Assembly (NCBI GenBank): GCA_041665585.1 | Contig: JBAYIN010000005.1 | Coordinates: 29,622-93,621 of the forward strand | Origin: Patescibacteria group bacterium | GTDB taxonomy: Bacteria > Patescibacteriota > Gracilibacteria > JAHISY01 | Length of the DNA: 64,000 bases | Direction: 5' to 3' | The notes under the pieces: generated by a model | What the model was told of the DNA's origin: nothing | Database searches by the model: none | The model's input: the letters and a program-made list of their open reading frames with translations, nothing else | Translations under genes and position numbers: made by a program | Part shown: positions 1-64,000 of the stretch, in pieces | Layout: the number at the start of each line of letters is the position of its first letter | Numbering within the stretch: position 1 is the stretch's first letter

Positions 1-193
1 CTTTTTGTTCGAGGAATTTTTTCAGCGGTCGCAGACTTTTGCCACTCGCGTAAATCCCGGCGACGAGAACGACCGGTATTCGTTTGGATTTGATCGTCGT
101 GAAATCTCTAGCTCTGCTGCGCGAAAAATATTCGAGCCGCCAGAATTCGGCGCGCAGGCGAAAACTGGCGAGATGTTTTTTTAGCGTTTCCAT
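1..193 (-). CDS. Hypothetical protein, N-terminal part only (gene runs off left edge)
   Basis: ATG at 193..191 opens a stop-free minus-strand frame to position 1 (METLKKHLASF...RIPVVLVAGIYASGKS...). Codon usage is host-like. It overlaps the stop of the redoxin gene by 13 nt. It is absent from the ORF track because it is open-ended. Confidence 0.4.
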   Translation of the reverse strand, partial: METLKKHLASFRLRAEFWRLEYFSRSRARDFTTIKSKRIPVVLVAGIYASGKSLRPLKKFLEQK

Positions 194-723
194 TTGATCG
201 AACAGCCCAGCGCGGGATTTTGCGCTTCGCGCGGGATTTCCTCACCGGCGAGAATTTTCTCGAGCGCGGATTTTAATTCCGCGCGCTCGACTTTTTCCGG
301 CTGCTGCCAATTGTCGTCGATGCGACCGTGGTATTTCAGTTTGCGCTCAGCGTCGAAAACGAAAATATCCGGCGTGCAGACGGCGTGATATTTCGTCGCA
401 ATTTCCTGGGTTTCATCGCGCAGGTAGGGAAATTTCACCGGCAAATCTTGCATTTTCTCAAATGAATCAGCCGGATAATCGGTCGCGTCATTCGAATTGA
501 TGCCGACGAATTGGGTGGCGCGGTCGGCAAATTCCACCGCCAACTGATTTAAACGCTCCAAAACTGCCAAAACATAAGGGCAATGGTTGCACATGAAAAT
601 CACGACCAGAATTTTTTTGTCCGCGAAGCTCGCGAGCGAATACTGCTGTCCGTCCGCACCGGGCAAATTGAAATCTTTCGCGCTGGTGTTTTCGAGACCT
701 TTGACACTCTCGGTCAGAATCAT
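181..723 (-). CDS. Thioredoxin-fold thiol-disulfide oxidoreductase (redoxin/AhpC-TSA-like)
   Basis: 180 aa. CxxC active site in 'VVIFMCNHCPYV'. Redoxin-like layout. Confidence 0.8.
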   Translation of the reverse strand: MILTESVKGLENTSAKDFNLPGADGQQYSLASFADKKILVVIFMCNHCPYVLAVLERLNQLAVEFADRATQFVGINSNDATDYPADSFEKMQDLPVKFPYLRDETQEIATKYHAVCTPDIFVFDAERKLKYHGRIDDNWQQPEKVERAELKSALEKILAGEEIPREAQNPALGCSIKWKR

Positions 724-732
724 TGGAAAAAA

Positions 733-1470
733 TTAATCGAGAAAATTGCGAATGCGCTCGGCGATACCGAGTCCTTCGTGTTTCACTTTTTGCGCGAAAT
801 ACATGATGGGCGTGGCACTGATGGCGATTAGGGTTTTGACGACGAGTACGAAAGCGACTGTGCGCCCGAAATTTTCCGCTGTCACACTACTGCCAAGTTC
901 AGGATTTTGGGCAAGCAGCACAAACTGTCCGACAGCTGTGAAGAAAAGCGTGTCACCGGTTTGCGCGAGAATCATCGACAAACCATTGCGTAGCCAGAGT
1001 TGGTGTCCGTTCGTGGCTTTTTTCAAAAGGTCGTAAAACCAAACGCCGAAAGTTTGAAAAATAAAATAACTGGCGAGGCTCGCGGCGACGAGGCGGAAGC
1101 CCGGTGTGAAAATTGCTGCGAGCGCGGGCTGGGCGCGGTCGAAAGTATTTGGCGCGAAAGCGGTCGTGAGCGACGAGGCGACAAATAGGAAAACGCCTGC
1201 GCCGAGACCAGCCCACACGGCGTGTCGCGCGAATTTTTTTCCGTAAAATTCATTCAGCAGATTGATGGCGAGAAAAATTCCGCCGGAAAAAACGATGCCG
1301 CCGTTGATTGCGAGTCCGAAAAGGTCGAATTGCTTCAGCGCAAAAACATTCAGCAGCGCGACTTCACACGCCACCAGCGTGAAAAGATAACCGCGCCCGA
1401 GGCGAAACGCCAGGAGCGTCGTCGCGAGGACGAGAAATAAAAGTGTGAAAAAAATAGCTTCGTTCGACAT
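733..1470 (-). CDS. yhhQ: Queuosine-precursor transporter family membrane protein (YhhQ/VUT, DUF165)
   Basis: 245 aa polytopic membrane protein. The segment 'ASLASYFIFQTFGVWFYDLLKK...LWLRNGLSMILAQTGDTLFFTAV' parallels the conserved YhhQ core. Confidence 0.7.
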   Translation of the reverse strand: MSNEAIFFTLLFLVLATTLLAFRLGRGYLFTLVACEVALLNVFALKQFDLFGLAINGGIVFSGGIFLAINLLNEFYGKKFARHAVWAGLGAGVFLFVASSLTTAFAPNTFDRAQPALAAIFTPGFRLVAASLASYFIFQTFGVWFYDLLKKATNGHQLWLRNGLSMILAQTGDTLFFTAVGQFVLLAQNPELGSSVTAENFGRTVAFVLVVKTLIAISATPIMYFAQKVKHEGLGIAERIRNFLD

Positions 1471-1476
1471 CTCGTT

Positions 1477-1509
1477 GATTTTACGGAATTCAAGCGAACT
1501 CGTAAAATC
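1477..1509. promoter_or_regulatory. 9-bp inverted repeat in the 44-bp divergent yhhQ/yggT intergenic region (possible operator)
   Basis: 'gattttacg' (1477-1485), 15-nt spacer, 'cgtaaaatc' (1501-1509), lying between two divergently transcribed genes. Confidence 0.3.
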
Positions 1510-1514
1510 CGCAC

Positions 1515-1799
1515 ATGAATTTGAGTTTACAAACAGTTGCGATTCTCGAGAATACGGTTGATCTTTTTTTCCGCGCGTTGGGATTTTTGATCGTGCTGCG
1601 GATGCTGCTATCCTGGCTGGCTCCCGGCGCGCGCGGTCAGCTCAGCTTTTTTATTTTTTCCGCGACCGAGCCGATTCTCGCTTTTTTTCGTCGCTTGCCG
1701 CTCAGGGTCGGATTCTTCGATTTCTCCCCGCTCATCGCACTACTTGCGCTTGATTTCGCGCGACAAATCTTGCTGCGTATTCTGTTCGCCATCTTCTAG
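1515..1799 (+). CDS. YggT family membrane protein
   Basis: 94 aa with two TM segments. 'LRMLLSWL' and 'FDFSPLIALLAL' are typical of YggT. Confidence 0.75.
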   Translation: MNLSLQTVAILENTVDLFFRALGFLIVLRMLLSWLAPGARGQLSFFIFSATEPILAFFRRLPLRVGFFDFSPLIALLALDFARQILLRILFAIF

Positions 1800-1901
1800 G
1801 TTGAATGCTGAAGTTTAGAAACATGGAACACGAAACATGGAGGGAATTTTTAAATTTACGATTTTCAAATTTTCAAATAAAACTCAAGGCTCAACTCAAA
1901 A

Positions 1902-1931
1902 GTTAACCCACCAGATATCTGGTGGGTTAAC
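1902..1931. repeat. Perfect 30-nt palindrome, dispersed copy 1
   Basis: 'gttaacccaccagatatctggtgggttaac'. A second copy with one mismatch is at 20507..20536. Confidence 0.9.
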
Positions 1932-2244
1932 GACAGGCGTGCGTCAAGGCTAAAAAATAAAACGCTGGAAATCCAGAAACATGGAGCACATAACATGGAG
2001 CACATGACAGAATAGTTTGTTCCATGTTTTATGTTCCATGCTCCATAAATTACGAGACTTGAAAATTAGAAAATTCTGCGACGCTCAAATCCAAAATAGT
2101 TTTGAGATTTTAGTCAAGCTCAGCTGTTGTGAATTTGAGCTAAAAGGTCATTGCCCTGATTTCACTGCCAACACTCCTAACCTCGGAATTAATTCCAGGG
2201 TTAAAAACTAGACGGATAAAAAAATAGTATTGCGATTCTAGTTT

Positions 2245-2583
2245 CTAAAACGGCAGAATTTTTTCCGGCAGCCCGACGGAATAACGCAGTGTTTTGACTT
2301 TCGCGCCGCGTTTGATCAGCGCGTCGCGGACGACGGTCTCGGCGAGGCGCATTTGCGCCGCGATGGAAGAATTCGCGACGGCGATTTGGAGAACGCCATT
2401 TTTCAAAAATTTGACTGCAAATGCACCGGCGATTTCCGGCAGCTCGGCGAGAAAAAGTTTTTCACTGACGAAACAAATTTCAGCCGCGGAAAATTTGGCT
2501 GCCATTTTTTTTTGGGCGAGCACCGTGCGGAGGACGAATTTGATTGGGATGAAGTTCAATTTGTAATTTTCATAAGCTGACAA
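2245..2583 (-). CDS. DUF721/DciA-like protein
   Basis: 112 aa. The pattern 'FLKNGVLQIAVANSSIAAQMRLAETVV' resembles DUF721 family members. Confidence 0.5.
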   Translation of the reverse strand: MSAYENYKLNFIPIKFVLRTVLAQKKMAAKFSAAEICFVSEKLFLAELPEIAGAFAVKFLKNGVLQIAVANSSIAAQMRLAETVVRDALIKRGAKVKTLRYSVGLPEKILPF

Positions 2584-2613
2584 TATAATCTCAGCTAATT
2601 AATTTTACGACAA

Positions 2614-2973
2614 ATGGAAGCAAAAACCGCTGAGCAGTGGGGAAAAATCCTAGACCACATTAACGGCGAAGTAGATGAATTTCTTCAAGACAAGAACACG
2701 CTAGTGCAGTCGGTCAGACTATCTTATGCTGAGACAACCAGGCAAAAAGTTCAGGATGTTTTAATCGCTGCCGATCCATATCGCGAAGTCAAAACTTTAC
2801 GAGATACGATCGTCCGGTTTGTGAAAAATTGTTTTGCACTTTCGAGTCCAGATTTTCGCGCACAGAAAAAAGCTTTCGCTGAAGCTAAGAAATTAATGGC
2901 AAAAATCCCAGCTTTAACTCCTGACGAGCAAGAGCTTCAGGAATTCAACCACCGCGCGAGCCTCTGTAACTGA
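2614..2973 (+). CDS. Hypothetical protein (AT-rich orphan)
   Basis: 119-aa ORF with no recognisable motif. Its 3' end overlaps the convergent ispG by 60 nt. Confidence 0.35.
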   Translation: MEAKTAEQWGKILDHINGEVDEFLQDKNTLVQSVRLSYAETTRQKVQDVLIAADPYREVKTLRDTIVRFVKNCFALSSPDFRAQKKAFAEAKKLMAKIPALTPDEQELQEFNHRASLCN

Positions 2974-3969
2974 TTTTACAAACTTACCTTTTTGGTAAAT
3001 CGCGAACGATTTCTTGCCACCGACGAGCGCGAAATCGGCGTCTTTGGCTTCGCCCGGACCATTCACGATGCAGCCCATGACGGCTATTTTCAAAGCTTGT
3101 CTGTCGGCAGGCAGAGTCTTTTCAATTTTTTCGACGGCTTTTTCGACTTGGCGCACGATGGGAATGAGATCGACCTCGGTGCGTCCGCAGGTCGGACAAC
3201 TCACGACTTCGATTGCCGGGCGCAATTTCAAAATGCGCAGCAAATCTCGCGCCGCTGCGACTTCCGCGACTGGGTCAGCCGTGAGTGAAATGCGGATGGT
3301 GTCGCCGATGCCATCGCTGAGCAAACTGCCGAGCGCGACTGCCGATTTCAAAATGCCGAACTTCGGCGAACCGGCTTCGGTGACACCGAGGTGCAGCGGG
3401 TAATTTATTTTCTGCGCGAGCAGACGATTCGCGGCAATCGTCGTCGCGATGTCGGAACTTTTGACCGAGACGACCAAATTGCGGTAGCCGAGCTTCTCGA
3501 TCTTACGCACATTCTGCAGGGCGGAATTCGCCAGTTTCTCGGCTGGACTCCCGCTTCCGCGGGAGCAAGCTTTTTCGAGTGATCCAGAATTCACGCCGAC
3601 GCGCAGCGGAATCCCCCGCTTTTTGCAGACTTTCACGACGGCAGCCAACTTGGCAGGTGGAAAATTGCCGGGATTGAGGCGAATCTTGTCGGCGAATTCA
3701 GCCGCGGCGATCGCAAGCTCGGCGGAAAAATGAATGTCCGCGACCAAAGGAATCAGCGGAAATTTTCTACGAATTTTCTCAAAAGTTTGGAGGCCGACTT
3801 GATCTGGAACTGCGATGCGAAAAATTTCGCAACCGGCTTGCGCGAGTCGCCGAATTTGTCGCACTGCCGCAGGGAAATCGTGTGCGGGCGTGCAGAGCAT
3901 CGACTGAATCGCGACCGGCTGTCCGCCGCCGATTTTGAGTTTGCCGATTTGGACGACTTTAGTTTGCAT
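2914..3969 (-). CDS. ispG: 4-hydroxy-3-methylbut-2-en-1-yl diphosphate synthase
   Basis: 351 aa. 'KIGGGQPVAIQSM'. Fe-S cysteines in 'VVSCPTCGRTEVDL' and 'VMGCIVNGPGEA'. Confidence 0.95.
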   Translation of the reverse strand: MQTKVVQIGKLKIGGGQPVAIQSMLCTPAHDFPAAVRQIRRLAQAGCEIFRIAVPDQVGLQTFEKIRRKFPLIPLVADIHFSAELAIAAAEFADKIRLNPGNFPPAKLAAVVKVCKKRGIPLRVGVNSGSLEKACSRGSGSPAEKLANSALQNVRKIEKLGYRNLVVSVKSSDIATTIAANRLLAQKINYPLHLGVTEAGSPKFGILKSAVALGSLLSDGIGDTIRISLTADPVAEVAAARDLLRILKLRPAIEVVSCPTCGRTEVDLIPIVRQVEKAVEKIEKTLPADRQALKIAVMGCIVNGPGEAKDADFALVGGKKSFAIYQKGKFVKSVTEARAVVEFLKLLLVRS

Positions 3970-4777
3970 AGAACTCAGGTGGAATTTCCGCCGAAAAATT
4001 GTAATCTAAAATTTTGAGCTCGCCCGCGTGCAGTAGCATACGCGCATCTTGCGCATTGCCGTAAATCGGGTCACCGACGATCGGCATCCCCACTGCTGCG
4101 AGGTGCGCGCGAATCTGGTGCGTCCGCCCCGTCGTGATTTCGACTGCGAGCAAAGCAGTATTATTGTGCAGGCGTCTGACGACTTTCCAGAAAGTCTGTG
4201 CCGCCAGACCGATTTTCACGATTTCCATTTTGGGACCGACTTTTTTCAAATTCAAATTAATCTCGCCGGAATTTTCCCGCGGCAGCTTGGCGACGACGGC
4301 AAAGTATTTTTTGAAAACTTGGCGCGCCCGAAAAGCGTCTTCGAGCTTACGCGCGGTCCCCGCATTTTTCGCGAAAATGACCACGCCACTCGTCGCGCGG
4401 TCGAGGCGGTGGACGACAGTGAGGCGCAGATTTAGCAAAGTCTCGGCGCAGCTGCGCAGATCGTCGCCGTGCGTGCCGACACCCGCGTGTGTCGTGAGTC
4501 CCGCCCGTTTCGCGAAGGCAATCACATTTTTGTCTTCGAAAATAATCTGGTTGCCCGTGAGCTCAGAGAAAAATTTGCGCGGATCCGGCAGGAAAACTTC
4601 GACGACGGAATTGGCAGTGATTTTCGTTTCGGCTTTCAGTGGAATTTTCGCGACTTTGATTTCGCGCTTGCGAAAAAGCTTCTGCAGAAAAGTCCGTTTC
4701 AGAAACGGCAATTTTTCAGCGACGAATTTTTCGGCGCGGATTTCGCGAGTGGTTTTGAGTTCGAGCTTCAACTTCAC
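3959..4777 (-). CDS. RluA-family 23S rRNA/tRNA pseudouridine synthase
   Basis: 272 aa. Catalytic motif 'HRLDRATSGVVIFAKN'. C-terminal 'GRTHQIRAHL'. Confidence 0.9.
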   Translation of the reverse strand: MKLKLELKTTREIRAEKFVAEKLPFLKRTFLQKLFRKREIKVAKIPLKAETKITANSVVEVFLPDPRKFFSELTGNQIIFEDKNVIAFAKRAGLTTHAGVGTHGDDLRSCAETLLNLRLTVVHRLDRATSGVVIFAKNAGTARKLEDAFRARQVFKKYFAVVAKLPRENSGEINLNLKKVGPKMEIVKIGLAAQTFWKVVRRLHNNTALLAVEITTGRTHQIRAHLAAVGMPIVGDPIYGNAQDARMLLHAGELKILDYNFSAEIPPEFYAN

Positions 4778-4846
4778 AATTTTACTCGAAAAAAGTAGAA
4801 TCTTCGCATTGCTCAGGTAGTCGTGGTAAAAAATCTATCAACTATT

Positions 4847-4879
4847 AATCCCGAAGGGACCCCTTCGGGGCTATCAACT
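4847..4879. repeat. 33-nt double-hairpin element, copy 1
   Basis: 'aatcccgaagggaccccttcggggctatcaact'. An exact reverse-complement copy is at 37982..38014. It is flanked here by the 10-nt direct repeat 'ctatcaacta' (4834-4843 and 4871-4880). Confidence 0.9.
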
Positions 4880-4889
4880 ACAAACTGAC

Positions 4890-4973
4890 TGGGGTGTCGC
4901 CAATCACCGCTGAGCGGGACTTCGCTTCGCTCAGGCGGAAGGCATCCCGCCTAGGCGGGACATGCGGGGGCTT
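4890..4973 (+). pseudogene. Degenerate tRNA-Gln copy interrupted by GC hairpins
   Basis: It shares 'tggggtgtcgccaa', 'gcggaaggca' and 'catgcggggg' with the intact tRNA-Gln. The blocks are separated by the inserted hairpins 'ccgctgagcgg...' and 'tcccgcctaggcggga'. Confidence 0.6.
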
Positions 4974-5001
4974 AAATTAAAATGAATAGGGAGAATCAAA
5001 T

Positions 5002-5039
5002 TGGGGTGTCGTCCCGCTTAGCGGGATAAGGCAGCGGTT
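5002..5039 (+). pseudogene. tRNA-Gln 5'-half fragment with inserted hairpin
   Basis: 'tggggtgtcg' + 'tcccgcttagcggga' + 'taaggcagcggtt'. The D-arm sequence is replaced by the hairpin. Confidence 0.6.
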
Positions 5040-5054
5040 GAAAATTTAACTAAT

Positions 5055-5129
5055 TGGGGTGTCGCCAAGCGGTAAGGCAGCGGTTTCTGGAACCGCCATG
5101 CGGGGGTTCGAATCCCTCCACCCCAACCA
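5055..5129 (+). tRNA. tRNA-Gln: tRNA-Gln (anticodon CTG), CCA encoded
   Basis: Cloverleaf folded by hand. Acceptor tggggtg/cacccca. Anticodon arm gcggt-ttCTGga-accgc. T-arm ggggg-ttcgaat-ccctc. Confidence 0.9.
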
Positions 5130-5259
5130 ACAAAATGTTCTCGCCACAAAGTGGCGGGGTTATTTTGTTTGGGGTACGAGGGTGAAAACACCCGGGAGCA
5201 CAATCTTCGAATTTCACGAAACTTTCCGGCGCGTGCCGTCGCGGAATTTTGAATCTCGA

Positions 5260-5300
5260 CAAACTTCGAGCCAGCTTCGAATCCCTCCACCCCAACCAAC
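5260..5300. repeat. Direct repeat containing the tRNA-Gln 3' end (left island boundary)
   Basis: 5276..5300 is identical to tRNA positions 5107..5131 ('ttcgaatccctccaccccaaccaac'). The upstream 'caaacttcgagccagc' matches the repeat at 9926. Confidence 0.85.
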
Positions 5301-5403
5301 ACGGGCACCCATGCTCGACTCACTTGCCCTAGACATGGGGGTATAATGCTTAGTTCATTATAAAAGGAATATAATTAAACTCGGATCGATAATCATTTTC
5401 AAT

Positions 5404-6582
5404 ATGACTGCACATGACCCAAAACAGGAAATCAATCAGCTCCAAGAGATTTTATGCAGCCCCTCTAAAAAAATAGGATTTCTTTTTGGTGCAGGAATCT
5501 CAATGAAAAAAACCGATGGTACTGACTTAATCATCGGAACAGATGGAATGACTTCCGCCGTGATAAGCGAATTTATCTCTCCGCAAAAAGAAGCGATTGA
5601 GCTGATTAAAACTGAAATTGAGACTGATAGTAAAAAATTCAACATAGAAACTTTACTTTCTAAAATTTCTGAAAAGGCAAGGGCGGCTGGCAGTGAAAAA
5701 TTATGTGGACTGAAAAAGATCGAGTTGGAAAAATTACGAGATGATATAGAAAATGAAATAAGAGAGAAGGTGTCAGTCCACAATACTAGCCATCCATCTC
5801 ATTCAGAGATTGAAAAAACAAATCACAATACATTTGCGAAATGGATTAAAAATGCGGATAGAGAATTTCCAGTGGAAATTTTTACTACAAACTATGATTA
5901 TCTCTTGGAGCTTGCCCTTGAAAAACAGCAAATCCCATATTTTGATGGATTTGTCGGTAGTTATAAAGCATTTTTTTGCCCAGAATGGATTGAGGCAGAC
6001 TCTCCAGTAAAAGATTGGGCAAAATTATGGAAGCTGCATGGCTCCCTTGGGTGGGAACAAAACGAGGTAAAGGAAATCGTTAGAACATCAGGGGTAAGTG
6101 GTAAGGCAATGATCTATCCATCGTTTTTAAAGTATGACCACTCAAAAAAACAGCCATACCTGAGTTACATGGACAGACTTTCTTATTTCTTGCGACAAGA
6201 GGATTCCGTTCTTTTTATTTGTGGCTATTCTTTCGGTGATGAGCATATCAACGAGATAATTCTGACATCACTTACGCGGTCACGTTCTTCGCATGTGTTT
6301 ATATTCAAAAACAGTGAATTAGCAGAGAAAGATTTTTTATCTACAGAAATTGCACAAAAAAATTCCAAAGTGTCGGTTTATGCGAAAAGATCTGCCGTCA
6401 TTGGTTGTAAATTTGGGGATTGGAGACTTGCTTCGAGAGAAGATCAGTTAGATTTTTATAAAGAAGACAAGCCAACAACAGCCAAAGATTGGGATGGTGG
6501 CGGAGAATTATCGCTAGGTGACTTTAAAGAATTCGCTGCTTTTTTATCAGAATTTTACAGAAAACATAATGCCCAAAAATAA
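5404..6582 (+). CDS. SIR2-like (SIR2_2 family) NAD-utilising defence effector
   Basis: 392 aa. 'GFLFGAGIS', 'FTTNYDYLLE', 'KLHGSLGW' and 'ICGYSFGDEHIN' are hallmarks of defence-type SIR2 domains. Confidence 0.8.
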   Translation: MTAHDPKQEINQLQEILCSPSKKIGFLFGAGISMKKTDGTDLIIGTDGMTSAVISEFISPQKEAIELIKTEIETDSKKFNIETLLSKISEKARAAGSEKLCGLKKIELEKLRDDIENEIREKVSVHNTSHPSHSEIEKTNHNTFAKWIKNADREFPVEIFTTNYDYLLELALEKQQIPYFDGFVGSYKAFFCPEWIEADSPVKDWAKLWKLHGSLGWEQNEVKEIVRTSGVSGKAMIYPSFLKYDHSKKQPYLSYMDRLSYFLRQEDSVLFICGYSFGDEHINEIILTSLTRSRSSHVFIFKNSELAEKDFLSTEIAQKNSKVSVYAKRSAVIGCKFGDWRLASREDQLDFYKEDKPTTAKDWDGGGELSLGDFKEFAAFLSEFYRKHNAQK

Positions 6583-8353
6583 TGAAACATTTATCGGTAA
6601 AGTTAGTAGCGTGACTGGTAGCACGCTTGCTATTGAGTTGGACGAAAATATTCGATCAACTCTTCCGATTATTGATGGTGTTTTGTATCGTGTTGGTCAA
6701 ATAGGTTCTTTTATCAGGATTCCACTTGGTTATGTGAATCTGTATGGCGTCATTACCCAAGCTGGTTCTGATGCGATTCCTGAAAAATTAGTTGAACAAG
6801 AGAATATGCGAGGATCTCGCTGGATAAAAGCAACTCTGATTGGTGAAGGAATCGGTAAAAAATTTGAAAAAGGAGTTCTAAAATTTCCAATTGCCGATGA
6901 CGAAGTGCATTTAGTTACAAAGGACGATCTCGAACTTATTTATGGAGGATTGGACGAAGCAAAATCAATTGCCGTTGGACAGGTGAGCGCATCTGAGAGT
7001 CTTTCTGCGAGAATCGACATTGATCGATTTATTAATCGACATTGCGCTATTTTAGGATCTACTGGAAGTGGAAAATCAAACACTGTTTCGGTTATCTTGG
7101 AGGCCATTGCGACAAGAAAAGATAAAAATGGGGATGACATAAAAAGCACAAGAATTCTTTTAATTGATCCTCATGGAGAATATGGAGAAATTCTGAGTGA
7201 ATATAGCCAAATTTTTAAAGTTGGGGCAGATACTTCAAAACAAGAAAAAGAACTTATAATTCCATATTGGGCATTGCCTTTTCAGGAATTCATAAAAAGT
7301 TTTCCAGGTAAATTAAACGAAAAGCAGGAAGAATATATTCGGGAAAAAGTTTTAAAGAAAAAAATTGAGGCTTCTAAAAATCTAAATACCGCGCCAAAAG
7401 AGGAGGCGATTACGGCTGATAGTCCGATACCTTTTAGCGTTAGGCAGTTATGGTTTGAATTGGATGATTTTGAAAGGAAGACTTTCAAAAAAGACAGAAT
7501 TACTACCACTCTAGATTCAGCTAATCCTGGAAATGCTCAAAACTTAAAATCTAATAAATACGAACCTGTTGGCATTGGGTCATCCGAGCCATTTTTAAAC
7601 AACTCAGCACAGGGAGTCTTAGGATTTCTTACTTTAATGAAAAATCGACTTTTAGATACGCGGTTTAGATTTCTATATGAATTGGGTAATTTAACACCAG
7701 CGTTGGACGGGAAAATTATAGGCGATCTAGATACTCTCATTCAGGAGTGGGTAGGGGCAGAAAAACCAATAACGATTCTCGACCTCTCTAGTATCCCTTC
7801 GGAAATTATGGGATCAATCTCAGGTTCTTTGCTGTCGATTATTTATGAGTTTTTATACTGGGGGCAAAATGAGGATGTAGGTGGGCGTAAAACGCCTATA
7901 TTGCTGGTCTTGGAAGAAGCCCATAATTACTTAAAATCAGGAGAAAATTCTATTGCCTCGCGTACTGTTCAGAAAATAGCAAAAGAGGGGCGTAAATATG
8001 GATCTGGTCTTTTACTTGTAACACAGCGACCGTCAGAATTGGATGAGACTGTTTTAAGTCAGTGCGGATCAGTTATCGCGTTACGAATGACAAACTCAAA
8101 CGACCGAGGACGTATAAAAAATTTCGTTGAAGATTCTTTGAACGAATTAGTGGAGCTTTTGCCAAGTTTGAGAACTGGTGAGGGTTTAATCATGGGTGAG
8201 TGCGTAAAACTTCCAATGCGCACAAAGTTTAGTAAAGCAAAAGAATCCAAAAGCACAGATCCGCTCGTCTCCGAACAATGGAAGAAAGATTTGCCGAATG
8301 CAGCAAATTATAAAAAGGTGCTTGAATTTTGGCGTAATAACAAATTTACTTAA
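6569..8353 (+). CDS. HerA-like (DUF87) P-loop ATPase, partner of SIR2
   Basis: Walker A 'GSTGSGKSN', Walker B 'ILLVLEEAHNY', and 'LLLVTQRPSEL'. The start is taken at the ATG at 6569 (MPKNNETFIGK), which overlaps the SIR2 stop by 14 nt. Confidence 0.85.
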   Translation: MPKNNETFIGKVSSVTGSTLAIELDENIRSTLPIIDGVLYRVGQIGSFIRIPLGYVNLYGVITQAGSDAIPEKLVEQENMRGSRWIKATLIGEGIGKKFEKGVLKFPIADDEVHLVTKDDLELIYGGLDEAKSIAVGQVSASESLSARIDIDRFINRHCAILGSTGSGKSNTVSVILEAIATRKDKNGDDIKSTRILLIDPHGEYGEILSEYSQIFKVGADTSKQEKELIIPYWALPFQEFIKSFPGKLNEKQEEYIREKVLKKKIEASKNLNTAPKEEAITADSPIPFSVRQLWFELDDFERKTFKKDRITTTLDSANPGNAQNLKSNKYEPVGIGSSEPFLNNSAQGVLGFLTLMKNRLLDTRFRFLYELGNLTPALDGKIIGDLDTLIQEWVGAEKPITILDLSSIPSEIMGSISGSLLSIIYEFLYWGQNEDVGGRKTPILLVLEEAHNYLKSGENSIASRTVQKIAKEGRKYGSGLLLVTQRPSELDETVLSQCGSVIALRMTNSNDRGRIKNFVEDSLNELVELLPSLRTGEGLIMGECVKLPMRTKFSKAKESKSTDPLVSEQWKKDLPNAANYKKVLEFWRNNKFT

Positions 8354-8366
8354 TTATTTTTTCATT

Positions 8367-8579
8367 ATGGATAGAACTCCAGTCTCATCATCGAACATAG
8401 CCGCCATTGGCTATGATTCAGATACGGAAACTTTAGAAATAGAGTTTCTGAATGGCACCTTGTATGAATATAGAAATGTTCCTCAGGTTATTTATGATGA
8501 GTTAATGCGTGCCCCATCTCGCGGAATATACCTTAATAAAGAAATTAGGAATGCCTATCCCTACTCAAAAATAGGTTAA
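8367..8579 (+). CDS. KTSC domain protein
   Basis: 70 aa. 'VSSSNIAAIGYDSDTETLEIEFLNGTLYEYRNVPQVIYDELMRAPSRG' matches the KTSC consensus. The start is 13 nt after the HerA stop. Confidence 0.85.
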   Translation: MDRTPVSSSNIAAIGYDSDTETLEIEFLNGTLYEYRNVPQVIYDELMRAPSRGIYLNKEIRNAYPYSKIG

Positions 8580-8593
8580 TAATTTTGTTGTCG

Positions 8594-8680
8594 ATGCCTA
8601 TCACTGCTTCCGACCTCTACTCGTACACCTCCTGCCCGCACCGCGTCTACCGCGGCGCGCACGATAACTGCCACCTCTGA
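8594..8680 (+). pseudogene. N-terminal remnant of a RecB/Cas4-like nuclease
   Basis: The 28-codon ORF 'MPITASDLYSYTSCPHRVYRGAHDNCHL*' resembles the conserved N-terminus of putative RecB-family nucleases and then terminates. Confidence 0.4.
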
Positions 8681-8988
8681 AAATTATTTCCCTATCTCTA
8701 TCTCCCCTTCTTTCACCCTCAACCCCACCTTCAAACATCCAATCGCCTCGCGCTTTTCTTCCTTCGTCCCCTCTCGCAAAACTCCCGCTTTCGCGAGGGC
8801 AGGCACCCTTCGCATACTTTCGCACATCCACTTTTGGAATTTTCGCCTCGCCATCCAGCACTCCAGATGTGAATTTCTAATCCAAACAGCAATTATTGAC
8901 GATATGATTACCTATTTAAAATTATCTGTAAGACATTTGCATTACAGATTATTTTAAGTTAAAATTGAGGTGTATTAATTAAAAAAAC

Positions 8989-9234
8989 ATGCCTACCCCA
9001 ACTCTGACTTTCCGCACCAACCTCCGTGATCAAGCGGCTAAAAAAGCTCAAAATATGGGTATTCCGCTCTCTTTGGTTTTGAATAATGCCTTGAGGGTTT
9101 TTCTCAAATCTGATGATAGCGTCATTATCGGTAAGCCTCAAATGATTGAGCTTCCAGCCGATTTGCAGCAAAAGGTTGATGAATTGGGTGAACTGGCTCA
9201 AAAGGCTGTCGCAAAAAAACTCGCTAAAAAATAA
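8989..9234 (+). CDS. Small protein, possible antitoxin
   Basis: 81 aa. It sits immediately upstream (3-nt gap) of a 123-aa ORF. 'TFRTNLRDQAAKKAQNMGIPLSLVLNNALRVFL' looks like a ribbon-helix-helix/DinJ-type N-terminus. Confidence 0.4.
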   Translation: MPTPTLTFRTNLRDQAAKKAQNMGIPLSLVLNNALRVFLKSDDSVIIGKPQMIELPADLQQKVDELGELAQKAVAKKLAKK

Positions 9235-9237
9235 TTA

Positions 9238-9609
9238 ATGTTACTTTTACCTCATTCTATTGTTTTTTATGAATTAGAACCCATCGGTGAATTTTTCCCA
9301 ATTTCATCGATTGTAAAAGCAGCCAAAAAAATTAAAGACGGTCTCGGTATTCCAATTTCGGGTGCTTCGGTAAATTCCAAACTCATCAAAGTTTATCTAA
9401 CCAGCAAACAAGCAGCAGGAAGGGCGGTTTTTCTCGTTAAGCTAAAAGAGGGATACATTATTCCTGTTGTAGTCAGGCTGAAAAAGGATGCTGTCGGTAA
9501 AAATATCACTCCTAAAGATAAAGCTTTCGCTGCTGTTTTAGCAAAAAATCTTGCGCTGATTGCCGAAGATTTAGCCGATGGTAGTTTTGATTTACTGCCT
9601 TTGAAATAA
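9238..9609 (+). CDS. Hypothetical protein, possible RelE/HigB-like toxin partner
   Basis: 123 aa. The segment 'AAGRAVFLVKLKEGYIIPVVVRLKKDAVGKNITPKDK' loosely resembles RelE/HigB-type toxins. Confidence 0.3.
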   Translation: MLLLPHSIVFYELEPIGEFFPISSIVKAAKKIKDGLGIPISGASVNSKLIKVYLTSKQAAGRAVFLVKLKEGYIIPVVVRLKKDAVGKNITPKDKAFAAVLAKNLALIAEDLADGSFDLLPLK

Positions 9610-9925
9610 TTATGCGCTACTACAAAAATCTAAGCCCCAAGGAACGTCGCCGTACAATCTTAAAAGCAGTCGCTTTCAGCGAGGCGATGGAAAATAATAA
9701 GGTAGCTTTTTCGCATTGCAGGAAAGAATTGAAAAACTGGACGATAAAAAGTGATTTTTTGCTTATTTAAAGCGAAATGATGCTCACTTTTAAGTTAGAA
9801 TTAAAATCACTTTTTAGTGTCTCATTTGTCTCATTTTTCTAGGCGACTCACCTGCCTTCTGGCGACTTCGGAAGAATGCCTCTAAAATCCCTGCAGGGTT
9901 GTGACACTAGACTCACCTGTTCAAC

Positions 9926-9985
9926 CAAACTCCGAGCTAGCTTCGAATCCCTGTCTGCCGGCAGGCAGGCCTCCACCCCAACCAA
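9926..9985. repeat. Direct repeat of the tRNA-Gln 3' end, split by a hairpin (right island boundary)
   Basis: 'caaactccgagctagcttcgaatccc' + a ~20-nt insert containing the palindrome 'ctgccggcag' + 'tccaccccaaccaa'. Confidence 0.8.
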
Positions 9986-10005
9986 TAGCTTTTAATCAAA
10001 AATCT

Positions 10006-10461
10006 ATGAAAAAGATATTATTGCCGTTAAGCGTGTTGGGCTTAGTCCTGCTGCTTAGCTCTTGCACAAAAAATACTGAACCGAAAAACGATTGTGAGTC
10101 AAAATGCGAAGCGGTCTGCGAAATGTGCCTAGAAGCTATTACCTGCGAAGAATGTAAAAATGGATGCAGCGTTTGTGGTGTTGCGGTCTTGGACGAAGTC
10201 AAAGAGCAACCGGATTGCGACAAGATAAAAGAAAGAATGTCTCAATGCAATTCACCTAAAGAAGAATCCAATAGCTGCGAAGCAGCATGCAACAATTACA
10301 ACAAGCAATGCCTCAGCTTGGTTCCGAATGCTAATCAGGCTTTATTTGATCAAGGCTACGAATCATGTATGGCTGAGTGCCAAAACTGGACTGGAGAAAA
10401 AATCGACTGCATGGAGACGGCTCAAGACTGCCCGTCGATGACGGAGGTTTGCGGGCTGTAA
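10006..10461 (+). CDS. Cysteine-rich lipoprotein
   Basis: Signal peptide with lipobox 'LLLSSC'. About 20 Cys residues in the mature part. The start is taken at the ATG at 10006, because the upstream part of the tracked ORF is tRNA-derived repeat. Confidence 0.6.
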   Translation: MKKILLPLSVLGLVLLLSSCTKNTEPKNDCESKCEAVCEMCLEAITCEECKNGCSVCGVAVLDEVKEQPDCDKIKERMSQCNSPKEESNSCEAACNNYNKQCLSLVPNANQALFDQGYESCMAECQNWTGEKIDCMETAQDCPSMTEVCGL

Positions 10462-10576
10462 TGCAAAAGACTCTGCTCTGAATAGTCGACGACGACAAGC
10501 TCTACCTGCGAGAAGCGAAGTGAATTTAAATAATAGCTCGTGGTAAAATTCATTTGCACTTTTAACCTTCGCACTC

Positions 10577-10825
10577 ATGAATAGATGTATGGAATTGGGC
10601 GGACCTGGTGGCTCTCCAGAATGTCTGCATGCTCTTTGGCCGTTCATAATCCCCCTGGTGCTGTGGAGTCTTTTTTGGAAAGGACTCGCGCTCTGGCACG
10701 CCGGCAGAAAAGGTCAACCGTGGTGGTTCGTGATTCTGCTGGTGGTCAATACGCTCGGCATTCTCGAAATTATTTATCTTTTCTTGGTTCTCAAAATCAA
10801 GCTTGAGAAGCTTTTCAAGAAGTAG
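10577..10825 (+). CDS. DUF5652-like small membrane protein
   Basis: 'LWSLFWKGLALWHAGRKGQPWWFVILLVVNTLGILEIIYLF' is a family signature common in CPR genomes. Confidence 0.65.
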   Translation: MNRCMELGGPGGSPECLHALWPFIIPLVLWSLFWKGLALWHAGRKGQPWWFVILLVVNTLGILEIIYLFLVLKIKLEKLFKK

Positions 10826-10860
10826 CTCATTTCGAGAAATAGCGTTTGCTTAGCTCCCAA

Positions 10861-10905
10861 TCAGCACTCAAAACCTGCACTTGAGTGCAGCCGAGTGCTG
10901 TTTTT
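10861..10905 (+). terminator. Rho-independent terminator
   Basis: 'cagcactc...gagtgctg' stem enclosing an inner 'gcactcaa/ttgagtgc' hairpin, followed by 'ttttt'. Confidence 0.6.
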
Positions 10906-11027
10906 GGCGATTAATTCGCTTACGAAAGCCATAAATCTGATTTAGGCGGTTATTCTGCTTGCGTAAGCCAAAAAAACGGATTATTCAGCATCTGAGGTCG
11001 TCCAAGTGCTGGTTTGCTCGCTGCGGA

Positions 11028-13364
11028 TCACTCCAGAACCTCGAATTTGACCTGACTGGAGAGCTCGCCCGAACGCGCAGTCGCCGTGTGCTGACCGACT
11101 TTGGGCTGCCATTCGGTGCGGTAGTCGGGTGCTAGAGCGGTACCAATGGAAGCGCCGTCAATGAACCACTCCACACTGCTGACATCTGCCGCTGCGCGCG
11201 CTTCGAAAATAATTTTTTCGTCAGTGTCGGGCACGAGCGGGTCCAGCTCAAAACTGTCGTGGATATTTGGTTTAGTAATCGTGAGACTTGGCTCGGTGGC
11301 AGTGGATGCCGGAGCCTGGCAGAGTGGTGAATGCAGGCGCGGCGGTTCTGTCCAGCCGTTTTCACGCGCCCACTTCTGTAATTCGAGCGGAAAAATCGCG
11401 AACACTTTCGTCTCAGTCGTTTCTGCCGGACAACCCTTGCCGAGCAGTCCGTTGCGCTGGTCAAGCACGACTGGCTGAAAAATGTCATCCGGAACTCGGG
11501 GTTCGGTGCCGGCGCTGAAAGATTCCAGAATTGTCTGCGGACAATACTCCGTCGGTAATTTCCCGGACAGACGGCAAATCGTCGTCGGAATGATTCCGGC
11601 TGGTCGCGCGAAATTGTGCGGCGGCAGGCCGCGCGTCGCCGCGAGCATGACTTCGTGAAAAATCGGACCTGCGCCCGTGACACCGGAAGTTCCGCGCATG
11701 GGAGAATTGTCCGCATTGCCGACCCAGACTCCGACAATGCGGTCGGGTGTGAAGCCGAGCGTCCAATTGTCGCGCGAATTGCGCGTCGTGCCTGTCTTGG
11801 CAGCGACCGGGAAATCGAAAGAGAGTGGCGAATTTTCGCCGAATTCGGGCAGGCGCGCGTTTTGATCCGCGAGCATGTCGGTGATGAGCCAAGCGACGCG
11901 CGCATCGAGAATTGGCGTGCCGGACTGAGCGGGTGCGGTCTGAAAAACTTGCAGCGGCAGAGTCACACCGCCGCGCGCGAAGATGCCATACGCCTGCGCC
12001 AATTCCAGCAGGCGGACTTCGCCGTCGCCGAGCGTCAGTGCTAGACCGTAAAATTCCGGCTCTTGTTTGAGCGTCGTGATGCCGGCAGCTCTCAGCAAGT
12101 TTAATAATTTTTCGACGCCGACTTTTTCGAGGACTTTGACTGCGGCGATGTTGTAGGAATTCGCGAGTGCCTCGCGGTAGCGCACCAGTCCGTGGTAACC
12201 GTAATCGTAATTGCGCGGAATGTAGGGATTGCCTTCCTGCGTGAAGAATTGCGTCTCGATGTCAGCGACGGTCGTGGCTGCCGTCTCCCCTGCCGCGAGC
12301 GCGAGCGCGTAAGTGAAAGGCTTGAGCGCGGAACCGGGTTGGCGAGGCGCGACCGCGACATTCACTTGACCATTGTTTTCCGTGTCCCAATAATCCGCCG
12401 AACCAAGCAGCGCGAGTAATTCACCCGTGTGTGCATCGAGCACGACCACTGCCGCGTCCGTGACATTTTTGTCGGCTAATTTCGCAAGTTCGTTTGTGAC
12501 GATCAACTCGATTTCGCTTTGGAGCTCGAGGTCAAGCGTCGTTTCAATTTTAACGCCAGCTTGCAATTCCTCAGCGTAATTTTGCTGCAGCCAAGCGATG
12601 AAATGCGGTGCGTGCATTTTAATTTTGTCGGCGGCGAGTCTGAGCGGTTCAGCAGTGGCACTGGTGAATTCGTCGGCAGAAATTTTGTCCGTCTCGCGTA
12701 GAGCCGTGAGTACAGTTTGTTGCCGCGCTTGGGCCGCCTCAGGATTCACGAATGGATCGAGATTCACCGGCGACTGCAGCAGTCCAATCAGTAAAGCTGA
12801 TTCTGCCAGACTGAGTTCGCCGACTTGCTTGCCGAGATAAATTTGCGCCGCTGCGCTGATGCCGTAAGCCTGATGACCGAAGTAAGCCGTATTGAGATAA
12901 CTTTCTAAAATTTCGGACTTGCTCAGCTGTCGCTCCAGGCGCAGCGCGAAATAAGCTTCTTGAATTTTGTAACAATAACCACGGTGCTCCGGCTGCAGAC
13001 GATTGCGCACGAGCTGCTGCGTAAGAGTGCTGCCGCCCGCGACGATGCGTCCCGCTTGGAAATTCAAATACGCCGCGCGCAGAATCCCACGCAGACTTAT
13101 GCCCGGATGACTGTAAAAATCGCGGTCTTCTGTCGCGAGCAGTGCGGCGACAATTGTCGGTGGAATATCCGGCAGCGCGATTTTGTCCTGCGCGCCATAA
13201 TCAGCACTGCGCAGGGAATAAAGCAGCTGACCATCACGAGCGAGAATCTGCGTCGGTTCACGCAGGGCTGGATTCGTCAGATTGCCGGGTAGCGGCCAGC
13301 AGAATAGCGCCACCAGCAAGGTCAGCGCTATTCCGAGAACGAACCAACTTTTCTTGAGTTTCAT
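11028..13364 (-). CDS. pbpC: Bifunctional penicillin-binding protein, PBP1C-type (glycosyltransferase + transpeptidase)
   Basis: 778 aa. GT51 motifs 'EDRDFYSHPGI' and 'GGSTLTQQL'. Transpeptidase motifs SxxK 'SALK', SxN 'SYN' and 'KTGTT'. C-terminal PBP1C-type beta domain. Confidence 0.85.
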   Translation of the reverse strand: MKLKKSWFVLGIALTLLVALFCWPLPGNLTNPALREPTQILARDGQLLYSLRSADYGAQDKIALPDIPPTIVAALLATEDRDFYSHPGISLRGILRAAYLNFQAGRIVAGGSTLTQQLVRNRLQPEHRGYCYKIQEAYFALRLERQLSKSEILESYLNTAYFGHQAYGISAAAQIYLGKQVGELSLAESALLIGLLQSPVNLDPFVNPEAAQARQQTVLTALRETDKISADEFTSATAEPLRLAADKIKMHAPHFIAWLQQNYAEELQAGVKIETTLDLELQSEIELIVTNELAKLADKNVTDAAVVVLDAHTGELLALLGSADYWDTENNGQVNVAVAPRQPGSALKPFTYALALAAGETAATTVADIETQFFTQEGNPYIPRNYDYGYHGLVRYREALANSYNIAAVKVLEKVGVEKLLNLLRAAGITTLKQEPEFYGLALTLGDGEVRLLELAQAYGIFARGGVTLPLQVFQTAPAQSGTPILDARVAWLITDMLADQNARLPEFGENSPLSFDFPVAAKTGTTRNSRDNWTLGFTPDRIVGVWVGNADNSPMRGTSGVTGAGPIFHEVMLAATRGLPPHNFARPAGIIPTTICRLSGKLPTEYCPQTILESFSAGTEPRVPDDIFQPVVLDQRNGLLGKGCPAETTETKVFAIFPLELQKWARENGWTEPPRLHSPLCQAPASTATEPSLTITKPNIHDSFELDPLVPDTDEKIIFEARAAADVSSVEWFIDGASIGTALAPDYRTEWQPKVGQHTATARSGELSSQVKFEVLE

Positions 13365-16300
13365 TCTTTGACTTCAAACCAAGTTCCATCAGTCTGACCG
13401 AAAGTTTCCGGGAAATACATTTCGTAGGCACGCGCCGGACGCAAGCGGAATTTACCCGGTGTCGTCGCACGCACTAAGTACTCGTATTCGTAAACTCCCG
13501 CCGGCAAATCATCGGCGAACAAGAAGACCTGATCATCGCGCAACTCGCGGTGATTGAAGTGCCAGAGATTATTTTGCCAGCATTCGTAGCTCCAGTAGTC
13601 TTGGCAGCTGTCAGCGTTGATTGCGCCTTCGAGCAAAGTCTGCTGACTCGTCAGCAAATTCGTGTCGATGGATTCCATACCCGCTGGGAGCGGACTCTCG
13701 ATGGCGACGAAGTGGCGGTCAGCCGGAACTGTGATTGTGAGCTTCACTTTGTAAGTCTCGCCGAGTTGCGCCTCGGTGAGCGCGGAGTCGAATTCGCCTG
13801 ACTTCAAAGGTAAAAGTTCACGCACGATACCGAAACCTTCCTCAGCCGGTGGTAAATCATCCGCAGTGTAAAAGTAAGAAAACAGCACATCGTAATAAAG
13901 TCGACCCGTGCCCGTCTTGCCAATCTTGATTTCATTGTCTTTACCTTGCTTCAAATTATTGAGCGCAATCTCGACTTCACCGCGCGTCAGAATGTTTTTC
14001 TGGTTGAATTGATTCGTCAAAATTTGTTTGCCATTTACGCTGACACCGCTCGTCATATTCGCGCTGAGCTCGCCCGTATTTTTGAGGAATTCGACCAGTG
14101 TCAGAATCGACACCGTCGTGGATTGGGTCGTGTCCCAGTGTCCGTCTTCGCGCACCGCGAGCAAGTAGCGGACGATGCGCGGAATCAAAGCATTCTCAGA
14201 ATCGAGGCGTACGAGCGCCTGTAAAACCGTCGCCGTCGTGCGTGTGTCGGTATTCATGAGCGGACGGTAAAGATCTTCCGTCGCTTCGACGAAGCTCGCC
14301 CCGCGCGCTTCGGTCTTCACATTTGCCAAGATGCCATCGAGTAAGGCGCGCGCTTTTTTCAAGCTTTCCTCCGAACCATATTTTTGCAAAGCCATCGTGA
14401 GCTGCGCCTGACTGAAGAGCGGCAAATTTTTGCGTTGCTCGTAAAGATTATTCAGCAAGCTGATGTCCGTGCTGCCGCCTTCCGCCAAGACGAAAAGAAT
14501 GTAAGCGCGCACAGCCAAATCGATTGGCTGTTTCAGATTTTGATTGCGCAATACACCCGTGAGATAGCGGTGCGCGCGATTCAGCACTTCGGCATCGACA
14601 GCGTAGTTCGCTTTTTGCGTTTGGTTCAAAGCGAAAACAATGTAAGCCGTGAGATAAGGATAACTTTCAGTGCTCCCCGCCCAGTAGCCGAAGCCGCCAT
14701 CACCGCGTTGGAATGAATACAATTTCTGCAAACCACTCGTAATGTTATTTTCGAGCTCAGCATCAGTCGTGATTTTGAAAGCTTCGAAGCCTTGTAATTG
14801 TGCCACCGCGATATTCGGCAAGAAGCTCGAGACGGTTTGCTCGGCGCAGCCGTAGGGAAATTGCACGAGGTAGTCGAGGCCGCCCGGCAAATAAGTCGCG
14901 AGCGTCGGCGAAACACTGATATCCAAATTGCCCGAACTCGCTTCGTCCGCAGTCGGCGCGGACAGAGTCTCCGTCGCGCTGTCTTCAGTGTAGCCAGAAG
15001 TTGCCACTGATTGCGGCGTGCCGAAAATATAGACTGGAATACTCTCTTCGATTTCATCGCGTCCTTCAGCCGTCGTCGCCTTGAAATCCAGCGTCAGCTT
15101 GTCAGTGCGACTGACGGTGATGGGGAAATTAATTTTGCTTTGACCGCCCGCGGCCACTTTGATTTTTTGGGCAGTCGCGCCACGCGACTCGAAGCCCGCG
15201 CCAGTCAGACTCACCGCGAATTCAGCGTCTTGGTCCAGGAAATTATGGACGATGGCACCGAGCTCGATTTCGTCTCCGACCACCGCGAAGCGCGGACGCA
15301 CGGAGCGCACGATGACCTTTTTGGTTTCGACGATCTCCTCCGCCACCGCACCGAATTCACTCGTGCGCGTGCTGCCAATTGCGAGCAATTTCCAAGTCGT
15401 CAAATTGTCGGGCAATTTGAAGTCAATCTGCGCGACACCACTTTGGTCAGTGACGATGCGCGGATTCCAGTAAGCCGTATCCTGGAAATCCCCGCGCTTG
15501 TCCGCATTGACATCCGCGCCGCCACCGCCTTTCGAGCCCGGTTTGAAGCGTTCGATTAGGTAGGTTAGCAGTTCGCTCGTCATGACACCGAGTCCGCGCT
15601 GCGCGTAAAAATTCTTGACCAAATCCGGCAGCTCGAATCCAGTGAGCGCAAGCACACTCATATCGACCGTGCCGAGCGAGAGTTCAGTTTCAATCGGTTT
15701 GCCAGCGGCGTCAGTCGCCTGCAATGTCACGCGGACAGTTTCGCCCGGACCGTATTTTTGTTTGTCGGTCTTGAGCGTGAGCTGCAGTTCTTTCGGTTTG
15801 GTTTCGACGAGCAATTTAGCGTAGCCAATTTTGAAAGCGGGTGCGCCCGTGTCGAGTCCGTTTTCATTGAAAGTTTCGCCCGCGCGCGGTTTGATGATGA
15901 CGACTGAGACGAAGGCATTCGGAATCAAGTCTTTGGTAATCGGAATTTCAATCGACTGCGCATTGCTTGTGATTGTGACGACTTCTTTGCGAATGATATT
16001 CTCGCGCTCGACGGTGATGAGCGCTTTGACATTCGCGCCCTGGTACGGCGATTTGACGAGTAATTTCGCCGTGTCACCGACGGCGTATTCCGGCTTGTCT
16101 GCAATCACATCGATGCGGTCGTTATTTTCGTGCGGCCAATTCACATAAGTGTCAGACCAGGCGTAGATACTCGTACTGGCTTTCGCTGCGCGACCTTTGC
16201 TATCCGCCGTGCTCGCGACCGCGACGAACTGCCCGCCATTTGGAATCTTGATTTTGGCGATTGCCTTGCCATCCGCGTCGGTCGCGACGCTCGTCTCGCT

Positions 16301-19300
16301 GACGAAAGTATCTTTGGCTGCGTTGTCGTAGTAGTAGCTGCCGTCCACATTTTTCTTTTTGATGGAATTCCACTCGCGGGAGAAAAGTTGGATTTGCACC
16401 TTTTGTCCGGCGAGCACTTTGCCCTCAGGCGAGACCGTGACAATTTTTAAGCTGGCATTTTCACCCGGCTGCACGGAATAATCTTCCGGACGAATTCCGA
16501 CATAGACGCTCGATTTATGCACGGGCACAGAGACGCGGTTGCTGACGATTTGATTATTCGGATCGGTGACATCCGCTTCCAGCGTGAGCACTTGGCTGAC
16601 GCTTTTGTCGGCGAGATCGACTGGGAAGCTCAGAGCGAGTTTGCCGTCCGCGTCTAGTTCACCGCTGCCTTCGAGGAGCAAGTCGGACGAACGCGTGCAG
16701 TCCCACCAGCACCAAGCGTCTTCCAGCGCGAAAGAATACCAATCGTCCGTGTATTGATTGAAAAAATAATCGGTGGTTTTGATGCGCCAATTCACCGGCG
16801 CATTCGCGAGCGGCGCGCCAAAATAATAGGCGCCTTCAATGCCGACTTTGATTTGGTCCTTGTCGAAATATTCTGTCGCGGCTGGTGTCAGATCGACGCG
16901 GTACTCCGGCTTGCGGTAAGCCAGCACGGAAAATGACGCGCTGCCGTAATTATTGCCGATGTCCGCATCCGGCATAGTTTGCACGACGAGATTGTAATCA
17001 CCCAAAGCCGCCGCCGAATCGAGCGGTAATTCGTCCGAGAAACTGCCGAATTGCGTGAGATTCAGTGTTTTGTTGTAAATCTCATTACCTTTGGCATCGT
17101 TGATTTTGACGAGCGCCTGCCGTTTTTCTCCCGGCAAATTCAGCACGCCGTCGGAATCGCGCAGTCGAACGATACCTTTGAAATGCACCGTGTCGCCCGG
17201 ACGATAGACCGGTCGTTCGGTGTAAATGTAGGAATCCATTTGGTAATTCGGAAAATCCGTCCCGCGGAAATCCGAACCGAAACCGAAACTCCACGGCTCG
17301 ATGCCGTTATTCCAATTGCTGCCGATGAAAGCGAAATCCGCGCCGTGTTCCGCCGTCACCCAAAATTCCGGCTGATATTCGTTGTAGGGCGTCGTGAATT
17401 TTTTGAGATCCAATTTGGTTGTGAAAAATCCGTCCGCGTCAGTCTTGCCCGTGACGACTTCTGCGCCGCCGAGCGAATTAAATTTGATCAGCGTGTCGGG
17501 CAGTGGCGCGCCAGTCTGCAGGTCAATCGCGAAGACGAGTGCCTGTCCGCCGGAGTATTTCAGCGTCAGCCCGATATTCGTCAGCGCGAAATACTGGTAA
17601 TTAACGATTTCTGAATAATCGCCCCAATCTTGTTTGTACTCTGGCGCCTGCAAAGTCATTACATAAATTCCGGAGGAAAGCGGTTCGCCGGTTTTTTCAT
17701 TCAGGTCGAATGGAATCGCTTCCCACTCGTCGTGCTTATTTTTGGGCGGTGCGAAACTCCATTTTTGGTAGTCGGCAAATTGGCTCAGATTTGGACTATA
17801 CTCATAATCCTGGCTGCGCTGATTGCGAATATCGAGAAAATCCGCCAGCGAAAGTTTGGCGAGCGCGACATCCATTCGGCTCACATTCACCGCATTCAGA
17901 TAATAAATCGGCGCCTTGCCGCTCTCGAAAATTCCAAAATCGCCGGTAGAGTGAATGAAAACTTTTGACGGAATCGGTTCGGTCTTGAAAGTGAGCGCGT
18001 AATCCTTGGGCAAATTTTGACCGAAGCGATCGTGGACAGACTGATCGACGGTCAAAGTGTAAGTCGTACTCGGCACGAGCTGCGGATAAAAACTTATTTG
18101 TTTCGGATCCCACTGAACTGCACGCAATTCTAATTCGTCCCAACCGTCAACTTTTGGGGAGATTGTGATTTCGCCTGCCAAATCAACATCGGATAGTTCG
18201 TTGGAAAATTGCAACTCGATTAAACCGCTTGAATAACTTCCTCTTTCCACGACCATCGCTCCGACCGTCGCGAAATCCACCGGATACTCAGTCGGACTGC
18301 CGAGCCCGCCCAGCGTACTCATGATTCCAGCCGCGACCGTGACGGTGTAATTCGCGTCGAGTGCGAGCGGCACGGCTGGCTCGACGACGAGCACCGTTTC
18401 ATCCGTCATCATTTTTTTATCGACTTCCTTTGTGCCGTAGCTGATGTTTTTAATCTTGAGTGGAACTGTCGAGTTCAGTTGCGGATTTTTGGGATTTAAT
18501 TTTTTCTGCGCCAGTGTGATTTTTTCGTCCGCACTCGCGAGGTCGATTGGCAGATTGAAATTCAGCTCAATCTTGCTGCTCGGTCCAGCTTCCCGACTGC
18601 CCGGTGCCGGATTAGTACTCACGACCTGCGGACGCACCGTGTCGAAGCTGAAACTAAAATCCTCCGTCGTCGGATCACCCGAGAGCGTCGTGAGTCCCGT
18701 CGGAATAGAGACGGTGAAGTGTGTTGCCGGCGGAAGTTTCTCTGTCGGTACGAATTTCGCCGTCGTCGTACCGAGCCAGCGCCAGCGACCGGAAATTTCC
18801 GGCGTAAGCTTGACCGACCAATTCTCAGGATTCGTCTTATTTTGAACGATGGTCAGCGGCACCATCGGTCGATCGAAGACCAGCGTGATTTCCGCGTCCA
18901 CGGGAATTTCTGTGGTCGCGTCAGCGGGAGCATGCGTGGCGAGAATCGGATCGCCGGAAACTGTGAATTGATATTCCAGCGTTTTGCCGAGACGCTGACC
19001 GTCAGCGCGCAAGGCCTGTCGATCCAGCTCAAATTTGTAAACTGCCTGCAGAGTCAGACTGCCGGCGGGGTCGAAGACGAGCGTCTGATCATCGAGCCAC
19101 TTCAAATCGCCCGCGAGCCCAACAGGAATAGTTAAATTTTCTTCGACGCTTCGGCGATCCATCGCGAAAGGCAAACCGAAACGCAAGTCCGAACCAGCGG
19201 CGACTTTTTGATTTTGGTCGAAGCTGAATTGTGGAGTGGGACTTTGCCGCAAAAATAGAGCCAATCCGAGCGCCACCAAAATCACGGCAGCAATGCCGAG

Positions 19301-19357
19301 CAGAATTTTTGGTTTAAAAAACTGGAACCAAAGTCTTTGCAAATTCAGGGTGGGCAT
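13361..19357 (-). CDS. Bacterial alpha-2-macroglobulin family protein (YfhM-like)
   Basis: 1998 aa. N-terminal TM anchor. Thioester motif 'PYGCAEQ'. Its stop codon overlaps the start of pbpC by 4 nt. Confidence 0.9.
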   Translation of the reverse strand: MPTLNLQRLWFQFFKPKILLGIAAVILVALGLALFLRQSPTPQFSFDQNQKVAAGSDLRFGLPFAMDRRSVEENLTIPVGLAGDLKWLDDQTLVFDPAGSLTLQAVYKFELDRQALRADGQRLGKTLEYQFTVSGDPILATHAPADATTEIPVDAEITLVFDRPMVPLTIVQNKTNPENWSVKLTPEISGRWRWLGTTTAKFVPTEKLPPATHFTVSIPTGLTTLSGDPTTEDFSFSFDTVRPQVVSTNPAPGSREAGPSSKIELNFNLPIDLASADEKITLAQKKLNPKNPQLNSTVPLKIKNISYGTKEVDKKMMTDETVLVVEPAVPLALDANYTVTVAAGIMSTLGGLGSPTEYPVDFATVGAMVVERGSYSSGLIELQFSNELSDVDLAGEITISPKVDGWDELELRAVQWDPKQISFYPQLVPSTTYTLTVDQSVHDRFGQNLPKDYALTFKTEPIPSKVFIHSTGDFGIFESGKAPIYYLNAVNVSRMDVALAKLSLADFLDIRNQRSQDYEYSPNLSQFADYQKWSFAPPKNKHDEWEAIPFDLNEKTGEPLSSGIYVMTLQAPEYKQDWGDYSEIVNYQYFALTNIGLTLKYSGGQALVFAIDLQTGAPLPDTLIKFNSLGGAEVVTGKTDADGFFTTKLDLKKFTTPYNEYQPEFWVTAEHGADFAFIGSNWNNGIEPWSFGFGSDFRGTDFPNYQMDSYIYTERPVYRPGDTVHFKGIVRLRDSDGVLNLPGEKRQALVKINDAKGNEIYNKTLNLTQFGSFSDELPLDSAAALGDYNLVVQTMPDADIGNNYGSASFSVLAYRKPEYRVDLTPAATEYFDKDQIKVGIEGAYYFGAPLANAPVNWRIKTTDYFFNQYTDDWYSFALEDAWCWWDCTRSSDLLLEGSGELDADGKLALSFPVDLADKSVSQVLTLEADVTDPNNQIVSNRVSVPVHKSSVYVGIRPEDYSVQPGENASLKIVTVSPEGKVLAGQKVQIQLFSREWNSIKKKNVDGSYYYDNAAKDTFVSETSVATDADGKAIAKIKIPNGGQFVAVASTADSKGRAAKASTSIYAWSDTYVNWPHENNDRIDVIADKPEYAVGDTAKLLVKSPYQGANVKALITVERENIIRKEVVTITSNAQSIEIPITKDLIPNAFVSVVIIKPRAGETFNENGLDTGAPAFKIGYAKLLVETKPKELQLTLKTDKQKYGPGETVRVTLQATDAAGKPIETELSLGTVDMSVLALTGFELPDLVKNFYAQRGLGVMTSELLTYLIERFKPGSKGGGGADVNADKRGDFQDTAYWNPRIVTDQSGVAQIDFKLPDNLTTWKLLAIGSTRTSEFGAVAEEIVETKKVIVRSVRPRFAVVGDEIELGAIVHNFLDQDAEFAVSLTGAGFESRGATAQKIKVAAGGQSKINFPITVSRTDKLTLDFKATTAEGRDEIEESIPVYIFGTPQSVATSGYTEDSATETLSAPTADEASSGNLDISVSPTLATYLPGGLDYLVQFPYGCAEQTVSSFLPNIAVAQLQGFEAFKITTDAELENNITSGLQKLYSFQRGDGGFGYWAGSTESYPYLTAYIVFALNQTQKANYAVDAEVLNRAHRYLTGVLRNQNLKQPIDLAVRAYILFVLAEGGSTDISLLNNLYEQRKNLPLFSQAQLTMALQKYGSEESLKKARALLDGILANVKTEARGASFVEATEDLYRPLMNTDTRTTATVLQALVRLDSENALIPRIVRYLLAVREDGHWDTTQSTTVSILTLVEFLKNTGELSANMTSGVSVNGKQILTNQFNQKNILTRGEVEIALNNLKQGKDNEIKIGKTGTGRLYYDVLFSYFYTADDLPPAEEGFGIVRELLPLKSGEFDSALTEAQLGETYKVKLTITVPADRHFVAIESPLPAGMESIDTNLLTSQQTLLEGAINADSCQDYWSYECWQNNLWHFNHRELRDDQVFLFADDLPAGVYEYEYLVRATTPGKFRLRPARAYEMYFPETFGQTDGTWFEVKE

Positions 19358-19427
19358 TGGGGTGAGCTAAAACACAGCTATTTTACATAAGCCCTTCAGG
19401 GTTTGCTTTGAAATCGAGCTGAAGAAT

Positions 19428-20192
19428 TCATTTTTTACTCAGAACCATCAGCACACCGACAATCACAGGCTGATGCAAAAGATAAATCCAGAGCGAATTG
19501 CGCCCGAGCAACGCCCCGCAAGCACCGATTTTATTATCCTGCAGCCAGGTGAAATCGAAACTGAATTGGCGCTTGAAATTTTTGTAAGCCAGCTTGGCAA
19601 AGAAAATTCCCAGCAAGACAAAACCAAACCAAGGTAGTAGCGGAAAGTAGTCCAAGGTATTTAGATTTTCATTCCAAAAAATTAGGCTGCAGTAATTCAA
19701 AATTGCTTCGCTCAAAAAAAGCGGCAAGGAAATTCCCAGAATGAGGCAAATCAGCCCCAGAATCAGATTGGCAAAATGGTAACGCACCAGCGGCAAGGCC
19801 AGCAGAATCGCCACTGCGATGAAGTGCAAAACTCCGAAAAAAATATAACTCCCGGGACTATAAAGCCGAGTGACCAAGGTGATTAGCAGAGCGAAAAAAA
19901 TCAGCGATATCGCCCGCACTACATTTCTTTTGTAAAAAGAAATAAGTTCCCCTGCTTGCTGATGTCTAAGATAAGACAATTGCAACGAGACGCCCACCAA
20001 GAAGATGAAAACCGTAGCCGTAATCCGCTCAAACGCAATCCAAAAAAATGAATCGAGCGTGAATTTAACTAGATCTAGATAATTGAGATCAAAAATCAAA
20101 TGGAAGACAATCATCAGCAGCACTGCCACCCCACGCAAAAAATCAACTTCGACGAAGCGTGCAGGGCGATTTTTGGTCGAAGTAGAATTCAT
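19428..20192 (-). CDS. DUF1624 (heparan-alpha-glucosaminide N-acetyltransferase-like) membrane protein
   Basis: 254 aa polytopic. N-terminal 'RFVEVDFLRGVAVLLMIVFH'. Confidence 0.7.
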   Translation of the reverse strand: MNSTSTKNRPARFVEVDFLRGVAVLLMIVFHLIFDLNYLDLVKFTLDSFFWIAFERITATVFIFLVGVSLQLSYLRHQQAGELISFYKRNVVRAISLIFFALLITLVTRLYSPGSYIFFGVLHFIAVAILLALPLVRYHFANLILGLICLILGISLPLFLSEAILNYCSLIFWNENLNTLDYFPLLPWFGFVLLGIFFAKLAYKNFKRQFSFDFTWLQDNKIGACGALLGRNSLWIYLLHQPVIVGVLMVLSKK

Positions 20193-20506
20193 GAAAGCGA
20201 AGTTATTCTACACAAGCCGCTGAAAAACTTGCTCTGAAATAATGCTCGGAGAAATCACCAACGATAGCTACGCCCAAATTTCAAAATTAATTCCAGGCTT
20301 GAGCTGTGAAAAATTTTTGAATTTTCAAGTCTCTGTGGGGTAATTTTTAATTCTTAATTTTGTAATTTTTAAATAAATTTCAATTTCTAATTTTTAGAAA
20401 TTTGGATTTAGGATTTATTTATAAAATTAAAAATTGTAAAAATTTAAAAATTTGTAGCCTTCTGTAAGTTCAAGTAACCCACTACTTTGCACCAGCATTT
20501 CCTTCC

Positions 20507-20536
20507 GTTAACCCACCAGATATCTGGCGGGTTAAC
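20507..20536. repeat. 30-nt palindrome, dispersed copy 2
   Basis: 'gttaacccaccagatatctggcgggttaac', one mismatch from the copy at 1902..1931. Confidence 0.9.
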
Positions 20537-20624
20537 TGGGGCAGTACCACGGTTTTTATTGCGACTGGAAATAGTGGGTTAACTTCGGGACAACTTACTC
20601 CTTATTTCTTAATCCTTATAACTT

Positions 20625-20730
20625 AAAGACTTAGCGACTTAATGACCCTCCGAACCCATGACACAATGACCTTCCGAACCCATGACCCATGACCTTCCGA
20701 ACCAAATGACTCAATGACTTAACGACCAAT
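20625..20730. repeat. 'atgacc(c/t)tccgaaccc' tandem word repeats, upstream block
   Basis: Repeated 'tgaccctccgaacccatgac' units ending in 'ccgaaccaaatgactcaatgacttaacgac'. Same family and orientation as 21760..21940. Confidence 0.85.
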
Positions 20731-20808
20731 GCCTATCCAAATCGGTTCACACATCCTTGAATTTTGGGTCGATTTCTGCTAAACTTAGGAGATTTAAAAA
20801 CTTAAAAA

Positions 20809-21510
20809 ATGAAAAACACAAAAATCTTTTCAGCCCTAACAGCGTTCATTGTCGCAATTTTGGGTGTTTCATCCGTTTTCGCCTCAGGTGAATATCTGCC
20901 CGATGTCGAAAATGTAGTGGCGACGCCGGTAGTGGGTGGCATCCAATTAGCATGGGATTCGGTCGCGGGAGCCAATCAATACACGCTTTATTACGGGACG
21001 ACTAGTATCAATACTGATGGTGCCACTTACGAAAAAAGTATCTTGCTCGATAATGTGACGAAATACCTACTTACAGGGCTTACTCCGGAAACTAAGTATT
21101 ATATCGCCGTAGCTGCCGATGACTCGACCGGATCGCGTCTTGGTAGTTTTAATTATTCCGAGGAAGTTTCAGTCACGACACTCTCAGAGCAACCGGTGGC
21201 TGTCGAACCAACACCTGCGATAGTCGAGCCGACACCACCTGCCGTTATTGAACCGATCCCTGCGGTTGATCCGCTCGCCAGTATTACGACGCAATCAGAA
21301 ATAACTGCGATACCCACACTGGAGACAACAGAAAGCATCACGGAAATCAGCGCTCCAGTCGAAGATTTAGTTGGTCAAAAATTCAACGCATCAGGCGAAG
21401 TCGAGCCTAGTACTGCGCCGGAAGATTTGCCGAAATCCGGACCAGAACTCGCGCTCGTATTTCTCGTGAGCGGCGCCGGCACATACCTATGGCGCAAATA
21501 TCGGAAATAA
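20809..21510 (+). CDS. Secreted FN3-like surface protein with LPXTG-like C-terminal sorting signal
   Basis: Signal peptide. 'QLAWDSVAGANQYTLYYG...ETKYYIAVAA' is FN3-like. Pro/Thr/Glu-rich spacer. C-terminal 'LPKSG' + hydrophobic stretch + 'RKYRK'. Confidence 0.7.
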   Translation: MKNTKIFSALTAFIVAILGVSSVFASGEYLPDVENVVATPVVGGIQLAWDSVAGANQYTLYYGTTSINTDGATYEKSILLDNVTKYLLTGLTPETKYYIAVAADDSTGSRLGSFNYSEEVSVTTLSEQPVAVEPTPAIVEPTPPAVIEPIPAVDPLASITTQSEITAIPTLETTESITEISAPVEDLVGQKFNASGEVEPSTAPEDLPKSGPELALVFLVSGAGTYLWRKYRK

Positions 21511-21530
21511 TTCCGAACTTAAGCACTCAT

Positions 21531-21561
21531 AAAAAAGACCTTCATACGAAGGTCTTTTTTT
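21531..21561. terminator. Bidirectional rho-independent terminator
   Basis: 'aaaaaagaccttcatacgaaggtcttttttt': a 6-bp stem flanked by an A-run and a T-run. Confidence 0.8.
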
Positions 21562-21759
21562 AATCTTGATATCAAACCGGAACCTCGAAACCATTTTGGA
21601 ATTGAGCGGCGCAAAATTTTCGCATTCTCAAGTCTCGTAATTTACGAAATAATTTCCATTAGAAACGCGCATCAGGGCGTTGCTACCGCAAGCCCTGGAA
21701 TTTCCAGCGTCTGGATTTTTTGCCAAAGTTTATCCACGCTTGCCATTAAATCACAGTAC

Positions 21760-21940
21760 TTATGACTTATGACCCTCGAACCCATGACCCATGACCCTCC
21801 GAACCCAATAGCCAATAACCCTCCGAACCCATGACCCATGACCCTCCGAACCCATGACCCATGACCCTCCGAACCCATGACCCTCCGAACCAAATGACTT
21901 AAAGACTCAATGACTAAACCACTCAACGACTCAATAAGTG
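21760..21940. repeat. 'atgaccctccgaaccc' tandem word repeats, downstream block
   Basis: At least five near-identical 'cccatgaccctccgaac' units, ending in 'ccgaaccaaatgacttaaagactcaatgac'. Confidence 0.9.
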
Positions 21941-21959
21941 TTTCGCGTTGTCAGCTGGC

Positions 21960-22718
21960 TTACTTATTTTCAGCTGGAAAATAACGCTCAACAAATTTTT
22001 TACACAAATCAATGTTTTCCAAAACACGCTCTTCGCTACCGACACCAAGCGATTTCGGATTGAGCTTGAGAGTCAGGATGCCGTTGAATTTATCGCGCGC
22101 CAAATGAATCAAGAAGCTCTCTAGTGGCACAGTGCCGTTCGCCAACAAGGTGTGTTTCATCTCGTGCTGTGCATTGGCCAAGTGAATCTGGCGAATTTTT
22201 GGGCGGAAAATTGAATAGAGTTCAAGCAAAGGTTCGCTCCGACTCGAGACATTACTCGTGTCAAAAACAAGATTCTCAAATTTTTTAAGTTCGTAAGGAT
22301 CATTGAAAGCATATTTCGGCATGATGCCAAATAGGCTATCGGCTGGCGGATTAACCATCGCAATCTGCAAATCGTATTTCCTCTGTAATTTTATTAATTC
22401 ATCTGTAATCCATTTTTTGTAAGAAAAATTAAAAATATCAGGCGTAGAAAGTGAAACCAGCGGTGCCTCGATTTTTTTAGCTAAATCAAATGCGCGTTTG
22501 GCTTTGTCCTCATTCATCGCCAGACCGGCTGGAATCGAAAGTGCGACGATAGGTAGCTCGTATTGTTCGCTGAGTTGTTTGAGGTAAGTGGGATTTTGCG
22601 TATCGAGGTCGTTGCGACGAATCACCACCTCGATGCCATCGAGACCGGCTTTTTTGGCAAGCTCGAAGGCGTGGTGCAAACCATAACCGGCGAAACTATC
22701 GGTCGTAATTGAGAGCAT
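21960..22718 (-). CDS. Sugar phosphate isomerase/epimerase (xylose isomerase-like TIM barrel) family protein
   Basis: 252 aa. 'AKKAGLDGIEVVI' and 'IRQIHLANA' patterns of the AP-endonuclease-2/TIM-barrel family. Confidence 0.6.
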   Translation of the reverse strand: MLSITTDSFAGYGLHHAFELAKKAGLDGIEVVIRRNDLDTQNPTYLKQLSEQYELPIVALSIPAGLAMNEDKAKRAFDLAKKIEAPLVSLSTPDIFNFSYKKWITDELIKLQRKYDLQIAMVNPPADSLFGIMPKYAFNDPYELKKFENLVFDTSNVSSRSEPLLELYSIFRPKIRQIHLANAQHEMKHTLLANGTVPLESFLIHLARDKFNGILTLKLNPKSLGVGSEERVLENIDLCKKFVERYFPAENK

Positions 22719-22760
22719 TTTTTAGTTTTTAATTCTTGTTATTTTAGCAAAAAATAGCTT

Positions 22761-23897
22761 TTATTTCAAGCTTTGGATGAAATGCGCCATGCGCTCGAAA
22801 GCTGTCTCGAGCTCGGTGAGACCAGTCGCGTAGGAAATGCGAATGTGGTCGGCGAATTCCGCGCCGAAGGCCGAACCCGGCACGACCGCAACTCGTTCTT
22901 TTTTAAGCAAATTAAGCGCGAAATCGTCGCCCGAAAGTCCGGTTCTTTTACGGATGTTCGGGAAAAGATAAAACGCGCCAGCCGGTTTTTGAATTGTGAA
23001 GCCCATTTTGCGTAGTTCGCGCACGCAAAAATCCCGGCGCAACTTGTATTCCTCCCGCATTTTGGCGACTTCGGCATCGCAGTTTTCGAGCGCTTCAATC
23101 GCGGCAATTTGGGAAATCGAATTCGCACAAAGCGCACAGTACTGGTGAATTTTGTTCGCCGCGGCGACGAGACTTTCCGGCGCGAGCAGATAGCCAAGCC
23201 GGAATCCGGTCATCGCGAAAGCCTTCGAAAAACCGGAAATTGTCGCTGTTTGCGCTTTCATCTTGGGCAGACTCGCGAAAGAAATATGCTTAGTCTCGTA
23301 GGAAAGTTCGGCGTAAATTTCGTCCGAAATCGCGAGCAAATTATTGCGCTCCACCAAAACGGCAATTTTCTTAAGTTCGGATTTAGTGAATGTCGCGCCC
23401 GTCGGATTCGACGGATAACCGAAAACAAGCGCTTTGGTTTTGGGTGAAATCTTTTTCGCAATCTCGGAAATTTTTTGAACGAAAATCGGCGTGCCGCCGG
23501 CGAGCGCGACGAGCGGCGCGTACATCACATAGCTCGGCGCGAAAAGTAGGACTTCATCACCCGGATTTAAAACTGAGCGCACGACAAGATCGAAAATCTC
23601 GCTCGCGCCATTGCCGACTAGGATTTCTTTTTCGGGAGAGTAAGCGACTCCGAATTTTCGCGCGAAGTATTTCGCGATGGCGCCACGCAGCTCGCTCGAG
23701 CCGCGATTCGCGGAATAATGCGTCGCGCCATTTTCGAGCGCGGCAATCGCCGCCTCGCGCACACTCCACGGCGCATCGAAATCCGGCTCACCGACGGAGA
23801 GCGAAATCACATCGGGATTTTCGGCGACGATTTCGAAAAATTTCCGAATGCCGGAGGGCGGAATCAGCGCGAGAATTTTGTTTGTCGGAATTTTCAC
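22761..23897 (-). CDS. Class I/II PLP-dependent aminotransferase (aspartate aminotransferase-like)
   Basis: 378 aa. PLP-lysine region 'SGFSKAFAMTGFRLGY'. 'GEPDFD', 'NPTG'. Confidence 0.9.
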   Translation of the reverse strand: MKIPTNKILALIPPSGIRKFFEIVAENPDVISLSVGEPDFDAPWSVREAAIAALENGATHYSANRGSSELRGAIAKYFARKFGVAYSPEKEILVGNGASEIFDLVVRSVLNPGDEVLLFAPSYVMYAPLVALAGGTPIFVQKISEIAKKISPKTKALVFGYPSNPTGATFTKSELKKIAVLVERNNLLAISDEIYAELSYETKHISFASLPKMKAQTATISGFSKAFAMTGFRLGYLLAPESLVAAANKIHQYCALCANSISQIAAIEALENCDAEVAKMREEYKLRRDFCVRELRKMGFTIQKPAGAFYLFPNIRKRTGLSGDDFALNLLKKERVAVVPGSAFGAEFADHIRISYATGLTELETAFERMAHFIQSLK

Positions 23898-24370
23898 GCC
23901 GAAACTTTTAATCTTTGGTCGCTCGCTTTCTCACCGAAAACGAGTCCGTCTTCTTTGTATTTTTTCAAGAGAAAATGCGTCGTCGTGCCAGTCACGCTTT
24001 CAAGTACCGCGACTTTGCGATTCACGAAATTCGCAACTTCGGCGAGCGATTTGCCTTTGACTAAGAGATTCAAATCGTGCGAACCGGAAATCAAAAACGC
24101 ATTAGTGACCTCCGGAAATTTCGCAATGCGCTCCCCGACTTCGTCGAAGCCGCGACCGCGTTGCGTCGTCACGCGCACCTCGACCATCGCGGTGATTTCG
24201 TCCTGACCGTTGGAATTCAGAATCGTCGCGAAACCGACAATCTCGCCGGATTTCAGAAGCTTCTGAATCTCGGCCTCAATCTTCGCTGCGGTCGTGCCGA
24301 GAATCTTCGCGAGCGAGCTCGCCGAAATGCGCGGATTCTTCGTCAGGAGCGCGAGTAATTTTTGCTTCAT
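23894..24370 (-). CDS. Lrp/AsnC family transcriptional regulator
   Basis: 158 aa. N-terminal HTH 'ISASSLAKILGTTAAKIEAEIQKL'. C-terminal RAM-like domain. Overlaps the aminotransferase start by 4 nt. Confidence 0.8.
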   Translation of the reverse strand: MKQKLLALLTKNPRISASSLAKILGTTAAKIEAEIQKLLKSGEIVGFATILNSNGQDEITAMVEVRVTTQRGRGFDEVGERIAKFPEVTNAFLISGSHDLNLLVKGKSLAEVANFVNRKVAVLESVTGTTTHFLLKKYKEDGLVFGEKASDQRLKVSA

Positions 24371-24541
24371 TTGCAGAAGAATTAAAACAGGAGCATTTTA
24401 CATTTTTCCTGCGTAAACTTAAAATCCCCAGGTTGCCACCGTAGCTTCCACCTTCGTTCGCCAAGGCGAACTACGGCGGATAAATCCCATCTTCTAATTT
24501 ATCGCCAGATTAAATAAATTTTAAAAGCAATTAAACCTTTT

Positions 24542-24617
24542 GCCACCGTAGCTCAGCTGGTAGAGCGGACGCTTCGTAAGCGTTAGGTCCCCGGTTCAAA
24601 TCCGGGCGGTGGCTCCA
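24542..24617 (+). tRNA. tRNA-Thr: tRNA-Thr (anticodon CGT), CCA encoded
   Basis: Acceptor gccaccg/cggtggc. Anticodon arm gacgc-ttCGTaa-gcgtt. T-loop 'ggttcaaatcc'. Confidence 0.9.
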
Positions 24618-24708
24618 TTTTTGTGTTCAAGAATTTCACAAAATTTTAATCTTCGCTGGATTTTAAATTTAAGACGATTAAAATCATTTTGGCTTAAACT
24701 CCGCAAGA

Positions 24709-25686
24709 ATGTCGATTGAATTCCACATTCGTCTCAAGAATTGCGATTCGGCAAGCGGTGCCAAATTACGGAAATTGATTCCGCAAACACTCGCTTCGGT
24801 GCTGGATTGCGAGTGTGAAATTTTGGCGGAACCATCTGACACCACTCACATAGCTGCAGAACTCGAGAATTACGAACAAAAGCTCGCTCGTCTGCATTCC
24901 ACGCTGGAGTTAATTTCACGCGATTTTGGTGCGCCCAATCCATTTACGAAAACTAAAAAAATCGACGCTACGAGATTACAAAAAGCCGAACAACTTGCCG
25001 CTCGCGCACCGCAGCTCGCACGCATGAAGCGTTTTCTGATTGATTTGCCCGCCGAGCCGGAGTTCGACCGACTGCGCTTTTTGCAAAATCTGGTGATGCA
25101 AAATTTACCCTTCCCAGAGGTTTTCGAGCGACCCGAGCTGGTCGATGCGATCGCGCTACAGGCTTTTGAAAATTATCACGCCGAGTATTCCAAAAAATAT
25201 CTCATCTTCATCGAAGACCGCGAACGCGCCATCACCGTCTGGCAGAAGCAGCAGAAGGAGCTGGAGCAAAAAGTTTTCACTCTCGCAGCGCTCGACCAAG
25301 TGAAAAAACTCGGTCGACCCGTCGCGCAAAATTTGGCAGCTGAGCTTGCCGGAGTTGAAAAACGGCACGCGCCGCTCGGCATCAAGATTATCGAGCTGCG
25401 CAAAATTTTACGGATTGAGCCCGTCATCGCCGGCATTACTTTCTTCACGCCGCTCCCCGACCGTGAATTCGCTGATTTCACTGAACGGGTTGACGCTGCG
25501 CTGGAGCAAAAATTCGCCAAAATTCGCGACGAAAGCACGCTCGCTGTTTTGAAAAATACCGATGATGCGAGCGTCAAAAAACTGACGAAATTAATCGCAC
25601 TCGCCGACCTCGCCAAAATTGTCCGCATTTTTACGCTGCGCACCGCACCCAAAATTACTGCCGAACTCACCCAACTTTTACGATGA
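24709..25686 (+). CDS. Hypothetical protein co-transcribed with the two-component system
   Basis: 325 aa with host-like composition and no motif recognised. Its stop overlaps the response-regulator start (ATGA). Confidence 0.5.
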   Translation: MSIEFHIRLKNCDSASGAKLRKLIPQTLASVLDCECEILAEPSDTTHIAAELENYEQKLARLHSTLELISRDFGAPNPFTKTKKIDATRLQKAEQLAARAPQLARMKRFLIDLPAEPEFDRLRFLQNLVMQNLPFPEVFERPELVDAIALQAFENYHAEYSKKYLIFIEDRERAITVWQKQQKELEQKVFTLAALDQVKKLGRPVAQNLAAELAGVEKRHAPLGIKIIELRKILRIEPVIAGITFFTPLPDREFADFTERVDAALEQKFAKIRDESTLAVLKNTDDASVKKLTKLIALADLAKIVRIFTLRTAPKITAELTQLLR

Positions 25687-26366
25687 AAATTCTTGTCGCC
25701 GATGATGATCCGAAACTCAATAAGCTCGTGTGCGCCGCACTCCGCGAAGTTGGCTATTCACCCGACGCCGCTTTCACGATTGCCGATGCCCGGACGAAAA
25801 TTGCTCTGACGAATTTCGACCTCGCGCTCATCGATTGGATGTTCGATGGCGAGACCGAGAGCGGTCTGGATTTGGTGAAAGAAATTGTCGAAATGAAAAA
25901 TTTTCCAATCTTGATGCTCTCGGGTCGGAGCGCGCTCGCTGATCGCGTGAGTGGACTGCGTGCCGGCGCGGACGATTACCTCATCAAACCCTTTTATTTA
26001 CCGGAATTGCTCGCGCGCGTTGCCGCACTGCTGCGCCGTCCGCGAAAAATTGCTTCACAAAAATTCGTAGTCGGTTCACTCACGCTTGATCCAAATTCTT
26101 TTGAAATCTCGCTCGACGGCTTGAAGATTCCGCTACGCAAAAAAGAATTCCAACTGCTGCTCGCACTAGTCGAGGCAGGCAACGAAACTGTGAATCGTGC
26201 TTTGCTCGGACGGCTGGTCTGGGGCGACGAAGGTGTCGTCGTCTCCAATGCCATCGATGTCCACATCAAAAGTCTGCGCGAACGACTCGGGAAATTCGGT
26301 CAAGCCATCGAAACCGTGCGCGGTGTTGGTTACCGTTTCGACCCAAATTTTAAATCGGGAACATGA
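25683..26366 (+). CDS. OmpR-family response regulator
   Basis: Receiver domain ('ILVADDD', 'DLALIDW'). C-terminal winged helix 'ETVRGVGYRF'. Confidence 0.9.
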   Translation: MKILVADDDPKLNKLVCAALREVGYSPDAAFTIADARTKIALTNFDLALIDWMFDGETESGLDLVKEIVEMKNFPILMLSGRSALADRVSGLRAGADDYLIKPFYLPELLARVAALLRRPRKIASQKFVVGSLTLDPNSFEISLDGLKIPLRKKEFQLLLALVEAGNETVNRALLGRLVWGDEGVVVSNAIDVHIKSLRERLGKFGQAIETVRGVGYRFDPNFKSGT

Positions 26367-27118
26367 ATCTCGTCGCACTCACCAAAATCACCGAACGCCT
26401 CACGCAGCTCGCCGAAGAACACCATGATTTATTGCTCAGGAATGCCGAACTGAATCACCTCCTGCGCGAAGCGGAAATGACACGCGCTGAAGAAATCGCG
26501 CGTTTTGCCCATGAAATGAAAAAGCCGCTCGCGGTGATTCGCGGACTCATCGCGCGTTGTGACCCAAAAACACCTAGGCAACAAATTAGAAAAACCGGGC
26601 AAGAGATTGACGCTGAAGTTTCGCGAGCCGCCAAAATTCTCGATGACATGATTGCGCTCGCACGCCTCGAAACCAGCGCCCGCGAGAATAAGAAGCTTGA
26701 TCTTTCGGAAATTTGCACACTGGTTTTCGAGCAACAGCGCGCGCAATTTCCCAAGCATAAATTTGAGAAAAAAATTAAACCGGGCATCACGATTTTCTCG
26801 ACACCCGAGCGCGTCTTCGCGATTGTCGAAAATCTCCTCGAAAATGCCGGTCGCCACACACCAGCAGGCTCAGAAGTTTTTTGCGAACTGACGAAAAAAT
26901 CTGACGCCACAATGCTACGCGTGCGCGACAATGGTTGTGGCTTGACCGCAGACGAGCAGGAAAAAATTCTGACTCCCTTCACCGCGCTGGGTCACTCGGG
27001 CGGCAGCGGACTCGGACTCGCCGTCGTCGCCCGCGCCGTCGAGAAATTAGGCGGCAAGCTCAAAATTCATTCGACGAAAAATCGCGGCAGTGAATTCACC
27101 GTCTATTTGCCAGCTTAA
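26363..27118 (+). CDS. Cytoplasmic sensor histidine kinase (no TM or sensor domain)
   Basis: 251 aa. H-box 'FAHEMKKPL'. N/G boxes 'ENLLENAGRHT', 'DNGCGL', 'GGSGLGLAV'. The N-terminus is only a coiled coil. Confidence 0.85.
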   Translation: MNLVALTKITERLTQLAEEHHDLLLRNAELNHLLREAEMTRAEEIARFAHEMKKPLAVIRGLIARCDPKTPRQQIRKTGQEIDAEVSRAAKILDDMIALARLETSARENKKLDLSEICTLVFEQQRAQFPKHKFEKKIKPGITIFSTPERVFAIVENLLENAGRHTPAGSEVFCELTKKSDATMLRVRDNGCGLTADEQEKILTPFTALGHSGGSGLGLAVVARAVEKLGGKLKIHSTKNRGSEFTVYLPA

Positions 27119-27576
27119 TTTTCGCTGAATTGCAGGCGAAATTCCGGGGTAAATTTTCCGCGATTAAATTTTTGGCAGCAGGCGCGACAGGCGACATTTT
27201 TGCGGCGGCGAAAAGCCGGAAAAGATTTTCCGCAGCTCGGACAGACTGCACGGAATCTGGACTGCGGCAGAGCGACTTCCGATTCGCGAAAACGCGCTGT
27301 CGGTGTCCCGCCGAGTTCGGAAACTTTCGCGCGCCAAAATGCGTCGTGCGCGTGGCGCGGTCCGACGAGCGCGTGCGCGATTTCGTGCAAAAGCGTGTCG
27401 AGAATTTTTTGCGGCGGGTTTAACTCGGTCAGAATTCTAGAAAGCGAAATCGTCCGATTCGTGAAATTGCAGCAGCCGAAGCGTCTGCGCGCGCGATCAA
27501 ATCTGAAACTCCAGCTCGTCAAATCATGCTTCACGAGCAAACGATGAGCGAGCGTTTCCGCGGCAGAGAGATTCAC
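27115..27576 (-). CDS. SprT-like zinc metalloprotease domain protein
   Basis: 153 aa. 'LLHEIAHAL' (HExxH). C-terminal CxxC...CxxC zinc ribbon. Confidence 0.75.
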   Translation of the reverse strand: MNLSAAETLAHRLLVKHDLTSWSFRFDRARRRFGCCNFTNRTISLSRILTELNPPQKILDTLLHEIAHALVGPRHAHDAFWRAKVSELGGTPTARFRESEVALPQSRFRAVCPSCGKSFPAFRRRKNVACRACCQKFNRGKFTPEFRLQFSEN

Positions 27577-27577
27577 T

Positions 27578-27961
27578 TTAATTTTTCAAAATTCGCGCGA
27601 CCGCTTCCGCGCAATTCGCCGGATCGAGAATTGTCAGGACAGGCGTGCCGCTCGGCATTTGCAGCGTCGAATGAATGTTGATGAGGTAGTCGTTTTTATC
27701 TTTGAAGGGCGGACAGGCCAGCACTGGCTTGCTCGAATTCGCCGCGACGACGCCGGAGAGCGCATTGCTGCGACCGGCAATCGTGACGAAGACAACTTTT
27801 TCTTTTTCAAATTTCGCGACAATATCTAGAACCTCGCGCGTTTTCTTGTGCGCCGAAGCGACGAAAGTCTCGTGCGGAATTTTGCGCTCATCGAGCGCAG
27901 CGATGATTTTGTCAGCGTGCGACTGATCGACTTCCGAACCGAGAATGAGAATGGCTTTCAT
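27578..27961 (-). CDS. purE: 5-(carboxyamino)imidazole ribonucleotide mutase / AIR carboxylase (short form)
   Basis: 127 aa. 'ILGSEVD', 'VASAHK', 'IAGRSNALSGVVAA' and 'PVLACPP' align with the PurE core. Confidence 0.8.
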   Translation of the reverse strand: MKAILILGSEVDQSHADKIIAALDERKIPHETFVASAHKKTREVLDIVAKFEKEKVVFVTIAGRSNALSGVVAANSSKPVLACPPFKDKNDYLINIHSTLQMPSGTPVLTILDPANCAEAVARILKN

Positions 27962-27962
27962 T

Positions 27963-28030
27963 TTAGGGGTTAGGGGTTAGGGGTTAGGGGTTAGGGGTTA
28001 GGGGTTAGGGGTTAGGGGTTAGGGGTTAGG
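27963..28030. repeat. (TTAGGGG) heptamer tandem array, 9 full units plus a partial
   Basis: Perfect 7-nt periodicity read directly from the sequence. The array starts 2 nt from the purE start codon (27961..27959, minus strand). Confidence 0.95.
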
Positions 28031-28262
28031 ATTAAGAAGTAAGTATTAAGTATTAAATCATAATTCATAATTCATCATTCTGAACTTTATCTCTCCGGCT
28101 TCTATTTTATCTTTCCCACCCTCGCTGTCATTGCGAGCGACCGAAGGGAGCGACGCAATCTCGGCCTTTCTTGTCATCCCACCTCTTTTGTCTTTTACAC
28201 TTTTTTCTTTTCATTCCCGCCCTCTTTTGTCTTTCCCGCGAAAGCGGGAATCCATACAATAA

Positions 28263-28520
28263 CTAATTTTCATTCTTCCGAAAGGCAAAAACTATTAAAC
28301 GGATGATAATAAATACAAAATAGGCTGCAAATGCATAAGAAACACCATCACTTGGTACAAGACCACCCTGACTAATTCCAAGGGTGGGCATTATGTAAAA
28401 ATTTAAAGCTAACCCAAAAAGAGAAAAAATGATAAAGATAATAAATTCACGAGCAAATAAAACTGAGAGACTAAGTTCTCGCGAATTAGCTGATTTCGAA
28501 GATAATTTATCTTTTTTCAT
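28263..28520 (-). CDS. Small membrane protein (AT-rich orphan)
   Basis: 85 aa with two hydrophobic helices. AT-rich codon usage unlike the flanking pur genes. Confidence 0.45.
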   Translation of the reverse strand: MKKDKLSSKSANSRELSLSVLFAREFIIFIIFSLFGLALNFYIMPTLGISQGGLVPSDGVSYAFAAYFVFIIIRLIVFAFRKNEN

Positions 28521-28529
28521 ATTTTGAAG

Positions 28530-28922
28530 TTATCTTTCAGGAAAATATTTCTCTTTGATTGAATTGAACTTCTCAACGCTGTTTTCACATGAGCTACGGA
28601 GCTCAGTTTTATCTTTTATGCAATTATAAACTGTGGGGCTTGAAGCTATTAATTTATAAGTAAGAACATCCTCAATGTTATCGCTGATAACAAACCCTGT
28701 ATCTTGTTGATAATTTGAGTAAAGTATTAAGCAGCTTTTATCAGATTCAGAATAATTTACTTCTGTTAAGACAACACGAATAGACTGAGAATTATTTTTT
28801 AACTCTTCTATTCTTTCATCTGCCAATTCTTTACACTTTATTTTTTCATCTAAAAAGCTTTGCTGATTTCCACAACCAACGAGGAAAAGAGTTAGCGCGA
28901 AAGCAGCGAATATCTTTTTCAT
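28530..28922 (-). CDS. Lipoprotein (AT-rich orphan)
   Basis: 130 aa. Signal peptide with lipobox 'LFLVGC'. Its start overlaps the purC stop by 4 nt. Confidence 0.5.
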   Translation of the reverse strand: MKKIFAAFALTLFLVGCGNQQSFLDEKIKCKELADERIEELKNNSQSIRVVLTEVNYSESDKSCLILYSNYQQDTGFVISDNIEDVLTYKLIASSPTVYNCIKDKTELRSSCENSVEKFNSIKEKYFPER

Positions 28923-29902
28923 CTTTCAGGAAAATACTGGCGCAGATTGGAGCGAATTCTTTCTTTGACGGGGATGCCGATTGCCGGCAGTTTGAATTCT
29001 TGACCCGTGACGGTTTCGAAAAGATTGATGTATTTCTGGGAAAACTCGACTAAGACATCGTCAGGAATCTTCGGAATCTCGTCTTTGTAAGGATCACACT
29101 GCGCGCGAATCCAGAGACGGAGAAATTCTTTATCGAGCGATTCGGGCTCTTCGCCGCGCGCGTGTTTCGCCTCGTAAGAATTCGCGAGCCAATAGCGCGA
29201 CGAATCGGGCGTGTGAATTTCATCGGCGAGCGTGATCACACCAGCACGGTCGAGACCGAATTCGTATTTCGTGTCGACGAGAATCAAGCCATTTTTCGCC
29301 GCAATCTCCTTACCGCGCGCGAAAAGTGCGAGTGAAATCCATTCGAGCTCGTCCCACTGCTGACGCGTCACGAGTCCGCCTTCGATCAGGAATTCCGGTG
29401 CGACGGAAATATCGTGCGTGCCATCAAGCGGTTTCGTCGAAGGGGTGAGAATCGTCTTCGGCAGCTTCGCGTTTTTCGAAAGTCCCTCCGGCAGAGCATT
29501 GCCACAAAATTCGCGCGCGCCTTGGCGGTATGCCGTCCAGACCGAAGTGTCCGTCGAGCCAGTCAGATAATCACGGACGACGACTTCGACCGGCAGCATT
29601 TTTAATTTTTTCGCGACGACGACATTCGGATCGGGATATTCGAGCGCGTGATTCGGACAAATGTCCGCCGTTTTTTCGAACCAAAATTTCGCCGTCTGCG
29701 TCAGCACTTGACCCTTGAATGGCACTGCCGCGAGCACTTTGTCGAAAGCGGATTGCCGATCGGTCGAGATGAGAATTCTCCGCCGGTCAGCCAAATCATA
29801 ATTTTCCCGGACTTTGCCACGGTAATAATTTGGCAGCTCAGAAAACTCGCACTCGACCAAAGCCAGTGGGATTTGGGAGCGAATGATTTTTGGGTCAATC
29901 AT
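28919..29902 (-). CDS. purC: Phosphoribosylaminoimidazole-succinocarboxamide (SAICAR) synthase, long form
   Basis: 'YRGKVRENYDL', 'LISTDRQSAFD', 'LILVDTKYEFG'. The start is taken at the ATG at 29902 (MIDPKII). The tracked ORF extends to a TTG at 29938. Confidence 0.85.
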   Translation of the reverse strand: MIDPKIIRSQIPLALVECEFSELPNYYRGKVRENYDLADRRRILISTDRQSAFDKVLAAVPFKGQVLTQTAKFWFEKTADICPNHALEYPDPNVVVAKKLKMLPVEVVVRDYLTGSTDTSVWTAYRQGAREFCGNALPEGLSKNAKLPKTILTPSTKPLDGTHDISVAPEFLIEGGLVTRQQWDELEWISLALFARGKEIAAKNGLILVDTKYEFGLDRAGVITLADEIHTPDSSRYWLANSYEAKHARGEEPESLDKEFLRLWIRAQCDPYKDEIPKIPDDVLVEFSQKYINLFETVTGQEFKLPAIGIPVKERIRSNLRQYFPER

Positions 29903-29991
29903 GGTAGTTGGTAGTTGGTCGCAAGATGATTTTAGCAAATTGCTTTTTCAAGCCAGATTTTTTAGAATCCGCCCTTCTATTTTTTTCTCCA

Positions 29992-30168
29992 ATGTCAAAA
30001 CCGAAACATCTCGATCAAATTCTAAGCATTTGTTGCACGGCTGGAATTGAAGCAGGTGTGGATAAATTCGTGAAACCAATTCAGGAAATCGCTCGCGCTG
30101 CTCTCGCGGAGAAATTTGGCGAAAAACAAGAACCGCAATCAGGGCGAGAAAACCCCAAAAAAAATTGA
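29992..30168 (+). CDS. Small hypothetical protein
   Basis: 58 codons from the ATG at 29992 within tracked ORF 29908..30168. No motif recognised. Confidence 0.25.
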   Translation: MSKPKHLDQILSICCTAGIEAGVDKFVKPIQEIARAALAEKFGEKQEPQSGRENPKKN

Positions 30169-30275
30169 TTTCAGAAAAGTTTTCTTGTAAAATGCTCGCG
30201 AACTCGAATCAATTTAGATTCGGGCATTTTTCCGGAACCATCCTAAATTCCAAATCCTATCCCCTACCCCCTAAT

Positions 30276-31430
30276 ATGAATTCCAACCCTCAAAACTTCG
30301 CCGCCGCGATCAATCAGCTTTGCGACGAGAAAAAGATCGAAGCCGAAGCCGTGTTTGAAGCGGTCGAAGAAGCGATCAAAGCCGCTTACCGCAAAGATTT
30401 CGGCAACCGCGACCAAAATCTCGAGGTCATTCTCGACCGCATAACCGGTAAGACGAATGTCTTGCTTGTCAAAAAAATCGTCGACAAAGTCGAAAATCCG
30501 CAGGCAGAAATTTCCGTCGAGGACGCGCAGATGATTAAAAAAGGCTTGAAAGCTGGCGCGAAAATTAAAATCGATGTGACACCATTCGACTACGGACGCA
30601 TCGCTTCGCAGAGTGCGAAACAAGTCATTATTCAAAAAATTCAGGATGCTGAACGCCAGGCGATTTACGCAGAATACACCGATCGCGAAGACGAACTTTT
30701 GAATGCTTTGGTGCACCGCGTCGATGGTCGCTTCGTCCATTTGGAATTGGACCGCACCACGGCGATTCTCGAACCGCGCGACCAGATTCCCCGCGAGCGT
30801 TATCAGCAAGGTCAGCGCATCAAAGTTTACTTGGAAAAAGTCGAGCTCACGACGCGTGGCTCGATGCTCAAAGTCAGCCGCACGCATCCGAGAATGATTT
30901 TCCGCTTGATGGAGCTCGAAATTCCGGAAGTCAGGAATGGCACGGTCGTCGTGAAGAAAATCGCGCGCGAGGCTGGGATTCGCTGCAAAATCGTGGTGGA
31001 TTCGACTGATGCGAATGTCGATCCAGTCGGCGCGTGCGTCGGTCAACGCGGCGTGCGTATTCAGAATATCACCGACGAGGTGAATGGTGAGCGCATCGAT
31101 GTGATTGAATTTTCAGAGGATTTCGAGACGATGCTGAAGGAAGTTTTGTCCCCGGCGAAGCTTGATCATTTCGTGAAACACGACGACGAAAAACGCGTCG
31201 AAGTCTATGTCGCGGAAGATCAGCGCGCACTCGCGATCGGCAAATCTGGTCAAAATGTGCGACTGGCTGGTGAGATCTTGGGCTGGGATATCGACATTTT
31301 GAACACGGCGGAGCTCGCCGGTGAAGTCGCCGTCGAAGATTCCGAAGCCAAAAAACCAGCTGAAGCAGAGACAACCGCCGAAAAAGCTGTTGCCGAAAAA
31401 TCGGAACCAGCGGAAAAAACTGAGAATTAG
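30276..31430 (+). CDS. nusA: Transcription termination/antitermination factor NusA
   Basis: N-terminal 'AINQLCDEKKIEAEAVFEAVEEAIKAAY'. S1 domain. KH GxxG 'GACVGQRGVRIQ' and 'AIGKSGQNVRLA'. The start is taken at the ATG at 30276. Confidence 0.9.
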   Translation: MNSNPQNFAAAINQLCDEKKIEAEAVFEAVEEAIKAAYRKDFGNRDQNLEVILDRITGKTNVLLVKKIVDKVENPQAEISVEDAQMIKKGLKAGAKIKIDVTPFDYGRIASQSAKQVIIQKIQDAERQAIYAEYTDREDELLNALVHRVDGRFVHLELDRTTAILEPRDQIPRERYQQGQRIKVYLEKVELTTRGSMLKVSRTHPRMIFRLMELEIPEVRNGTVVVKKIAREAGIRCKIVVDSTDANVDPVGACVGQRGVRIQNITDEVNGERIDVIEFSEDFETMLKEVLSPAKLDHFVKHDDEKRVEVYVAEDQRALAIGKSGQNVRLAGEILGWDIDILNTAELAGEVAVEDSEAKKPAEAETTAEKAVAEKSEPAEKTEN

Positions 31431-31445
31431 TTTAAGCTAACGCCG

Positions 31446-31664
31446 ATGCCAAAAGTTAATCTGAAAAATGTCGTCTGGAAGGAAGGCAAATATTTTGTCG
31501 CTCTTTCACTAAACACAAATGTTTCAAGTTTCGGCAAAACGCGAAAAGAAGCCTTGGAAAGTTTGCAAGAAGCTCTTGAGTTATATTTCGAAAACGAAAC
31601 CAATCTGACTTTCAATAAAGTCGAGCGACCTGATATCGTGCAATCTTCGCTGCAATATGCCTAG
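31446..31664 (+). CDS. hicB: HicB-family antitoxin
   Basis: 72 aa. 'WKEGKYFVALSLNTNVSSFGKTRKEALESLQEALELYFE'. Overlaps hicA by 8 nt. Confidence 0.6.
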   Translation: MPKVNLKNVVWKEGKYFVALSLNTNVSSFGKTRKEALESLQEALELYFENETNLTFNKVERPDIVQSSLQYA

Positions 31665-31872
31665 CCCAATCCCTTTAAAATTGTTGCTCCGGGTTATCGG
31701 AAAAAATGGTTTTGTCTTAATCTCGCAAAAAGGCAGCCATGCAAAATTTCGCAAAAAAAGTAATCCTCCACTCACTACGATTGTCAAAATGAGCGAGAAA
31801 GAAATTCCATTTGGTACTTTTCGAGCGATTTTGCAGCAAACTAATCTGACTGAAAAAGATTTCAGAAAATGA
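31657..31872 (+). CDS. hicA: HicA-family mRNA interferase toxin
   Basis: 71 aa. 'GFVLISQKGSHAKFRK' is the HicA signature. Its stop overlaps the aroE start (ATGA). Confidence 0.75.
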   Translation: MPSPIPLKLLLRVIGKNGFVLISQKGSHAKFRKKSNPPLTTIVKMSEKEIPFGTFRAILQQTNLTEKDFRK

Positions 31873-32675
31873 AAAAATTCGGAATTCTCGCCTACCCCGC
31901 CGGACACTCGCTCTCGCCCGCGATGCATCGAGCGGCGTTTCGCGAACTTGGCATCGATGCGACTTACGATTTTTTTGAAATTCCGCCAGAGCAATTAGCA
32001 GAATTTTTCAAAGAAAAAGTACGCACACACGCCATCGACGGACTGTCCGTCTCGATTCCGCACAAAGTCGCGGTCATACCTTTGCTCGACGAGATCGAAG
32101 ATTCCGCGCGCAAAATCGGCGCAGTGAATACGGTTTTCTGGCGCGATGAAAAACTCGTCGGCGCGAACACTGATTGGCTGGGATTTTTGCAGGCTTTCGA
32201 CCGACCGATTGAAGATAAAAAGGTCGTGGTCTTGGGTGGCGGCGGCGCGGCACGCGCGCTGGTTTTCGCCCTGCTGGAGAAAAAGTGCGCGGTGACTGTC
32301 GTGACACGCGAAGCCTGGGAATTCGAAGCAATCCAAAAAGATTTTGGCAGCGCGACGGATTTCATCACGAACCTCGCGAACTACAATCCCGATATTTTGG
32401 TGAATACCACGCCGCTCGGAATGAAAGGCGCTTTCGAGGGCAAAAGCTTCGTTGACCCAAATTGGTTTGTAAGTCATAAACCACTCGTCTTTGACATTGT
32501 TTATAATCCACGCGAAACGCAACTTCTGAAAGACGCACGCAGTGCCGGTTGCGAAACGATTGAAGGACTAAAAATGCTGGTCAATCAAGCTGTCGCTCAA
32601 TTCGAAAAGTTCACCGGCGCAACCGTCAAATTCGAAAAAATGTGGGATGCGGCGCTCGCCGAACTCGCGAAATAA
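31869..32675 (+). CDS. aroE: Shikimate dehydrogenase
   Basis: 268 aa. 'GHSLSPAMHRAAF', 'GLSVSIPHK', 'NTDWLGF', 'VLGGGGAARA'. Confidence 0.9.
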   Translation: MKKFGILAYPAGHSLSPAMHRAAFRELGIDATYDFFEIPPEQLAEFFKEKVRTHAIDGLSVSIPHKVAVIPLLDEIEDSARKIGAVNTVFWRDEKLVGANTDWLGFLQAFDRPIEDKKVVVLGGGGAARALVFALLEKKCAVTVVTREAWEFEAIQKDFGSATDFITNLANYNPDILVNTTPLGMKGAFEGKSFVDPNWFVSHKPLVFDIVYNPRETQLLKDARSAGCETIEGLKMLVNQAVAQFEKFTGATVKFEKMWDAALAELAK

Positions 32676-32742
32676 ATTTGCAAAAACGAGACTGTCCGAG
32701 TAAAATCCGCGCTACTCGCCCGTTTTCATTTCCCGATTTTTT

Positions 32743-33897
32743 ATGGCAAAAACACGCAAATTTATCATTCAGCCGACTGATGACGAGCTGAAGAACTTCC
32801 CCAAGGCTGCGCGGGAATTGATCGTGAAAGGTCGCCAGCAGCGTTTTGTCACGCACCAAGAAATTGAATCGGCTCTTCCGCCAATCGAGGAAAATTTGGA
32901 ATTGCACGACGATTTCGCGGAAGTTTTGCAAAATCTCGGTGTCGAAATTGTCGATCAAAAAAAGTCGATTGACTGGCGCAAGAAGACAACCGGCGATAAA
33001 GAGGGCGACACTGAAGATGAGAAAAGCCTGAGAAAAAAGGAGAAAAAAGAGAAAAAATTCACCGACCTGAGTGAGATTGCCGGTGATTCGATTCGCATGT
33101 ATCTGAGCGAAATCGGACGCGTCCCACTGCTCTCAGCCTCTGAGGAAATCGAGCTGGCGAAACGCATCGCCAAAGGCGACCAAGGTGCGAAGCAGAGTCT
33201 CGCTGAGGCGAATCTCCGTCTCGTCGTCTCCATCGCGAAGAAATACATCGGCCGTGGTTTGTCGTTTTTGGATTTGATTCAAGAGGGCTCCATCGGCCTG
33301 TTCCGCGCCGTCGAGAAATTCGACCCGAGCCGCGGTTTCAAATTCTCGACTTACGCGACTTGGTGGATTCGCCAAGCCATCACCCGCGCCATCGCCGACC
33401 AATCCCGCACGATTCGTATTCCGGTGCACATGGTCGAGACAATCAATAAATTGACGCACACGCAACGACGGTTGGTCCAAGAACTCGGGCGTGAACCGAC
33501 GGCAGACGAGATCGCGGCGGAAATGGATTTGGATGTGAAGAAAGTCCGCCACATTTTGAAAATCAGCCAAGACATCGTGTCGCTCGAAGCGCCTGTCGGC
33601 GCCGAAGAAGATTCGAAATTGGAAGACTTCATCGAGGACGAGCAATCGCTCGCTCCCAATGAAGCTGCCAATCGCCAGCTCATCAACGAAGCCATCGCAG
33701 ACATGCTGCGTTTCCTCACGCCGCGTGAACGCAAAATTGTCAAAATGCGTTTCGGACTCGGCGACGGCATCGGACACACTCTCGAAGAAGTCGGCAAAGA
33801 ATTCGGCGTGACCCGCGAGCGCATTCGCCAAATCGAAGCGAAAGTTCTGCAGAAGTTGAAAGATCACCCTGCGGCGAGCCGGATTCGAAATTTCTGA
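32743..33897 (+). CDS. rpoD: RNA polymerase primary sigma factor (sigma-70)
   Basis: Region 2 '[27 protein letters not shown]'. Region 4.2 '[20 protein letters not shown]'. Confidence 0.95.
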
Positions 33898-34087
33898 AGA
33901 AGCTCGAGATGTTCGATCGCTCACCGCCATTAGAGAATTCAAGCTCTCGCAGGATTGTTCTAAATGAAATCAAAAAGCAGCTTTAAATTATTGCTCAAAG
34001 CGAGTGCCTGTGCGAAAATCGCCTTCGCTCAAAATAATTACAGTTCGAACAACTCGAACATTTTGAACAGCTAGAACTTCTTACTCT

Positions 34088-35503
34088 GTGAATCCCAAAA
34101 AAAGCATCCTAACTGTCGCTCCCCACTCGCTCGAAGCTGAACGCGGCGTGCTCGGTAGTCTTTTGATTGATAAAAATGCGATGATTCGTATCGCGGATTT
34201 GATTAATGCGGAAGATTTTTACGAGCCGCGCCATGAGAAAATTTACGCTGCGGTTGTCGAACTTTTCGTCAGTCACGCGCCAATCGATCTACTGACGCTA
34301 TCGCAGAAATTGAGCGACCGGAAAATCTTGAAAGATATCGGCGGACGCGGCTATCTCGCCGAACTGACCGAGGAAACTCCGACCGCGAGCCACATTCACG
34401 AGTACGCGAAGATCGTGAAAGAGAAGTCAACGCTGCGCAGATTGCTTTCGACTGGTCGAGAAATTTCCGGCTACGCGCTGGAAGAAGGCGGCGACACAAA
34501 TATCTTGCTCGAGAAAGCCGAGCAAAGCCTTTTTAAAGTCACGCAAAATCTAATCAAAGATAAATTCATTTCGATTCGTGAGGTGTTGCAATCGCGCTTC
34601 GATGAATTTGCCGAGCTGCACGATGCGGAAGACAAAGACGCGATTCGCGGCGTGGCGACCGGTTTTCGCGCAATTGATAATCTGCTTTCCGGCATGAAAG
34701 CCGCGGACTTCGTGATTATCGCCGCGCGACCGTCGATGGGTAAGACTGCACTCGCACTGAATATCTCGCAAAATGTCGCGCTTCGTGCCGCCAAAAAAGT
34801 CGGCTTCCTCTCGCTCGAAATGTCGCGCGAACAACTCGTCGATCGTATGTTCGCTTCGCTGCTCGGCGTTGATTCTTGGCGCTTGCACAAAGGCAAATTG
34901 ACCGACGAGGAATTTGCGCGCATCGGCGGCGTGATGGACGAGCTCTCGAAAGCGAATTTTTATATCGACGATTCTGTCGGCTCGAGCGTGATGGAAGTCC
35001 GTGCGAAAGCGCGTCGTCTGCAAATGGAAAATGGTCTCGATATTTTGATCGTGGATTATTTGCAATTGATGAGCTGCGAGTCGAATGCTTGGGCGGGCAA
35101 TCGCGTACAGGAAATTGGTGAGATTTCGCGCAGCCTGAAATCGCTCGCCCGTGAATTGAAAATTCCAATCATCGCACTCAGCCAGCTCAGCCGCGCCGTC
35201 GAAAATCGTCCGGGCAAGATTCCGCAGCTCGCCGACCTGCGTGAGTCGGGCGCGATCGAGCAAGATGCCGATGTCGTGATGATGATGTACCGTGAAGATT
35301 ATTACGAAGAGGATTCCAGCCGTCCGGGTATGACTGACATTTTCATTCGTAAAAATAGAAACGGCCCGACCGGTCGCGCCGAATTAATGTTTAAAAAAGA
35401 GCAAATGCGCTTCTTCGACATTGAGAAAGCGAAAAAAGGCGGCTCGGCTCTTTCTGCACCTGCACCAGAATTCGAGACGGCGAATCTGCTTGACGACTTT
35501 TGA
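34088..35503 (+). CDS. dnaB: Replicative DNA helicase DnaB
   Basis: GTG start. 'PHSLEAERGVLGSLL'. Walker A 'ARPSMGKTA'. 'VDYLQLM', 'ALSQLSR'. Confidence 0.95.
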   Translation: MNPKKSILTVAPHSLEAERGVLGSLLIDKNAMIRIADLINAEDFYEPRHEKIYAAVVELFVSHAPIDLLTLSQKLSDRKILKDIGGRGYLAELTEETPTASHIHEYAKIVKEKSTLRRLLSTGREISGYALEEGGDTNILLEKAEQSLFKVTQNLIKDKFISIREVLQSRFDEFAELHDAEDKDAIRGVATGFRAIDNLLSGMKAADFVIIAARPSMGKTALALNISQNVALRAAKKVGFLSLEMSREQLVDRMFASLLGVDSWRLHKGKLTDEEFARIGGVMDELSKANFYIDDSVGSSVMEVRAKARRLQMENGLDILIVDYLQLMSCESNAWAGNRVQEIGEISRSLKSLARELKIPIIALSQLSRAVENRPGKIPQLADLRESGAIEQDADVVMMMYREDYYEEDSSRPGMTDIFIRKNRNGPTGRAELMFKKEQMRFFDIEKAKKGGSALSAPAPEFETANLLDDF

Positions 35504-35621
35504 TAGTTAATAGTTCGTAGCTAGTAGTTCATAGTTTTTTTATTAGAAGTTCAAAAACCGCCAAACAGTTGGCAGAAAAAATGTTTTTTAGTTAAACTTT
35601 CGCGGATTTTTAAAACTTCGT

Positions 35622-35696
35622 GGGGCCATCGTCTAGTGGTTAGGACGCCAGGTTTTCATCCTGGTAACAGGGGTTCGATTCCCCTTGGCCCTACCA
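35622..35696 (+). tRNA. tRNA-Glu: tRNA-Glu (anticodon TTC), CCA encoded
   Basis: Acceptor ggggcca/tggccct (G-U at 1:72). Anticodon arm ccagg-ttTTCat-cctgg. T-arm agggg-ttcgatt-cccct. Confidence 0.9.
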
Positions 35697-35717
35697 AACA
35701 TCAATAAAAAAATAATT

Positions 35718-37328
35718 TCAGTACTTAAGAGTAATTCCACTTAATGTTGTTTTGTCATACGGATATGAGGAGACATCTACTCCCCAGCTGATACCATTGG
35801 TGATGCCATCACTCCAAATAAATCCGCCCGGGTTGTTTTCTGCGCCGAGACTGATGCTTGGCGTAAGCATGTCATCTGTTCCAGCTTGATCGACGATAAG
35901 CTTCATCGTGTCAGCCTGTAGTATTAAAGTTCTATTAGTGTCTTTTGCTATCTCGAAAGCCGGGCTGAGTGTGAAAGTGACCGAACCACTTGATGAATTG
36001 GTCAGTGTAATGCTGCTCGTAGCTATGGTACTACCACCCTCTTTGAGATAGACGGTTAAGCCATTACCTTGTTCCAAATTAAAACTGCCGTCCGAGCTAA
36101 GATTCACAGTCAATGATTCAAGGAGTACTTTGCCATTGTTCGCCGAGACGCTGAATATGAAAATACCGTCCGAAGCAGTAACCGAACGACTTCCGCTTGG
36201 GCTACTAGACGAGAGACCTACGGTTGGTTGGCTGACATATAAGTTCTTCTTACATATGCCGTCTTTTTCTTTATATCCATCATCACAGCTTTTAATCGTG
36301 CAAGCACTCCATAAGCGTGTGGCAGTATTCCATGTCTGCTCACCAGTTCCGTATTCCACATCACAGCTGCGCACATTCGGCACACAAGCATCATTCTCTA
36401 CATGATAAATAGCATTACAGCTCGTAAGCACACATGAGCTCCACGATGAGCCATTCCATGTTTGCCGACCTGCCCCATTTTCTATTGTACAATTACGCGG
36501 ACTAGATGGTTGGTTGATGGTGTTTGAACTACTGGGCTGGCTGTCCGTAGTGGTATTATTAGAATTATCCAACACAGGGTTAATAACATTCGTGATATGT
36601 GTCGAGCTATCAATGTAGGTATTCCCAGTGATGAGAGTGTCAACATGCTCTACATGCACGATAGGCATATTGATTGCAGTTTCAATGATAGATGGGCTGA
36701 AAGTCTCAACATTGACATTTTTCACGGCGATGCTGCGAAAAATGTTTTCTGCCACGCCACCGCGTGCCATCGCACCTGCTGGCTCGAAATTACTGCCTGT
36801 CTCCTCCAATAATCCGCGATCTTTTGCTACTGACACGAATGGTGTATACCACGCATCTTCTTCCGTATCAGCAAAAGGGACAACCGAGACTTGTTCTGGC
36901 ACAGTGAAACCGTAGACATTTAGAATCATTTTTAAACTCTCTACTTTTGAGACTATGCGTGCCGGCTGGAAAGTACCGTCGGGATAACCTGAAACCCAAC
37001 CTACTTCTTTAGCGTAGCAGACATATGGTGCAAACCACTCGTTTCCAACATCTGGGAAACAATGGCTGTATTCGTTAGCGTCAGGAGTGATGCCCTGTCC
37101 TTCGACCAGTACTTTGATAAGCTCTGCCCTATTGATTCTATTCTGCGGTTTGAATGTGCCATCGCCATAGCCGTTTATCACACCATTTTCTTGTAGATAA
37201 TCAATGGCAATCTTGTTTGGATTGTTCGCAGCTACATCTGGGAATGCGCTACTCTCCGCAAAAGTAAGAGATGTCGTAAAAATAGTGATTACGGCGAACG
37301 ATAATATGATGGTGGTGCGGAGAGACAT
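35718..37328 (-). CDS. SLH-domain cell-surface protein with Cys-rich repeats
   Basis: Signal peptide. Three SLH repeats ('FPDV...YLQENGVINGYGDGTFKP', 'GYPDGTFQP'). Repeated 'C..E.G.G.QTWN...WS.C...SC' modules. Confidence 0.75.
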   Translation of the reverse strand: MSLRTTIILSFAVITIFTTSLTFAESSAFPDVAANNPNKIAIDYLQENGVINGYGDGTFKPQNRINRAELIKVLVEGQGITPDANEYSHCFPDVGNEWFAPYVCYAKEVGWVSGYPDGTFQPARIVSKVESLKMILNVYGFTVPEQVSVVPFADTEEDAWYTPFVSVAKDRGLLEETGSNFEPAGAMARGGVAENIFRSIAVKNVNVETFSPSIIETAINMPIVHVEHVDTLITGNTYIDSSTHITNVINPVLDNSNNTTTDSQPSSSNTINQPSSPRNCTIENGAGRQTWNGSSWSSCVLTSCNAIYHVENDACVPNVRSCDVEYGTGEQTWNTATRLWSACTIKSCDDGYKEKDGICKKNLYVSQPTVGLSSSSPSGSRSVTASDGIFIFSVSANNGKVLLESLTVNLSSDGSFNLEQGNGLTVYLKEGGSTIATSSITLTNSSSGSVTFTLSPAFEIAKDTNRTLILQADTMKLIVDQAGTDDMLTPSISLGAENNPGGFIWSDGITNGISWGVDVSSYPYDKTTLSGITLKY

Positions 37329-37377
37329 TAGGGTAAAGCGTTAGATATACAGGGCATAAATTAGATCACTAAAAGCC

Positions 37378-37977
37378 TCAAATCAAATCCGCGAAATTTT
37401 GCAGCACCTGCAAACCGACCGCGCCGCTTTTTTCCGGATGGAATTGCACACCCCAAATTTGCTCACGATTCACGACCGCGGGAAAAGCCTGACCGTGCGT
37501 CGTCGTCGCTTTCACGATTGAATTATCTTTGGGTTTGGCGAAGTAAGAATGGACGAAATAAAAGGGCGTTTTGGTTTTGATGCCTTTCAGAATTTTCGGC
37601 GTTTTGCCGAAATCAACCGGATTCCAGCCGATGTGCGGAATCTTGATGCCGTCGGTAGAAAATTTCTCGACCGAGCCTTCGAAAATTCCAAGACACTCGG
37701 TCGCGTCTTCGGCGGATTTTTCGAATAGGATTTGCAGACCGAGACAGATGCCAAGGAATGGCTTCTCTTGAATTTCCTCGCGCAAAACTTCGACTAATCC
37801 GGCTTTTTGCAGATTACGCATTGCCGCACCCGCCGCGCCGACGCCCGGGATAATAATCGCATCAGCCTTTTGAATTTTCGCGGGATCGTTTGTCGCCTCA
37901 TTTTTTAATTTCAAAAAATCGAGCGCCCGCGTCACACTGCGCAAATTCCCCGCGGCATAATCGACGATTGCAATCAT
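37378..37977 (-). CDS. hisH: Imidazole glycerol phosphate synthase, glutamine amidotransferase subunit
   Basis: 'IAIVDYAAGNLRSV', 'GICLGLQ', 'GVQFHPEKS'. Confidence 0.9.
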   Translation of the reverse strand: MIAIVDYAAGNLRSVTRALDFLKLKNEATNDPAKIQKADAIIIPGVGAAGAAMRNLQKAGLVEVLREEIQEKPFLGICLGLQILFEKSAEDATECLGIFEGSVEKFSTDGIKIPHIGWNPVDFGKTPKILKGIKTKTPFYFVHSYFAKPKDNSIVKATTTHGQAFPAVVNREQIWGVQFHPEKSGAVGLQVLQNFADLI

Positions 37978-37981
37978 AGGA

Positions 37982-38014
37982 AGTTGATAGCCCCGAAGGG
38001 GTCCCTTCGGGATT
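37982..38014. repeat. 33-nt double-hairpin element, copy 2 (inverted)
   Basis: Exact reverse complement of 4847..4879. Confidence 0.9.
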
Positions 38015-38101
38015 GTTAGTTTATAGTTTTTAGAATTTTTTTAAGTAAATCTCAAAAATTACGCGAACCCATTCTACCAACTAATAACCACCAGCTAACA
38101 A

Positions 38102-38701
38102 CTAACAGGTGCCTTTTGTCGAAGGAATGCGTTTCGCATTCCGCGAATCAATCGCGACTGCTTCACGCAGAGCGCGTGCGAAAGCTTTAAACAAAGCCTC
38201 AACTTGGTGGTGCGTCGAGCGCGCATTTTTCGTTTCGAGATAAAGGTTGGCGCGCGCACCATTCACGAAGCCTTCGAAAAAATCCTCGATGACATTCGTC
38301 TGTAAATCACCGACCTCTTTCTCGCGAAATTTAATTTTGAAAACGAGCTTCGTGCGATTGGCGAAATCGACTGCCGCAAGCGCGAGTGCTTCGTCCATGG
38401 GGAAAGCGAACGCGCCATCACTCCCCGCGCGCATGATGCCAACTTTATTTTTGAGTGCTTGCGCGACAGCCTCACCGAGCACGATGCCGAGGTCTTCAAC
38501 CAAGTGGTGCTGGTCGACATGCAAGTCTCCGCTCGCTTTGATTTTCAAATCAAAAGAAGCGTGCTTCGCGAGACTCGTCAAAACATGATCGAGAAAGCCA
38601 ATCGAGGTCGCGATTTTCGAATCGCCTTTGCCGTCCAAATTTAAAACGAGGTCGATTTTCGTCTCACGAGTTTGGCGGGAAATTTTTGCTATTCGAGCCA
38701 C
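38102..38701 (-). CDS. hisB: Imidazoleglycerol-phosphate dehydratase
   Basis: 'RQTRETKI', 'IGFLDHVLTSLAKH', 'DQHHLVEDLGI', 'HHQVEALFKAFARAL'. Confidence 0.9.
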   Translation of the reverse strand: MARIAKISRQTRETKIDLVLNLDGKGDSKIATSIGFLDHVLTSLAKHASFDLKIKASGDLHVDQHHLVEDLGIVLGEAVAQALKNKVGIMRAGSDGAFAFPMDEALALAAVDFANRTKLVFKIKFREKEVGDLQTNVIEDFFEGFVNGARANLYLETKNARSTHHQVEALFKAFARALREAVAIDSRNAKRIPSTKGTC

Positions 38702-38798
38702 GGACTTATTTTAAAACTTTTTCTGACTTTTAGGAAACACGACTTCTTTGACAAAGCTAAGTTCTTTTTCGTATGGTTAAGTCTTCTTAATTTTTTTT

Positions 38799-39197
38799 AT
38801 GATTGAGAAAGATTACAAGGCAGAAGAAACCGGTCTTCGAAAGTTCCTTTGTACGACGATTGGCAAATTACTAAATAATCCTCCGCCTCCAGAAGAAATT
38901 ATGAAACAGCTGCTGGCAGTAGAGGCAAAACTCTTAAAAGCTGGTAGTGACTGGAATGAAGAGAAGAGAAAGATTGAGCAACAGGGTTTGTCTACATTGA
39001 AACAAGCAGAAATCGAAAAGGCTTTACGACCAGTCAACGCGGCAATCACAAGATATAAAGAAGCAAGCAATGAATATGTGAACATCAAAGCAAAAATGCG
39101 CCAAACTGAAATAAGCGACTGTCCAACACAAAAATTTAAAAAGCTAATGCGAGACTTTTTCTTACAAATTTTGCAGGAACCAGCTTTGACGAAGTAA
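38799..39197 (+). CDS. Hypothetical protein (AT-rich; distant tandem paralogue of 39236..39595)
   Basis: 132 aa. Shares ordered motifs with the next ORF ('PPPPEEIMKQ' vs 'IPPIPAEIIEQ', 'ITRYKEASNEY' vs 'IAYYQAQADY', 'QKFKKL' vs 'NKFKNL'). Confidence 0.45.
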   Translation: MIEKDYKAEETGLRKFLCTTIGKLLNNPPPPEEIMKQLLAVEAKLLKAGSDWNEEKRKIEQQGLSTLKQAEIEKALRPVNAAITRYKEASNEYVNIKAKMRQTEISDCPTQKFKKLMRDFFLQILQEPALTK

Positions 39198-39235
39198 GAC
39201 TTTTTTTTATAAACTCACACCTAATTTATTAAACC

Positions 39236-39595
39236 ATGGTCGAAGAAGTTATCACCACCGCAACAGCCGAAAAACCAGATTTTTTCGAAGCTATCCGCAA
39301 AAAAGTCCTAGTCGCGCTCGGCATTCCGCCGATTCCGGCGGAAATAATTGAGCAATACAAAAACGCAGGACACAGTTTCGACACTGCCGTGAGAGAATTT
39401 CAAGATATGATAAAGACACTTAAGGGATATGATTTGTATAACGGCGAAAAACAAGAGATGCCGCCAGAATTAGAAACTGCTCGGATAGCTTATTATCAAG
39501 CTCAAGCTGATTATAACCAAGCCGCCAGAATGTTTGGTCCAAACGGCAGATTCGCGCAAAGAAATAAGTTTAAAAACTTAAAGTGGTGGGCTTGA
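39236..39595 (+). CDS. Hypothetical protein (AT-rich); 3' end overlaps tRNA-Val
   Basis: 119 aa. The last four codons and the stop lie inside the 3' end of the antisense tRNA-Val gene (12-nt overlap). Confidence 0.4.
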   Translation: MVEEVITTATAEKPDFFEAIRKKVLVALGIPPIPAEIIEQYKNAGHSFDTAVREFQDMIKTLKGYDLYNGEKQEMPPELETARIAYYQAQADYNQAARMFGPNGRFAQRNKFKNLKWWA

Positions 39596-39660
39596 GAGGA
39601 TTCGAACCTCTGACCTCACGCGTGTGAAGCGTGCGCTCTAACCAACTGAGCTACAAACCC
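39584..39660 (-). tRNA. tRNA-Val: tRNA-Val (anticodon CAC), CCA encoded
   Basis: The reverse complement reads gggtttgtagctcagttggttagagcgcacgcttCACacgcgtgaggtcagaggttcgaatcctctcaagcccacca. Confidence 0.9.
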
Positions 39661-39921
39661 ATTTTAAGTATTAAGTATTAAGTATTAAGTATTAAATCAT
39701 AATTACAACTTATGACTTAATACTTATGATTTATAATTTATAACCTTCTTGATGTCCATCGGGACACTCTAACCAACTGAGGGACGAAGTCCAGCCTTCG
39801 GCTCTACAAACCCATTTTAAGTGTTAAGTGTTAAGTGTTAAGTGTCTAAATCGCAATTATGACTTATGACTTATGACTTAATACTTATGTGACTTATGAC
39901 TTAATACTTATGATTTAATAT
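39661..39921. repeat. Heptamer arrays plus a partial tandem duplication of the tRNA-Val 5' half
   Basis: (AAGTATT)4, then 'atgactt' words. A tRNA-Val fragment at 39767..39813 carries a 22-nt double-hairpin insert 'ggacgaagtccagccttcggct'. This is followed by (TTAAGTG)4 and more 'atgactt' words. Confidence 0.85.
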
Positions 39922-41214
39922 TTATTCTGCCATCGCCGAGCGTTCGACTCCGACACCCACCCAGCGAACCGGAATGCCGAGAAATTGCTCGATGAACTGA
40001 ATGTACTTTTGCGCATTCTCGGGTAAGTCGGAAATTTTACGAGCGGCGGAAGTGTCAGCCTGCCAGCCCGGCAAAGTCTCGAAAATCGGTTCGACTTTTT
40101 CGTAGTCCTCAATCGTCGCAGGCAGCGAAGAAATCTCTTCACCGTCGAGTAAGTATTTCGTACAAACCTGAATCTCAGGCAAGTCGTTAAGAACATCGAG
40201 CTTCGTGAGATTGATTGCGTTCGTGCCATTCAGCCGAGCGGCGAAGCGCGTCGCAACGAGATCCATCCAGCCGCAGCGGCGTGGTCGTCCAGTCGTCGCG
40301 CCAAATTCCGCGCCGATCTGGCGAATTTTTTCGCCGAGTTCATTGGTCAATTCCGTCGGAAAAGGTCCCGCGCCGACGCGCGTCGTGTACGCTTTCGCGA
40401 CACCGATGGAATTGAGATTTTGCGGTGCGACACCGAGACCGGAGAAGATATTGCCGGCCGTCGTCGTGGAGCTCGTGACGAAGGGAAAAGTCCCGAAATC
40501 GACATCAAGCAAAGATCCCTGCGCGCCTTCGGCGAGCACGGTTTTGCCATCGGCTAAAGCGTTTTGGAGAATTTCGGAAGTATCGCAAATCATGCCTTCG
40601 AGTCTCTCCGCCAGGTCTTCGTAAAGTGTGATTTCGCGTTCGATATTGAATTTGAAAGGCATACCTTCGATCAAATTAATCTCTTCGAGACGCGCGCGCA
40701 GCTTCACGGCAAACGATTCGAAATTCAGCAAATCACCCATGCGCAGACTCCGGCGATTCACGCGGTCAGAATAAGCCGGACCAATCCCCCGTTTCGTCGT
40801 GCCAATTTTTTTGGCACCGAGTTTCGCTTCCGCCAAACCGTCGAGTTCTTTGTGAAAGTCGAACAAGATGGTCGCGCGGTCGGAAATGAAGAGTCGGTCG
40901 GTGAATTTCACGCCCAATTTTTCGAGCTCAGCCATTTCTTCAATCAAAGTCGGCAGATGCACGACGCAACCATTGCCAATCACATTCTTCGTTTGCGGAT
41001 GCAGCACGCCGGACGGCAGTTGGTGCAGCACGACTTTTTGACCATCGACGACGATTGTGTGTCCGGCATTCGCGCCGCCGCCGAAGCGCGCGACGAATTG
41101 CATTTTGCCGGCGAGAATGTCGACGAGTTTGCCTTTGCCTTCGTCACCCCAATTCAGACCGAGGACGGCTGTGAGCTTGCCTGCCGGAGAGGCAGGATTT
41201 TGATTTGAATTCAT
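39922..41214 (-). CDS. purA: Adenylosuccinate synthetase
   Basis: 430 aa. P-loop 'WGDEGKGKLVD', 'GTTKRGIGPAY', 'TTGRPRRCGW'. Confidence 0.95.
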   Translation of the reverse strand: MNSNQNPASPAGKLTAVLGLNWGDEGKGKLVDILAGKMQFVARFGGGANAGHTIVVDGQKVVLHQLPSGVLHPQTKNVIGNGCVVHLPTLIEEMAELEKLGVKFTDRLFISDRATILFDFHKELDGLAEAKLGAKKIGTTKRGIGPAYSDRVNRRSLRMGDLLNFESFAVKLRARLEEINLIEGMPFKFNIEREITLYEDLAERLEGMICDTSEILQNALADGKTVLAEGAQGSLLDVDFGTFPFVTSSTTTAGNIFSGLGVAPQNLNSIGVAKAYTTRVGAGPFPTELTNELGEKIRQIGAEFGATTGRPRRCGWMDLVATRFAARLNGTNAINLTKLDVLNDLPEIQVCTKYLLDGEEISSLPATIEDYEKVEPIFETLPGWQADTSAARKISDLPENAQKYIQFIEQFLGIPVRWVGVGVERSAMAE

Positions 41215-41240
41215 ATGGGCATTTTAACACGCAGTTCTTT

Positions 41241-41474
41241 CTAATTACCGCAGCGAGGATCATCATCAAAAATATCGGTTGGATAATCCGAATTTCGATT
41301 AGCTTTTGTCGAGCTTTCTCTGAGAAAAACCTCCATCAATCGTGTAATTTTTTGTCGCCAAGATTGGCGTCTCAGCCAAGCATAAATTTTTTCAACAAGA
41401 GCCTGATCCTTCATTAATAATCTCTGATGTTCGGGGATAATTTCCTTTGGGCGATTTGGCTTAGGCATCGTCAT
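41241..41474 (-). CDS. Small hypothetical protein
   Basis: 77-aa ORF with no motif recognised. Confidence 0.3.
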   Translation of the reverse strand: MTMPKPNRPKEIIPEHQRLLMKDQALVEKIYAWLRRQSWRQKITRLMEVFLRESSTKANRNSDYPTDIFDDDPRCGN

Positions 41475-41529
41475 TTTTTAAATTAAAAAGCAATCTCATC
41501 CTAACAAGTCTTTTGCTAAAATCGCAATC

Positions 41530-42960
41530 ATGTTAATCCAGTTTTTCAATTCGCTCGGTCGCAAAAAAGAAGTCTTCGAGTCACTCGAAAAGAATCGTGT
41601 CAAAATTTATTCCTGCGGCCCGACGGTCTATGCCTCACCTCACATTGGCAATTTCCGCGCGTTTATTTTCGCCGATCTCCTGCGCCGCAGTTTGGAATTC
41701 CTCGGCTTCGAGGTCGAGAGCGTGATGAATATCACCGATGTCGGACACCTCGTCAGCGATTCGGATTCGGGCGAAGACAAATTGGAAAAAGGCGCAGCGC
41801 GCGAAGGCATCTCCCCGCTCGCAATCGCGCGCAAATACGAAAAGGAATTTCTTGATGATTTAGAAAAATTAAACATCGAAAAACCAACCTATCTGCCCCG
41901 AGCGAGCGAGCACATCGGCGAGCAAATTGAATTAATTAAAACGCTGGGAAAAAAGGGTTTTACTTACGAGACTTCGGACGGCATTTATTTCGACACCAGC
42001 AAATTTGCAAATTACGGTGCGCTCTCCGGTCAGAAAATCGAGGATAAAGAAGCCGGTGCGCGCGTCGCCGTGAAGTCCGAGAAGAGAAATCCGGCCGACT
42101 TCGCGCTGTGGAAATTTTGCGTCGGCGAAAATGAAAAACACATCCTCTGCTGGAATTTCGAGAGCGGCAAGCAGCTGTCTGATAAAAATCTCAGATCTGA
42201 AGCCGAAACGCGCAAAGCAAAAATCGGTTTCCCAGGCTGGCACATCGAGTGCTCAGCGATGAGCATGAAATATCTCGGCGCGTCGTTCGACATTCACACC
42301 GGCGGCGTCGATCACATTCCGGTCCACCATGAGAATGAAATCGCGCAATCGGAAGCTGCGACCGGTCAGAAGTTTGTGAATTTTTGGCTGCACAATGAAT
42401 TCCTCACGATTGACGGCGGCAAGATGAGCAAAAGCCTCGGCAATCTTTTTACTTTGGCTGACCTCGCCGCGAAAGATTTCGAGCCACTCGCCTTTCGTTA
42501 TTTCTGCCTGAATTCGAATTATCGCGGCAAGCTGAATTTTTCTTGGGAAGCTTTGCAAAACGCGCAGAATTCGCTTGAGAAATTGCGCAGCGCATTTCAG
42601 AAATTACCAAGCACCGGAGCAATCGACCAATTCGAGCTGGAGAAATTTGGCGTCGCGCTCGCCGACGATTTGAATTCGCCGCGCGCACTCGCAGTCGTTT
42701 GGGATTATTTGAAAAAGCCGGACGCGAACCAAGCAACTTTGGCGAAATTCGACGAAGTTCTCGGATTCGATTTAGCGCGTGAAGAAGATGCATCGGTCGA
42801 GCTTTCTGCAGAGCAGCAAAAATTACTCACCGAACGAGCCACGGCACGCGCTGAAAAAGACTTCGCCAAGTCTGATGAGATTCGCGCCAAATTCGCTGAA
42901 ATGGGACTAGAAATCGAAGACGCGAAAAGTGGCGAGCAGATTGTGAGAAAGAAAAACTAG
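41530..42960 (+). CDS. cysS: Cysteine--tRNA ligase
   Basis: 'HIGN' in 'SPHIGNFRAF'. 'KMSKS' in 'GGKMSKSLGN'. Zn-binding 'GWHIECSAM'. Confidence 0.95.
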   Translation: MLIQFFNSLGRKKEVFESLEKNRVKIYSCGPTVYASPHIGNFRAFIFADLLRRSLEFLGFEVESVMNITDVGHLVSDSDSGEDKLEKGAAREGISPLAIARKYEKEFLDDLEKLNIEKPTYLPRASEHIGEQIELIKTLGKKGFTYETSDGIYFDTSKFANYGALSGQKIEDKEAGARVAVKSEKRNPADFALWKFCVGENEKHILCWNFESGKQLSDKNLRSEAETRKAKIGFPGWHIECSAMSMKYLGASFDIHTGGVDHIPVHHENEIAQSEAATGQKFVNFWLHNEFLTIDGGKMSKSLGNLFTLADLAAKDFEPLAFRYFCLNSNYRGKLNFSWEALQNAQNSLEKLRSAFQKLPSTGAIDQFELEKFGVALADDLNSPRALAVVWDYLKKPDANQATLAKFDEVLGFDLAREEDASVELSAEQQKLLTERATARAEKDFAKSDEIRAKFAEMGLEIEDAKSGEQIVRKKN

Positions 42961-43553
42961 GCTTTGACTTCCGCGGGTTTTCCTAAGCTTTGCAAATATT
43001 CGATTAAGTCTCCAACTGTGCTTCCTTTCTTGTGAAGGATTTTATAGATTTCCCCTAATTTGACTGCACATGCGAAATGGTCGAAAACATTATTTCCAAA
43101 TACTGTGGCATAAAAATCGTCAATTTCGCCATCTGAGTCTGCAAGCAATTCAATAAATTCTGTATCTCGGTTTAAATTTTTATGTCTAATCTTGAATCTA
43201 GTTAAAATCTCTTCAAGATAGCCCAAAACAATTTTCTCAGAATATTTTTCCAGCTGAATGTTATATGCTTCGTTAACCGCGCACATAATTATCCGATTAA
43301 TAATATTCCTAATTGTAAGACGCAAAGCCTCAAATTCTTTTCGATTACTCTCAGAAAGAGTAAAACCCTGCTGATTTAACTCTTTCTCTGCTTTTTGCAT
43401 TGCTTGATCAAGCACTGCTTCGAAATCGAGCCCTGACGCCAAAAGCTTGTAAATCATCTCATGTACATCAGACGCTCTATTATTTATTAAAAAATTTTTT
43501 AAATCGAAAGGCTTTTCTCCAGCTGCTTCGGACTTATCATTTGGTTCGCCCAT
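42957..43553 (-). CDS. Hypothetical protein (AT-rich orphan)
   Basis: 198-aa ORF with no motif recognised. Convergent with cysS; the stop codons overlap. Confidence 0.4.
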   Translation of the reverse strand: MGEPNDKSEAAGEKPFDLKNFLINNRASDVHEMIYKLLASGLDFEAVLDQAMQKAEKELNQQGFTLSESNRKEFEALRLTIRNIINRIIMCAVNEAYNIQLEKYSEKIVLGYLEEILTRFKIRHKNLNRDTEFIELLADSDGEIDDFYATVFGNNVFDHFACAVKLGEIYKILHKKGSTVGDLIEYLQSLGKPAEVKA

Positions 43554-43626
43554 TTTTCATGAATTTAAAAATAAGGTTTGATTTTATCCGAAAAGCTCGT
43601 GAAAGCAAATTTGTTAAAATCCGAGA

Positions 43627-44538
43627 ATGAAAATCATCGTCGCAGTTTCGGGCGGAGTGGACTCGGTCGTCTTGCTCGACCTTTTAGCGAAAAAGAAATT
43701 AGCTAAGTTTTTGGGACGCAAGTTGCCGAAAATTGAAATCCTGGGCGTCGCGCATTTCAATCACCGCATTCACCGCGAAGCGGATGCGCAGCAGCAATTC
43801 GTCAAGCAATTGGCAGCGAAATATCGCCTGCCGTTTTTCACGAAAACTAGTTCGCGCAAAATTAAATCCGAGGCGGAAGCGCGCGCGGCACGCTACGAAT
43901 TTTTGGAGAAGCTTTGGCAAAAAGAAAAAGCCGACACAATCGCGCTCGCCCACCACGGCGATGATCAGGTCGAGACGATTTTTTTGAATCTGATTCGCGG
44001 CTCCGGACTCGCCGGTGCGACCGGGATGACCGAACTCGCGGGAAAAAAGTGGCGACCATTTTTGGAGATTCCGAAAGCGCAAATCGAAGCTTACGCAAAA
44101 AAAGCCAAATTAAAATTCGTGGTTGATCCGACGAACAGCGATCCAAATTTTGCGCGGAATTATTTGCGCGCGGAGATTTTGCCGAGAATGCGCCAGCTGA
44201 ATCCGCGTCTGGACGAAGGCATTCGGCGCTTCGCGAAAATCGCGCGCGAGAATTTGGAGCTGACGAATTTGCTCGCCGCCGAATTTTTGCGCCGAACGGA
44301 AAATGCGCAAACCATTCCGCTGCTAGAGTTTGGCGTACTGCCACCTGCCGTCGCGAAGGCGGTCGTGCGCGAAATTTATCTGAAAGAAATCGGTAATTTG
44401 CAGAAAATTGAGGAGCGCCATGTCGCCGAAGTTTTAGCATTGGCGCGGAATTCCGCCGGTGGCAAACAGAAAAAATTCGGCGAACTCACTTTCCGGACTG
44501 CGAAACTCGCCGGTCAGCGTGTCCTGAGCTGGAAATAG
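43627..44538 (+). CDS. tilS: tRNA(Ile)-lysidine synthetase
   Basis: PP-loop 'VAVSGGVDSVVL'. 'AHHGDDQVETIFLNLIRG'. Confidence 0.85.
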   Translation: MKIIVAVSGGVDSVVLLDLLAKKKLAKFLGRKLPKIEILGVAHFNHRIHREADAQQQFVKQLAAKYRLPFFTKTSSRKIKSEAEARAARYEFLEKLWQKEKADTIALAHHGDDQVETIFLNLIRGSGLAGATGMTELAGKKWRPFLEIPKAQIEAYAKKAKLKFVVDPTNSDPNFARNYLRAEILPRMRQLNPRLDEGIRRFAKIARENLELTNLLAAEFLRRTENAQTIPLLEFGVLPPAVAKAVVREIYLKEIGNLQKIEERHVAEVLALARNSAGGKQKKFGELTFRTAKLAGQRVLSWK

Positions 44539-44600
44539 TTTTTGACAGTCGCCAACTTTTTGCTAAAATTCCGCGGCTTTTCGTTTTTTTAATTTATTTT

Positions 44601-45182
44601 TTGCCTCCTCGAAAGAGATACACACCAGCCGTGCGGATTCCCCGCCCGATCATGAATGAGCGAATCTTCGCGCGCGAAGTGTTCGTGGTCGGTTCAGATG
44701 GCGAAAAATTGGGCAAAATGCTGACGAGTGAAGCAGTCGCGAAAGCGAAAGCGGAAGAACTCGATCTCATTCTCGTCGCGCCGAAAGCCATTCCGCCCGT
44801 CGCCAAAATTCTCGATTGCGGCAAATGGATGTACGAACAGCAAAAAGCACTCTCGAAAAATAAATCGAGTGGCAAAGCAAAAGAGATGAAAGGCGTGCGA
44901 CTCGGTGTCCGCATCGCGGAAGGCGATCTCGCCACGCGCGCAAAACAAGGTCGCGATTTCCTCGCCAAAGGTCACAAGCTGCGCGTCGTCCTCCAATTCA
45001 AAGGTCGCGAAATGACACACTTCGACCTCGCGCTCGCCAAGATGAAAGAGTTCGCTGCTCGCGTCGATGAAGTCTCGAAGATTGAAGAATTACCTAAAAA
45101 AATGGGACGCCAGCTCATCATGATTCTGACTCCCGAAAAGAAGAAAATTATTAACTCACCAGAAAATGAAACTAAAGACTAA
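44601..45182 (+). CDS. infC: Translation initiation factor IF-3
   Basis: 'INERIFAREVFVVGSDGEKLG', 'LDLILVAP...PPVAKILD', 'RVVLQFKGREM'. The start is uncertain: a non-ATG codon at 44601, or the ATG at 44652. Confidence 0.85.
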   Translation: MPPRKRYTPAVRIPRPIMNERIFAREVFVVGSDGEKLGKMLTSEAVAKAKAEELDLILVAPKAIPPVAKILDCGKWMYEQQKALSKNKSSGKAKEMKGVRLGVRIAEGDLATRAKQGRDFLAKGHKLRVVLQFKGREMTHFDLALAKMKEFAARVDEVSKIEELPKKMGRQLIMILTPEKKKIINSPENETKD

Positions 45183-45360
45183 TCGTTCCGCCGCCAAAAG
45201 ATTCCGCAAAACCGGAACGGGCAAAATCGTCGGACGCAAAGCTGGTCGCGGTCACCTCCTGATGCAAAAATCCAAGTCGCAGAAGAAGCTCGCGAACAAA
45301 CCGAAAATCCTCGCGAAAGGCGACGCGAAACGCATTGCGTATTTGCTGCCTAATCTGTAA
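45166..45360 (+). CDS. rpmI: 50S ribosomal protein L35
   Basis: 64 aa. 'MKLKTNRSAAKRFRKTGTGKI'. Confidence 0.9.
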   Translation: MKLKTNRSAAKRFRKTGTGKIVGRKAGRGHLLMQKSKSQKKLANKPKILAKGDAKRIAYLLPNL

Positions 45361-45450
45361 ATTAATTTTAAATTTAAAATTTAAAATTTAAAAAATTCTA
45401 AGATTTGATCTTGTTCCAAAATTTAAAACTTAAACTTTAAAATTCATCCC

Positions 45451-45819
45451 ATGAGAGTAAAAGGAGGCACCACCACCCGCGCCCGCCACAAAAAAATCTT
45501 AAAGTCGACTAAGGGATATCGCGGTCGTCAGAGGACCAATTTCCGCGTCGCGAAGCAGGCGAATATGAAAGCCGGCGAACACGCCTACATCGGTCGCAAA
45601 CTGAAAAAACGCACTTACCGCGCGCTTTGGATTCAGCGACTCAATGCTGCAGTCCGCGCCGCTGGACTCACTTATTCGCGCTTCATCGACGGACTGACGA
45701 AATCAAAAATCGTCGTGAACCGCAAAAATCTGAGTGAGCTTGCCATCAACGAACCAAAAACTTTTGAGAAATTGGTCGAGGCGGCGAAAGCAAAAGCCAG
45801 CTCGCCAGTCCGCAAATAG
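45451..45819 (+). CDS. rplT: 50S ribosomal protein L20
   Basis: 122 aa. '[23 protein letters not shown]', '[22 protein letters not shown]'. Confidence 0.9.
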
Positions 45820-45930
45820 CTCAAAAGTAAAAACCCCAATGGAAAAACTGGAACTCAAATCGAAAAACGGTTTGAAAATTAGAGTCAGTTTTTTCTTATT
45901 CCTTTTTCCTTAATTCTTAATCCTGACCTT

Positions 45931-46443
45931 GTGAGGCATGCTCTCTTCATCATCGCGCCGGAAAATTTTCGTGACGAGGAGCTTTTCGTGCCACGCGAAA
46001 TTTTGGAGAAAAATGGAATCGTGACGACCATCGCCTCGACTGAGGCTGGTGTTTGTCACGGAAAATTGGGCGGCGAAGTGGAAGCCGCGATTGGCTTGAA
46101 TCAAATTAATGTCGAAGATTTCGACGCAATTATTTTCGTCGGCGGCGCTGGTGCGCAAATTTTTTGGCACAATCCTGCCGCACTTTTGATTGCACAAAAA
46201 GCCGTCGCGCATGACAAAGTCCTCGCGGCGATTTGCGCCGCGCCGACTATCCTCGCTTTGGCAGAAGTTTTACAAGGTAAAAAGGCGACTGTTTTCTCAG
46301 ATGAAAATTACGAAAAAATCTTAACCGACCACGGCGCACTACTCAGTAAAAATGAAATTGAAGTCGACGGAAAAATCATCACCGCAAACGGACCAGCCGC
46401 CGCCGCAGAGTTCGGCAATAAAATCGTAGCGCTACTTAGATAA
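45931..46443 (+). CDS. DJ-1/PfpI family protein
   Basis: 170 aa. Nucleophile elbow 'LAAICAAP'. 'IIFVGGAG'. Confidence 0.75.
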   Translation: MRHALFIIAPENFRDEELFVPREILEKNGIVTTIASTEAGVCHGKLGGEVEAAIGLNQINVEDFDAIIFVGGAGAQIFWHNPAALLIAQKAVAHDKVLAAICAAPTILALAEVLQGKKATVFSDENYEKILTDHGALLSKNEIEVDGKIITANGPAAAAEFGNKIVALLR

Positions 46444-46463
46444 AAACTACTTCAGTTATCATC

Positions 46464-46697
46464 CTAAAAGAGCAATTTCTTTCTAAGCGAAACAAGTTTC
46501 GCTGCTTCTTCCGTATCACGGAATTTGCTTCCTATTTTTTTTGCAAGCGAATCAATAGCAAGCAAAGCATCATCGCCGCGATCAAAAATGCGTTTTACCG
46601 CTCTTCGTGTTTTCGGGTTTAAACCTTTAACTAAATCCGTTATCTCACTACAAGCATAAATTATTTCTCTTGGAACCCTAGTACAATCGTCAATCAT
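46464..46697 (-). CDS. Small hypothetical protein (AT-rich orphan)
   Basis: 77-aa ORF with no motif recognised. Confidence 0.3.
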   Translation of the reverse strand: MIDDCTRVPREIIYACSEITDLVKGLNPKTRRAVKRIFDRGDDALLAIDSLAKKIGSKFRDTEEAAKLVSLRKKLLF

Positions 46698-46814
46698 GTC
46701 CTAAAAATTAATTAAGACTGGATTTTAGACAGTTTTTTATTTCGCTGCAAATTTCTTTTTCGATTTGCGCTTAAATACCTTTTTGTTTAAAATCCGCGGG
46801 CTTAATTTTTCCTA

Positions 46815-47297
46815 ATGCAACAACACACTCTTCACCCGAAAAAAGGTTCGACTCATCGCAGCAAACGACTCGGTATCGGTGACCGCTTCGCCGGTCGCGG
46901 CGTGAAAGGTCAGCAAAAACGCGTCGGCGGCAGCTCGAAATTTTCTGCAGCCTTCGAAGGCGGACAAACTTCAATCATCCGCCGCATGCCGAAACTCGGT
47001 GGCTTTCGCAATATCAATCGTGTCGAATTTCAGCCAGTCAATACTTCCTCGCTCGAAAAACTCACGATTGACAAAATCTCACGCGAAACTTTGAAAGAAG
47101 CTGGGCTGATTCGCTTCAAGAATAAACCAATCAAACTACTCGGTTTCGGTAAGCTGACTAAAAAATTAACTTGCTTCGTGGACGCCGTCTCGGCTTCTGC
47201 CAAAAAAGCCATCGAAGCGGCCGGTGGCACAATCCAGCTTCCGGTGAAAAAAGTAGTTGAAAAGAAGGTCAGAAAAGCGGAAGATTCCAAAAAATAA
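46815..47297 (+). CDS. rplO: 50S ribosomal protein L15
   Basis: 'GRGVKGQQKRVGGS...FEGGQTSIIRRMPKLGGF'. Confidence 0.85.
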   Translation: MQQHTLHPKKGSTHRSKRLGIGDRFAGRGVKGQQKRVGGSSKFSAAFEGGQTSIIRRMPKLGGFRNINRVEFQPVNTSSLEKLTIDKISRETLKEAGLIRFKNKPIKLLGFGKLTKKLTCFVDAVSASAKKAIEAAGGTIQLPVKKVVEKKVRKAEDSKK

Positions 47298-47306
47298 TTT
47301 TTTGTA

Positions 47307-48605
47307 ATGAATTACTTCAAGAGAATTTTTCAAGCCCCCGATCTGCGCAAGAAAATTCTTTTCACTGTTTTTGCGCTCGTACTGTATCGCGTCATTTCGC
47401 ATATCACTGTCCCCGGCATCGACCGCGCTGCGCTCGAAGGGATTTTCAAGCAAAATGAATTGCTCGGCGTCTTCTCGATGCTCACCGGCGGAAGTTTGAA
47501 AAATTTCTCGATCGTGCTGATGGGACTTACACCATACATCAATGCTTCGATTATCGTGCAGCTCATGACCGTCGTCATTCCACAACTTGAAGAGTTATCG
47601 AAGGAGGGCGAACAGGGACGCAACAAAATTAATTCCTACACGCGCTGGCTCGCTTTTCCGCTGGCTTTTTTACAAAGCTACGGCATGATTTTACTTTTGA
47701 ATAAATCCGCGGGCGGCACGCTCATTCCGGGTATTTCCAATCCGATGGTGATTCTCCCGATCATGCTCACGATTTCCGCCGGTACGATTTTCCTCATGTG
47801 GCTGGGTGAAATGATGACGGAAAAAGGTATCGGCAATGGTATTTCGGTTTTGATTTTCGCGTCGATTGTCTCCGGTATTCCATCCGTCCTCGGACAGACA
47901 CTCGGCATCGCTCAATTCGACCAATCGAAATTAATTCCTTTCGTGATCCTCCTCGCCGTCACCGTCGCACTCACGATCTTCGTCGTACTCGTGACAGAAG
48001 GTGCGCGCCAGATTCCGGTAAATTACGGCAGCCGTGCGGGCAGCCGCGGCGCCCAATCCGCGCTCCCAATCCGCATCAATCAAGCCGGCATGATTCCGAT
48101 CATCTTCTCGGTCTCGCTCGTCACCTTCCCGACCATCATCGCGCAATTCCTACAAAACTCCGCAAATGTGACTGTCAAAACTGTTTCCAATTTTGTCCTC
48201 ACACATTTGAATGGCTCAGCTCCGGGACTTTTGTACATCGTTTTATATTTGTTTTTCATCATCGCGTTCACTTATTTCTATGTTTCGATTACTTTCGATC
48301 CGAAGAAAATTGCTGAGAATATCCAGAAACGCGGTGGCTTCATCCCTGGCATTCGCCCGGGTCGCGAGACTGCCGAATATCTCGGCGGTGTCTCGAGTCG
48401 GCTCAATCTCTGGGGTGGACTCTTCCTCGGCTTCGTCGCAGTGCTGCCAATCATTCTCACGAAATTTTTCGCCAGCCAATCTTTCGGCTCCGTGCCGCTC
48501 TTGATCTCCGGCGCAGGTCTCATCATCGTCGTCGGTGTCGTGCTGGAATTGATTCGTCAGATCAACGCGCAGCTGATCATGCACGATTACGACAAGTTCA
48601 ATTAA
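47307..48605 (+). CDS. secY: Preprotein translocase subunit SecY
   Basis: 432 aa, 10 TM. 'LGLTPYINASIIVQL', 'WLGEMMTEKGIGNGISVLIF'. Confidence 0.95.
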   Translation: MNYFKRIFQAPDLRKKILFTVFALVLYRVISHITVPGIDRAALEGIFKQNELLGVFSMLTGGSLKNFSIVLMGLTPYINASIIVQLMTVVIPQLEELSKEGEQGRNKINSYTRWLAFPLAFLQSYGMILLLNKSAGGTLIPGISNPMVILPIMLTISAGTIFLMWLGEMMTEKGIGNGISVLIFASIVSGIPSVLGQTLGIAQFDQSKLIPFVILLAVTVALTIFVVLVTEGARQIPVNYGSRAGSRGAQSALPIRINQAGMIPIIFSVSLVTFPTIIAQFLQNSANVTVKTVSNFVLTHLNGSAPGLLYIVLYLFFIIAFTYFYVSITFDPKKIAENIQKRGGFIPGIRPGRETAEYLGGVSSRLNLWGGLFLGFVAVLPIILTKFFASQSFGSVPLLISGAGLIIVVGVVLELIRQINAQLIMHDYDKFN

Positions 48606-48614
48606 TTCGCTACG

Positions 48615-48866
48615 ATGAATGACGCACCTGAAAATCCAGTCGAAAAGAAGCTCGACGAAGTTTTGAAAGTCCTGCAAAAAATCGAGCAACAGGGTCATCG
48701 CAATCCTTGGGGCAGCGGAGCGAAATTTGTAATTTTGAATTTCGCGAAAATCGTCGCTTCGATTTTGACTTTGGTTTTGCTCTGGAAAATCTGGGGCTTA
48801 GTCAATGGCATCTCGGGCAATTTTGATTTCCTCCTCGGGAAAATCGGCGATTTGAAGTTTTGGTAA
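48615..48866 (+). CDS. Small membrane protein
   Basis: 83 aa with one hydrophobic helix ('IVASILTLVLLWKIWGLV'). Confidence 0.35.
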   Translation: MNDAPENPVEKKLDEVLKVLQKIEQQGHRNPWGSGAKFVILNFAKIVASILTLVLLWKIWGLVNGISGNFDFLLGKIGDLKFW

Positions 48867-48895
48867 AAAAAATTATCTGCTAAAATTTAACCAGA

Positions 48896-49051
48896 ATGAA
48901 TAAAGTTCTTGAGCCATCTCGAAAAAAAAGCAGTGTCCCGGCAAATGATGTTAAGGCTCTTTTAGAAGCAGCCAAAAAAATGGAATCATATGCTTCGGAA
49001 TTACTCAAGAAGATGAAAGAAGAAGATGAAAGATATTCTTGTAGACACTAA
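48896..49051 (+). CDS. Small ORF, possible antitoxin of the PIN protein
   Basis: 51 codons translated by hand (MNKVLEPSRKKSSVPANDVKALLEAAKKMESYASELLKKMKEEDERYSCRH*). Overlaps the PIN ORF start by 26 nt. Too short for the ORF track. Confidence 0.3.
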   Translation: MNKVLEPSRKKSSVPANDVKALLEAAKKMESYASELLKKMKEEDERYSCRH

Positions 49052-49532
49052 TATCGTAATTCGAGGAGCATCCAGTCAAAAGTTTTTTGAGAAATTTTTA
49101 AATTATTGCAATCTAAAAGGCTTAACTATCGCTATTTGCGATGCAGTTAAGTTTGAATTTCTACGCGGTGCGAATCGTAAAAGCACCAAGGAAGAAATTG
49201 AGAAGGCGCTAAATATCTTTAGAACTGAGGATTTTTCAATGCCAATCTCTAAAGATATTTACCTTGATGCAATTACTCTATCCCAACTTTACACACATAA
49301 AGGCATACCCTTAAAACAAATTTCTTTTTTGGATTGCGTAATAGGAGCAACCTTAAAAAAGTACGAAAATAAATTACTACTTGCAACAATGGACTTAAAT
49401 GATTTTCCTTTGTCCATCTTTGACAGAGTAGATATTTTCACATTTGATGATGGCGAAGTAAGTGTAGTCGGTATTTATAAGTTCAACTGTGAAAAATTTG
49501 AGAAAGTCCTAGCTAATTTTAATAAATCGTAA
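49026..49532 (+). CDS. PIN-domain (VapC-like) nuclease
   Basis: 168 aa. N-terminal 'ILVDTNIVI'. Later acidic positions 'FLDCVIGA' and 'ATMDLNDF'. Confidence 0.6.
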   Translation: MKDILVDTNIVIRGASSQKFFEKFLNYCNLKGLTIAICDAVKFEFLRGANRKSTKEEIEKALNIFRTEDFSMPISKDIYLDAITLSQLYTHKGIPLKQISFLDCVIGATLKKYENKLLLATMDLNDFPLSIFDRVDIFTFDDGEVSVVGIYKFNCEKFEKVLANFNKS

Positions 49533-49589
49533 GTTGCCTTTACGCCATGAGACAAAAAGAAATTTTGTAGATTTAAATCTACAAAGTGT

Positions 49590-50618
49590 TTAGTTCCCTA
49601 TGAATTCAGCCTTATTTTCATTGTGCTCTTCGAGTGTCCGCGCGAAGTGAATCTCGCCATCGGCGTCGTGCAGATAGTACCAGTATTCATTTGACTCAGG
49701 ATGTAGTGCCGCCGCGATGGCTGAGCGGCTCGGTGAGCAGATTGGTGTCGGCGGCAGCCCGCGATTGATGCGCGTGTTGTAGGGCGAATCAAGCTCGAAA
49801 TCTACCGTGAATAAGTTTTCACGATGACCGAGAATGTAAAAAAGTGTCGAGTCGGCGTAAAGTCCCATGCCGCTTTCGATACGCCGCCAGAGAATATCGG
49901 CAACCTTCGCGCGATTCGCTTCAGAATTTTCTTCTAGCTCGACGATCGAAGCCATCGTGAGAATTTCGTGCAGCGAGTATTTCGAGTTCGCCGCATCGAA
50001 ACCAAGCTCATGTAAATTATTTTCCATCGCAGTCAGCATCCGTGCGACGAGATCCTCGACGGAGAAATTATCCGGATCGATTTTGTAAGTCGCCGGAAAA
50101 AGATAACCCTCGAGACTCGCGACCGTCCGACCAGAGAGCATGCTCGACGGTTCGATTTCCGCACCGCCCGAGCGCACGAAATTCGAAAATTCGCCCGGCT
50201 GAATCAAACCGAGCTCGACTAATTTCGCGTCAATCTCAGCGGAATTCCAGCCTTCCAAAATCGTGAGCGAAACTTGCGCGACTTCACCAGCTTGCAAAAT
50301 TTCCGCGACTTCGGGAATCGTCTCTCCGCCGTGAAATGTGAAATGTCCGGCTTCGACTTTGGTATCGAGCTGATTTTGCGCGAGGTATTTCGTGAGCGCC
50401 CAAGCCTCGTCGACCACGCCAATTTCCGCGAGCCGCGTCGTGACACTTTTCAAGCTTTCACCAGTTTCAATCACGAAATCAACCGTCGCCTGATTCACGC
50501 TCGGTCTGGCGAGCAGCGCCGGATAATAGACGAACTGGCGATAGACGAAAAGCGCAACCAGTAAAGTGAGAGCAATTCCGACTAGCTGCGTCAGAATTTT
50601 TTTAAATTTAAATTGCAT
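49590..50618 (-). CDS. mltG: Endolytic murein transglycosylase MltG (YceG-like)
   Basis: N-terminal TM helix. 'LTMASIVELEE', 'SPYNTRINRGLPPTPICSP'. Confidence 0.85.
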   Translation of the reverse strand: MQFKFKKILTQLVGIALTLLVALFVYRQFVYYPALLARPSVNQATVDFVIETGESLKSVTTRLAEIGVVDEAWALTKYLAQNQLDTKVEAGHFTFHGGETIPEVAEILQAGEVAQVSLTILEGWNSAEIDAKLVELGLIQPGEFSNFVRSGGAEIEPSSMLSGRTVASLEGYLFPATYKIDPDNFSVEDLVARMLTAMENNLHELGFDAANSKYSLHEILTMASIVELEENSEANRAKVADILWRRIESGMGLYADSTLFYILGHRENLFTVDFELDSPYNTRINRGLPPTPICSPSRSAIAAALHPESNEYWYYLHDADGEIHFARTLEEHNENKAEFIGN

Positions 50619-50627
50619 CAGAAAAAA

Positions 50628-50948
50628 TTAATCTTGCGGAGCAGCGCCGCCACCCAGCATGCCCTGCATGTCCGCCATCACGCCTTTCATTTTTTCCGCT
50701 GCGATTTCCTGCGCTTTTTTGATTGCCTTGTTTCCGGCTGAAACGAGCGCCGCTTCCAATTTTTCGGCGTTTTCTGGCGTCTTCATGACATCCGGAATTT
50801 TGGTGGAAATCATTTCCATCTCGCCATTCACCGTGACAAAAACTCCGTCCGTCTCGGCTTCGACATGGATGTTCGCGAGCTCTTTTTTAATCTGCTTTGC
50901 CTGTTTTTGCAGCTTGTACATGTCACGCGCTTGTCCGAACATTCCCAT
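50628..50948 (-). CDS. YbaB/EbfC nucleoid-associated protein
   Basis: 106 aa. 'MYKLQKQAKQIKKELA...VTVNGEMEM'. Confidence 0.8.
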   Translation of the reverse strand: MGMFGQARDMYKLQKQAKQIKKELANIHVEAETDGVFVTVNGEMEMISTKIPDVMKTPENAEKLEAALVSAGNKAIKKAQEIAAEKMKGVMADMQGMLGGGAAPQD

Positions 50949-51066
50949 TTGATTGAAATTAAAGCCCGAAAATTTTAGCCTAAATCTCGAGGATAAGAAA
51001 GCTTCTCGAATTTTTTTGACGAATCAAGATTCTCGTTTTAAAATCGAAGACTTATAACTTTAAAAA

Positions 51067-51453
51067 ATGCTTAAAAAAGCAACCATTGAAAAAGAAGCGA
51101 GCGGAGAAGATCAAATTCCAGAAAATATCACGATAACCATTCAAGCAGCTGAACAGCAACTTGCCGAGATTAAAAGAAAAATAGAGGCAAAAGAATTAAG
51201 CTTCCCGAATCTTTCGGAATTAGCCCATTCTTTGAACTCCAAAATTAATCAAGAGCTCAAAAGGATTCATGCTGATAGCCAACAAGGCGAACCCAATAAT
51301 GTGCTCCTAGTTCTAAGCGGGATACAAAAAGATTTGGCAAAACTGGTCGCGAGGGAATCAACGATGAAATTATTGAAAAATAAAAAATTTTTCAGAACAA
51401 TGGCGAAGATAGTTCTTACTCTTAATTTAGAAGGCAAGAAAGGTAAATCATAA
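51067..51453 (+). CDS. Hypothetical protein (AT-rich orphan)
   Basis: 128-aa ORF with no motif recognised. Confidence 0.35.
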   Translation: MLKKATIEKEASGEDQIPENITITIQAAEQQLAEIKRKIEAKELSFPNLSELAHSLNSKINQELKRIHADSQQGEPNNVLLVLSGIQKDLAKLVARESTMKLLKNKKFFRTMAKIVLTLNLEGKKGKS

Positions 51454-51554
51454 TTTGCGTAAAAAAAACTTTTCCCGTAAAATCTCGGCACTTTTGCGGC
51501 GGATCGGGTCACTCCTCCCGAAGCGAACCCGCAAAAAAATTTAACCCCCCAAGG

Positions 51555-52277
51555 ATGAATAACACTGACGATCTCCGCCGCTTACTCGCGGCTGGTCTCC
51601 ACTTCGGTCACAAAACTGCCAAGTGGAATCCGAAAATGGCGCCGTTTTTGTTCGGCTCGAAAAACGGCATGCACATCTTCGACCTCGAAAAAACCGCAGC
51701 CGGACTTACCGCGGCGATGAATTTTCTCGAAAAATCAGCCAGTGAAAAGAAAGTGATTTTGCTCGTTTCGACGAAGCAGCAGACACTCGAAAGTCTCCCC
51801 GATCTCGCACTCGCACTCGCCTGCCCTTATGTCACAGTCAAGTGGTTCGGCGGCTTGCTCACCAATTGGCAGACGACGAAAGAAAGAATCCGCCAACTGC
51901 GCGACCTCAAAAGAGAACGCGACGAGACTGCTTTCTCACGCTATTTGAAAAAGGAACGCACGCAGAAATTGAAGCAAATCGAGAAACTCGAGAGCTGGCT
52001 CTCCGGTATCGAAACTCTGGAAAAGAAACCGGATGTCGTCTTCGTGCTCGACACCGTCCGCGACAAACTCGCCGTCCGTGAAGCCAAGAAATGTGGCATC
52101 CCGGTCGTCGCTGTTTGTGATTCGAATGCTGATCCGGATTTCGTCGACTACCCGATTCCAGCGAATGACGATGCTGTGAAAGCGATTCAATTGATCTTGA
52201 ACGAAGTCCACGACGCAATCGAGCGCGGACAGAAAAAACCGGCAGAAGTGAAAACTAAGACAGTTGCCGAGAAATAA
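51555..52277 (+). CDS. rpsB: 30S ribosomal protein S2
   Basis: 'LLAAGLHFGHKTAKWNPKM', 'IFDLEKT', 'GGLLTNW', 'VVAVCDSNADPD'. Confidence 0.95.
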   Translation: MNNTDDLRRLLAAGLHFGHKTAKWNPKMAPFLFGSKNGMHIFDLEKTAAGLTAAMNFLEKSASEKKVILLVSTKQQTLESLPDLALALACPYVTVKWFGGLLTNWQTTKERIRQLRDLKRERDETAFSRYLKKERTQKLKQIEKLESWLSGIETLEKKPDVVFVLDTVRDKLAVREAKKCGIPVVAVCDSNADPDFVDYPIPANDDAVKAIQLILNEVHDAIERGQKKPAEVKTKTVAEK

Positions 52278-52309
52278 TTTAAAATTTCTCTGTAATTAAC
52301 CACCCGAAA

Positions 52310-53164
52310 ATGAACGACGAAAATCGCAACCCCGCAGATCCGAATCCGCCGGTCGAACCACATCTAGTCGAGCCGATTTATAATCCAGACGCGCCGATTC
52401 CAGCTCCTGCTGAAAAAATTCCAGTCGCGCCGATAGAAATCCCGACTGAGCCAATCGAGTCACAGCTAGCCGAACCGATTTATAACTCAAATGTGCCAAA
52501 CCCAACTCCTGCTGCGCCAGTCGAAGATCATGGGAGCTTTCAGATTCCAGTCGTCGAGACAGAGCCCGTCGTGGAAACTCCAGCCAAACCAGTGGAAACA
52601 CCAGTGGCTGAAGCCCTGATAGAACCAACTTTCGAACCGGCCGCCGAAATTGAGATGCCGGAAGAAGAAATTATCGTCGGTGCGCCAAGTCGCCCAGGCG
52701 ACAAACCGGAAAAACCCGAGAGCGAATTCGCTCCGCAAAACTACGCGCCGACAACTCCTGCGACTAGTGTCGCGAACAGCACGCCGAAAAATAAAACCGG
52801 CTTCCGTCCGGATGGCGTCACGCCTCTCGACCCTGAGGAGAAAATTTTCGCAGCCATCGGCTACATTTCTTTCCTCGCTTTTCTGCCACTCATCACCCGC
52901 CGCGATTCGGAATTTGCGCAACATCACGCTTGGCAGGCAGTCGTAGTCTTCCTCGGATTTTTGTTTTTATTAATTTTTGGCGGTTTCCTGGGTCTCGCCG
53001 GATTCATTTCCTTCCTGATGGTCATCGAATTCATCGGCGGTTTCTTGTTCGCCTACAAGGGCGATTGGTTCAAAATTCCGGTCGTTTATGATCTTTCTTT
53101 GAAGCTGAGAGAGAAGATGCCGCCACAAAATCCGCCGGCTGCCAACACTCCTAGCGCGAATTGA
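52310..53164 (+). CDS. Pro-rich membrane protein with DUF4870-like C-terminal domain
   Basis: Repetitive Pro/Glu/Ile N-terminal half. C-terminal 'EEKIFAAIGYISFLAFLPLITRRDSEFAQHHAWQAVV' plus two more TM helices. Confidence 0.55.
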   Translation: MNDENRNPADPNPPVEPHLVEPIYNPDAPIPAPAEKIPVAPIEIPTEPIESQLAEPIYNSNVPNPTPAAPVEDHGSFQIPVVETEPVVETPAKPVETPVAEALIEPTFEPAAEIEMPEEEIIVGAPSRPGDKPEKPESEFAPQNYAPTTPATSVANSTPKNKTGFRPDGVTPLDPEEKIFAAIGYISFLAFLPLITRRDSEFAQHHAWQAVVVFLGFLFLLIFGGFLGLAGFISFLMVIEFIGGFLFAYKGDWFKIPVVYDLSLKLREKMPPQNPPAANTPSAN

Positions 53165-53204
53165 TTCGCTAAGATAAGTTTTATTTTTTTAATTATTTTT
53201 CAAA

Positions 53205-53981
53205 ATGGCTGAAATCACTGCCGCTCTCGTGAAAGAGCTCCGCGATGCGACTGGCATCGCCATGCTGAAATGCAAAAAAGCACTCGAGGAGTCAGATGGT
53301 GACCTCGAAAAAGCGCGCGATATTCTACGCAAAGCTGGCGAATCGGACGCGGCGAAACGCGCCGAGCGTTCGGTTTGTGAAGGTGTCGTCGCGATCAAAA
53401 TTTCGGCTGACGAAAAGAAAGCGGTCGCGCTCCAACTTTTTTGCGAGACTGATTTCGTCGCGAAGAACTCCGAATTCATCGCGCTCGCTGATGCACTCGC
53501 GGCAGACGCGCTCGCTGGGGCAGATGTCGTGAATTCCGGTAAAGAGAAAATTACAGCCGCGATTCAGAAGAATGGCGAGAATATCAAAATCGGCGAAGTT
53601 CAAATCGTCGAGGCCGCGACGGTCGCAAGCTATCTCCATTCGAATAAAAAAATCGGTGTGCTAGTCGCCGGCTCAGGTAAGTCGGAGATCTTGAGCGACA
53701 TCGCGATGCAAATCGCCGCGATGAATCCGAGTGTAATTTCGCCGGACGAAGTCGCGACCGAGGAGGTTGCCAAAGAAACTGAGATCCAAAAAGAAATTCT
53801 CGCGAAAGAAGGCAAACCGGCTGAGATGATTGAAAAGATTTTGGCGGGCAAGCTGCGTAAATTCCGCGAAGAAAAAAGCCTGCTAAAACAGTCTTTCGTG
53901 AAAGATTCGTCGAAAACCGTCGAGCAATTCTTGGCAGAAAATTCCGCGAAGGTAGAGAAATTTGTCCGACTCGCGGTTTAA
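53205..53981 (+). CDS. tsf: Translation elongation factor Ts
   Basis: N-terminal UBA 'ITAALVKELRDATGIAMLKCKKALEESDGDLEKA'. 'CETDFVAKN'. Confidence 0.9.
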   Translation: MAEITAALVKELRDATGIAMLKCKKALEESDGDLEKARDILRKAGESDAAKRAERSVCEGVVAIKISADEKKAVALQLFCETDFVAKNSEFIALADALAADALAGADVVNSGKEKITAAIQKNGENIKIGEVQIVEAATVASYLHSNKKIGVLVAGSGKSEILSDIAMQIAAMNPSVISPDEVATEEVAKETEIQKEILAKEGKPAEMIEKILAGKLRKFREEKSLLKQSFVKDSSKTVEQFLAENSAKVEKFVRLAV

Positions 53982-54075
53982 TTTTCGAAGGAATATCCCG
54001 AAGGAACATAAAGATAATAAAGAGCCTGAAAGAGCTGTAAGGATATTTTTTGGAACCCTAAATTGAAGTAGTAAT

Positions 54076-54173
54076 TCCTTACTCCTTACTCCTTACTCCT
54101 TACTCCTTACTCCTTACTCCTTACTCCTTACTCCTTAGTTCTTAATTCTTAATTCTTAATTCTTAGTTCTTAT
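54076..54173. repeat. Two abutting heptamer arrays: (TCCTTAC)~9 then (TTCTTAA)~5
   Basis: Read directly from the sequence. The arrays fill the convergent tsf/aroD intergenic space and run into the aroD stop codon. Confidence 0.95.
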
Positions 54174-54856
54174 TCAAAGACTTTCCACCAATCGCGCAGC
54201 TCTGCGGCGGTGAGTTGTCCTGCCGCCGTCGCGTGTTTTTTGTCGAGCGGCGCGAACATCCCGAGTCCGCCGATGAGCGGCGTAATCACGCGCGTCGGCT
54301 CACCCGGCTCACCCATCGCGATGGTGAGAAATTGTTTTTTGCGTTTCGCCAGCTCCCAGGAAATTTGGAAAATCGGCGAGCAGTCGTCGAACGATTTGGC
54401 GGTGCCGACTAGCTTAATCACATCAGCCTTCATTTTGGCGGCTTTTTCAGCCAATTTACGCAGCTGTTCGATCTTCGGCATTTTGGCGAAATCATGAAAT
54501 GACAGAATTAATTTCGTCTTGCTGGAATTTTTCTGGAAATCACGCACGAGCGCGACCGGCGTGTCGAGCGCGAGATCGACGAAAGTCGCACCCGCCGCCG
54601 CGGCAAGCTTGAGCAATTCGACGCGCTTCTTATCACCAAGTCGCGATAGTCCGCCGTCTTTTCGTGTTTTCAAGTTGACGATGGTCGGCTTCTGCACCGC
54701 TGCCAGAATTTTCTGAATTTTGGATTCATCGAGCGCTTTGATTTTGTCGAGCCAAATCTCGATCAAATCAGCCGGGTCCTGCGCATCGAGAATTTGCCGC
54801 TCGAAATCAGCGACCGACACTGGTCGCAGTGGCACGATAATTTTCGGGTTCAGCAT
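54170..54856 (-). CDS. aroD: 3-dehydroquinate dehydratase, type I
   Basis: 'PKIIVPL', 'DLIEIWLD', 'ILSFHDF', 'DVIKLV', 'TIAMGE'. The start is taken at the ATG at 54856 (MLNPKII), which overlaps the U32 stop by 7 nt. Confidence 0.7.
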   Translation of the reverse strand: MLNPKIIVPLRPVSVADFERQILDAQDPADLIEIWLDKIKALDESKIQKILAAVQKPTIVNLKTRKDGGLSRLGDKKRVELLKLAAAAGATFVDLALDTPVALVRDFQKNSSKTKLILSFHDFAKMPKIEQLRKLAEKAAKMKADVIKLVGTAKSFDDCSPIFQISWELAKRKKQFLTIAMGEPGEPTRVITPLIGGLGMFAPLDKKHATAAGQLTAAELRDWWKVFE

Positions 54857-56055
54857 TTTCGCAAGAGGGTGAATTTTGGTAATTCCGCGGAAATCTCGAG
54901 CCAAACTTTCGAACGCTGACCACCGTGCGCCTCAGAGATTTCGGTCAGTTTTTCGTCGAAAATTTTTGTGATTTGGAATTTTTGAATCGCGCCACCCGGC
55001 GGCATTGCCTCAATTTTAGCACCTTTTTTGAAGTGATTTTTTGGCATCAGCAGAATTCTGCCCTGTAAACTTTTTTCCACCAAGCCAAGAAAATTTTGGG
55101 GATTTTCCGCCGCGGATCGTTCGAAATTTTGCAGATTTTGCAGCGTGCCGTCGAAAAATCCGAGCGTAAAATCGCGGTTGCCCGTCGTCCGAATTTCGCG
55201 CCACAAGCTCGGATCAAATTTCCGACCAGCGGTGCAATCATCGAGCGCCTGACGGTAGGCGCGTGTAATCGTCGCGAGATAACCGAGCGATTTATTGCGA
55301 CCTTCAATTTTAAACGAGCAAATACCAAGCTTCGCGAGCTGCGGAATTTTTTCAATCAAAGCGAGATCGCGCGAATTCAAAATATAACTCCCCTGCGCAT
55401 CTTCCTCGATGGGAAAAAATTCGCCCGGGCGTTTTTCCTCAACAAGCGAATACTGCCAACGGCACGGCTGCGCGCACTGCCCGCGATTCGCGTCGCGTCC
55501 GGCGAGAAAGTTGGAAAGTAGGCAGCGACCCGAGTAAGACATGCAAATCGCACCGTGCACGAAAACTTCGAATTCCATCTTCGGATTCGCCGCCACGATT
55601 TTTTTCGTCTCGGCGAAAGACAGCTCGCGCGCGAGAATCACGCGTGAAACGCCGAGTTTTCGCCACATCTGAACAGTGCGTGAATTAACTGAATTCGCCT
55701 GTACTGATAGATGTTTCGCGACTTTGGGAAAAAATTTTTGCAAAGTTGCGAGCACGCCGAGGTCGGAAAAAATGAAAGCATTCGGCGGCGTCGCTTGTAG
55801 TTTGGCGAGAAAATTTTCCAATTTTTTAAATTCGGAATCGCGCGGAAAGGTGTTGGTCGTGAGGTAAATTTTCTTTTTCGCCGCGCGGCAAATTTTGATG
55901 GCCTGCCGAATTTCGGAAATGCCAAATTTATTTTCGCCGACTCGCAACGAAAAATCCGGCGTGCCGAGATAGACCGCATCCGCTCCGAAAGCGAGCGCTG
56001 TGCGCAATTTTTCGAGATCGCCCGCAGGCGCGAGTAATTCAGTGGAATTGTTCAA
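54850..56055 (-). CDS. Peptidase U32 family protein
   Basis: 401 aa. 'ELLAPAGDLEKLRTALAFGADAVYLG', 'FVHGAICMSYSGRCLLS'. Confidence 0.85.
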   Translation of the reverse strand: MNNSTELLAPAGDLEKLRTALAFGADAVYLGTPDFSLRVGENKFGISEIRQAIKICRAAKKKIYLTTNTFPRDSEFKKLENFLAKLQATPPNAFIFSDLGVLATLQKFFPKVAKHLSVQANSVNSRTVQMWRKLGVSRVILARELSFAETKKIVAANPKMEFEVFVHGAICMSYSGRCLLSNFLAGRDANRGQCAQPCRWQYSLVEEKRPGEFFPIEEDAQGSYILNSRDLALIEKIPQLAKLGICSFKIEGRNKSLGYLATITRAYRQALDDCTAGRKFDPSLWREIRTTGNRDFTLGFFDGTLQNLQNFERSAAENPQNFLGLVEKSLQGRILLMPKNHFKKGAKIEAMPPGGAIQKFQITKIFDEKLTEISEAHGGQRSKVWLEISAELPKFTLLRKC

Positions 56056-56156
56056 AATGTTCTAATTGTTATAAGTGTTCTAGCTGTCGAACCAGCGCAG
56101 CCAGCAAACAATTCGAACGGAAAGTATTTTAAACTAAGTCGCGCTAAAATTTCGGA

Positions 56157-57101
56157 ATGCTGAATTGGGAAAAATTTCCGCGTCCGATTCTCGCGCTCGC
56201 GCCGATGGCGGGTTACACCGACTCGGCTTTTCGGCAGCTCATTCGCAGTTTTTCGAAAAATGTAATTCTCTGGAGCGAATTCGTCTCGGCTGATGCGCTG
56301 AAATTCGATTCGCAGAGGTCGAAGCAAATGCTGTCTTTCGCGAAAAAAGAACAGCCTTTCGTCGCGCAGATTTTCGGGAAACGACCGGAGAGCTTCATCG
56401 AAGCCGCGAAATTCGTCGAGTCGATCGGCGCGGTCGGCGTCGATCTGAATTTCGGCTGCCCTGCGAAGAAAGTCGTGAATTCCGACCACGGCTCGGCGTT
56501 GCTCAAAAATCCGAAACTCGCGAGCGAAATAATTTCCGCAGTCGCGCACTCGGTCAAAATTCCGACGAGTGTGAAAATGCGCCTCGGTATCGCGGATGCT
56601 GCAAATTTGGAAAGCTTCGCCAAAATGGTCGAAGACTCTGGCGCGCAGCTGCTCACGATTCACGGCCGGACGGCAAAACAAATGTACCGCGGTGAAGCGG
56701 ATTTCGCGCCAATTTATCGCGTAAAAAAAATTCTGAAAATTCCGGTGCTGGGAAATGGTGACATCGATTCGGCGGACAAATTTTTCGCGCAGCTCGGCAA
56801 TCTCGATGGACTGATGATCGGTCGCGCCGCCGTCACGAATCCCTGGATTTTTCGGGAAATTGAGAATCGACTCGCCGGCAAAATCTCGCGCACGCCGAAA
56901 ACTTTGGCAGGTAAAATTCCGACGATTTTGCGCCACGCCCAATTGATGATTCAAGAAAAAGGTGAGCAACGCGGCATGCTCGAGATGCGCAAATTCTCCG
57001 CGAATTATGTGCGCGGCGAACCCGGCGCGAAAATTTTGCGAGCCAAATTGGTGCGCGTCGAGAAACTCAGCGAGCTCGAAAAAATCCTCGCGAAAAGATA
57101 A
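56157..57101 (+). CDS. tRNA-dihydrouridine synthase
   Basis: 'LAPMAGYTDSAFR', 'VDLNFGCPAKKV', 'LTIHGRT'. Confidence 0.9.
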   Translation: MLNWEKFPRPILALAPMAGYTDSAFRQLIRSFSKNVILWSEFVSADALKFDSQRSKQMLSFAKKEQPFVAQIFGKRPESFIEAAKFVESIGAVGVDLNFGCPAKKVVNSDHGSALLKNPKLASEIISAVAHSVKIPTSVKMRLGIADAANLESFAKMVEDSGAQLLTIHGRTAKQMYRGEADFAPIYRVKKILKIPVLGNGDIDSADKFFAQLGNLDGLMIGRAAVTNPWIFREIENRLAGKISRTPKTLAGKIPTILRHAQLMIQEKGEQRGMLEMRKFSANYVRGEPGAKILRAKLVRVEKLSELEKILAKR

Positions 57102-57119
57102 TTTAGGCTAAATATAAAT

Positions 57120-57148
57120 TTGATTTTGGAGTCAAAATAATGTATAAT
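57120..57148 (+). promoter_or_regulatory. Near-consensus sigma-70-type promoter (TTGATT, 17 nt, TATAAT)
   Basis: -35 'ttgatt' at 57120-57125, 17-nt spacer ending in 'tg', -10 'tataat' at 57143-57148. It lies about 365 nt upstream of the RM gene ATG. Confidence 0.4.
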
Positions 57149-57512
57149 ATATGCGAACCGTTACTAAGAAATGCTCTTTGAAATTACGGAATCTTGAGGC
57201 GCAAGTGGTGATGATCTAAAAATAATCGATTATCGCCGATTGTGCCTTAAGCTTCACATAGTAGTAATAAGTCTGGTTATAAACTTTCCCAAAGGTTTAT
57301 GGTCACTATTAACTCGCTCTAAACGGGCTTGGTGTTTAGAGAGAAGTAATAGACAGATTATAAGTTAAGGTAACTTAATTTATAGGAGATTAATACAGTA
57401 ATGTTTTATTTTTTACTCTAAGCTCTCATCTGATACTGAAAATACTGTTTGAAACTTGAGGCTTTTTTATTGTGTAAAATTTTTCACAATTAAAAAGGCT
57501 AAAGCGGGTAAA

Positions 57513-60284
57513 ATGAGCGAAATGCCAGCACCTCAAAAAACACGTCCTAAGTGTAGTCGAAAGATTCTCGAACTCGTCGCGCACTTTCGCGAAGCCAAAA
57601 ATCACAAAATGGTGGAAACGGTTTTGCGCCAGCAGTTTCTCGACAAGTTTTTCGTGGAGCTGGGGTGGGATGTGACAAACAACGCGGGCAAAATCGGGCG
57701 CGAAATGGAAGTGGATCTCGAACAAAGTATCGAGACGCGCGAAGGTCGGACGGAGCACAAACGCGCGCCGGATTACTCTTTTCGCGTGGATGGGAAGACG
57801 AAATTTTTCGTCGAAGCGAAAAAGCCGTCGGTGGATATTCTGGGTGGCATTGGTCCGGCGTACCAAGTCCGGCGCTACGGCTGGTCGGCAAAGCTCGGGG
57901 TTTCGATTCTCACGGATTTTGAGGAGTTCGCGGTTTACGATTGTCGGGTGAAGCCGAAGGCAGGCGACAAAGCGAGTGTGGCGCGGCTTTTTTATTGTAC
58001 TTTCGAAGAATACGCGGAACGGTGGGAGGAGATTGCGGGACTCTTTTCGCGGGAAGCCGTACACGCCGGCAAGCTGGACGCATTCATCGGCGCGGGGAAG
58101 AAAAAAGGCGTAGTGGCAGTGAACGATGATTTCCTACACACGATCGAAAGCTGGCGCGACGAACTCGCGCGACATCTCGCGGTGCGCAATCCGGAGCTTT
58201 CGCAGGACGAGCTGAATTTCGCGGTGACAAAAATAATCGACCGAATCATCTTCCTCCGCATCGCGGAAGATCGGAATATCGAAAATGAAGGCACACTCCA
58301 AAGAATTGCCGAGCGCGATGGTACTTACGCGGAGCTGAAAAAGCATTTCACCAAAGCGGACGAAAAGTACAACTCGGGACTTTTTCATTTCCGAGCGGAG
58401 CCGGGCGTAACCGAGGGAATCGATACGATCACGCCGAAATTACAAATCGACGACGGGATTTTGAAAAAAATCATCAACGAACTCTATTTCCCGCGGAGCG
58501 AATACGAATTCTCCGTGATGCCAGCGGACATCCTCGGGCAAGTGTACGAGCAATTCCTCGGCAAAGTGATCCGACTCACGGACGGTCACCGCGCGAAGGT
58601 GGAGGAAAAACCGGAGGTGCGCAAAGCGGGCGGAGTGTATTACACGCCGGAATACATCGTGGATTACATCGTACAGAATACGGTGGGAAAATTATGTGAA
58701 AGCAAAACGCCAAAGCAGATTGCGGAATTAAAAATCGTCGATCCTGCGTGCGGCTCGGGTTCTTTTCTCATCGGCGCGTATCAGTATTTGCTCGACTGGC
58801 ATTTGGAGTACTACACGAAACATCTGAAAACTTATGCCGACAAATTGTATTCCGTGAAGGGTAAGAAATATCTGACAATCGCGGAGCGGAAAAGGATTTT
58901 GTTGAATAATATTTACGGGGTGGATATCGATGCGAACGCGGTGGAGGTGACGAAGTTGTCTCTACTTCTCAAAACTCTCGAGGGTGAGGTTCAGCCGTCG
59001 CTTTTCCACGAGCGGGTTTTGCCGGATCTCTCGCGCAATATCCAATGCGGCAACTCGCTAATTGGCACGGACTTTCACGTGGCGAGTTTGTTTGCAGAAG
59101 ATGATGTGGGGCGGATGAAGGTGAATGCGTTTGATTGGGAGGCGGGATTTCCGGAGGTGTTTGCGCAAGGTGGCTTTGATGCGGTGATTGGGAATCCGCC
59201 GTATATCAGAGCGAGAGAATTACCAGTCGAACAAAAAATGTATTTCGAAGCTAATTATTCGACGGCAAAAAATCAGTACGACATTTACGCTGTTTTTATC
59301 GAAAAATCTTTGGGTTTAGTTAAACCAAACGGTTTAGTTTCTTTCATCACTCCAAATAAGTTTTTAGTAGCTCAATATGGTTTTGAATTAAGAAAGTTTA
59401 TTTGTGAAAACTCTAAACTAATTGATTTTCAAGATCACTCGAAAAAAGATATCTTTGGTGGTGTGAGTGTTTATCCGATTGTTTTTGTTTTGCAGCAAGG
59501 ACGAAGCGCAAAAAAATGCGGTGACAATTTTGATTTACTTCAAGTTTTTGGTTTTAAAAAAGAGGATATTGTGATTCAGCGAATGAAAAAAGCTGAATTA
59601 AGCCTTGGCGATGTTTGCACAATCAAAGAGGCGGTTCACACGGGTAATATTCGCGAAAAACTGATTTGCGATAACAAAAGAAATGCAAATTGTTTTAAGT
59701 TATTACGAGGTCAAGATTGCAATCGCTACACGATAAAATGGGCTGGCTTGTGGGTTGATTATTCGGTCACTCCGAATAAAAGTAAAAAGGAATATGCAAA
59801 TTTAATCGACAAATCTCACTTTGAGGGAGAAAAATTATTTTTGCGCGAGATTGCGTTGAGACCATCTGCAGTCTTTGATGACGAGAATTATTTTTCGTTG
59901 AACAAGGCTTATGTTTTAAAGAAAAAATCTGATTGCGAGCTTCCGCTCAAATATATTCTCGGAGTGATTAATTCAAAAGCGGCTGAATATTTCTTTGAGA
60001 AAGAGTTTGGCGATATTCGCGTGAGCGGTGGCTATCTCCAATTTAAAAAACAATTTTCTTCTCAAATTCCAATTCCGACCTCTTCAAAATCCCAACACGA
60101 TCGTGTTGTCGCTCTCGTGGAGCAGATGCTCGCGCTCCAGAAAAAACTTCCCGCTCTCACGCTCCCGCACGACCGCGAGTCGCTGTCTCGGCAGATTGCC
60201 GCGACGGATCGGCAGATTGATGAGCTGGTTTTTGAGTTGTATGGGTTGAGTGAGGAGGAACGGAAAGTGGTTTTAAATTCTTAA
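57513..60284 (+). CDS. Type IIG restriction enzyme / N6-adenine DNA methyltransferase (fused nuclease-MTase-TRD)
   Basis: N-terminal PD-ExK nuclease ('APDYSF...FFVEAKKP'). Gamma-class MTase motifs 'GVYYTP', 'DPACGSGSFLI' and 'NPPY'. TaqI-like C-terminal specificity domain. The start is taken at the ATG at 57513. Confidence 0.85.
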   Translation: MSEMPAPQKTRPKCSRKILELVAHFREAKNHKMVETVLRQQFLDKFFVELGWDVTNNAGKIGREMEVDLEQSIETREGRTEHKRAPDYSFRVDGKTKFFVEAKKPSVDILGGIGPAYQVRRYGWSAKLGVSILTDFEEFAVYDCRVKPKAGDKASVARLFYCTFEEYAERWEEIAGLFSREAVHAGKLDAFIGAGKKKGVVAVNDDFLHTIESWRDELARHLAVRNPELSQDELNFAVTKIIDRIIFLRIAEDRNIENEGTLQRIAERDGTYAELKKHFTKADEKYNSGLFHFRAEPGVTEGIDTITPKLQIDDGILKKIINELYFPRSEYEFSVMPADILGQVYEQFLGKVIRLTDGHRAKVEEKPEVRKAGGVYYTPEYIVDYIVQNTVGKLCESKTPKQIAELKIVDPACGSGSFLIGAYQYLLDWHLEYYTKHLKTYADKLYSVKGKKYLTIAERKRILLNNIYGVDIDANAVEVTKLSLLLKTLEGEVQPSLFHERVLPDLSRNIQCGNSLIGTDFHVASLFAEDDVGRMKVNAFDWEAGFPEVFAQGGFDAVIGNPPYIRARELPVEQKMYFEANYSTAKNQYDIYAVFIEKSLGLVKPNGLVSFITPNKFLVAQYGFELRKFICENSKLIDFQDHSKKDIFGGVSVYPIVFVLQQGRSAKKCGDNFDLLQVFGFKKEDIVIQRMKKAELSLGDVCTIKEAVHTGNIREKLICDNKRNANCFKLLRGQDCNRYTIKWAGLWVDYSVTPNKSKKEYANLIDKSHFEGEKLFLREIALRPSAVFDDENYFSLNKAYVLKKKSDCELPLKYILGVINSKAAEYFFEKEFGDIRVSGGYLQFKKQFSSQIPIPTSSKSQHDRVVALVEQMLALQKKLPALTLPHDRESLSRQIAATDRQIDELVFELYGLSEEERKVVLNS

Positions 60285-60299
60285 ATTTATTTTTTAAAT

Positions 60300-61793
60300 A
60301 TGAGCAATTTAGATAAAACTTATTTTTCGGAGATTTTCAATGTCGATCATTCTATAGTGGAAAGTTATGGAGCGTTAGACATATCGCTTGTATGTGATAA
60401 TCCGGCTTTTGTCGATCCGTTTCTTATTTTCGCAAATCCGGAATATAAAAATCTTCATGACTTTATTATTGAATATTTAAAATTTTTAAGGGATTTATCG
60501 CAAAAGAGTGACTCATTGGATTTAGAAGATGGTATTTTTAAACACTATTATAAATTTCCTGAGGTAAAAGAGGTTTGGCTAGGGTACTCTGCCATTGGTA
60601 ATGCCGGCTTAGGTAATTCCAAAGTATTTGCAGATTCTTTGTATAGAAATTTAAATAAAATTTTTTCTAATTTCGGCAAAGAAAAAGAAGGAATAACAAA
60701 ATCTCAACATCTCGAGAAGCTTTGTCTGATTGAAGAAGGCATAGGTGTTGACAAGATAAGTGATTTTACGATCAACTTGATAAAAGAGTTTTTTTTACGA
60801 TACACAGAAAAATTTGCACAAAAACATATCGACAAAAGTCTTCTAAAAGAATTTGCAGTCCCCAAGGTATCATTTGATTTTGAAAATCAAATTTGGAAAG
60901 GAAGTAAATTCATTCTGCCTTACATTACAAGAAATGGAAAAGAACAATTCGTTCTTTTGGTGCCGAAAGACATAATTGCAAAGTATGATACTTGGATTTC
61001 AAGAAACGATTTTCTGAAAAACGATACGAGCATTTTCGCCTCTATTGAAAATGACGAAATTAGGGCAAAAATAAATAAATATTTTAATGATCAACTGAAT
61101 ATTAAAATTACTAAACATGGACAAGAAAAAGATTTTTCTAAAAAAAGCAGGAAGGGGGCTTTGCAAAAGACGATGCGAGAGTTCCCTGCGATTGTTGACT
61201 ACTACATAAGATATAAAGAGTCAGAAGAAGACAAGGCATTAGAAAATAATTTGTTGGATGCCGAAAACGTCGATTTGTATTTAGATGTTGCGAACATCAA
61301 AAGAGAATTAAGAAAAAGGAAATTTGGGAAAATTACGGTTATTGATGACTGCATCCAGAGAATTTTATTTTTCAAACAAACACTGGAATCGAATAGTAAT
61401 TCTTTATACCTTAAAGAGAAATCGTTACAAGAAAAGCAGTTGCAATTGATGTTTAAGAATGCAACTTACGGATCACTCTTTGATTATAATTCAGAAGTTA
61501 ATAATGGAAGAGGTCCAATAGATTTTATTGTCTCGTTTGGGATAAATGAAAAAATTGGAATAGAGTTTAAATTAGCCTCTAATAGCAAACTAAAACAAAA
61601 TTTATTAAACCAAGGGAAAGTTTATCAGGATGATTCTAATCTTAAACATGTAATAAAAGTTATTTTCTTTTTTTCAAATCAAGATTTAGAAGCGATACAA
61701 AAAGTGTTAAGTGTACTTAAAAAAAGTGTTGATAATCGTGAAATTTTTCTGATTGATTGTAGAAAAAAAGAATCTGCATCTAATCAAAAATGA
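60300..61793 (+). CDS. Uncharacterised protein with C-terminal PD-(D/E)XK-like nuclease motif
   Basis: 497 aa, AT-rich, 15 nt downstream of the RM gene. C-terminal 'EKQLQLMF...GRGPIDFIVSFGINEKIGIEFKL' fits an E...D...ExK pattern. The N-terminal ~380 aa has no motif I recognise. Confidence 0.5.
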   Translation: MSNLDKTYFSEIFNVDHSIVESYGALDISLVCDNPAFVDPFLIFANPEYKNLHDFIIEYLKFLRDLSQKSDSLDLEDGIFKHYYKFPEVKEVWLGYSAIGNAGLGNSKVFADSLYRNLNKIFSNFGKEKEGITKSQHLEKLCLIEEGIGVDKISDFTINLIKEFFLRYTEKFAQKHIDKSLLKEFAVPKVSFDFENQIWKGSKFILPYITRNGKEQFVLLVPKDIIAKYDTWISRNDFLKNDTSIFASIENDEIRAKINKYFNDQLNIKITKHGQEKDFSKKSRKGALQKTMREFPAIVDYYIRYKESEEDKALENNLLDAENVDLYLDVANIKRELRKRKFGKITVIDDCIQRILFFKQTLESNSNSLYLKEKSLQEKQLQLMFKNATYGSLFDYNSEVNNGRGPIDFIVSFGINEKIGIEFKLASNSKLKQNLLNQGKVYQDDSNLKHVIKVIFFFSNQDLEAIQKVLSVLKKSVDNREIFLIDCRKKESASNQK

Positions 61794-61941
61794 ACTCTTG
61801 CTTCCAAATTTAAATCTTCCACCCACCCCTTCCTCCTCTTCTCGCCGAGGCCCGGCTGACATCGTAATTTTCCGACGAAATATAACCCCGCGATTCATCA
61901 TCGCCGGTCCATCCGATTGAAAAATTTTTATCGAGATTTTT

Positions 61942-62016
<75 letters not shown>

Positions 62017-62035
62017 ACGAGGTCATGATTTTAAA

Positions 62036-62872
62036 CTATCCCTTCAGAAAATCAAAAATCTGGTTGGCAGAATCTGTGCGACCGAGTGGCATGATGTGCA
62101 CGCCGTCGAGACGGTCTTTTAATTTTGCCAAAAGTTCAATCGCTAGCTCTGCGCCACAATTTTCGTCGGCGGCTAATTGCGCCAAAACAGCTTGCGGAAT
62201 CGTCACGCCGTGCACTTTGGAATTGAAATACTCGGCGACTTTCAAACTTTTGAGCGGCATGATGCCGAGCAAAATCGGAATCTGAATCCCCGCCTGCTTC
62301 ACGCCATCGAGAAATTTTTCCGCGGTCGCGAAATCGAAAACCGGCTGTGTCTGCACGAAGTGCGCCCCCGCCGCTTCTTTCTCTTTCAAATATTCAATCT
62401 GACCATCCACATTTGGATTCGCGGCGACCGCTATTTTCAAAACAGTCGGTGATTTGATTGGCTTACCGAGAAATTCGCCGGAATTCAAATCGCGAATCAA
62501 CTCAGTCAAACCAGGCGCCCGAATTTCGAAAACATTCTTCGCGCCGGCATCGCCTGAGAGCGCGAGAATTCCGTCAACTCCGAGATTCGCCGCACCCAAA
62601 ATTTTTTGCGCCAAGCCAAGCTTGGTCGAATCACGACAAGTCAGATGTGCAATCGTCGGAATCCCCGTCGCCTCACGAATGCGAAAAGCCAAAACAATCG
62701 GATCAATCGTGAGTCGCCCGAGAATGCCGTCGGGGATATTGAGCGCATCGGCGCGTAAATTTTTCGCCTCAGCGACAATCGCCGAGACATCGCTCCCGGC
62801 GAGCGAACTCACTTCGACAGTGACGGGAAAATTACTTAAATTAAGCATTTCCTGAATTTTAGCAGAATTCAA
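62036..62872 (-). CDS. metF: Methylenetetrahydrofolate reductase
   Basis: 278 aa. 'IAHLTCRD', 'GILALSGD', 'VAANP', 'FVQTQPVFD'. Confidence 0.8.
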   Translation of the reverse strand: MNSAKIQEMLNLSNFPVTVEVSSLAGSDVSAIVAEAKNLRADALNIPDGILGRLTIDPIVLAFRIREATGIPTIAHLTCRDSTKLGLAQKILGAANLGVDGILALSGDAGAKNVFEIRAPGLTELIRDLNSGEFLGKPIKSPTVLKIAVAANPNVDGQIEYLKEKEAAGAHFVQTQPVFDFATAEKFLDGVKQAGIQIPILLGIMPLKSLKVAEYFNSKVHGVTIPQAVLAQLAADENCGAELAIELLAKLKDRLDGVHIMPLGRTDSANQIFDFLKG

Positions 62873-62911
62873 ATTTAATTTGTTCCATGTTCCATGCTGA
62901 ATGTTCCATGT

Positions 62912-64000
62912 TCAGACGCGGACCCAATTCATCCCACCGAGATTTTTCGCGAGACCTTTCATCTCGAGTAGCGAGAGAATCGCCGAAGCCTCGCTCGCGG
63001 TCATCCCCGACTCGCGCGAAATCTCGTCGGCGTGGCGCGCCGTTTTTTGCAGAATTTTCAAGAGCACAGTTTCTTCCGCCGAATCAGCGATGATCTCGCG
63101 CATTTTGATTTTCTCGGGTAAGTCGCGCAATTCCAAAGTGTCGAGTACATCCGCCGCCGAAGTAATCGGCTGCGCCTCACCTCGCTGAATCAGCTGAATC
63201 GCGCCAACTGAATTCTCGGAAAAAATCGAGCCCGGCACAGCGAAAACTTCACGCCCAAATTCATTCGCCAGTGACGCAGTAATGAGACTCCCCGACTTTT
63301 CGCGACCTTCGGTGACGACGGTGCCGCGCGCCAGTCCTGCGATGATGCGATTACGCAGTGGGAAATTATAGGCATTCGGCGGCGTACCGATGGGAAATTC
63401 AGAAATAATCGCGCCACCTTTACGCAAAATTTCTTCGCCGAGATTTTTGTTGCGCGGTGGATAAATCGCCTCGATGCCATTGCCGAGCACCGCGACCGTC
63501 CGACCACCGACCTCGAGCGCCGCCGCGTGTGCCGTCGCATCCGCACCGAGCGCGAGTCCGGAAACGATTGAAATACCGGCGACTGCGAGATCGCGCGCAA
63601 TTTCGTGCGTCGCCTGCCGACCGTAATTCGTGAGAATGCGTGAGCCGACGACCGCGATTGCGAAGTCATCGGCTGGAGTCGGGAATTCTCCGCGGACTAA
63701 TAAAACTGGCGGCGGGTCAAAAATTTCACGCAACAATTTCGGATACTTCTCCGAAGTGATCGGCAAAACTTGCGCACCGACTTTTTGTAATTTGGCAAAA
63801 ATTTCATCCGGATCAATTTTTTCTTTCTCGCTGAAAATCTCAGAAACTGCCTTAAATTCCAGCCCCGCCCTTTGCCAGTCGTGCCGCGAACCTTTCCAGA
63901 TTCTTTCCGCGTCATTTTCGAAAAACTGCAAAAGCCGTCCGAAACGCAGCGGTGTGATTTTTTCAAGCGAATTCAGTGCGGCGAAGTGTTTCTCCACCAC
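62912..64000 (-). CDS. dprA: DNA processing protein DprA (Smf)
   Basis: 'AVVGSR', 'IVSGLALGADATAHAAAL', 'TVAVLGNGIEAIYP', 'FPLRNRIIAG'. C-terminal winged helix. The N-terminus may extend beyond the window edge. Confidence 0.85.
   Translation of the reverse strand: MVEKHFAALNSLEKITPLRFGRLLQFFENDAERIWKGSRHDWQRAGLEFKAVSEIFSEKEKIDPDEIFAKLQKVGAQVLPITSEKYPKLLREIFDPPPVLLVRGEFPTPADDFAIAVVGSRILTNYGRQATHEIARDLAVAGISIVSGLALGADATAHAAALEVGGRTVAVLGNGIEAIYPPRNKNLGEEILRKGGAIISEFPIGTPPNAYNFPLRNRIIAGLARGTVVTEGREKSGSLITASLANEFGREVFAVPGSIFSENSVGAIQLIQRGEAQPITSAADVLDTLELRDLPEKIKMREIIADSAEETVLLKILQKTARHADEISRESGMTASEASAILSLLEMKGLAKNLGGMNWVRV

Follow-up and report, generated by a model that had tools for sequence, protein, structure and literature searches.

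What is a small KTSC-domain gene doing behind a SIR2–HerA pair in a Patescibacteria genome? The window that we analysed, a contiguous stretch of 64,000 nucleotides, carries three co-directional genes at positions 5404–8579 of the + strand, in the order SIR2_2, HerA/DUF87 and KTSC. The initial annotation had assigned the first two to the SIR2–HerA anti-phage family and had treated the third as non-standard for that system. We conclude that the locus is very probably an intact SIR2–HerA system against phage, of the same type as that of Paenibacillus sp. 453MF but with the KTSC domain encoded by a separate gene after HerA. The features of the locus and its surroundings are as follows.

5055–5129, + strand: tRNA-Gln (CTG), probable target of islet integration (ARAGORN; Rfam tRNA, 61 bits)
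5260–5301, + strand: left direct repeat (D1 and D3 repeat families)
5404–6582, + strand: SIR2_2-family NADase effector by homology, 392 aa (Pfam, PADLOC, closest structure 8w9l)
6569–8353, + strand: HerA/DUF87 hexameric ATPase by homology, 594 aa, ATG at 6569 (Pfam, PADLOC, PDB 8wiv)
8367–8579, + strand: KTSC protein, 70 aa, ATG at 8367 (Pfam KTSC, 8wiv match, AF2 model)
8580–8988, no strand assigned: non-coding islet spacer outside the defence operon; + strand rich in C, no convincing ORF
8989–9770, + strand: three small islet ORFs of 81, 123 and 52 aa, separated by gaps of 4 nt and 2 nt
9926–9987, + strand: right direct repeat of the 5260–5301 sequence (D1 73%, D3 93%)

The SIR2 and HerA genes overlap by 14 nt and a gap of 13 nt separates the HerA stop from the KTSC start; the public annotation of the source contig makes the same three gene calls. 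All three ORFs are intact, with every motif in place. We found no obvious Shine–Dalgarno sequences at the three genes, and promoter and terminator scans of the locus gave background-level signals, none of them significant. Identical copies of the operon were found in three independent samples.

Consistent with the proposed pairing, the SIR2 protein matched Pfam SIR2_2 (E 8.6e-21) and, over its full length, the PADLOC SIR2 model PDLC04093 (E 1.5e-111). The motifs quoted for it in the initial annotation were all located (GFLFGAGIS at residue 25, TTNYD at 161, LHGS at 211 and GYSFGDEH at 274), and N163, D165 and H212, named as putative catalytic residues in the Paenibacillus structure paper (PMC11472057), are all present. 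The closest solved structure is the Paenibacillus SIR2 (8w9l, E 1.6e-57), to which the TTNYD and LHGS blocks align. HerA matched Pfam DUF87 (E 1.1e-35) and HerA_C as well as the PADLOC HerA model PDLC04105 (E 7.7e-150), and has Walker A GSTGSGKSN at residue 163 and Walker B LLVLEEAH at residue 445. Its closest solved structure is the Paenibacillus HerA (8wiv, E 6.4e-141), with residues 6–592 of the query aligned to residues 11–604 of the chain. A SIR2 profile match, a HerA profile match with both Walker motifs, adjacent co-directional genes and the catalytic Asn/Asp/His together make this a SIR2–HerA system in the sense used by PADLOC and DefenseFinder. SIR2–HerA is already known, and the locus is an ordinary intact member. 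The NCBIfam equivalog models scored far under their cut-offs (SIR2_antiphage NF042942, 73 bits versus 500; HerA_antiphage NF042943, 260 versus 850; HerA_antiphage_2 NF042944, 167 versus 800), which sets the clade of this locus apart from the curated E. coli-type families.

The third protein matched Pfam KTSC across all 58 profile positions (E 2e-25), so that all three proteins have the profile matches expected from the initial reading; PADLOC itself holds no KTSC model. The KTSC protein also matched residues 630–696 of the 8wiv HerA (E 2.4e-15), and its AF2 model (pLDDT 95) superposed on the C terminus of the 8wld and 8wiv chains, a region resolved by cryo-EM, with a TM score of 0.90, an rmsd of 1.2 Å and 46% identity. 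The 70-aa protein is thus the split-off counterpart of residues 630–696 of the prototype HerA. Because KTSC is part of HerA in the prototype, the locus carries the prototype's full domain set with one gene split, its three-gene layout is the gene-split form of a known two-gene system, and the fusion provides direct evidence of a functional link between KTSC and HerA. The structure paper (PMC11472057) groups residues 576–696 of the prototype as a 'C-terminal arm domain' and credits it with stabilising the split-spiral hexamer, a role read from the structure; this arm includes KTSC, although the paper does not use that name.

In 80 of 80 related GTDB loci, spanning many phyla and 39–76% HerA identity, HerA is followed directly by a separate KTSC ORF, and the adjacency and co-direction of SIR2 and HerA are kept in all of these that are not truncated. 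The trio was also present in every annotated plasmid copy that we inspected (E. coli, Citrobacter, rhizobia and one haloarchaeon; 33–43% HerA identity); the plasmid annotations, from Proteobacteria and an archaeon, read SIR2, ATP-binding protein and KTSC domain-containing protein. Split trios are carried, for example, by plasmid A of E. coli C5 (NZ_CP010123) and by a Citrobacter IncHI2 plasmid (NZ_CP070555). As any KTSC match occurs in only 59 of 72,556 plasmids, the adjacency is far above chance and above random neighbourhood frequency, and the tight linkage noted initially from the 13-nt spacing is borne out both by the coordinates and by the related loci. The nearest KTSC homologues sit after SIR2–HerA, and HerA and KTSC co-diverge (Spearman 0.65, a value reached in 0 of 500 permutations). 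Among the closest relatives, the boundaries of the SIR2–HerA–KTSC unit are constant whereas the neighbouring genes differ. Only about one quarter of plasmid KTSC genes are linked to HerA; KTSC is also found on its own, in prophage-like surroundings and in other conflict settings. SIR2–HerA clades whose HerA identity does not exceed 31% lack KTSC, no KTSC ORF was found near plasmid loci L102–L104, which are comparable to the E. coli/S. aureus type, and the one inspected HerA locus without SIR2 (L099) has none. The Paenibacillus-type SIR2–HerA subclade, by contrast, always has the KTSC module, either fused or immediately downstream. The description of KTSC as non-standard is therefore not supported, as the gene is invariable in its clade and corresponds to the C-terminal domain of HerA in the validated Paenibacillus prototype.

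These data bear directly on the idea that KTSC is an unrelated hitch-hiker, or that the whole operon is a decaying, non-functional remnant. Such an idea could draw on an islet that has no integrase but does have a non-coding stretch and degenerate repeats, and on the KTSC genes known in unrelated contexts. However, gene order and strand are kept in 80 of 80 loci and in all inspected plasmid loci, in bacteria and archaea alike, all motifs are present in three unbroken ORFs that recur identically in three independent samples, and in the prototype KTSC and HerA form a single protein. We regard this explanation as extremely improbable; the co-occurrence and fusion data effectively refute it.

Fusion of HerA and KTSC was seen in 1 of 150 representatives; the separate gene is the majority form in this clade and fusion is rare. 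The KTSC reading frame is +1 relative to HerA, and we considered whether a fused product could arise by programmed frameshifting or readthrough. This was rejected, given the +1 frame here and gaps in relatives that vary without a constant frame. Separate translation of KTSC is simpler, because the gap ranges from about −8 to +56 nt (approximate estimates, among the 56 loci listed, L004–L059) and no frame is kept. At one further locus, L060, an insertion separates the genes.

The prevalence of the split form could also be taken to mean that KTSC is a dissociable, antitoxin-like negative regulator that silences SIR2–HerA until infection, which would account for its usual retention as a separate gene. 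A small gene that closely follows a toxic effector system, split in 80 of 80 loci and fused in only 1 of 150 representatives, fits this idea. Antitoxins, however, usually precede their partner or vary far more than it does, whereas KTSC co-diverges steadily with HerA. Moreover, the fused Paenibacillus system defends even though its KTSC cannot dissociate, and the same region belongs to the assembled, enzymatically active complex in the Paenibacillus structure. A silencing role is therefore quite unlikely.

We favour a structural role within a SIR2–HerA machine. The Paenibacillus sp. 453MF system protects against phage through NAD+ depletion (PMC11514289), and homology suggests that NAD+ would be depleted in this organism as well. 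By analogy, a HerA hexamer would dock a ring of 12–14 SIR2 subunits, and assembly together with phage-derived DNA cues would turn on the SIR2 NADase (and nuclease) and the HerA ATPase/helicase; NAD+ would then fall and the infection would be aborted. The most likely arrangement is one KTSC bound to each HerA on the periphery of the hexamer; KTSC would there make up the distal portion of the arm bracing adjacent subunits, and it may also touch nucleic acid. Both complex formation in trans and the bracing role are inferred by analogy with the fused arm.

A related possibility is that KTSC acts chiefly as a nucleic-acid sensor or adaptor that recognises ends or intermediates of phage DNA or RNA and loads or activates HerA–SIR2. 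This overlaps with the structural role that we favour and differs only in what KTSC does, as a sensor rather than a passive brace. Iyer et al. described KTSC as DNA-binding and as coupled to HerA-like ATPases (PMC9503650), and an RNA-binding label comes from the same group (PMC7824862). In addition, the SIR2–HerA complex favours 3′-overhang and forked DNA, and KTSC tracks HerA and not a particular neighbourhood, while also standing alone in prophage-like and conflict contexts. On the other hand, we found no paper demonstrating nucleic-acid binding by KTSC, our fold search returned only other KTSC proteins and HerA, with no nucleic-acid-binding structure among them, and the structure paper gives the arm an inter-subunit role (PMC11472057). 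A primarily sensory KTSC is a possibility that we consider less likely than not. More speculative still is the proposal that this clade is mostly a three-subunit machine, in which free KTSC is a dissociable nucleic-acid-sensing or assembly-gating part that times hexamer closure and the switching on of SIR2. If this were true, the fused laboratory prototype would hide a regulatory step, and a widespread orphan domain would gain its first function. Deletion or trans-complementation of the gene could give the KTSC family its first assigned function. For annotation, the correction is to count the third gene as part of the system and to include it in any cloning or detection rule.

How the operon reached this genome is suggested by its surroundings. 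GC content is 0.38–0.40 across about 5–10 kb compared with about 0.5 in the flanks. Within the left repeat, positions 5276–5301 repeat the 3′ end of tRNA-Gln (5107–5132) without a mismatch, giving two exact copies against none expected. The right repeat at 9926–9987 is interrupted by a 17-nt palindromic insert (I24) and marks the right edge of an islet of roughly 4.7 kb, beyond which GC returns to about 0.5. A tRNA at the edge, repeats derived from its 3′ end and low GC are all traits of a tRNA island; an integrase is a further such trait, and we detected neither integrase nor recombinase in the islet. A search for an empty attachment site by way of a flanking protein returned matches only on the same contig, and the only non-coding RNA identified by scanning the islet with Rfam was the tRNA. 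In the spacer at 8580–8988, minus-strand ORFs had no family match and there was no Rfam match. We conclude that the operon probably came by horizontal transfer in this 4.7-kb low-GC islet beside tRNA-Gln.

The tRNA island proposed in the initial annotation is therefore plausible, but the toxin–antitoxin-like pair placed next to it is less secure. The ORFs at 8989–9770 may be a RelE-like pair plus one further ORF. For the first two (8989–9609), we obtained a sub-threshold RelE match (PF06296, E 0.016, 15.9 bits against a cut-off of 27) and a sub-threshold Arc-like phrog match (E 0.047), and searches of the small ORFs against Pfam, NCBIfam, PHROGs, PADLOC and PDB gave nothing beyond these hints. 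The pair is absent beside the closest HerA relatives of the system. The small ORFs are islet cargo, outside the conserved SIR2–HerA–KTSC unit.

SecY shares 91% identity with a Candidatus Peribacteraceae/Patescibacteria protein and, judged by this marker, the host is a Peribacteria-like CPR bacterium, in agreement with the small-genome CPR-type host suggested at first. The three-gene form is not specific to CPR bacteria. Close copies of the system are already present in public Magasanikbacteria genomes. The locus documents an intact, probably horizontally acquired defence system, of NAD+-depletion type by homology, in a Peribacteria-like CPR genome.

Several known proteins and systems resemble parts of this locus. 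Stand-alone KTSC proteins from Methanolobus vulcani (7X8C) and Yersinia pestis (YPO2434, 4RGI) have the same fold and length (TM 0.92–0.96, 41–44% identity), but these are structural-genomics entries without a HerA context. As predicted for our locus, the SIR2–HerA systems of E. coli (8SU9, 8J4U) and S. aureus (8YHO, 8YHX) pair a HerA hexamer with the SIR2 NADase ring that it activates. Their HerA proteins are distant, however (E about 1e-26 to 1e-31, with mainly the C-terminal half matched), and the solved chains lack KTSC. The HerA chains 8XAU, 9C1M and 8ZIQ, which we take to come from HerA–DUF4297-type systems, are also related to the HerA studied here (E 1e-51 to 1e-57). HerA-like ATPases can also pair with a KTSC gene where an endoDNase takes the place of the sirtuin (Iyer et al. 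2022, PMC9503650), a passing remark that was all our literature search returned on KTSC with HerA, three-gene SIR2–HerA or SIR2–HerA in Patescibacteria. The effector is a nuclease in both the HerA–DUF4297-type and the HerA–endoDNase variants, whereas it is SIR2 in our locus. The closest solved relative of both large proteins is the Paenibacillus sp. 453MF system (8WIV, 8WLD, 8W9L; PMC11472057). It shares with our locus the catalytic N163, D165 and H212, the Walker motifs and the domain set including KTSC, which in the prototype is joined to HerA by an approximately 25-residue linker in a 696-aa protein and here is a separate product of 70 aa.

ORF calling, Pfam and PADLOC matches bore out the three-gene arrangement proposed in the initial annotation, in which a KTSC gene follows SIR2 and HerA. 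The three ORFs are tightly packed on the + strand of the window, at 5404–8579:

5404–6582, + strand: SIR2 gene (ORF 1, ORF call), 392 aa
6569–8353, + strand: HerA gene (ORF 2), ATG at 6569, 594 aa, overlapping ORF 1 by 14 nt
8367–8579, + strand: KTSC gene (ORF 3), ATG at 8367, 70 aa, starting 13 nt past the ORF 2 stop

The same gene calls were obtained on the public source contig (ENA ERZ27249449 k141_733987, 113 kb), and the trio recurred in two further samples, where the HerA protein was identical. Pfam detected SIR2_2 in ORF 1 (E = 8.6e-21), DUF87/HerA plus HerA_C in ORF 2 (E = 1.1e-35) and KTSC in ORF 3 (E = 2e-25, covering the whole profile). The SIR2 and HerA proteins matched the PADLOC SIR2–HerA profiles over their full length (E = 1.5e-111 and 7.7e-150, respectively), and no PADLOC profile matched the KTSC protein. 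The motifs previously quoted for both proteins were each found in place, and N163, D165 and H212, the putative catalytic residues of the prototype system of Paenibacillus sp. 453MF, are retained in the window SIR2. Every sequence-testable feature of SIR2–HerA membership was present in the window locus, as was membership of the Paenibacillus-type subclade, KTSC module included. Both proteins score below the cut-offs of the NCBIfam equivalog models for curated anti-phage SIR2 and HerA, which reflects clade distance and not loss of function.

A survey of related loci, as the initial annotation had proposed, revealed that KTSC is a constant neighbour of this HerA. After aligning 18 HerA homologues, we scanned one genome per GTDB species, which returned 80 loci with HerA 39–76% identical to that of the window, from a wide range of lineages that includes Desulfobacterota, Campylobacterota, Bacteroidota, Chlorobiota, Planctomycetota, Actinomycetota, Bacillota, Spirochaetota, Verrucomicrobiota, Omnitrophota, Patescibacteria and Proteobacteria. 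KTSC and SIR2 neighbours were sought by phmmer over all six-frame ORFs. In 80/80 loci, HerA was followed on its own strand by a KTSC ORF, which was separate from HerA in all 80 and came directly after it in 79, with estimated gaps of about −8 to +56 nt among the 56 loci listed. SIR2 was directly upstream of HerA in 75 of the 76 loci in which it was detected; the remaining 4 of the 80 loci start at or just before HerA. Two loci are exceptions to the compact trio: L060, a Vicinamibacterales plasmid, has about 1.7–1.9 kb inserted both between SIR2 and HerA (spacing approximately 1.9 kb) and between HerA and KTSC (3998–7691), and L066, from Geobacter, has two KTSC ORFs after HerA (5063–5275 and 6097–6306). 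This conservation excludes the possibility that KTSC is a hitch-hiking neighbour. Across the 71 complete loci, pairwise identities of KTSC and HerA co-varied (Spearman 0.65; 0/500 permutations as high).

Annotated plasmids served as an independent set of loci. Among 72,556 plasmids, only 59 contained any KTSC match and 33 encoded HerA of this clade (33–43% identity); KTSC lay 50–300 nt after HerA in 13 of these 33, by tblastn coordinates. The trio was annotated in all seven trio-bearing plasmid records inspected, from a Citrobacter IncHI2 plasmid, E. coli C5 plasmid A, Sulfitobacter, Rhizobium etli, Paraburkholderia, Methylocystis and the haloarchaeon Natrinema, and RefSeq already labels the third gene in many plasmids as a KTSC domain-containing protein. 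Distant SIR2–HerA or HerA loci (HerA identity ≤31%; Klebsiella pZZ40-KPC, E. coli pSYM6, Piscirickettsia and Pseudoalteromonas) had no KTSC ORF within 3 kb at HMM E values up to 0.1. Because of this adjacency, the absence from distant clades and the co-varying identities, KTSC is an integral, co-inherited component of one particular SIR2–HerA clade. The earlier reading is therefore partly supported as a whole: the tight third gene stands, whereas its non-standard status does not, as KTSC is constant in the clade and built into the prototype HerA, and the window system is ordinary for its clade.

KTSC also occurs in other contexts. A search starting from KTSC agreed for the closest homologues of the window KTSC on usable contigs (67% and 59% identity), which were located after SIR2–HerA; of two more distant ones, one (56%) lay in a prophage-like HTH region and one (51%) by a RelA/SpoT gene. 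The second of these, at L090 (JGI 3300083097, 4001–5387), sits immediately upstream of the RelA_SpoT-domain gene, near XisH/XisI and PIN genes, which looks like another conflict-system context. In three haloarchaeal plasmids (H117, H118 and H125; Halorubrum, Haloarcula and Halorarius), KTSC about 51–54% identical to that of the window overlaps or abuts a ThiF-family adenylyltransferase gene, a recurrent context unrelated to HerA. In the Natrinema zhouii plasmid NZ_CP084884 (L098), the trio is directly followed by two ADP-ribosylglycohydrolase-family ORFs (4377–5354), apparently one split gene, which hints at a link between some of these systems and ADP-ribose metabolism.

The placement of the window trio next to a tRNA, in a probable genomic island, also held. 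The operon falls within a low-GC stretch (0.38–0.40, against about 0.5 in the surrounding genome region) that starts just after a tRNA gene:

5055–5129: tRNA-Gln

An exact copy of the final 26 nt of the tRNA region (5107–5132) lies at 5276–5301, and a 42-nt sequence (5260–5301) recurs at 9926–9987, broken by a 17-nt palindrome. The islet bounded by these repeats measures about 4.7 kb and has the layout typical of tRNA-targeted integration; no integrase remains in it. Upstream of tRNA-Gln, 4883–5045 contains degenerate partial copies of it (5′ half at 4889–4903 and 5001–5040; T-arm region at 4961–4977), none recognised as a tRNA, which look like traces of recurrent integration or excision at this site. 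The remainder of the islet comprises a non-coding stretch of about 400 bp and then three short ORFs, of 81, 123 and 52 aa. The non-coding stretch (8580–8988) has C-rich runs on the + strand, minus-strand ORFs without a family match and no Rfam match, and may be a gene remnant. The supposed toxin–antitoxin-like pair fared less well: the 123-aa and 81-aa proteins gave sub-threshold RelE (E = 0.016) and Arc-like (E = 0.047) matches, so that "TA-like" is plausible from sequence, yet unproven. This pair is absent beside the trio in the closest relatives (78–83% HerA identity), including Candidatus Magasanikbacteria genomes, in which the trio lies inside defence islands alongside genes such as those for McrBC, a type I restriction subunit, Eco57I-like enzymes and GmrSD. 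Conservation is confined to the unit from SIR2 to KTSC.

The window SecY shares 91% identity with a protein of Candidatus Peribacteraceae, and its named relatives among the matches listed belong to Patescibacteria, Gracilibacteria or Peregrinibacteria, identifying the host by sequence as a CPR bacterium, as had been suspected. A second low-GC islet (57456–61793; GC 0.35–0.37) adjoins tRNA-Met (61942–62016). It encodes a 942-aa Eco57I/MmeI-like type IIG restriction–modification enzyme (Pfam Eco57I, E = 1.8e-44, with TaqI_C and N6_Mtase), and, after it, a 497-aa protein that matched nothing in Pfam even at E = 10. This islet, too, is probably a defence islet that the CPR genome gained horizontally. 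At 11028–19357 on the − strand, a gene for a 1998-aa bacterial alpha-2-macroglobulin-like protein (MG2, A2M and TED_complement domains) adjoins one for a 778-aa PBP1c-type transglycosylase/transpeptidase. This pairing is known from Gram-negative bacteria and is thus unexpected in a small-genome CPR organism.

The closest solved HerA to that of the window is the Paenibacillus sp. 453MF protein (8WIV, 8WLD and others; E = 6.4e-141). Window HerA residues 6–592 aligned to residues 11–604 of the 696-residue prototype chain; the Walker motifs are retained and, because the alignment extends to residue 604, so are the proximal arm helices. The window KTSC matched prototype HerA residues 630–696 (E = 2.4e-15). 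Its AlphaFold2 model (pLDDT 95.3) superposed on crystal structures of stand-alone KTSC proteins (7X8C and 4RGI; TM 0.92–0.96) and on the C-terminal end of several HerA chains of 8WLD/8WIV (TM 0.90, rmsd 1.2 Å, 46% identity), so the KTSC domain is ordered in those cryo-EM maps. By sequence match and modelled fold, the third gene is a split-off form of the prototype HerA C-terminal domain. Among the best 150 representatives (50% identity) of this HerA family, KTSC was fused to HerA in only one, a protein that most closely resembles that of Paenibacillus. Separate genes are the norm and fusion is the exception. A fusion between proteins found apart in other systems is a classical sign of physical interaction, from which we infer that HerA and KTSC interact, as the solved structure also indicates.

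In E. coli, the Paenibacillus system confers phage protection by depleting NAD+ in a SIR2-dependent manner (PMC11514289); docking of its SIR2 ring onto the HerA hexamer activates NADase, nuclease, ATPase and helicase (PMC11472057). By homology, the window SIR2 and HerA should work in the same way. KTSC would be made from its tightly spaced downstream gene in roughly equal amounts to HerA and would bind it 1:1 at the site held by residues 630–696 in the prototype. The prototype HerA was described as a beta-barrel, a RecA-like domain, a helix bundle and a "C-terminal arm domain (aa 576–696)"; the arm, wrapped around the adjacent RecA-like domain, was reported to stabilise the split-spiral hexamer (PMC11472057). 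KTSC may mainly be a brace. It may instead act mainly as a nucleic-acid-binding sensor, a role suggested by the classification of KTSC as a DNA- or RNA-binding domain by Iyer et al. (PMC9503650, PMC7824862), or as a gate for assembly. We consider it rather doubtful that KTSC, as a free protein, serves as a dissociable sensor or a gate for assembly, which would be of moderate interest if true. As the fused form is active, KTSC is unlikely to be an antitoxin-like inhibitor.

In the searchable literature, we found no description of a three-gene SIR2–HerA–KTSC operon and no identification of the HerA arm domain as KTSC; the name KTSC is absent from the text of PMC11472057, in which the arm region was never deleted. 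The only related statement found is a remark by Iyer et al., given as an unpublished observation, that HerA is coupled to KTSC and an endoDNase (PMC9503650). That KTSC is a constant, usually separate, subunit of the Paenibacillus-type SIR2–HerA clade emerged as a by-product of this analysis. Because the window KTSC matches the C-terminal residues of the prototype HerA, the "two-gene" prototype has the same three modules as the window, with KTSC fused to HerA in the former and separate in the latter.

Follow-up and report, generated by a model that had tools for sequence, protein, structure and literature searches.

A widespread DUF8370-DUF8371 gene behind a Type IIG restriction-modification gene is a probable single-gene anti-phage module

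Introduction

PrrC of the EcoprrI system is an anticodon nuclease whose gene lies within a Type Ic restriction-modification (RM) operon; a regulatory module makes up its N-terminal part and the nuclease its C-terminal part. Other defence proteins, Shedu (SduA), Cap4, Can2, and Card1, combine a sensing domain and a PD-(D/E)XK nuclease in a single polypeptide. MmeI/Eco57I-type Type IIG enzymes carry a nuclease, a gamma-class methyltransferase, and a target-recognition domain (TRD) in a single chain. What defines PDC systems is that they lie embedded within systems of the BREX, DISARM, or Type I RM kind (Payne et al., bioRxiv 10.1101/2024.01.29.577857).

Here, we analyzed a 64,000-nt stretch (the window) of contig JBAYIN010000005.1 from a Patescibacteria group bacterium, in which a Type IIG RM gene is followed by an open reading frame of 497 aa (ORF2). 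A sequence-only reading had proposed that the two genes form a defence system and had offered three options for ORF2: an effector released upon anti-restriction, a Type IV-like nuclease, or an independent single-gene defence protein. ORF2 belongs to a widespread, uncharacterised family, DUF8370 + DUF8371, which is named nowhere in the literature searched.

Results

Type IIG RM gene and its upstream spacer

The RM gene (57513..60284, + strand) is complete and encodes 923 aa from an ATG, the form given in public gene calls; an alternative in-frame TTG start at 57456 would yield 942 aa. Its product matched HSDR_N (aa 34-147), N6_Mtase/Eco57I/MmeI_Mtase (aa 338-672), and TaqI_C (aa 729-854) in Pfam and REase_MTase_IIG in PADLOC (E 1.8e-203), and the motifs 'APDYSF...FVEAKK', 'DPACGSGSF', and 'GNPPY' were read in the translation. 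All three lines agreed with the fused enzyme described before, with a predicted N-terminal PD-(D/E)XK nuclease (HSDR_N), a gamma-class N6-adenine methyltransferase (NPPY), and a TaqI_C target-recognition domain. This layout is common to the MmeI/Eco57I-type enzymes, and nothing is unusual save for a sharply AT-rich TRD block. In this block (59200..60000, + strand; aa ~562-829), which extends from just past NPPY through the TRD with host-like GC on either side, the GC content drops from 0.545 to 0.31-0.39 and returns to ~0.50 at 60000-60300. The block is probably a swapped specificity region.

Just past the dus stop codon lies a sigma-70-like promoter candidate (57120..57148, + strand; TTGATT-17-TATAAT, a consensus match of 10/12) that could drive an RM-ORF2 transcript. 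The other + strand candidates, at 59806-59835 and 61045-61072, are both weak (9/12) and intragenic. The RM gene is preceded by an AT-rich spacer or leader of 363 nt (57150..57512, + strand) with several long hairpins. Its predicted RNA fold has a minimum free energy of -103.9 kcal/mol, compared with -73.1 +/- 4.5 for shuffled sequences (z = -6.9); the region matched no Rfam family and had no other copy within the window.

ORF2 and its two modules

ORF2 (60300..61793, + strand) starts 15 nt past the RM stop codon. The AT-rich spacer (60285..60299, + strand) shows no obvious Shine-Dalgarno sequence, and a scan of the spacer and its edges found no promoter-like or terminator-like site. The GC content of ORF2 is 0.30 versus 0.48 in the flanks, so that the earlier account of an AT-rich gene 15 nt downstream on the same strand was borne out. 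Gene calls likewise placed the pair between dus (56157..57101) and an initiator tRNA-Met gene (anticodon CAT; 61942..62016, - strand; ARAGORN, Rfam tRNA), the hallmarks of which are a C1:A72 mismatch and three G-C pairs (GGG/CCC) closing the anticodon stem. The tRNA gene bounds the accessory segment on the right, and because it comes next, ORF2 has no downstream partner.

The AlphaFold2 (AF2) model of full-length ORF2 had a pLDDT of 90 and a pTM of 0.89. The translation contains 'YFSEIFNVDHSIVESYGALDISLVCDNPAFVDPFLIF' and 'GPIDFIVS...IGIEFK'. The C-terminal module (DUF8371, PF28130; 61341..61793, + strand; aa ~348-497) resembles RecB/Cas4-like PD-(D/E)XK nucleases, with the putative nuclease residues E378, D408 (61521-61523), E422 (61563-61565), K424 (61569-61571), and Q438xxxY442 on the + strand. 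Each of E378, D408, E422, K424, Q438, and Y442 is retained in 59-65 of 66 diverse homologues, and this conservation of D408, E422, and K424 means that the motif is no chance match. The AF2-predicted order, alpha-beta-beta-beta-alpha-beta, is the secondary-structure order of PD-(D/E)XK nucleases. Foldseek searches for this domain returned PD-(D/E)XK nucleases only, at probabilities of up to 1.0 (SfsA, EcoO109I, Can2/Card1, Cas4-like ACE1, and viral entries named 'PD-(D/E)XK nuclease' or Mrr), and the fold call is based on weak E-values (8e-4 to 0.05), none of them a strong match, together with the motifs. Cdn1, as well as Can2 and Card1, was among the weak matches to ORF2. The module is predicted to be an intact PD-(D/E)XK nuclease, as the sequence-only reading had suspected. 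ORF2 shares with Shedu, Cap4, Can2, and Card1 the apparent coupling of sensing domain and nuclease, whereas domain and defence models gave no CARF, SAVED, SduA_C, or SAVED/CARF-nuclease match.

The N-terminal module (DUF8370, PF28123; 60300..61340, + strand; aa 1-347, ~345 aa) is the part that stays constant across the family. Among 83 sequences, D33, D39, P40, F86, E88, D151, S154, D155, T169, L206, P207, and P222 are invariant, and H53, N101, G103, H137, and E139 nearly so; the signature thus includes five acidic residues, a Ser, and a Thr that never vary, together with a Gly-rich loop and two His that are nearly invariant. The module was modelled with a pLDDT of 92 and a pTM of 0.90. The sequence-only reading had recognized nothing in this region, and we found nothing characterised that resembles it by sequence in Pfam or by fold in the PDB (best E 0.42). 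We propose from the model that it has a new fold, contains an invariant pocket rich in acidic residues and Gly, and serves as a sensor or regulator. The acidic, Ser/Thr, and His residues together with the Gly-rich loop could instead point to an enzymatic role.

Effector swapping

The N-terminal module was fused to TIR in 8 of 35 variants checked, and to CHAT (3), caspase (2), EAD7 (2), SEFIR (1), SIR2 (1), or PNP_UDP_1 (1) in others. In relatives with other effectors, the nuclease is decayed or gone, D408 and QxxxY being lost and 'EFKLASN' alone left; the TIR and EAD7 fusions matched PF28123 alone, without PF28130. The pattern read from these architectures is that of a constant, presumed sensor with swappable effectors. 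It is the reverse of Shedu, in which variable N-termini are joined to a constant nuclease. The variants ending in EAD7 hint that some members may need a partner in trans.

These fusions bear directly on the proposal of a Type IV-like nuclease, in which the N-terminal module would read modified phage DNA and the nuclease would cut it, thereby catching phages whose base modification lets them evade the Type IIG enzyme. The layout of reader plus PD-(D/E)XK domain and the adjacent RM genes fit this idea, as does a GmrSD-like downstream neighbour at one other locus, which indicates that such islands do gather Type IV enzymes. What speaks against it is that, in relatives, the nuclease is replaced by, or survives as a decayed copy ahead of, TIR, SIR2, or caspase/CHAT modules, none of which act on DNA. 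The module also lacks sequence or fold similarity to SRA, EVE/YTH, DUF262, and other known modified-base readers. We regard a Type IV-like function as very unlikely.

RM genes and other neighbours

RM-like genes made up 18%, 15%, and 13% of upstream neighbours at positions -1, -2, and -3, respectively, compared with 2.2% at six or more genes away (OR 5.2, p 2e-8). They were found upstream in 34 cases and downstream in 10, almost always co-directional and closely spaced, a polarity that could reflect functional coupling rather than hitch-hiking. The adjacent RM systems were mostly Type I, from unrelated lineages. The family gene lies inside Type I operons in L001, L003, L048, and L093, and between hsdS and hsdR in L095/L096, with gaps of 9 nt and 1 nt; independent MmeI/Eco57I-like or ISP enzymes adjoin it in L031, L032, L037, L089, and the window. 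Further neighbours included Shedu, an SLFN-type helicase, RloB, RhuM, and GmrSD. RM genes went undetected within 10 kb at 49 of the 80 loci, a count that is an upper bound since neighbouring RM genes were detected with home-made profiles on crude ORF calls. The loci compared had no conserved partner gene.

An obligate system of a Type IIG enzyme and its 497-aa partner, as first envisaged, is left without support by the absence of a conserved partner and the many RM-free loci; the unrelated, mostly Type I neighbours and DNA homology that ends at the ORF boundaries (see below) also speak against it.

The nested, co-oriented effector gene between hsdS and hsdR in L095/L096 is shared with PrrC/EcoprrI and RloC, and the two-part layout of ORF2 resembles that of PrrC. 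ORF2 might thus be a PrrC-like guard: DUF8370 would bind RM enzymes with a gamma N6-adenine methyltransferase core (Type I, IIG, ISP), silence the nuclease, and free it once phage anti-restriction disables the RM system. Besides this prrC-equivalent position (hsdM-hsdS-X-hsdR), the concentration of co-directional RM genes directly upstream, the recurrence beside independent MmeI/Eco57I-like or ISP enzymes, and the short, promoter-less gap in the window are consistent with a guard. Unlike PrrC, the family often has no RM gene nearby, ORF2 has no ABC-ATPase domain, and its effector is a predicted DNA-type PD-(D/E)XK nuclease rather than an anticodon RNase. It is difficult to see how a physical interface could be conserved when the adjacent RM enzymes are of unrelated lineages. 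Moreover, the TIR variant P0200, the sole one with an informative flank, sits among housekeeping genes, and in E. coli the gene is the sole hotspot cargo of a satellite that has no RM gene (see below). A guard of this kind, and with it the earlier option of an effector released upon anti-restriction, seems to us unlikely, though worth keeping in view.

ORF2 could also be a physical companion of the RM system, an auxiliary or alternative cleavage or processing subunit that, for example, degrades restriction fragments and has no independent immune sensing. Its operon-tail position behind HsdS or a IIG enzyme would suit such a role, as would a few loci with HsdM, HsdS, and the family gene but no HsdR in the stretch examined (e.g. 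L061) and a Paenarthrobacter plasmid operon of methyltransferase, helicase, GIY-YIG, and family gene. Most RM-linked loci already have HsdR, however, the family gene is frequently solitary, and its effectors swap to non-nuclease domains, which makes an accessory subunit highly improbable.

Relation to PDC-M36

PDC-M36A was the sole defence-database model matching ORF2 (aa 32-264 versus profile positions 30-249 of 457, E 2.3e-15; PADLOC), and 82 of 83 family members matched it weakly. By sequence, ORF2 appears to be a distant relative of this PADLOC candidate, the match being partial and restricted to the N-terminal module, and PDC-M36 being itself a candidate system. Embedding in RM-type systems is common to both, whereas PDC-M36 is a three-gene cassette (FAM_01399>>FAM_00303>>FAM_00303) and the relatives of ORF2 have no conserved neighbour.

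Mobility and the P4 hotspot

In blastn comparisons of the window with 17 other loci, of which 15 are independent and two contain the window's own contig, homology was limited to ~60289-61796 of the window and stopped at the ORF ends. In 56 of 70 loci, the GC content of the family gene is below that of its flanks (median -7 points). It is present in at least 499 species genomes of several phyla, forms 1566 clusters at 50% identity, and occurs on plasmids and conjugative elements; integrases or recombinases adjoin it in 26 of 80 loci, and it is also found as Tn3-family cargo and on conjugative plasmids. These comparisons indicate that the gene moves as a single-gene cassette.

A full-length E. 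coli homologue, 43% identical, has the interval between int and psu to itself in the P4-like satellites of all five genomes inspected (WP_032291790, WP_001572310; listed at the site as 'hypothetical'), and these satellites carry no RM gene. Experiments have established this site as a hotspot of anti-phage systems (Rousset et al. 2022, PMC9122126), and six of eight randomly chosen loci of unknown function at it gave phage protection (NAR 2026, PMC13586616). In the accessible text of these papers, the E. coli homologues do not appear among the validated or named systems, which are PARIS, the Rst_* systems, Crouga, Bandua, Aernus, Toga, Reve, and Hailong. Unlike the P4 cargo, the window copy follows an RM gene and is not carried by a satellite.

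Cassette behaviour with low GC, transposon and plasmid carriage, and adjoining integrases would also be expected of an addiction or competition toxin, or of a recombination/repair nuclease, carried by plasmids, transposons, and satellites, with RM adjacency reflecting only shared insertion hotspots. Such a non-immune role is hard to reconcile with alternative effectors typical of immune systems (TIR, SIR2, caspase/CHAT, EAD7), with an RM density that drops with distance instead of being uniform across the island, with a P4 site that is specifically a defence hotspot, and with the lack of an antitoxin-like conserved neighbour; we consider it quite improbable.

Discussion

Homologues of ORF2 are enriched beside RM genes and at the P4 int-psu site, its C-terminal fold is predicted to be PD-(D/E)XK, and the family is not a known housekeeping one; in these respects the proposal of a defence gene held. 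Of the three options put forward for ORF2, an independent single-gene defence protein fits best. We infer, with somewhat better than even confidence, that ORF2 is a self-contained, horizontally mobile, single-gene anti-phage module that is independent of the adjacent RM enzyme.

As such a module, ORF2 would detect an infection cue with DUF8370, which would switch on the C-terminal PD-(D/E)XK nuclease as the effector. The activated nuclease would cut DNA, presumably its substrate, leading to abortive infection or destruction of the invader. If the guard were true, the pair in the window would be a functional two-layer unit. In the independent module that we favour, the upstream Type IIG enzyme would be an autonomous first-line RM system, and ORF2, having landed at the 3' end of the RM gene and probably being co-transcribed with it, would provide an independent second layer.

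A complete Type IIG enzyme and the gene behind it

The RM gene (57513..60284, + strand) encodes a complete Type IIG restriction-modification (RM) enzyme of 923 aa. Its cleavage domain was matched by Pfam HSDR_N (aa 34–147, E 4.7e-07), with a PD...EAK motif in the translation, and its methyltransferase by the Pfam models N6_Mtase, Eco57I (E 1.7e-44), and MmeI_Mtase at aa 338–672. The motifs 'DPACGSGSF' (AdoMet-binding) and 'GNPPY' were read in the same chain as the nuclease, and the enzyme has its own target-recognition domain (TRD; Pfam TaqI_C, aa 729–854, E 1.1e-16). An in-frame TTG at 57456 would allow 19 extra residues; public calls on the same contig give the 923-aa form. The PADLOC model REase_MTase_IIG matches the enzyme (E 1.8e-203), and the predicted nuclease, gamma-class N6-adenine methyltransferase, and TRD place it in Type IIG. 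In agreement with the sequence-only reading, this enzyme carries, judging from its domains, all the parts that it needs, and it is not regarded as a specific partner of the next gene.

That next gene, ORF2 (60300..61793, + strand), starts 15 nt past the RM stop codon, encodes 497 aa, and has a GC content of 0.30 compared with 0.48 in the flanks. The pair is bordered on the left by dus (56157..57101) and on the right by a tRNA-Met gene (61942..62016, − strand) whose C1:A72 mismatch and GGG/CCC anticodon stem are typical of an initiator. Because both genes, the spacer, the borders, and the GC content were found as first described from the sequence, that observation was confirmed in every detail.

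GC content within the RM gene falls from ~0.54 to 0.31–0.39 at 59200–60000, directly after NPPY and across TaqI_C, and is back to ~0.50 over the last ~95 codons. This profile points to a recombinational exchange of the target-recognition region that did not involve ORF2. Joint arrival of the AT-rich 3′ part of the RM gene with ORF2 was rejected, because GC returns to ~0.50 between them and the homology shared among loci does not reach into the RM gene.

A sequence scan placed a promoter-like site at 57120–57148, upstream of the RM gene, and reported neither a promoter-like nor a terminator-like site in or beside the 15-nt RM/ORF2 spacer. ORF2 is probably transcribed together with the RM gene. 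The 363-nt AT-rich spacer from dus to the RM gene (57150–57512, + strand) gave a minimum free energy of −103.9 kcal/mol versus −73.1 ± 4.5 kcal/mol for shuffled sequences (z = −6.9). It includes several long hairpins with near-perfect pairing, and the alternative TTG start is spanned by a palindrome (57455–57504). The spacer has no Rfam family match and no second copy within the window; it may represent either a structured leader on the transcript of the RM gene and ORF2 or an element remnant. No known ncRNA was found within the locus, nor were integration scars or att-like repeats around 57100–62000; within the RM gene, a 30-nt stretch resembles the tRNA end at 70% identity, which we attribute to chance. 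Long antisense ORFs opposite the RM gene (57426–58064, − strand, 212 aa) and opposite dus (56052–56969, − strand, 305 aa) have low-complexity, Arg/Phe/Ser-rich translations and most likely do not represent real genes but shadows of the sense ones. On the same contig, ~20 nt past the right end of the window and beside dprA, a 209-aa gene (13721–14350 of fetched locus L081, − strand) has a weak HEPN_AbiU2 Pfam match; its distance to the RM-ORF2 pair is ~2.5 kb, and it may encode a further defence or abortive-infection protein.

ORF2 joins a conserved N-module to a predicted nuclease

The AlphaFold2 model of full-length ORF2, built on a 66-sequence alignment, reached a pLDDT of 90.1 and a pTM of 0.89. 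Its C-terminal ~150 residues are predicted to follow the alpha-beta-beta-beta-alpha-beta order of the PD-(D/E)XK core, in which E378 lies on the first helix, D408 starts the second strand, E422-x-K424 is on the third strand, and Q438xxxY442, which we take to be a RecB/Cas4-type motif, is on the helix that follows. Each of E378, D408, E422, K424, Q438, and Y442 is conserved in 59–65 of 66 diverse homologues. Sequence and model both carry the PD-(D/E)XK catalytic signature, and metal-dependent nuclease activity is predicted. Foldseek scores for this domain were weak, with short, local alignments (PDB, E 0.009–0.1; BFVD, E 8e-4, probability 1.0), and the informative matches were all PD-(D/E)XK proteins, namely SfsA, EcoO109I, PspGI, Can2, Card1, Cdn1, Cas4-like ACE1, Mus81, and EndoMS. 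Viral entries, with probabilities of up to 1.0, were named 'PD-(D/E)XK nuclease', 'restriction endonuclease', or Mrr. The conserved residues agree with the restriction-endonuclease-like C-terminus that had been read from the sequence.

The N-module (~345 residues, the DUF8370 part of ORF2), modelled alone, reached a pLDDT of 92 and a pTM of 0.90. Foldseek against the PDB returned no match (best E 0.42, TM < 0.1), a PDB sequence search with the 66-sequence profile gave nothing meaningful, and no solved structure resembling the module was found, in line with the earlier remark that this region matched nothing recognised. Across 83 sequences, D33, D39-P40, F86, E88, D151, S154-D155, T169, L206-P207, and P222 are invariant and H53, N101, G103, H137, and E139 nearly so, and a Gly-rich loop, G-N-x-G-x-G, lies between a strand and a helix. 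The invariant residues may form a ligand-binding, metal-binding, or catalytic pocket.

The effector is exchanged while the N-module is retained

We surveyed 35 family representatives in which the match to ORF2 ended early or the protein was longer than ORF2. The alternative outputs identified among them were TIR (8), SEFIR (1), CHAT (3), caspase (2), SIR2 (1), PNP-type phosphorylase (1), and EAD7 adaptor (2). Database architectures comprise DUF8370+TIR_2, DUF8370+EAD7, DUF8370+(weak DUF8371)+SIR2_2, and DUF8370+(faint DUF8371)+caspase+EAD7. The nuclease region has decayed in all alternative-output fusions: D408, the SEVNNGRGPxDF segment, and QxxxY are gone, and the 'EFKLASN' strand alone is left. 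Every catalytic residue is present in the ORF2 protein of the window. Such a pattern is known from immune proteins that combine an unchanging sensory or regulatory module with exchangeable toxic effectors; it argues that the nuclease would be the working effector of the canonical 497-aa form, with DNA as its presumed target. Twelve residues are invariant across the nuclease, TIR, and caspase variants, which suggests that the N-module has a defined ligand, be it a small molecule, a metal, or a nucleic acid.

The sequence-only reading had also considered that ORF2 might be a modification-dependent (Type IV-like) nuclease. Such a role is unlikely because TIR, SIR2, and caspase variants, which are not nucleases, exist and because a known modified-base reader is absent: SRA, EVE/YTH, DUF262/GmrSD_N, McrB-N, and Mrr-N were found in ORF2 neither by sequence nor by fold.

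A widespread family catalogued as two DUFs

Precomputed protein-database annotation assigns PF28123 (DUF8370) and PF28130 (DUF8371, the C-terminal nuclease module) to the ORF2 protein and to 100+ relatives. ORF2 matched nothing at E ≤ 1 in NCBIfam or in a Pfam-A copy older than these two models; its PHROGs matches were unknown-function families only, and sequenced phage genomes (INPHARED) gave no match. Scoring of 8000 candidates yielded 2234 family matches; the family has 1566 clusters at 50% identity (E ≤ 1e-3), and relatives occur in at least 499 species-representative genomes from Pseudomonadota, Bacillota, Acidobacteriota, Chloroflexota, Bacteroidota, Actinomycetota, Planctomycetota, Nitrospirota, and candidate phyla. 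Every named copy is called 'hypothetical protein' or 'DUF8370 family protein'. The searched literature held no paper on PF28123/PF28130, DUF8370/DUF8371, or PDC-M36, and no report of phage protection by, or characterisation of, any family member. Catalogues list the family solely under its two DUFs and among unnamed hotspot cargo; the general logic of a modular sensor-effector protein in RM loci and defence hotspots is already well known. In alignments A3 and A5, 3–5 ORF2 homologues have Trp in place of an otherwise invariant Gly (G95, G103, G105, G149, G403, G414), as expected if genes that use UGA for Gly (code 25, e.g. Gracilibacteria/Absconditabacteria) were translated with UGA as Trp.

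The sole PADLOC match of ORF2 is partial and distant: aa 32–264 align with positions 30–249 of the 457 of PDC-M36A (E 2.3e-15). PDC-M36 is a candidate system of three genes that was detected through its embedding in BREX, DISARM, or Type I RM ('guilt-by-embedding'; Payne et al., 10.1101/2024.01.29.577857), and in the searched literature it appears solely as a cassette entry in the supplement of that paper. Its cassette has two downstream FAM_00303 genes, whereas ORF2 in the window is followed by a tRNA. Membership in PDC-M36 was rejected, since ORF2 has no full-length PDC-M36A match and no FAM_00303 genes downstream.

A one-gene cassette enriched behind RM genes

Neighbourhoods were compared in the 80 best-scoring of the at least 499 loci, which is not a random sample. 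Neighbouring genes were called crudely as longest ORFs, and RM genes were detected with profiles from HsdM, HsdR, HsdS, and IIG-like clusters, so that the counts are approximate and loci without RM are overcounted. A blastn comparison of window positions 57100–62000 with the fetched loci confined the homology to ~60289–61796, with neither flank in common; ORF2 is 77% identical to its counterpart in locus L001 and 66–70% identical to those in fourteen other loci. In 56 of 70 loci, the focal gene (ORF2 or its homologue) has a lower GC content than the sequence around it (median difference −7 points). Because homology is limited to the ORF and the gene is AT-richer than its flanks, we conclude that it travels on its own as a cassette of one gene.

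Clustering of 1370 neighbouring ORFs from the 80 loci revealed no regular companion family and no recurrent +1 or +2 neighbour, and Pfam and PADLOC scans of the −1/+1 neighbours gave a varying cast with no conserved partner. The ~246-aa genes downstream in L089 and L093 were considered as a common partner and proved unrelated to each other. An RM gene lies within 10 kb in 31 of the 80 loci, directly adjacent in 17 and at most three genes away in 25. RM-like genes make up 18%, 15%, and 13% of neighbours at −1, −2, and −3 and 4–6% at +1 to +3, compared with 2.2% at distances of six genes or more (odds ratio 5.2, Fisher p 2e-8), which bears out the enrichment near RM genes that had been named as a check. 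Within three genes, 34 RM genes are upstream and 10 downstream, nearly all co-directional.

The nearest relative (L001) has the order hsdM-rhuM-X-hsdS, where X is the homologue. Among close relatives with 60–67% identity, P0085 (L095/L096) lies in hsdM-hsdS-X-hsdR with gaps of 9 nt and 1 nt, and P0065 in hsdM-hsdS-ATPase-X-247aa-hsdR; P0007 follows a 682-aa HSDR_N_2/N6_Mtase/Eco57I enzyme on a ParAB/T4SS element that also carries Shedu, and P0022 is behind an SLFN-type helicase without an RM gene. Further contexts include Tn3-family cargo, conjugative plasmids, and a methyltransferase-helicase-GIY-YIG-X operon. The RM enzymes beside relatives are not orthologous to that of the window, and MmeI/Eco57I-like or ISP-type enzymes precede the focal gene in only ~four other loci. 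A dedicated system of a Type IIG enzyme and a 497-aa partner, as originally proposed, is not supported, given this lack of a conserved partner and of orthology among the adjacent enzymes.

The main rival explanation is that ORF2 is a PrrC-like guard of restriction, which would fit the upstream polarity of RM genes and the hsdS-X-hsdR placement. A site inside a Type I RM operon, like that of PrrC/RloC, is found for the relatives in L095/L096, L093, L001, L003, and L048, but ORF2 of the window follows a Type IIG gene. PrrC/RloC consist of an ABC-ATPase N-domain and an anticodon-nuclease C-domain, whereas ORF2 has no ATPase or PrrC match in Pfam, NCBIfam, or PADLOC. An obligate link to restriction is opposed by the many contexts without RM, P4 satellites included.

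In the Humimicrobiaceae contigs L089/L090, positions 3949–11502 form a plasmid- or ICE-like element with ParA/ParB and T4SS genes, on which a co-directional string encodes a 682-aa nuclease-methyltransferase without a TRD, the DUF8370/8371 protein, 473- and 246-aa unannotated proteins, a HARE-HTH protein, a Shedu SduA_C protein, and an NYN RNase; by gene content, it is a putative compact defence island. On plasmid pA of Paenarthrobacter ureafaciens (L085, 8587–12831, − strand), a divergent block of hypothetical, Hsp70-family, and hypothetical genes adjoins the methyltransferase-helicase-GIY-YIG-DUF8370 operon and could, by placement, be another defence candidate.

Homologues in P4-like satellites of E. 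coli

Using the Mangrovibacter copy (L010) as query, we found homologues in 17 of 5426 complete E. coli genomes. Five of these were inspected, and in each of them the homologue alone occupies the interval from integrase to psu in a P4-like satellite at tRNA-Leu. Over its full length, the E. coli protein shares 43% identity with ORF2 (E 3e-126), and all motifs are present. Experiments have established the int-psu interval of P4-like satellites as an anti-phage reservoir (Rousset et al. 2022, PMC9122126); supplementary file 2 of that paper, a table of int-psu loci, enters WP_032291790 and WP_001572310, the E. coli homologues, as 'hypothetical' cargo. In a 2026 study, six of eight randomly chosen P4 hotspot loci of unknown function were phage-protective (PMC13586616); none of the systems named in its available text fits the ORF2 family when compared by description.

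Implications for the RM-ORF2 pair and the DUF8370 family

In the best-supported explanation, ORF2 would be a defence module of a single gene that is mobile and acts autonomously, with the N-module as sensor or regulator and the PD-(D/E)XK domain as effector; its insertion point would be the 3′ end of the gene for the Type IIG enzyme. An independent single-gene defence protein was among the options raised by the sequence-only reading, and it is the one that fits best. We infer a role in defence, whose outcome may be either abortive or direct; a non-immune role explains less. Annotation of the pair should list two separate items, a Type IIG RM gene and a DUF8370/DUF8371 defence candidate, instead of a single system.

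A more specific conjecture, which we regard as improbable, is that DUF8370 is a new-fold general watchdog of enzymes with a gamma N6-adenine methyltransferase core (Type I, IIG, ISP), which from the operon tail senses phage anti-restriction or restriction products via the invariant acidic/Gly-rich pocket and fires whichever effector it carries (nuclease, TIR, SIR2, or caspase). If true, a family that is unrelated to PrrC and PARIS and far more widespread would follow a PrrC/PARIS-like logic. The polarity at the 3′ ends of RM operons bears on whether embedded genes are passengers or are wired to restriction, and the 43%-identical P4-satellite homologue makes this question directly testable in a standard host. 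The DUF8370 family is a clean natural example of effectors swapped on a fixed putative sensor and, if confirmed as defence, would be a widespread new system, present in at least 499 species, most bacterial phyla, plasmids, and E. coli P4 satellites.
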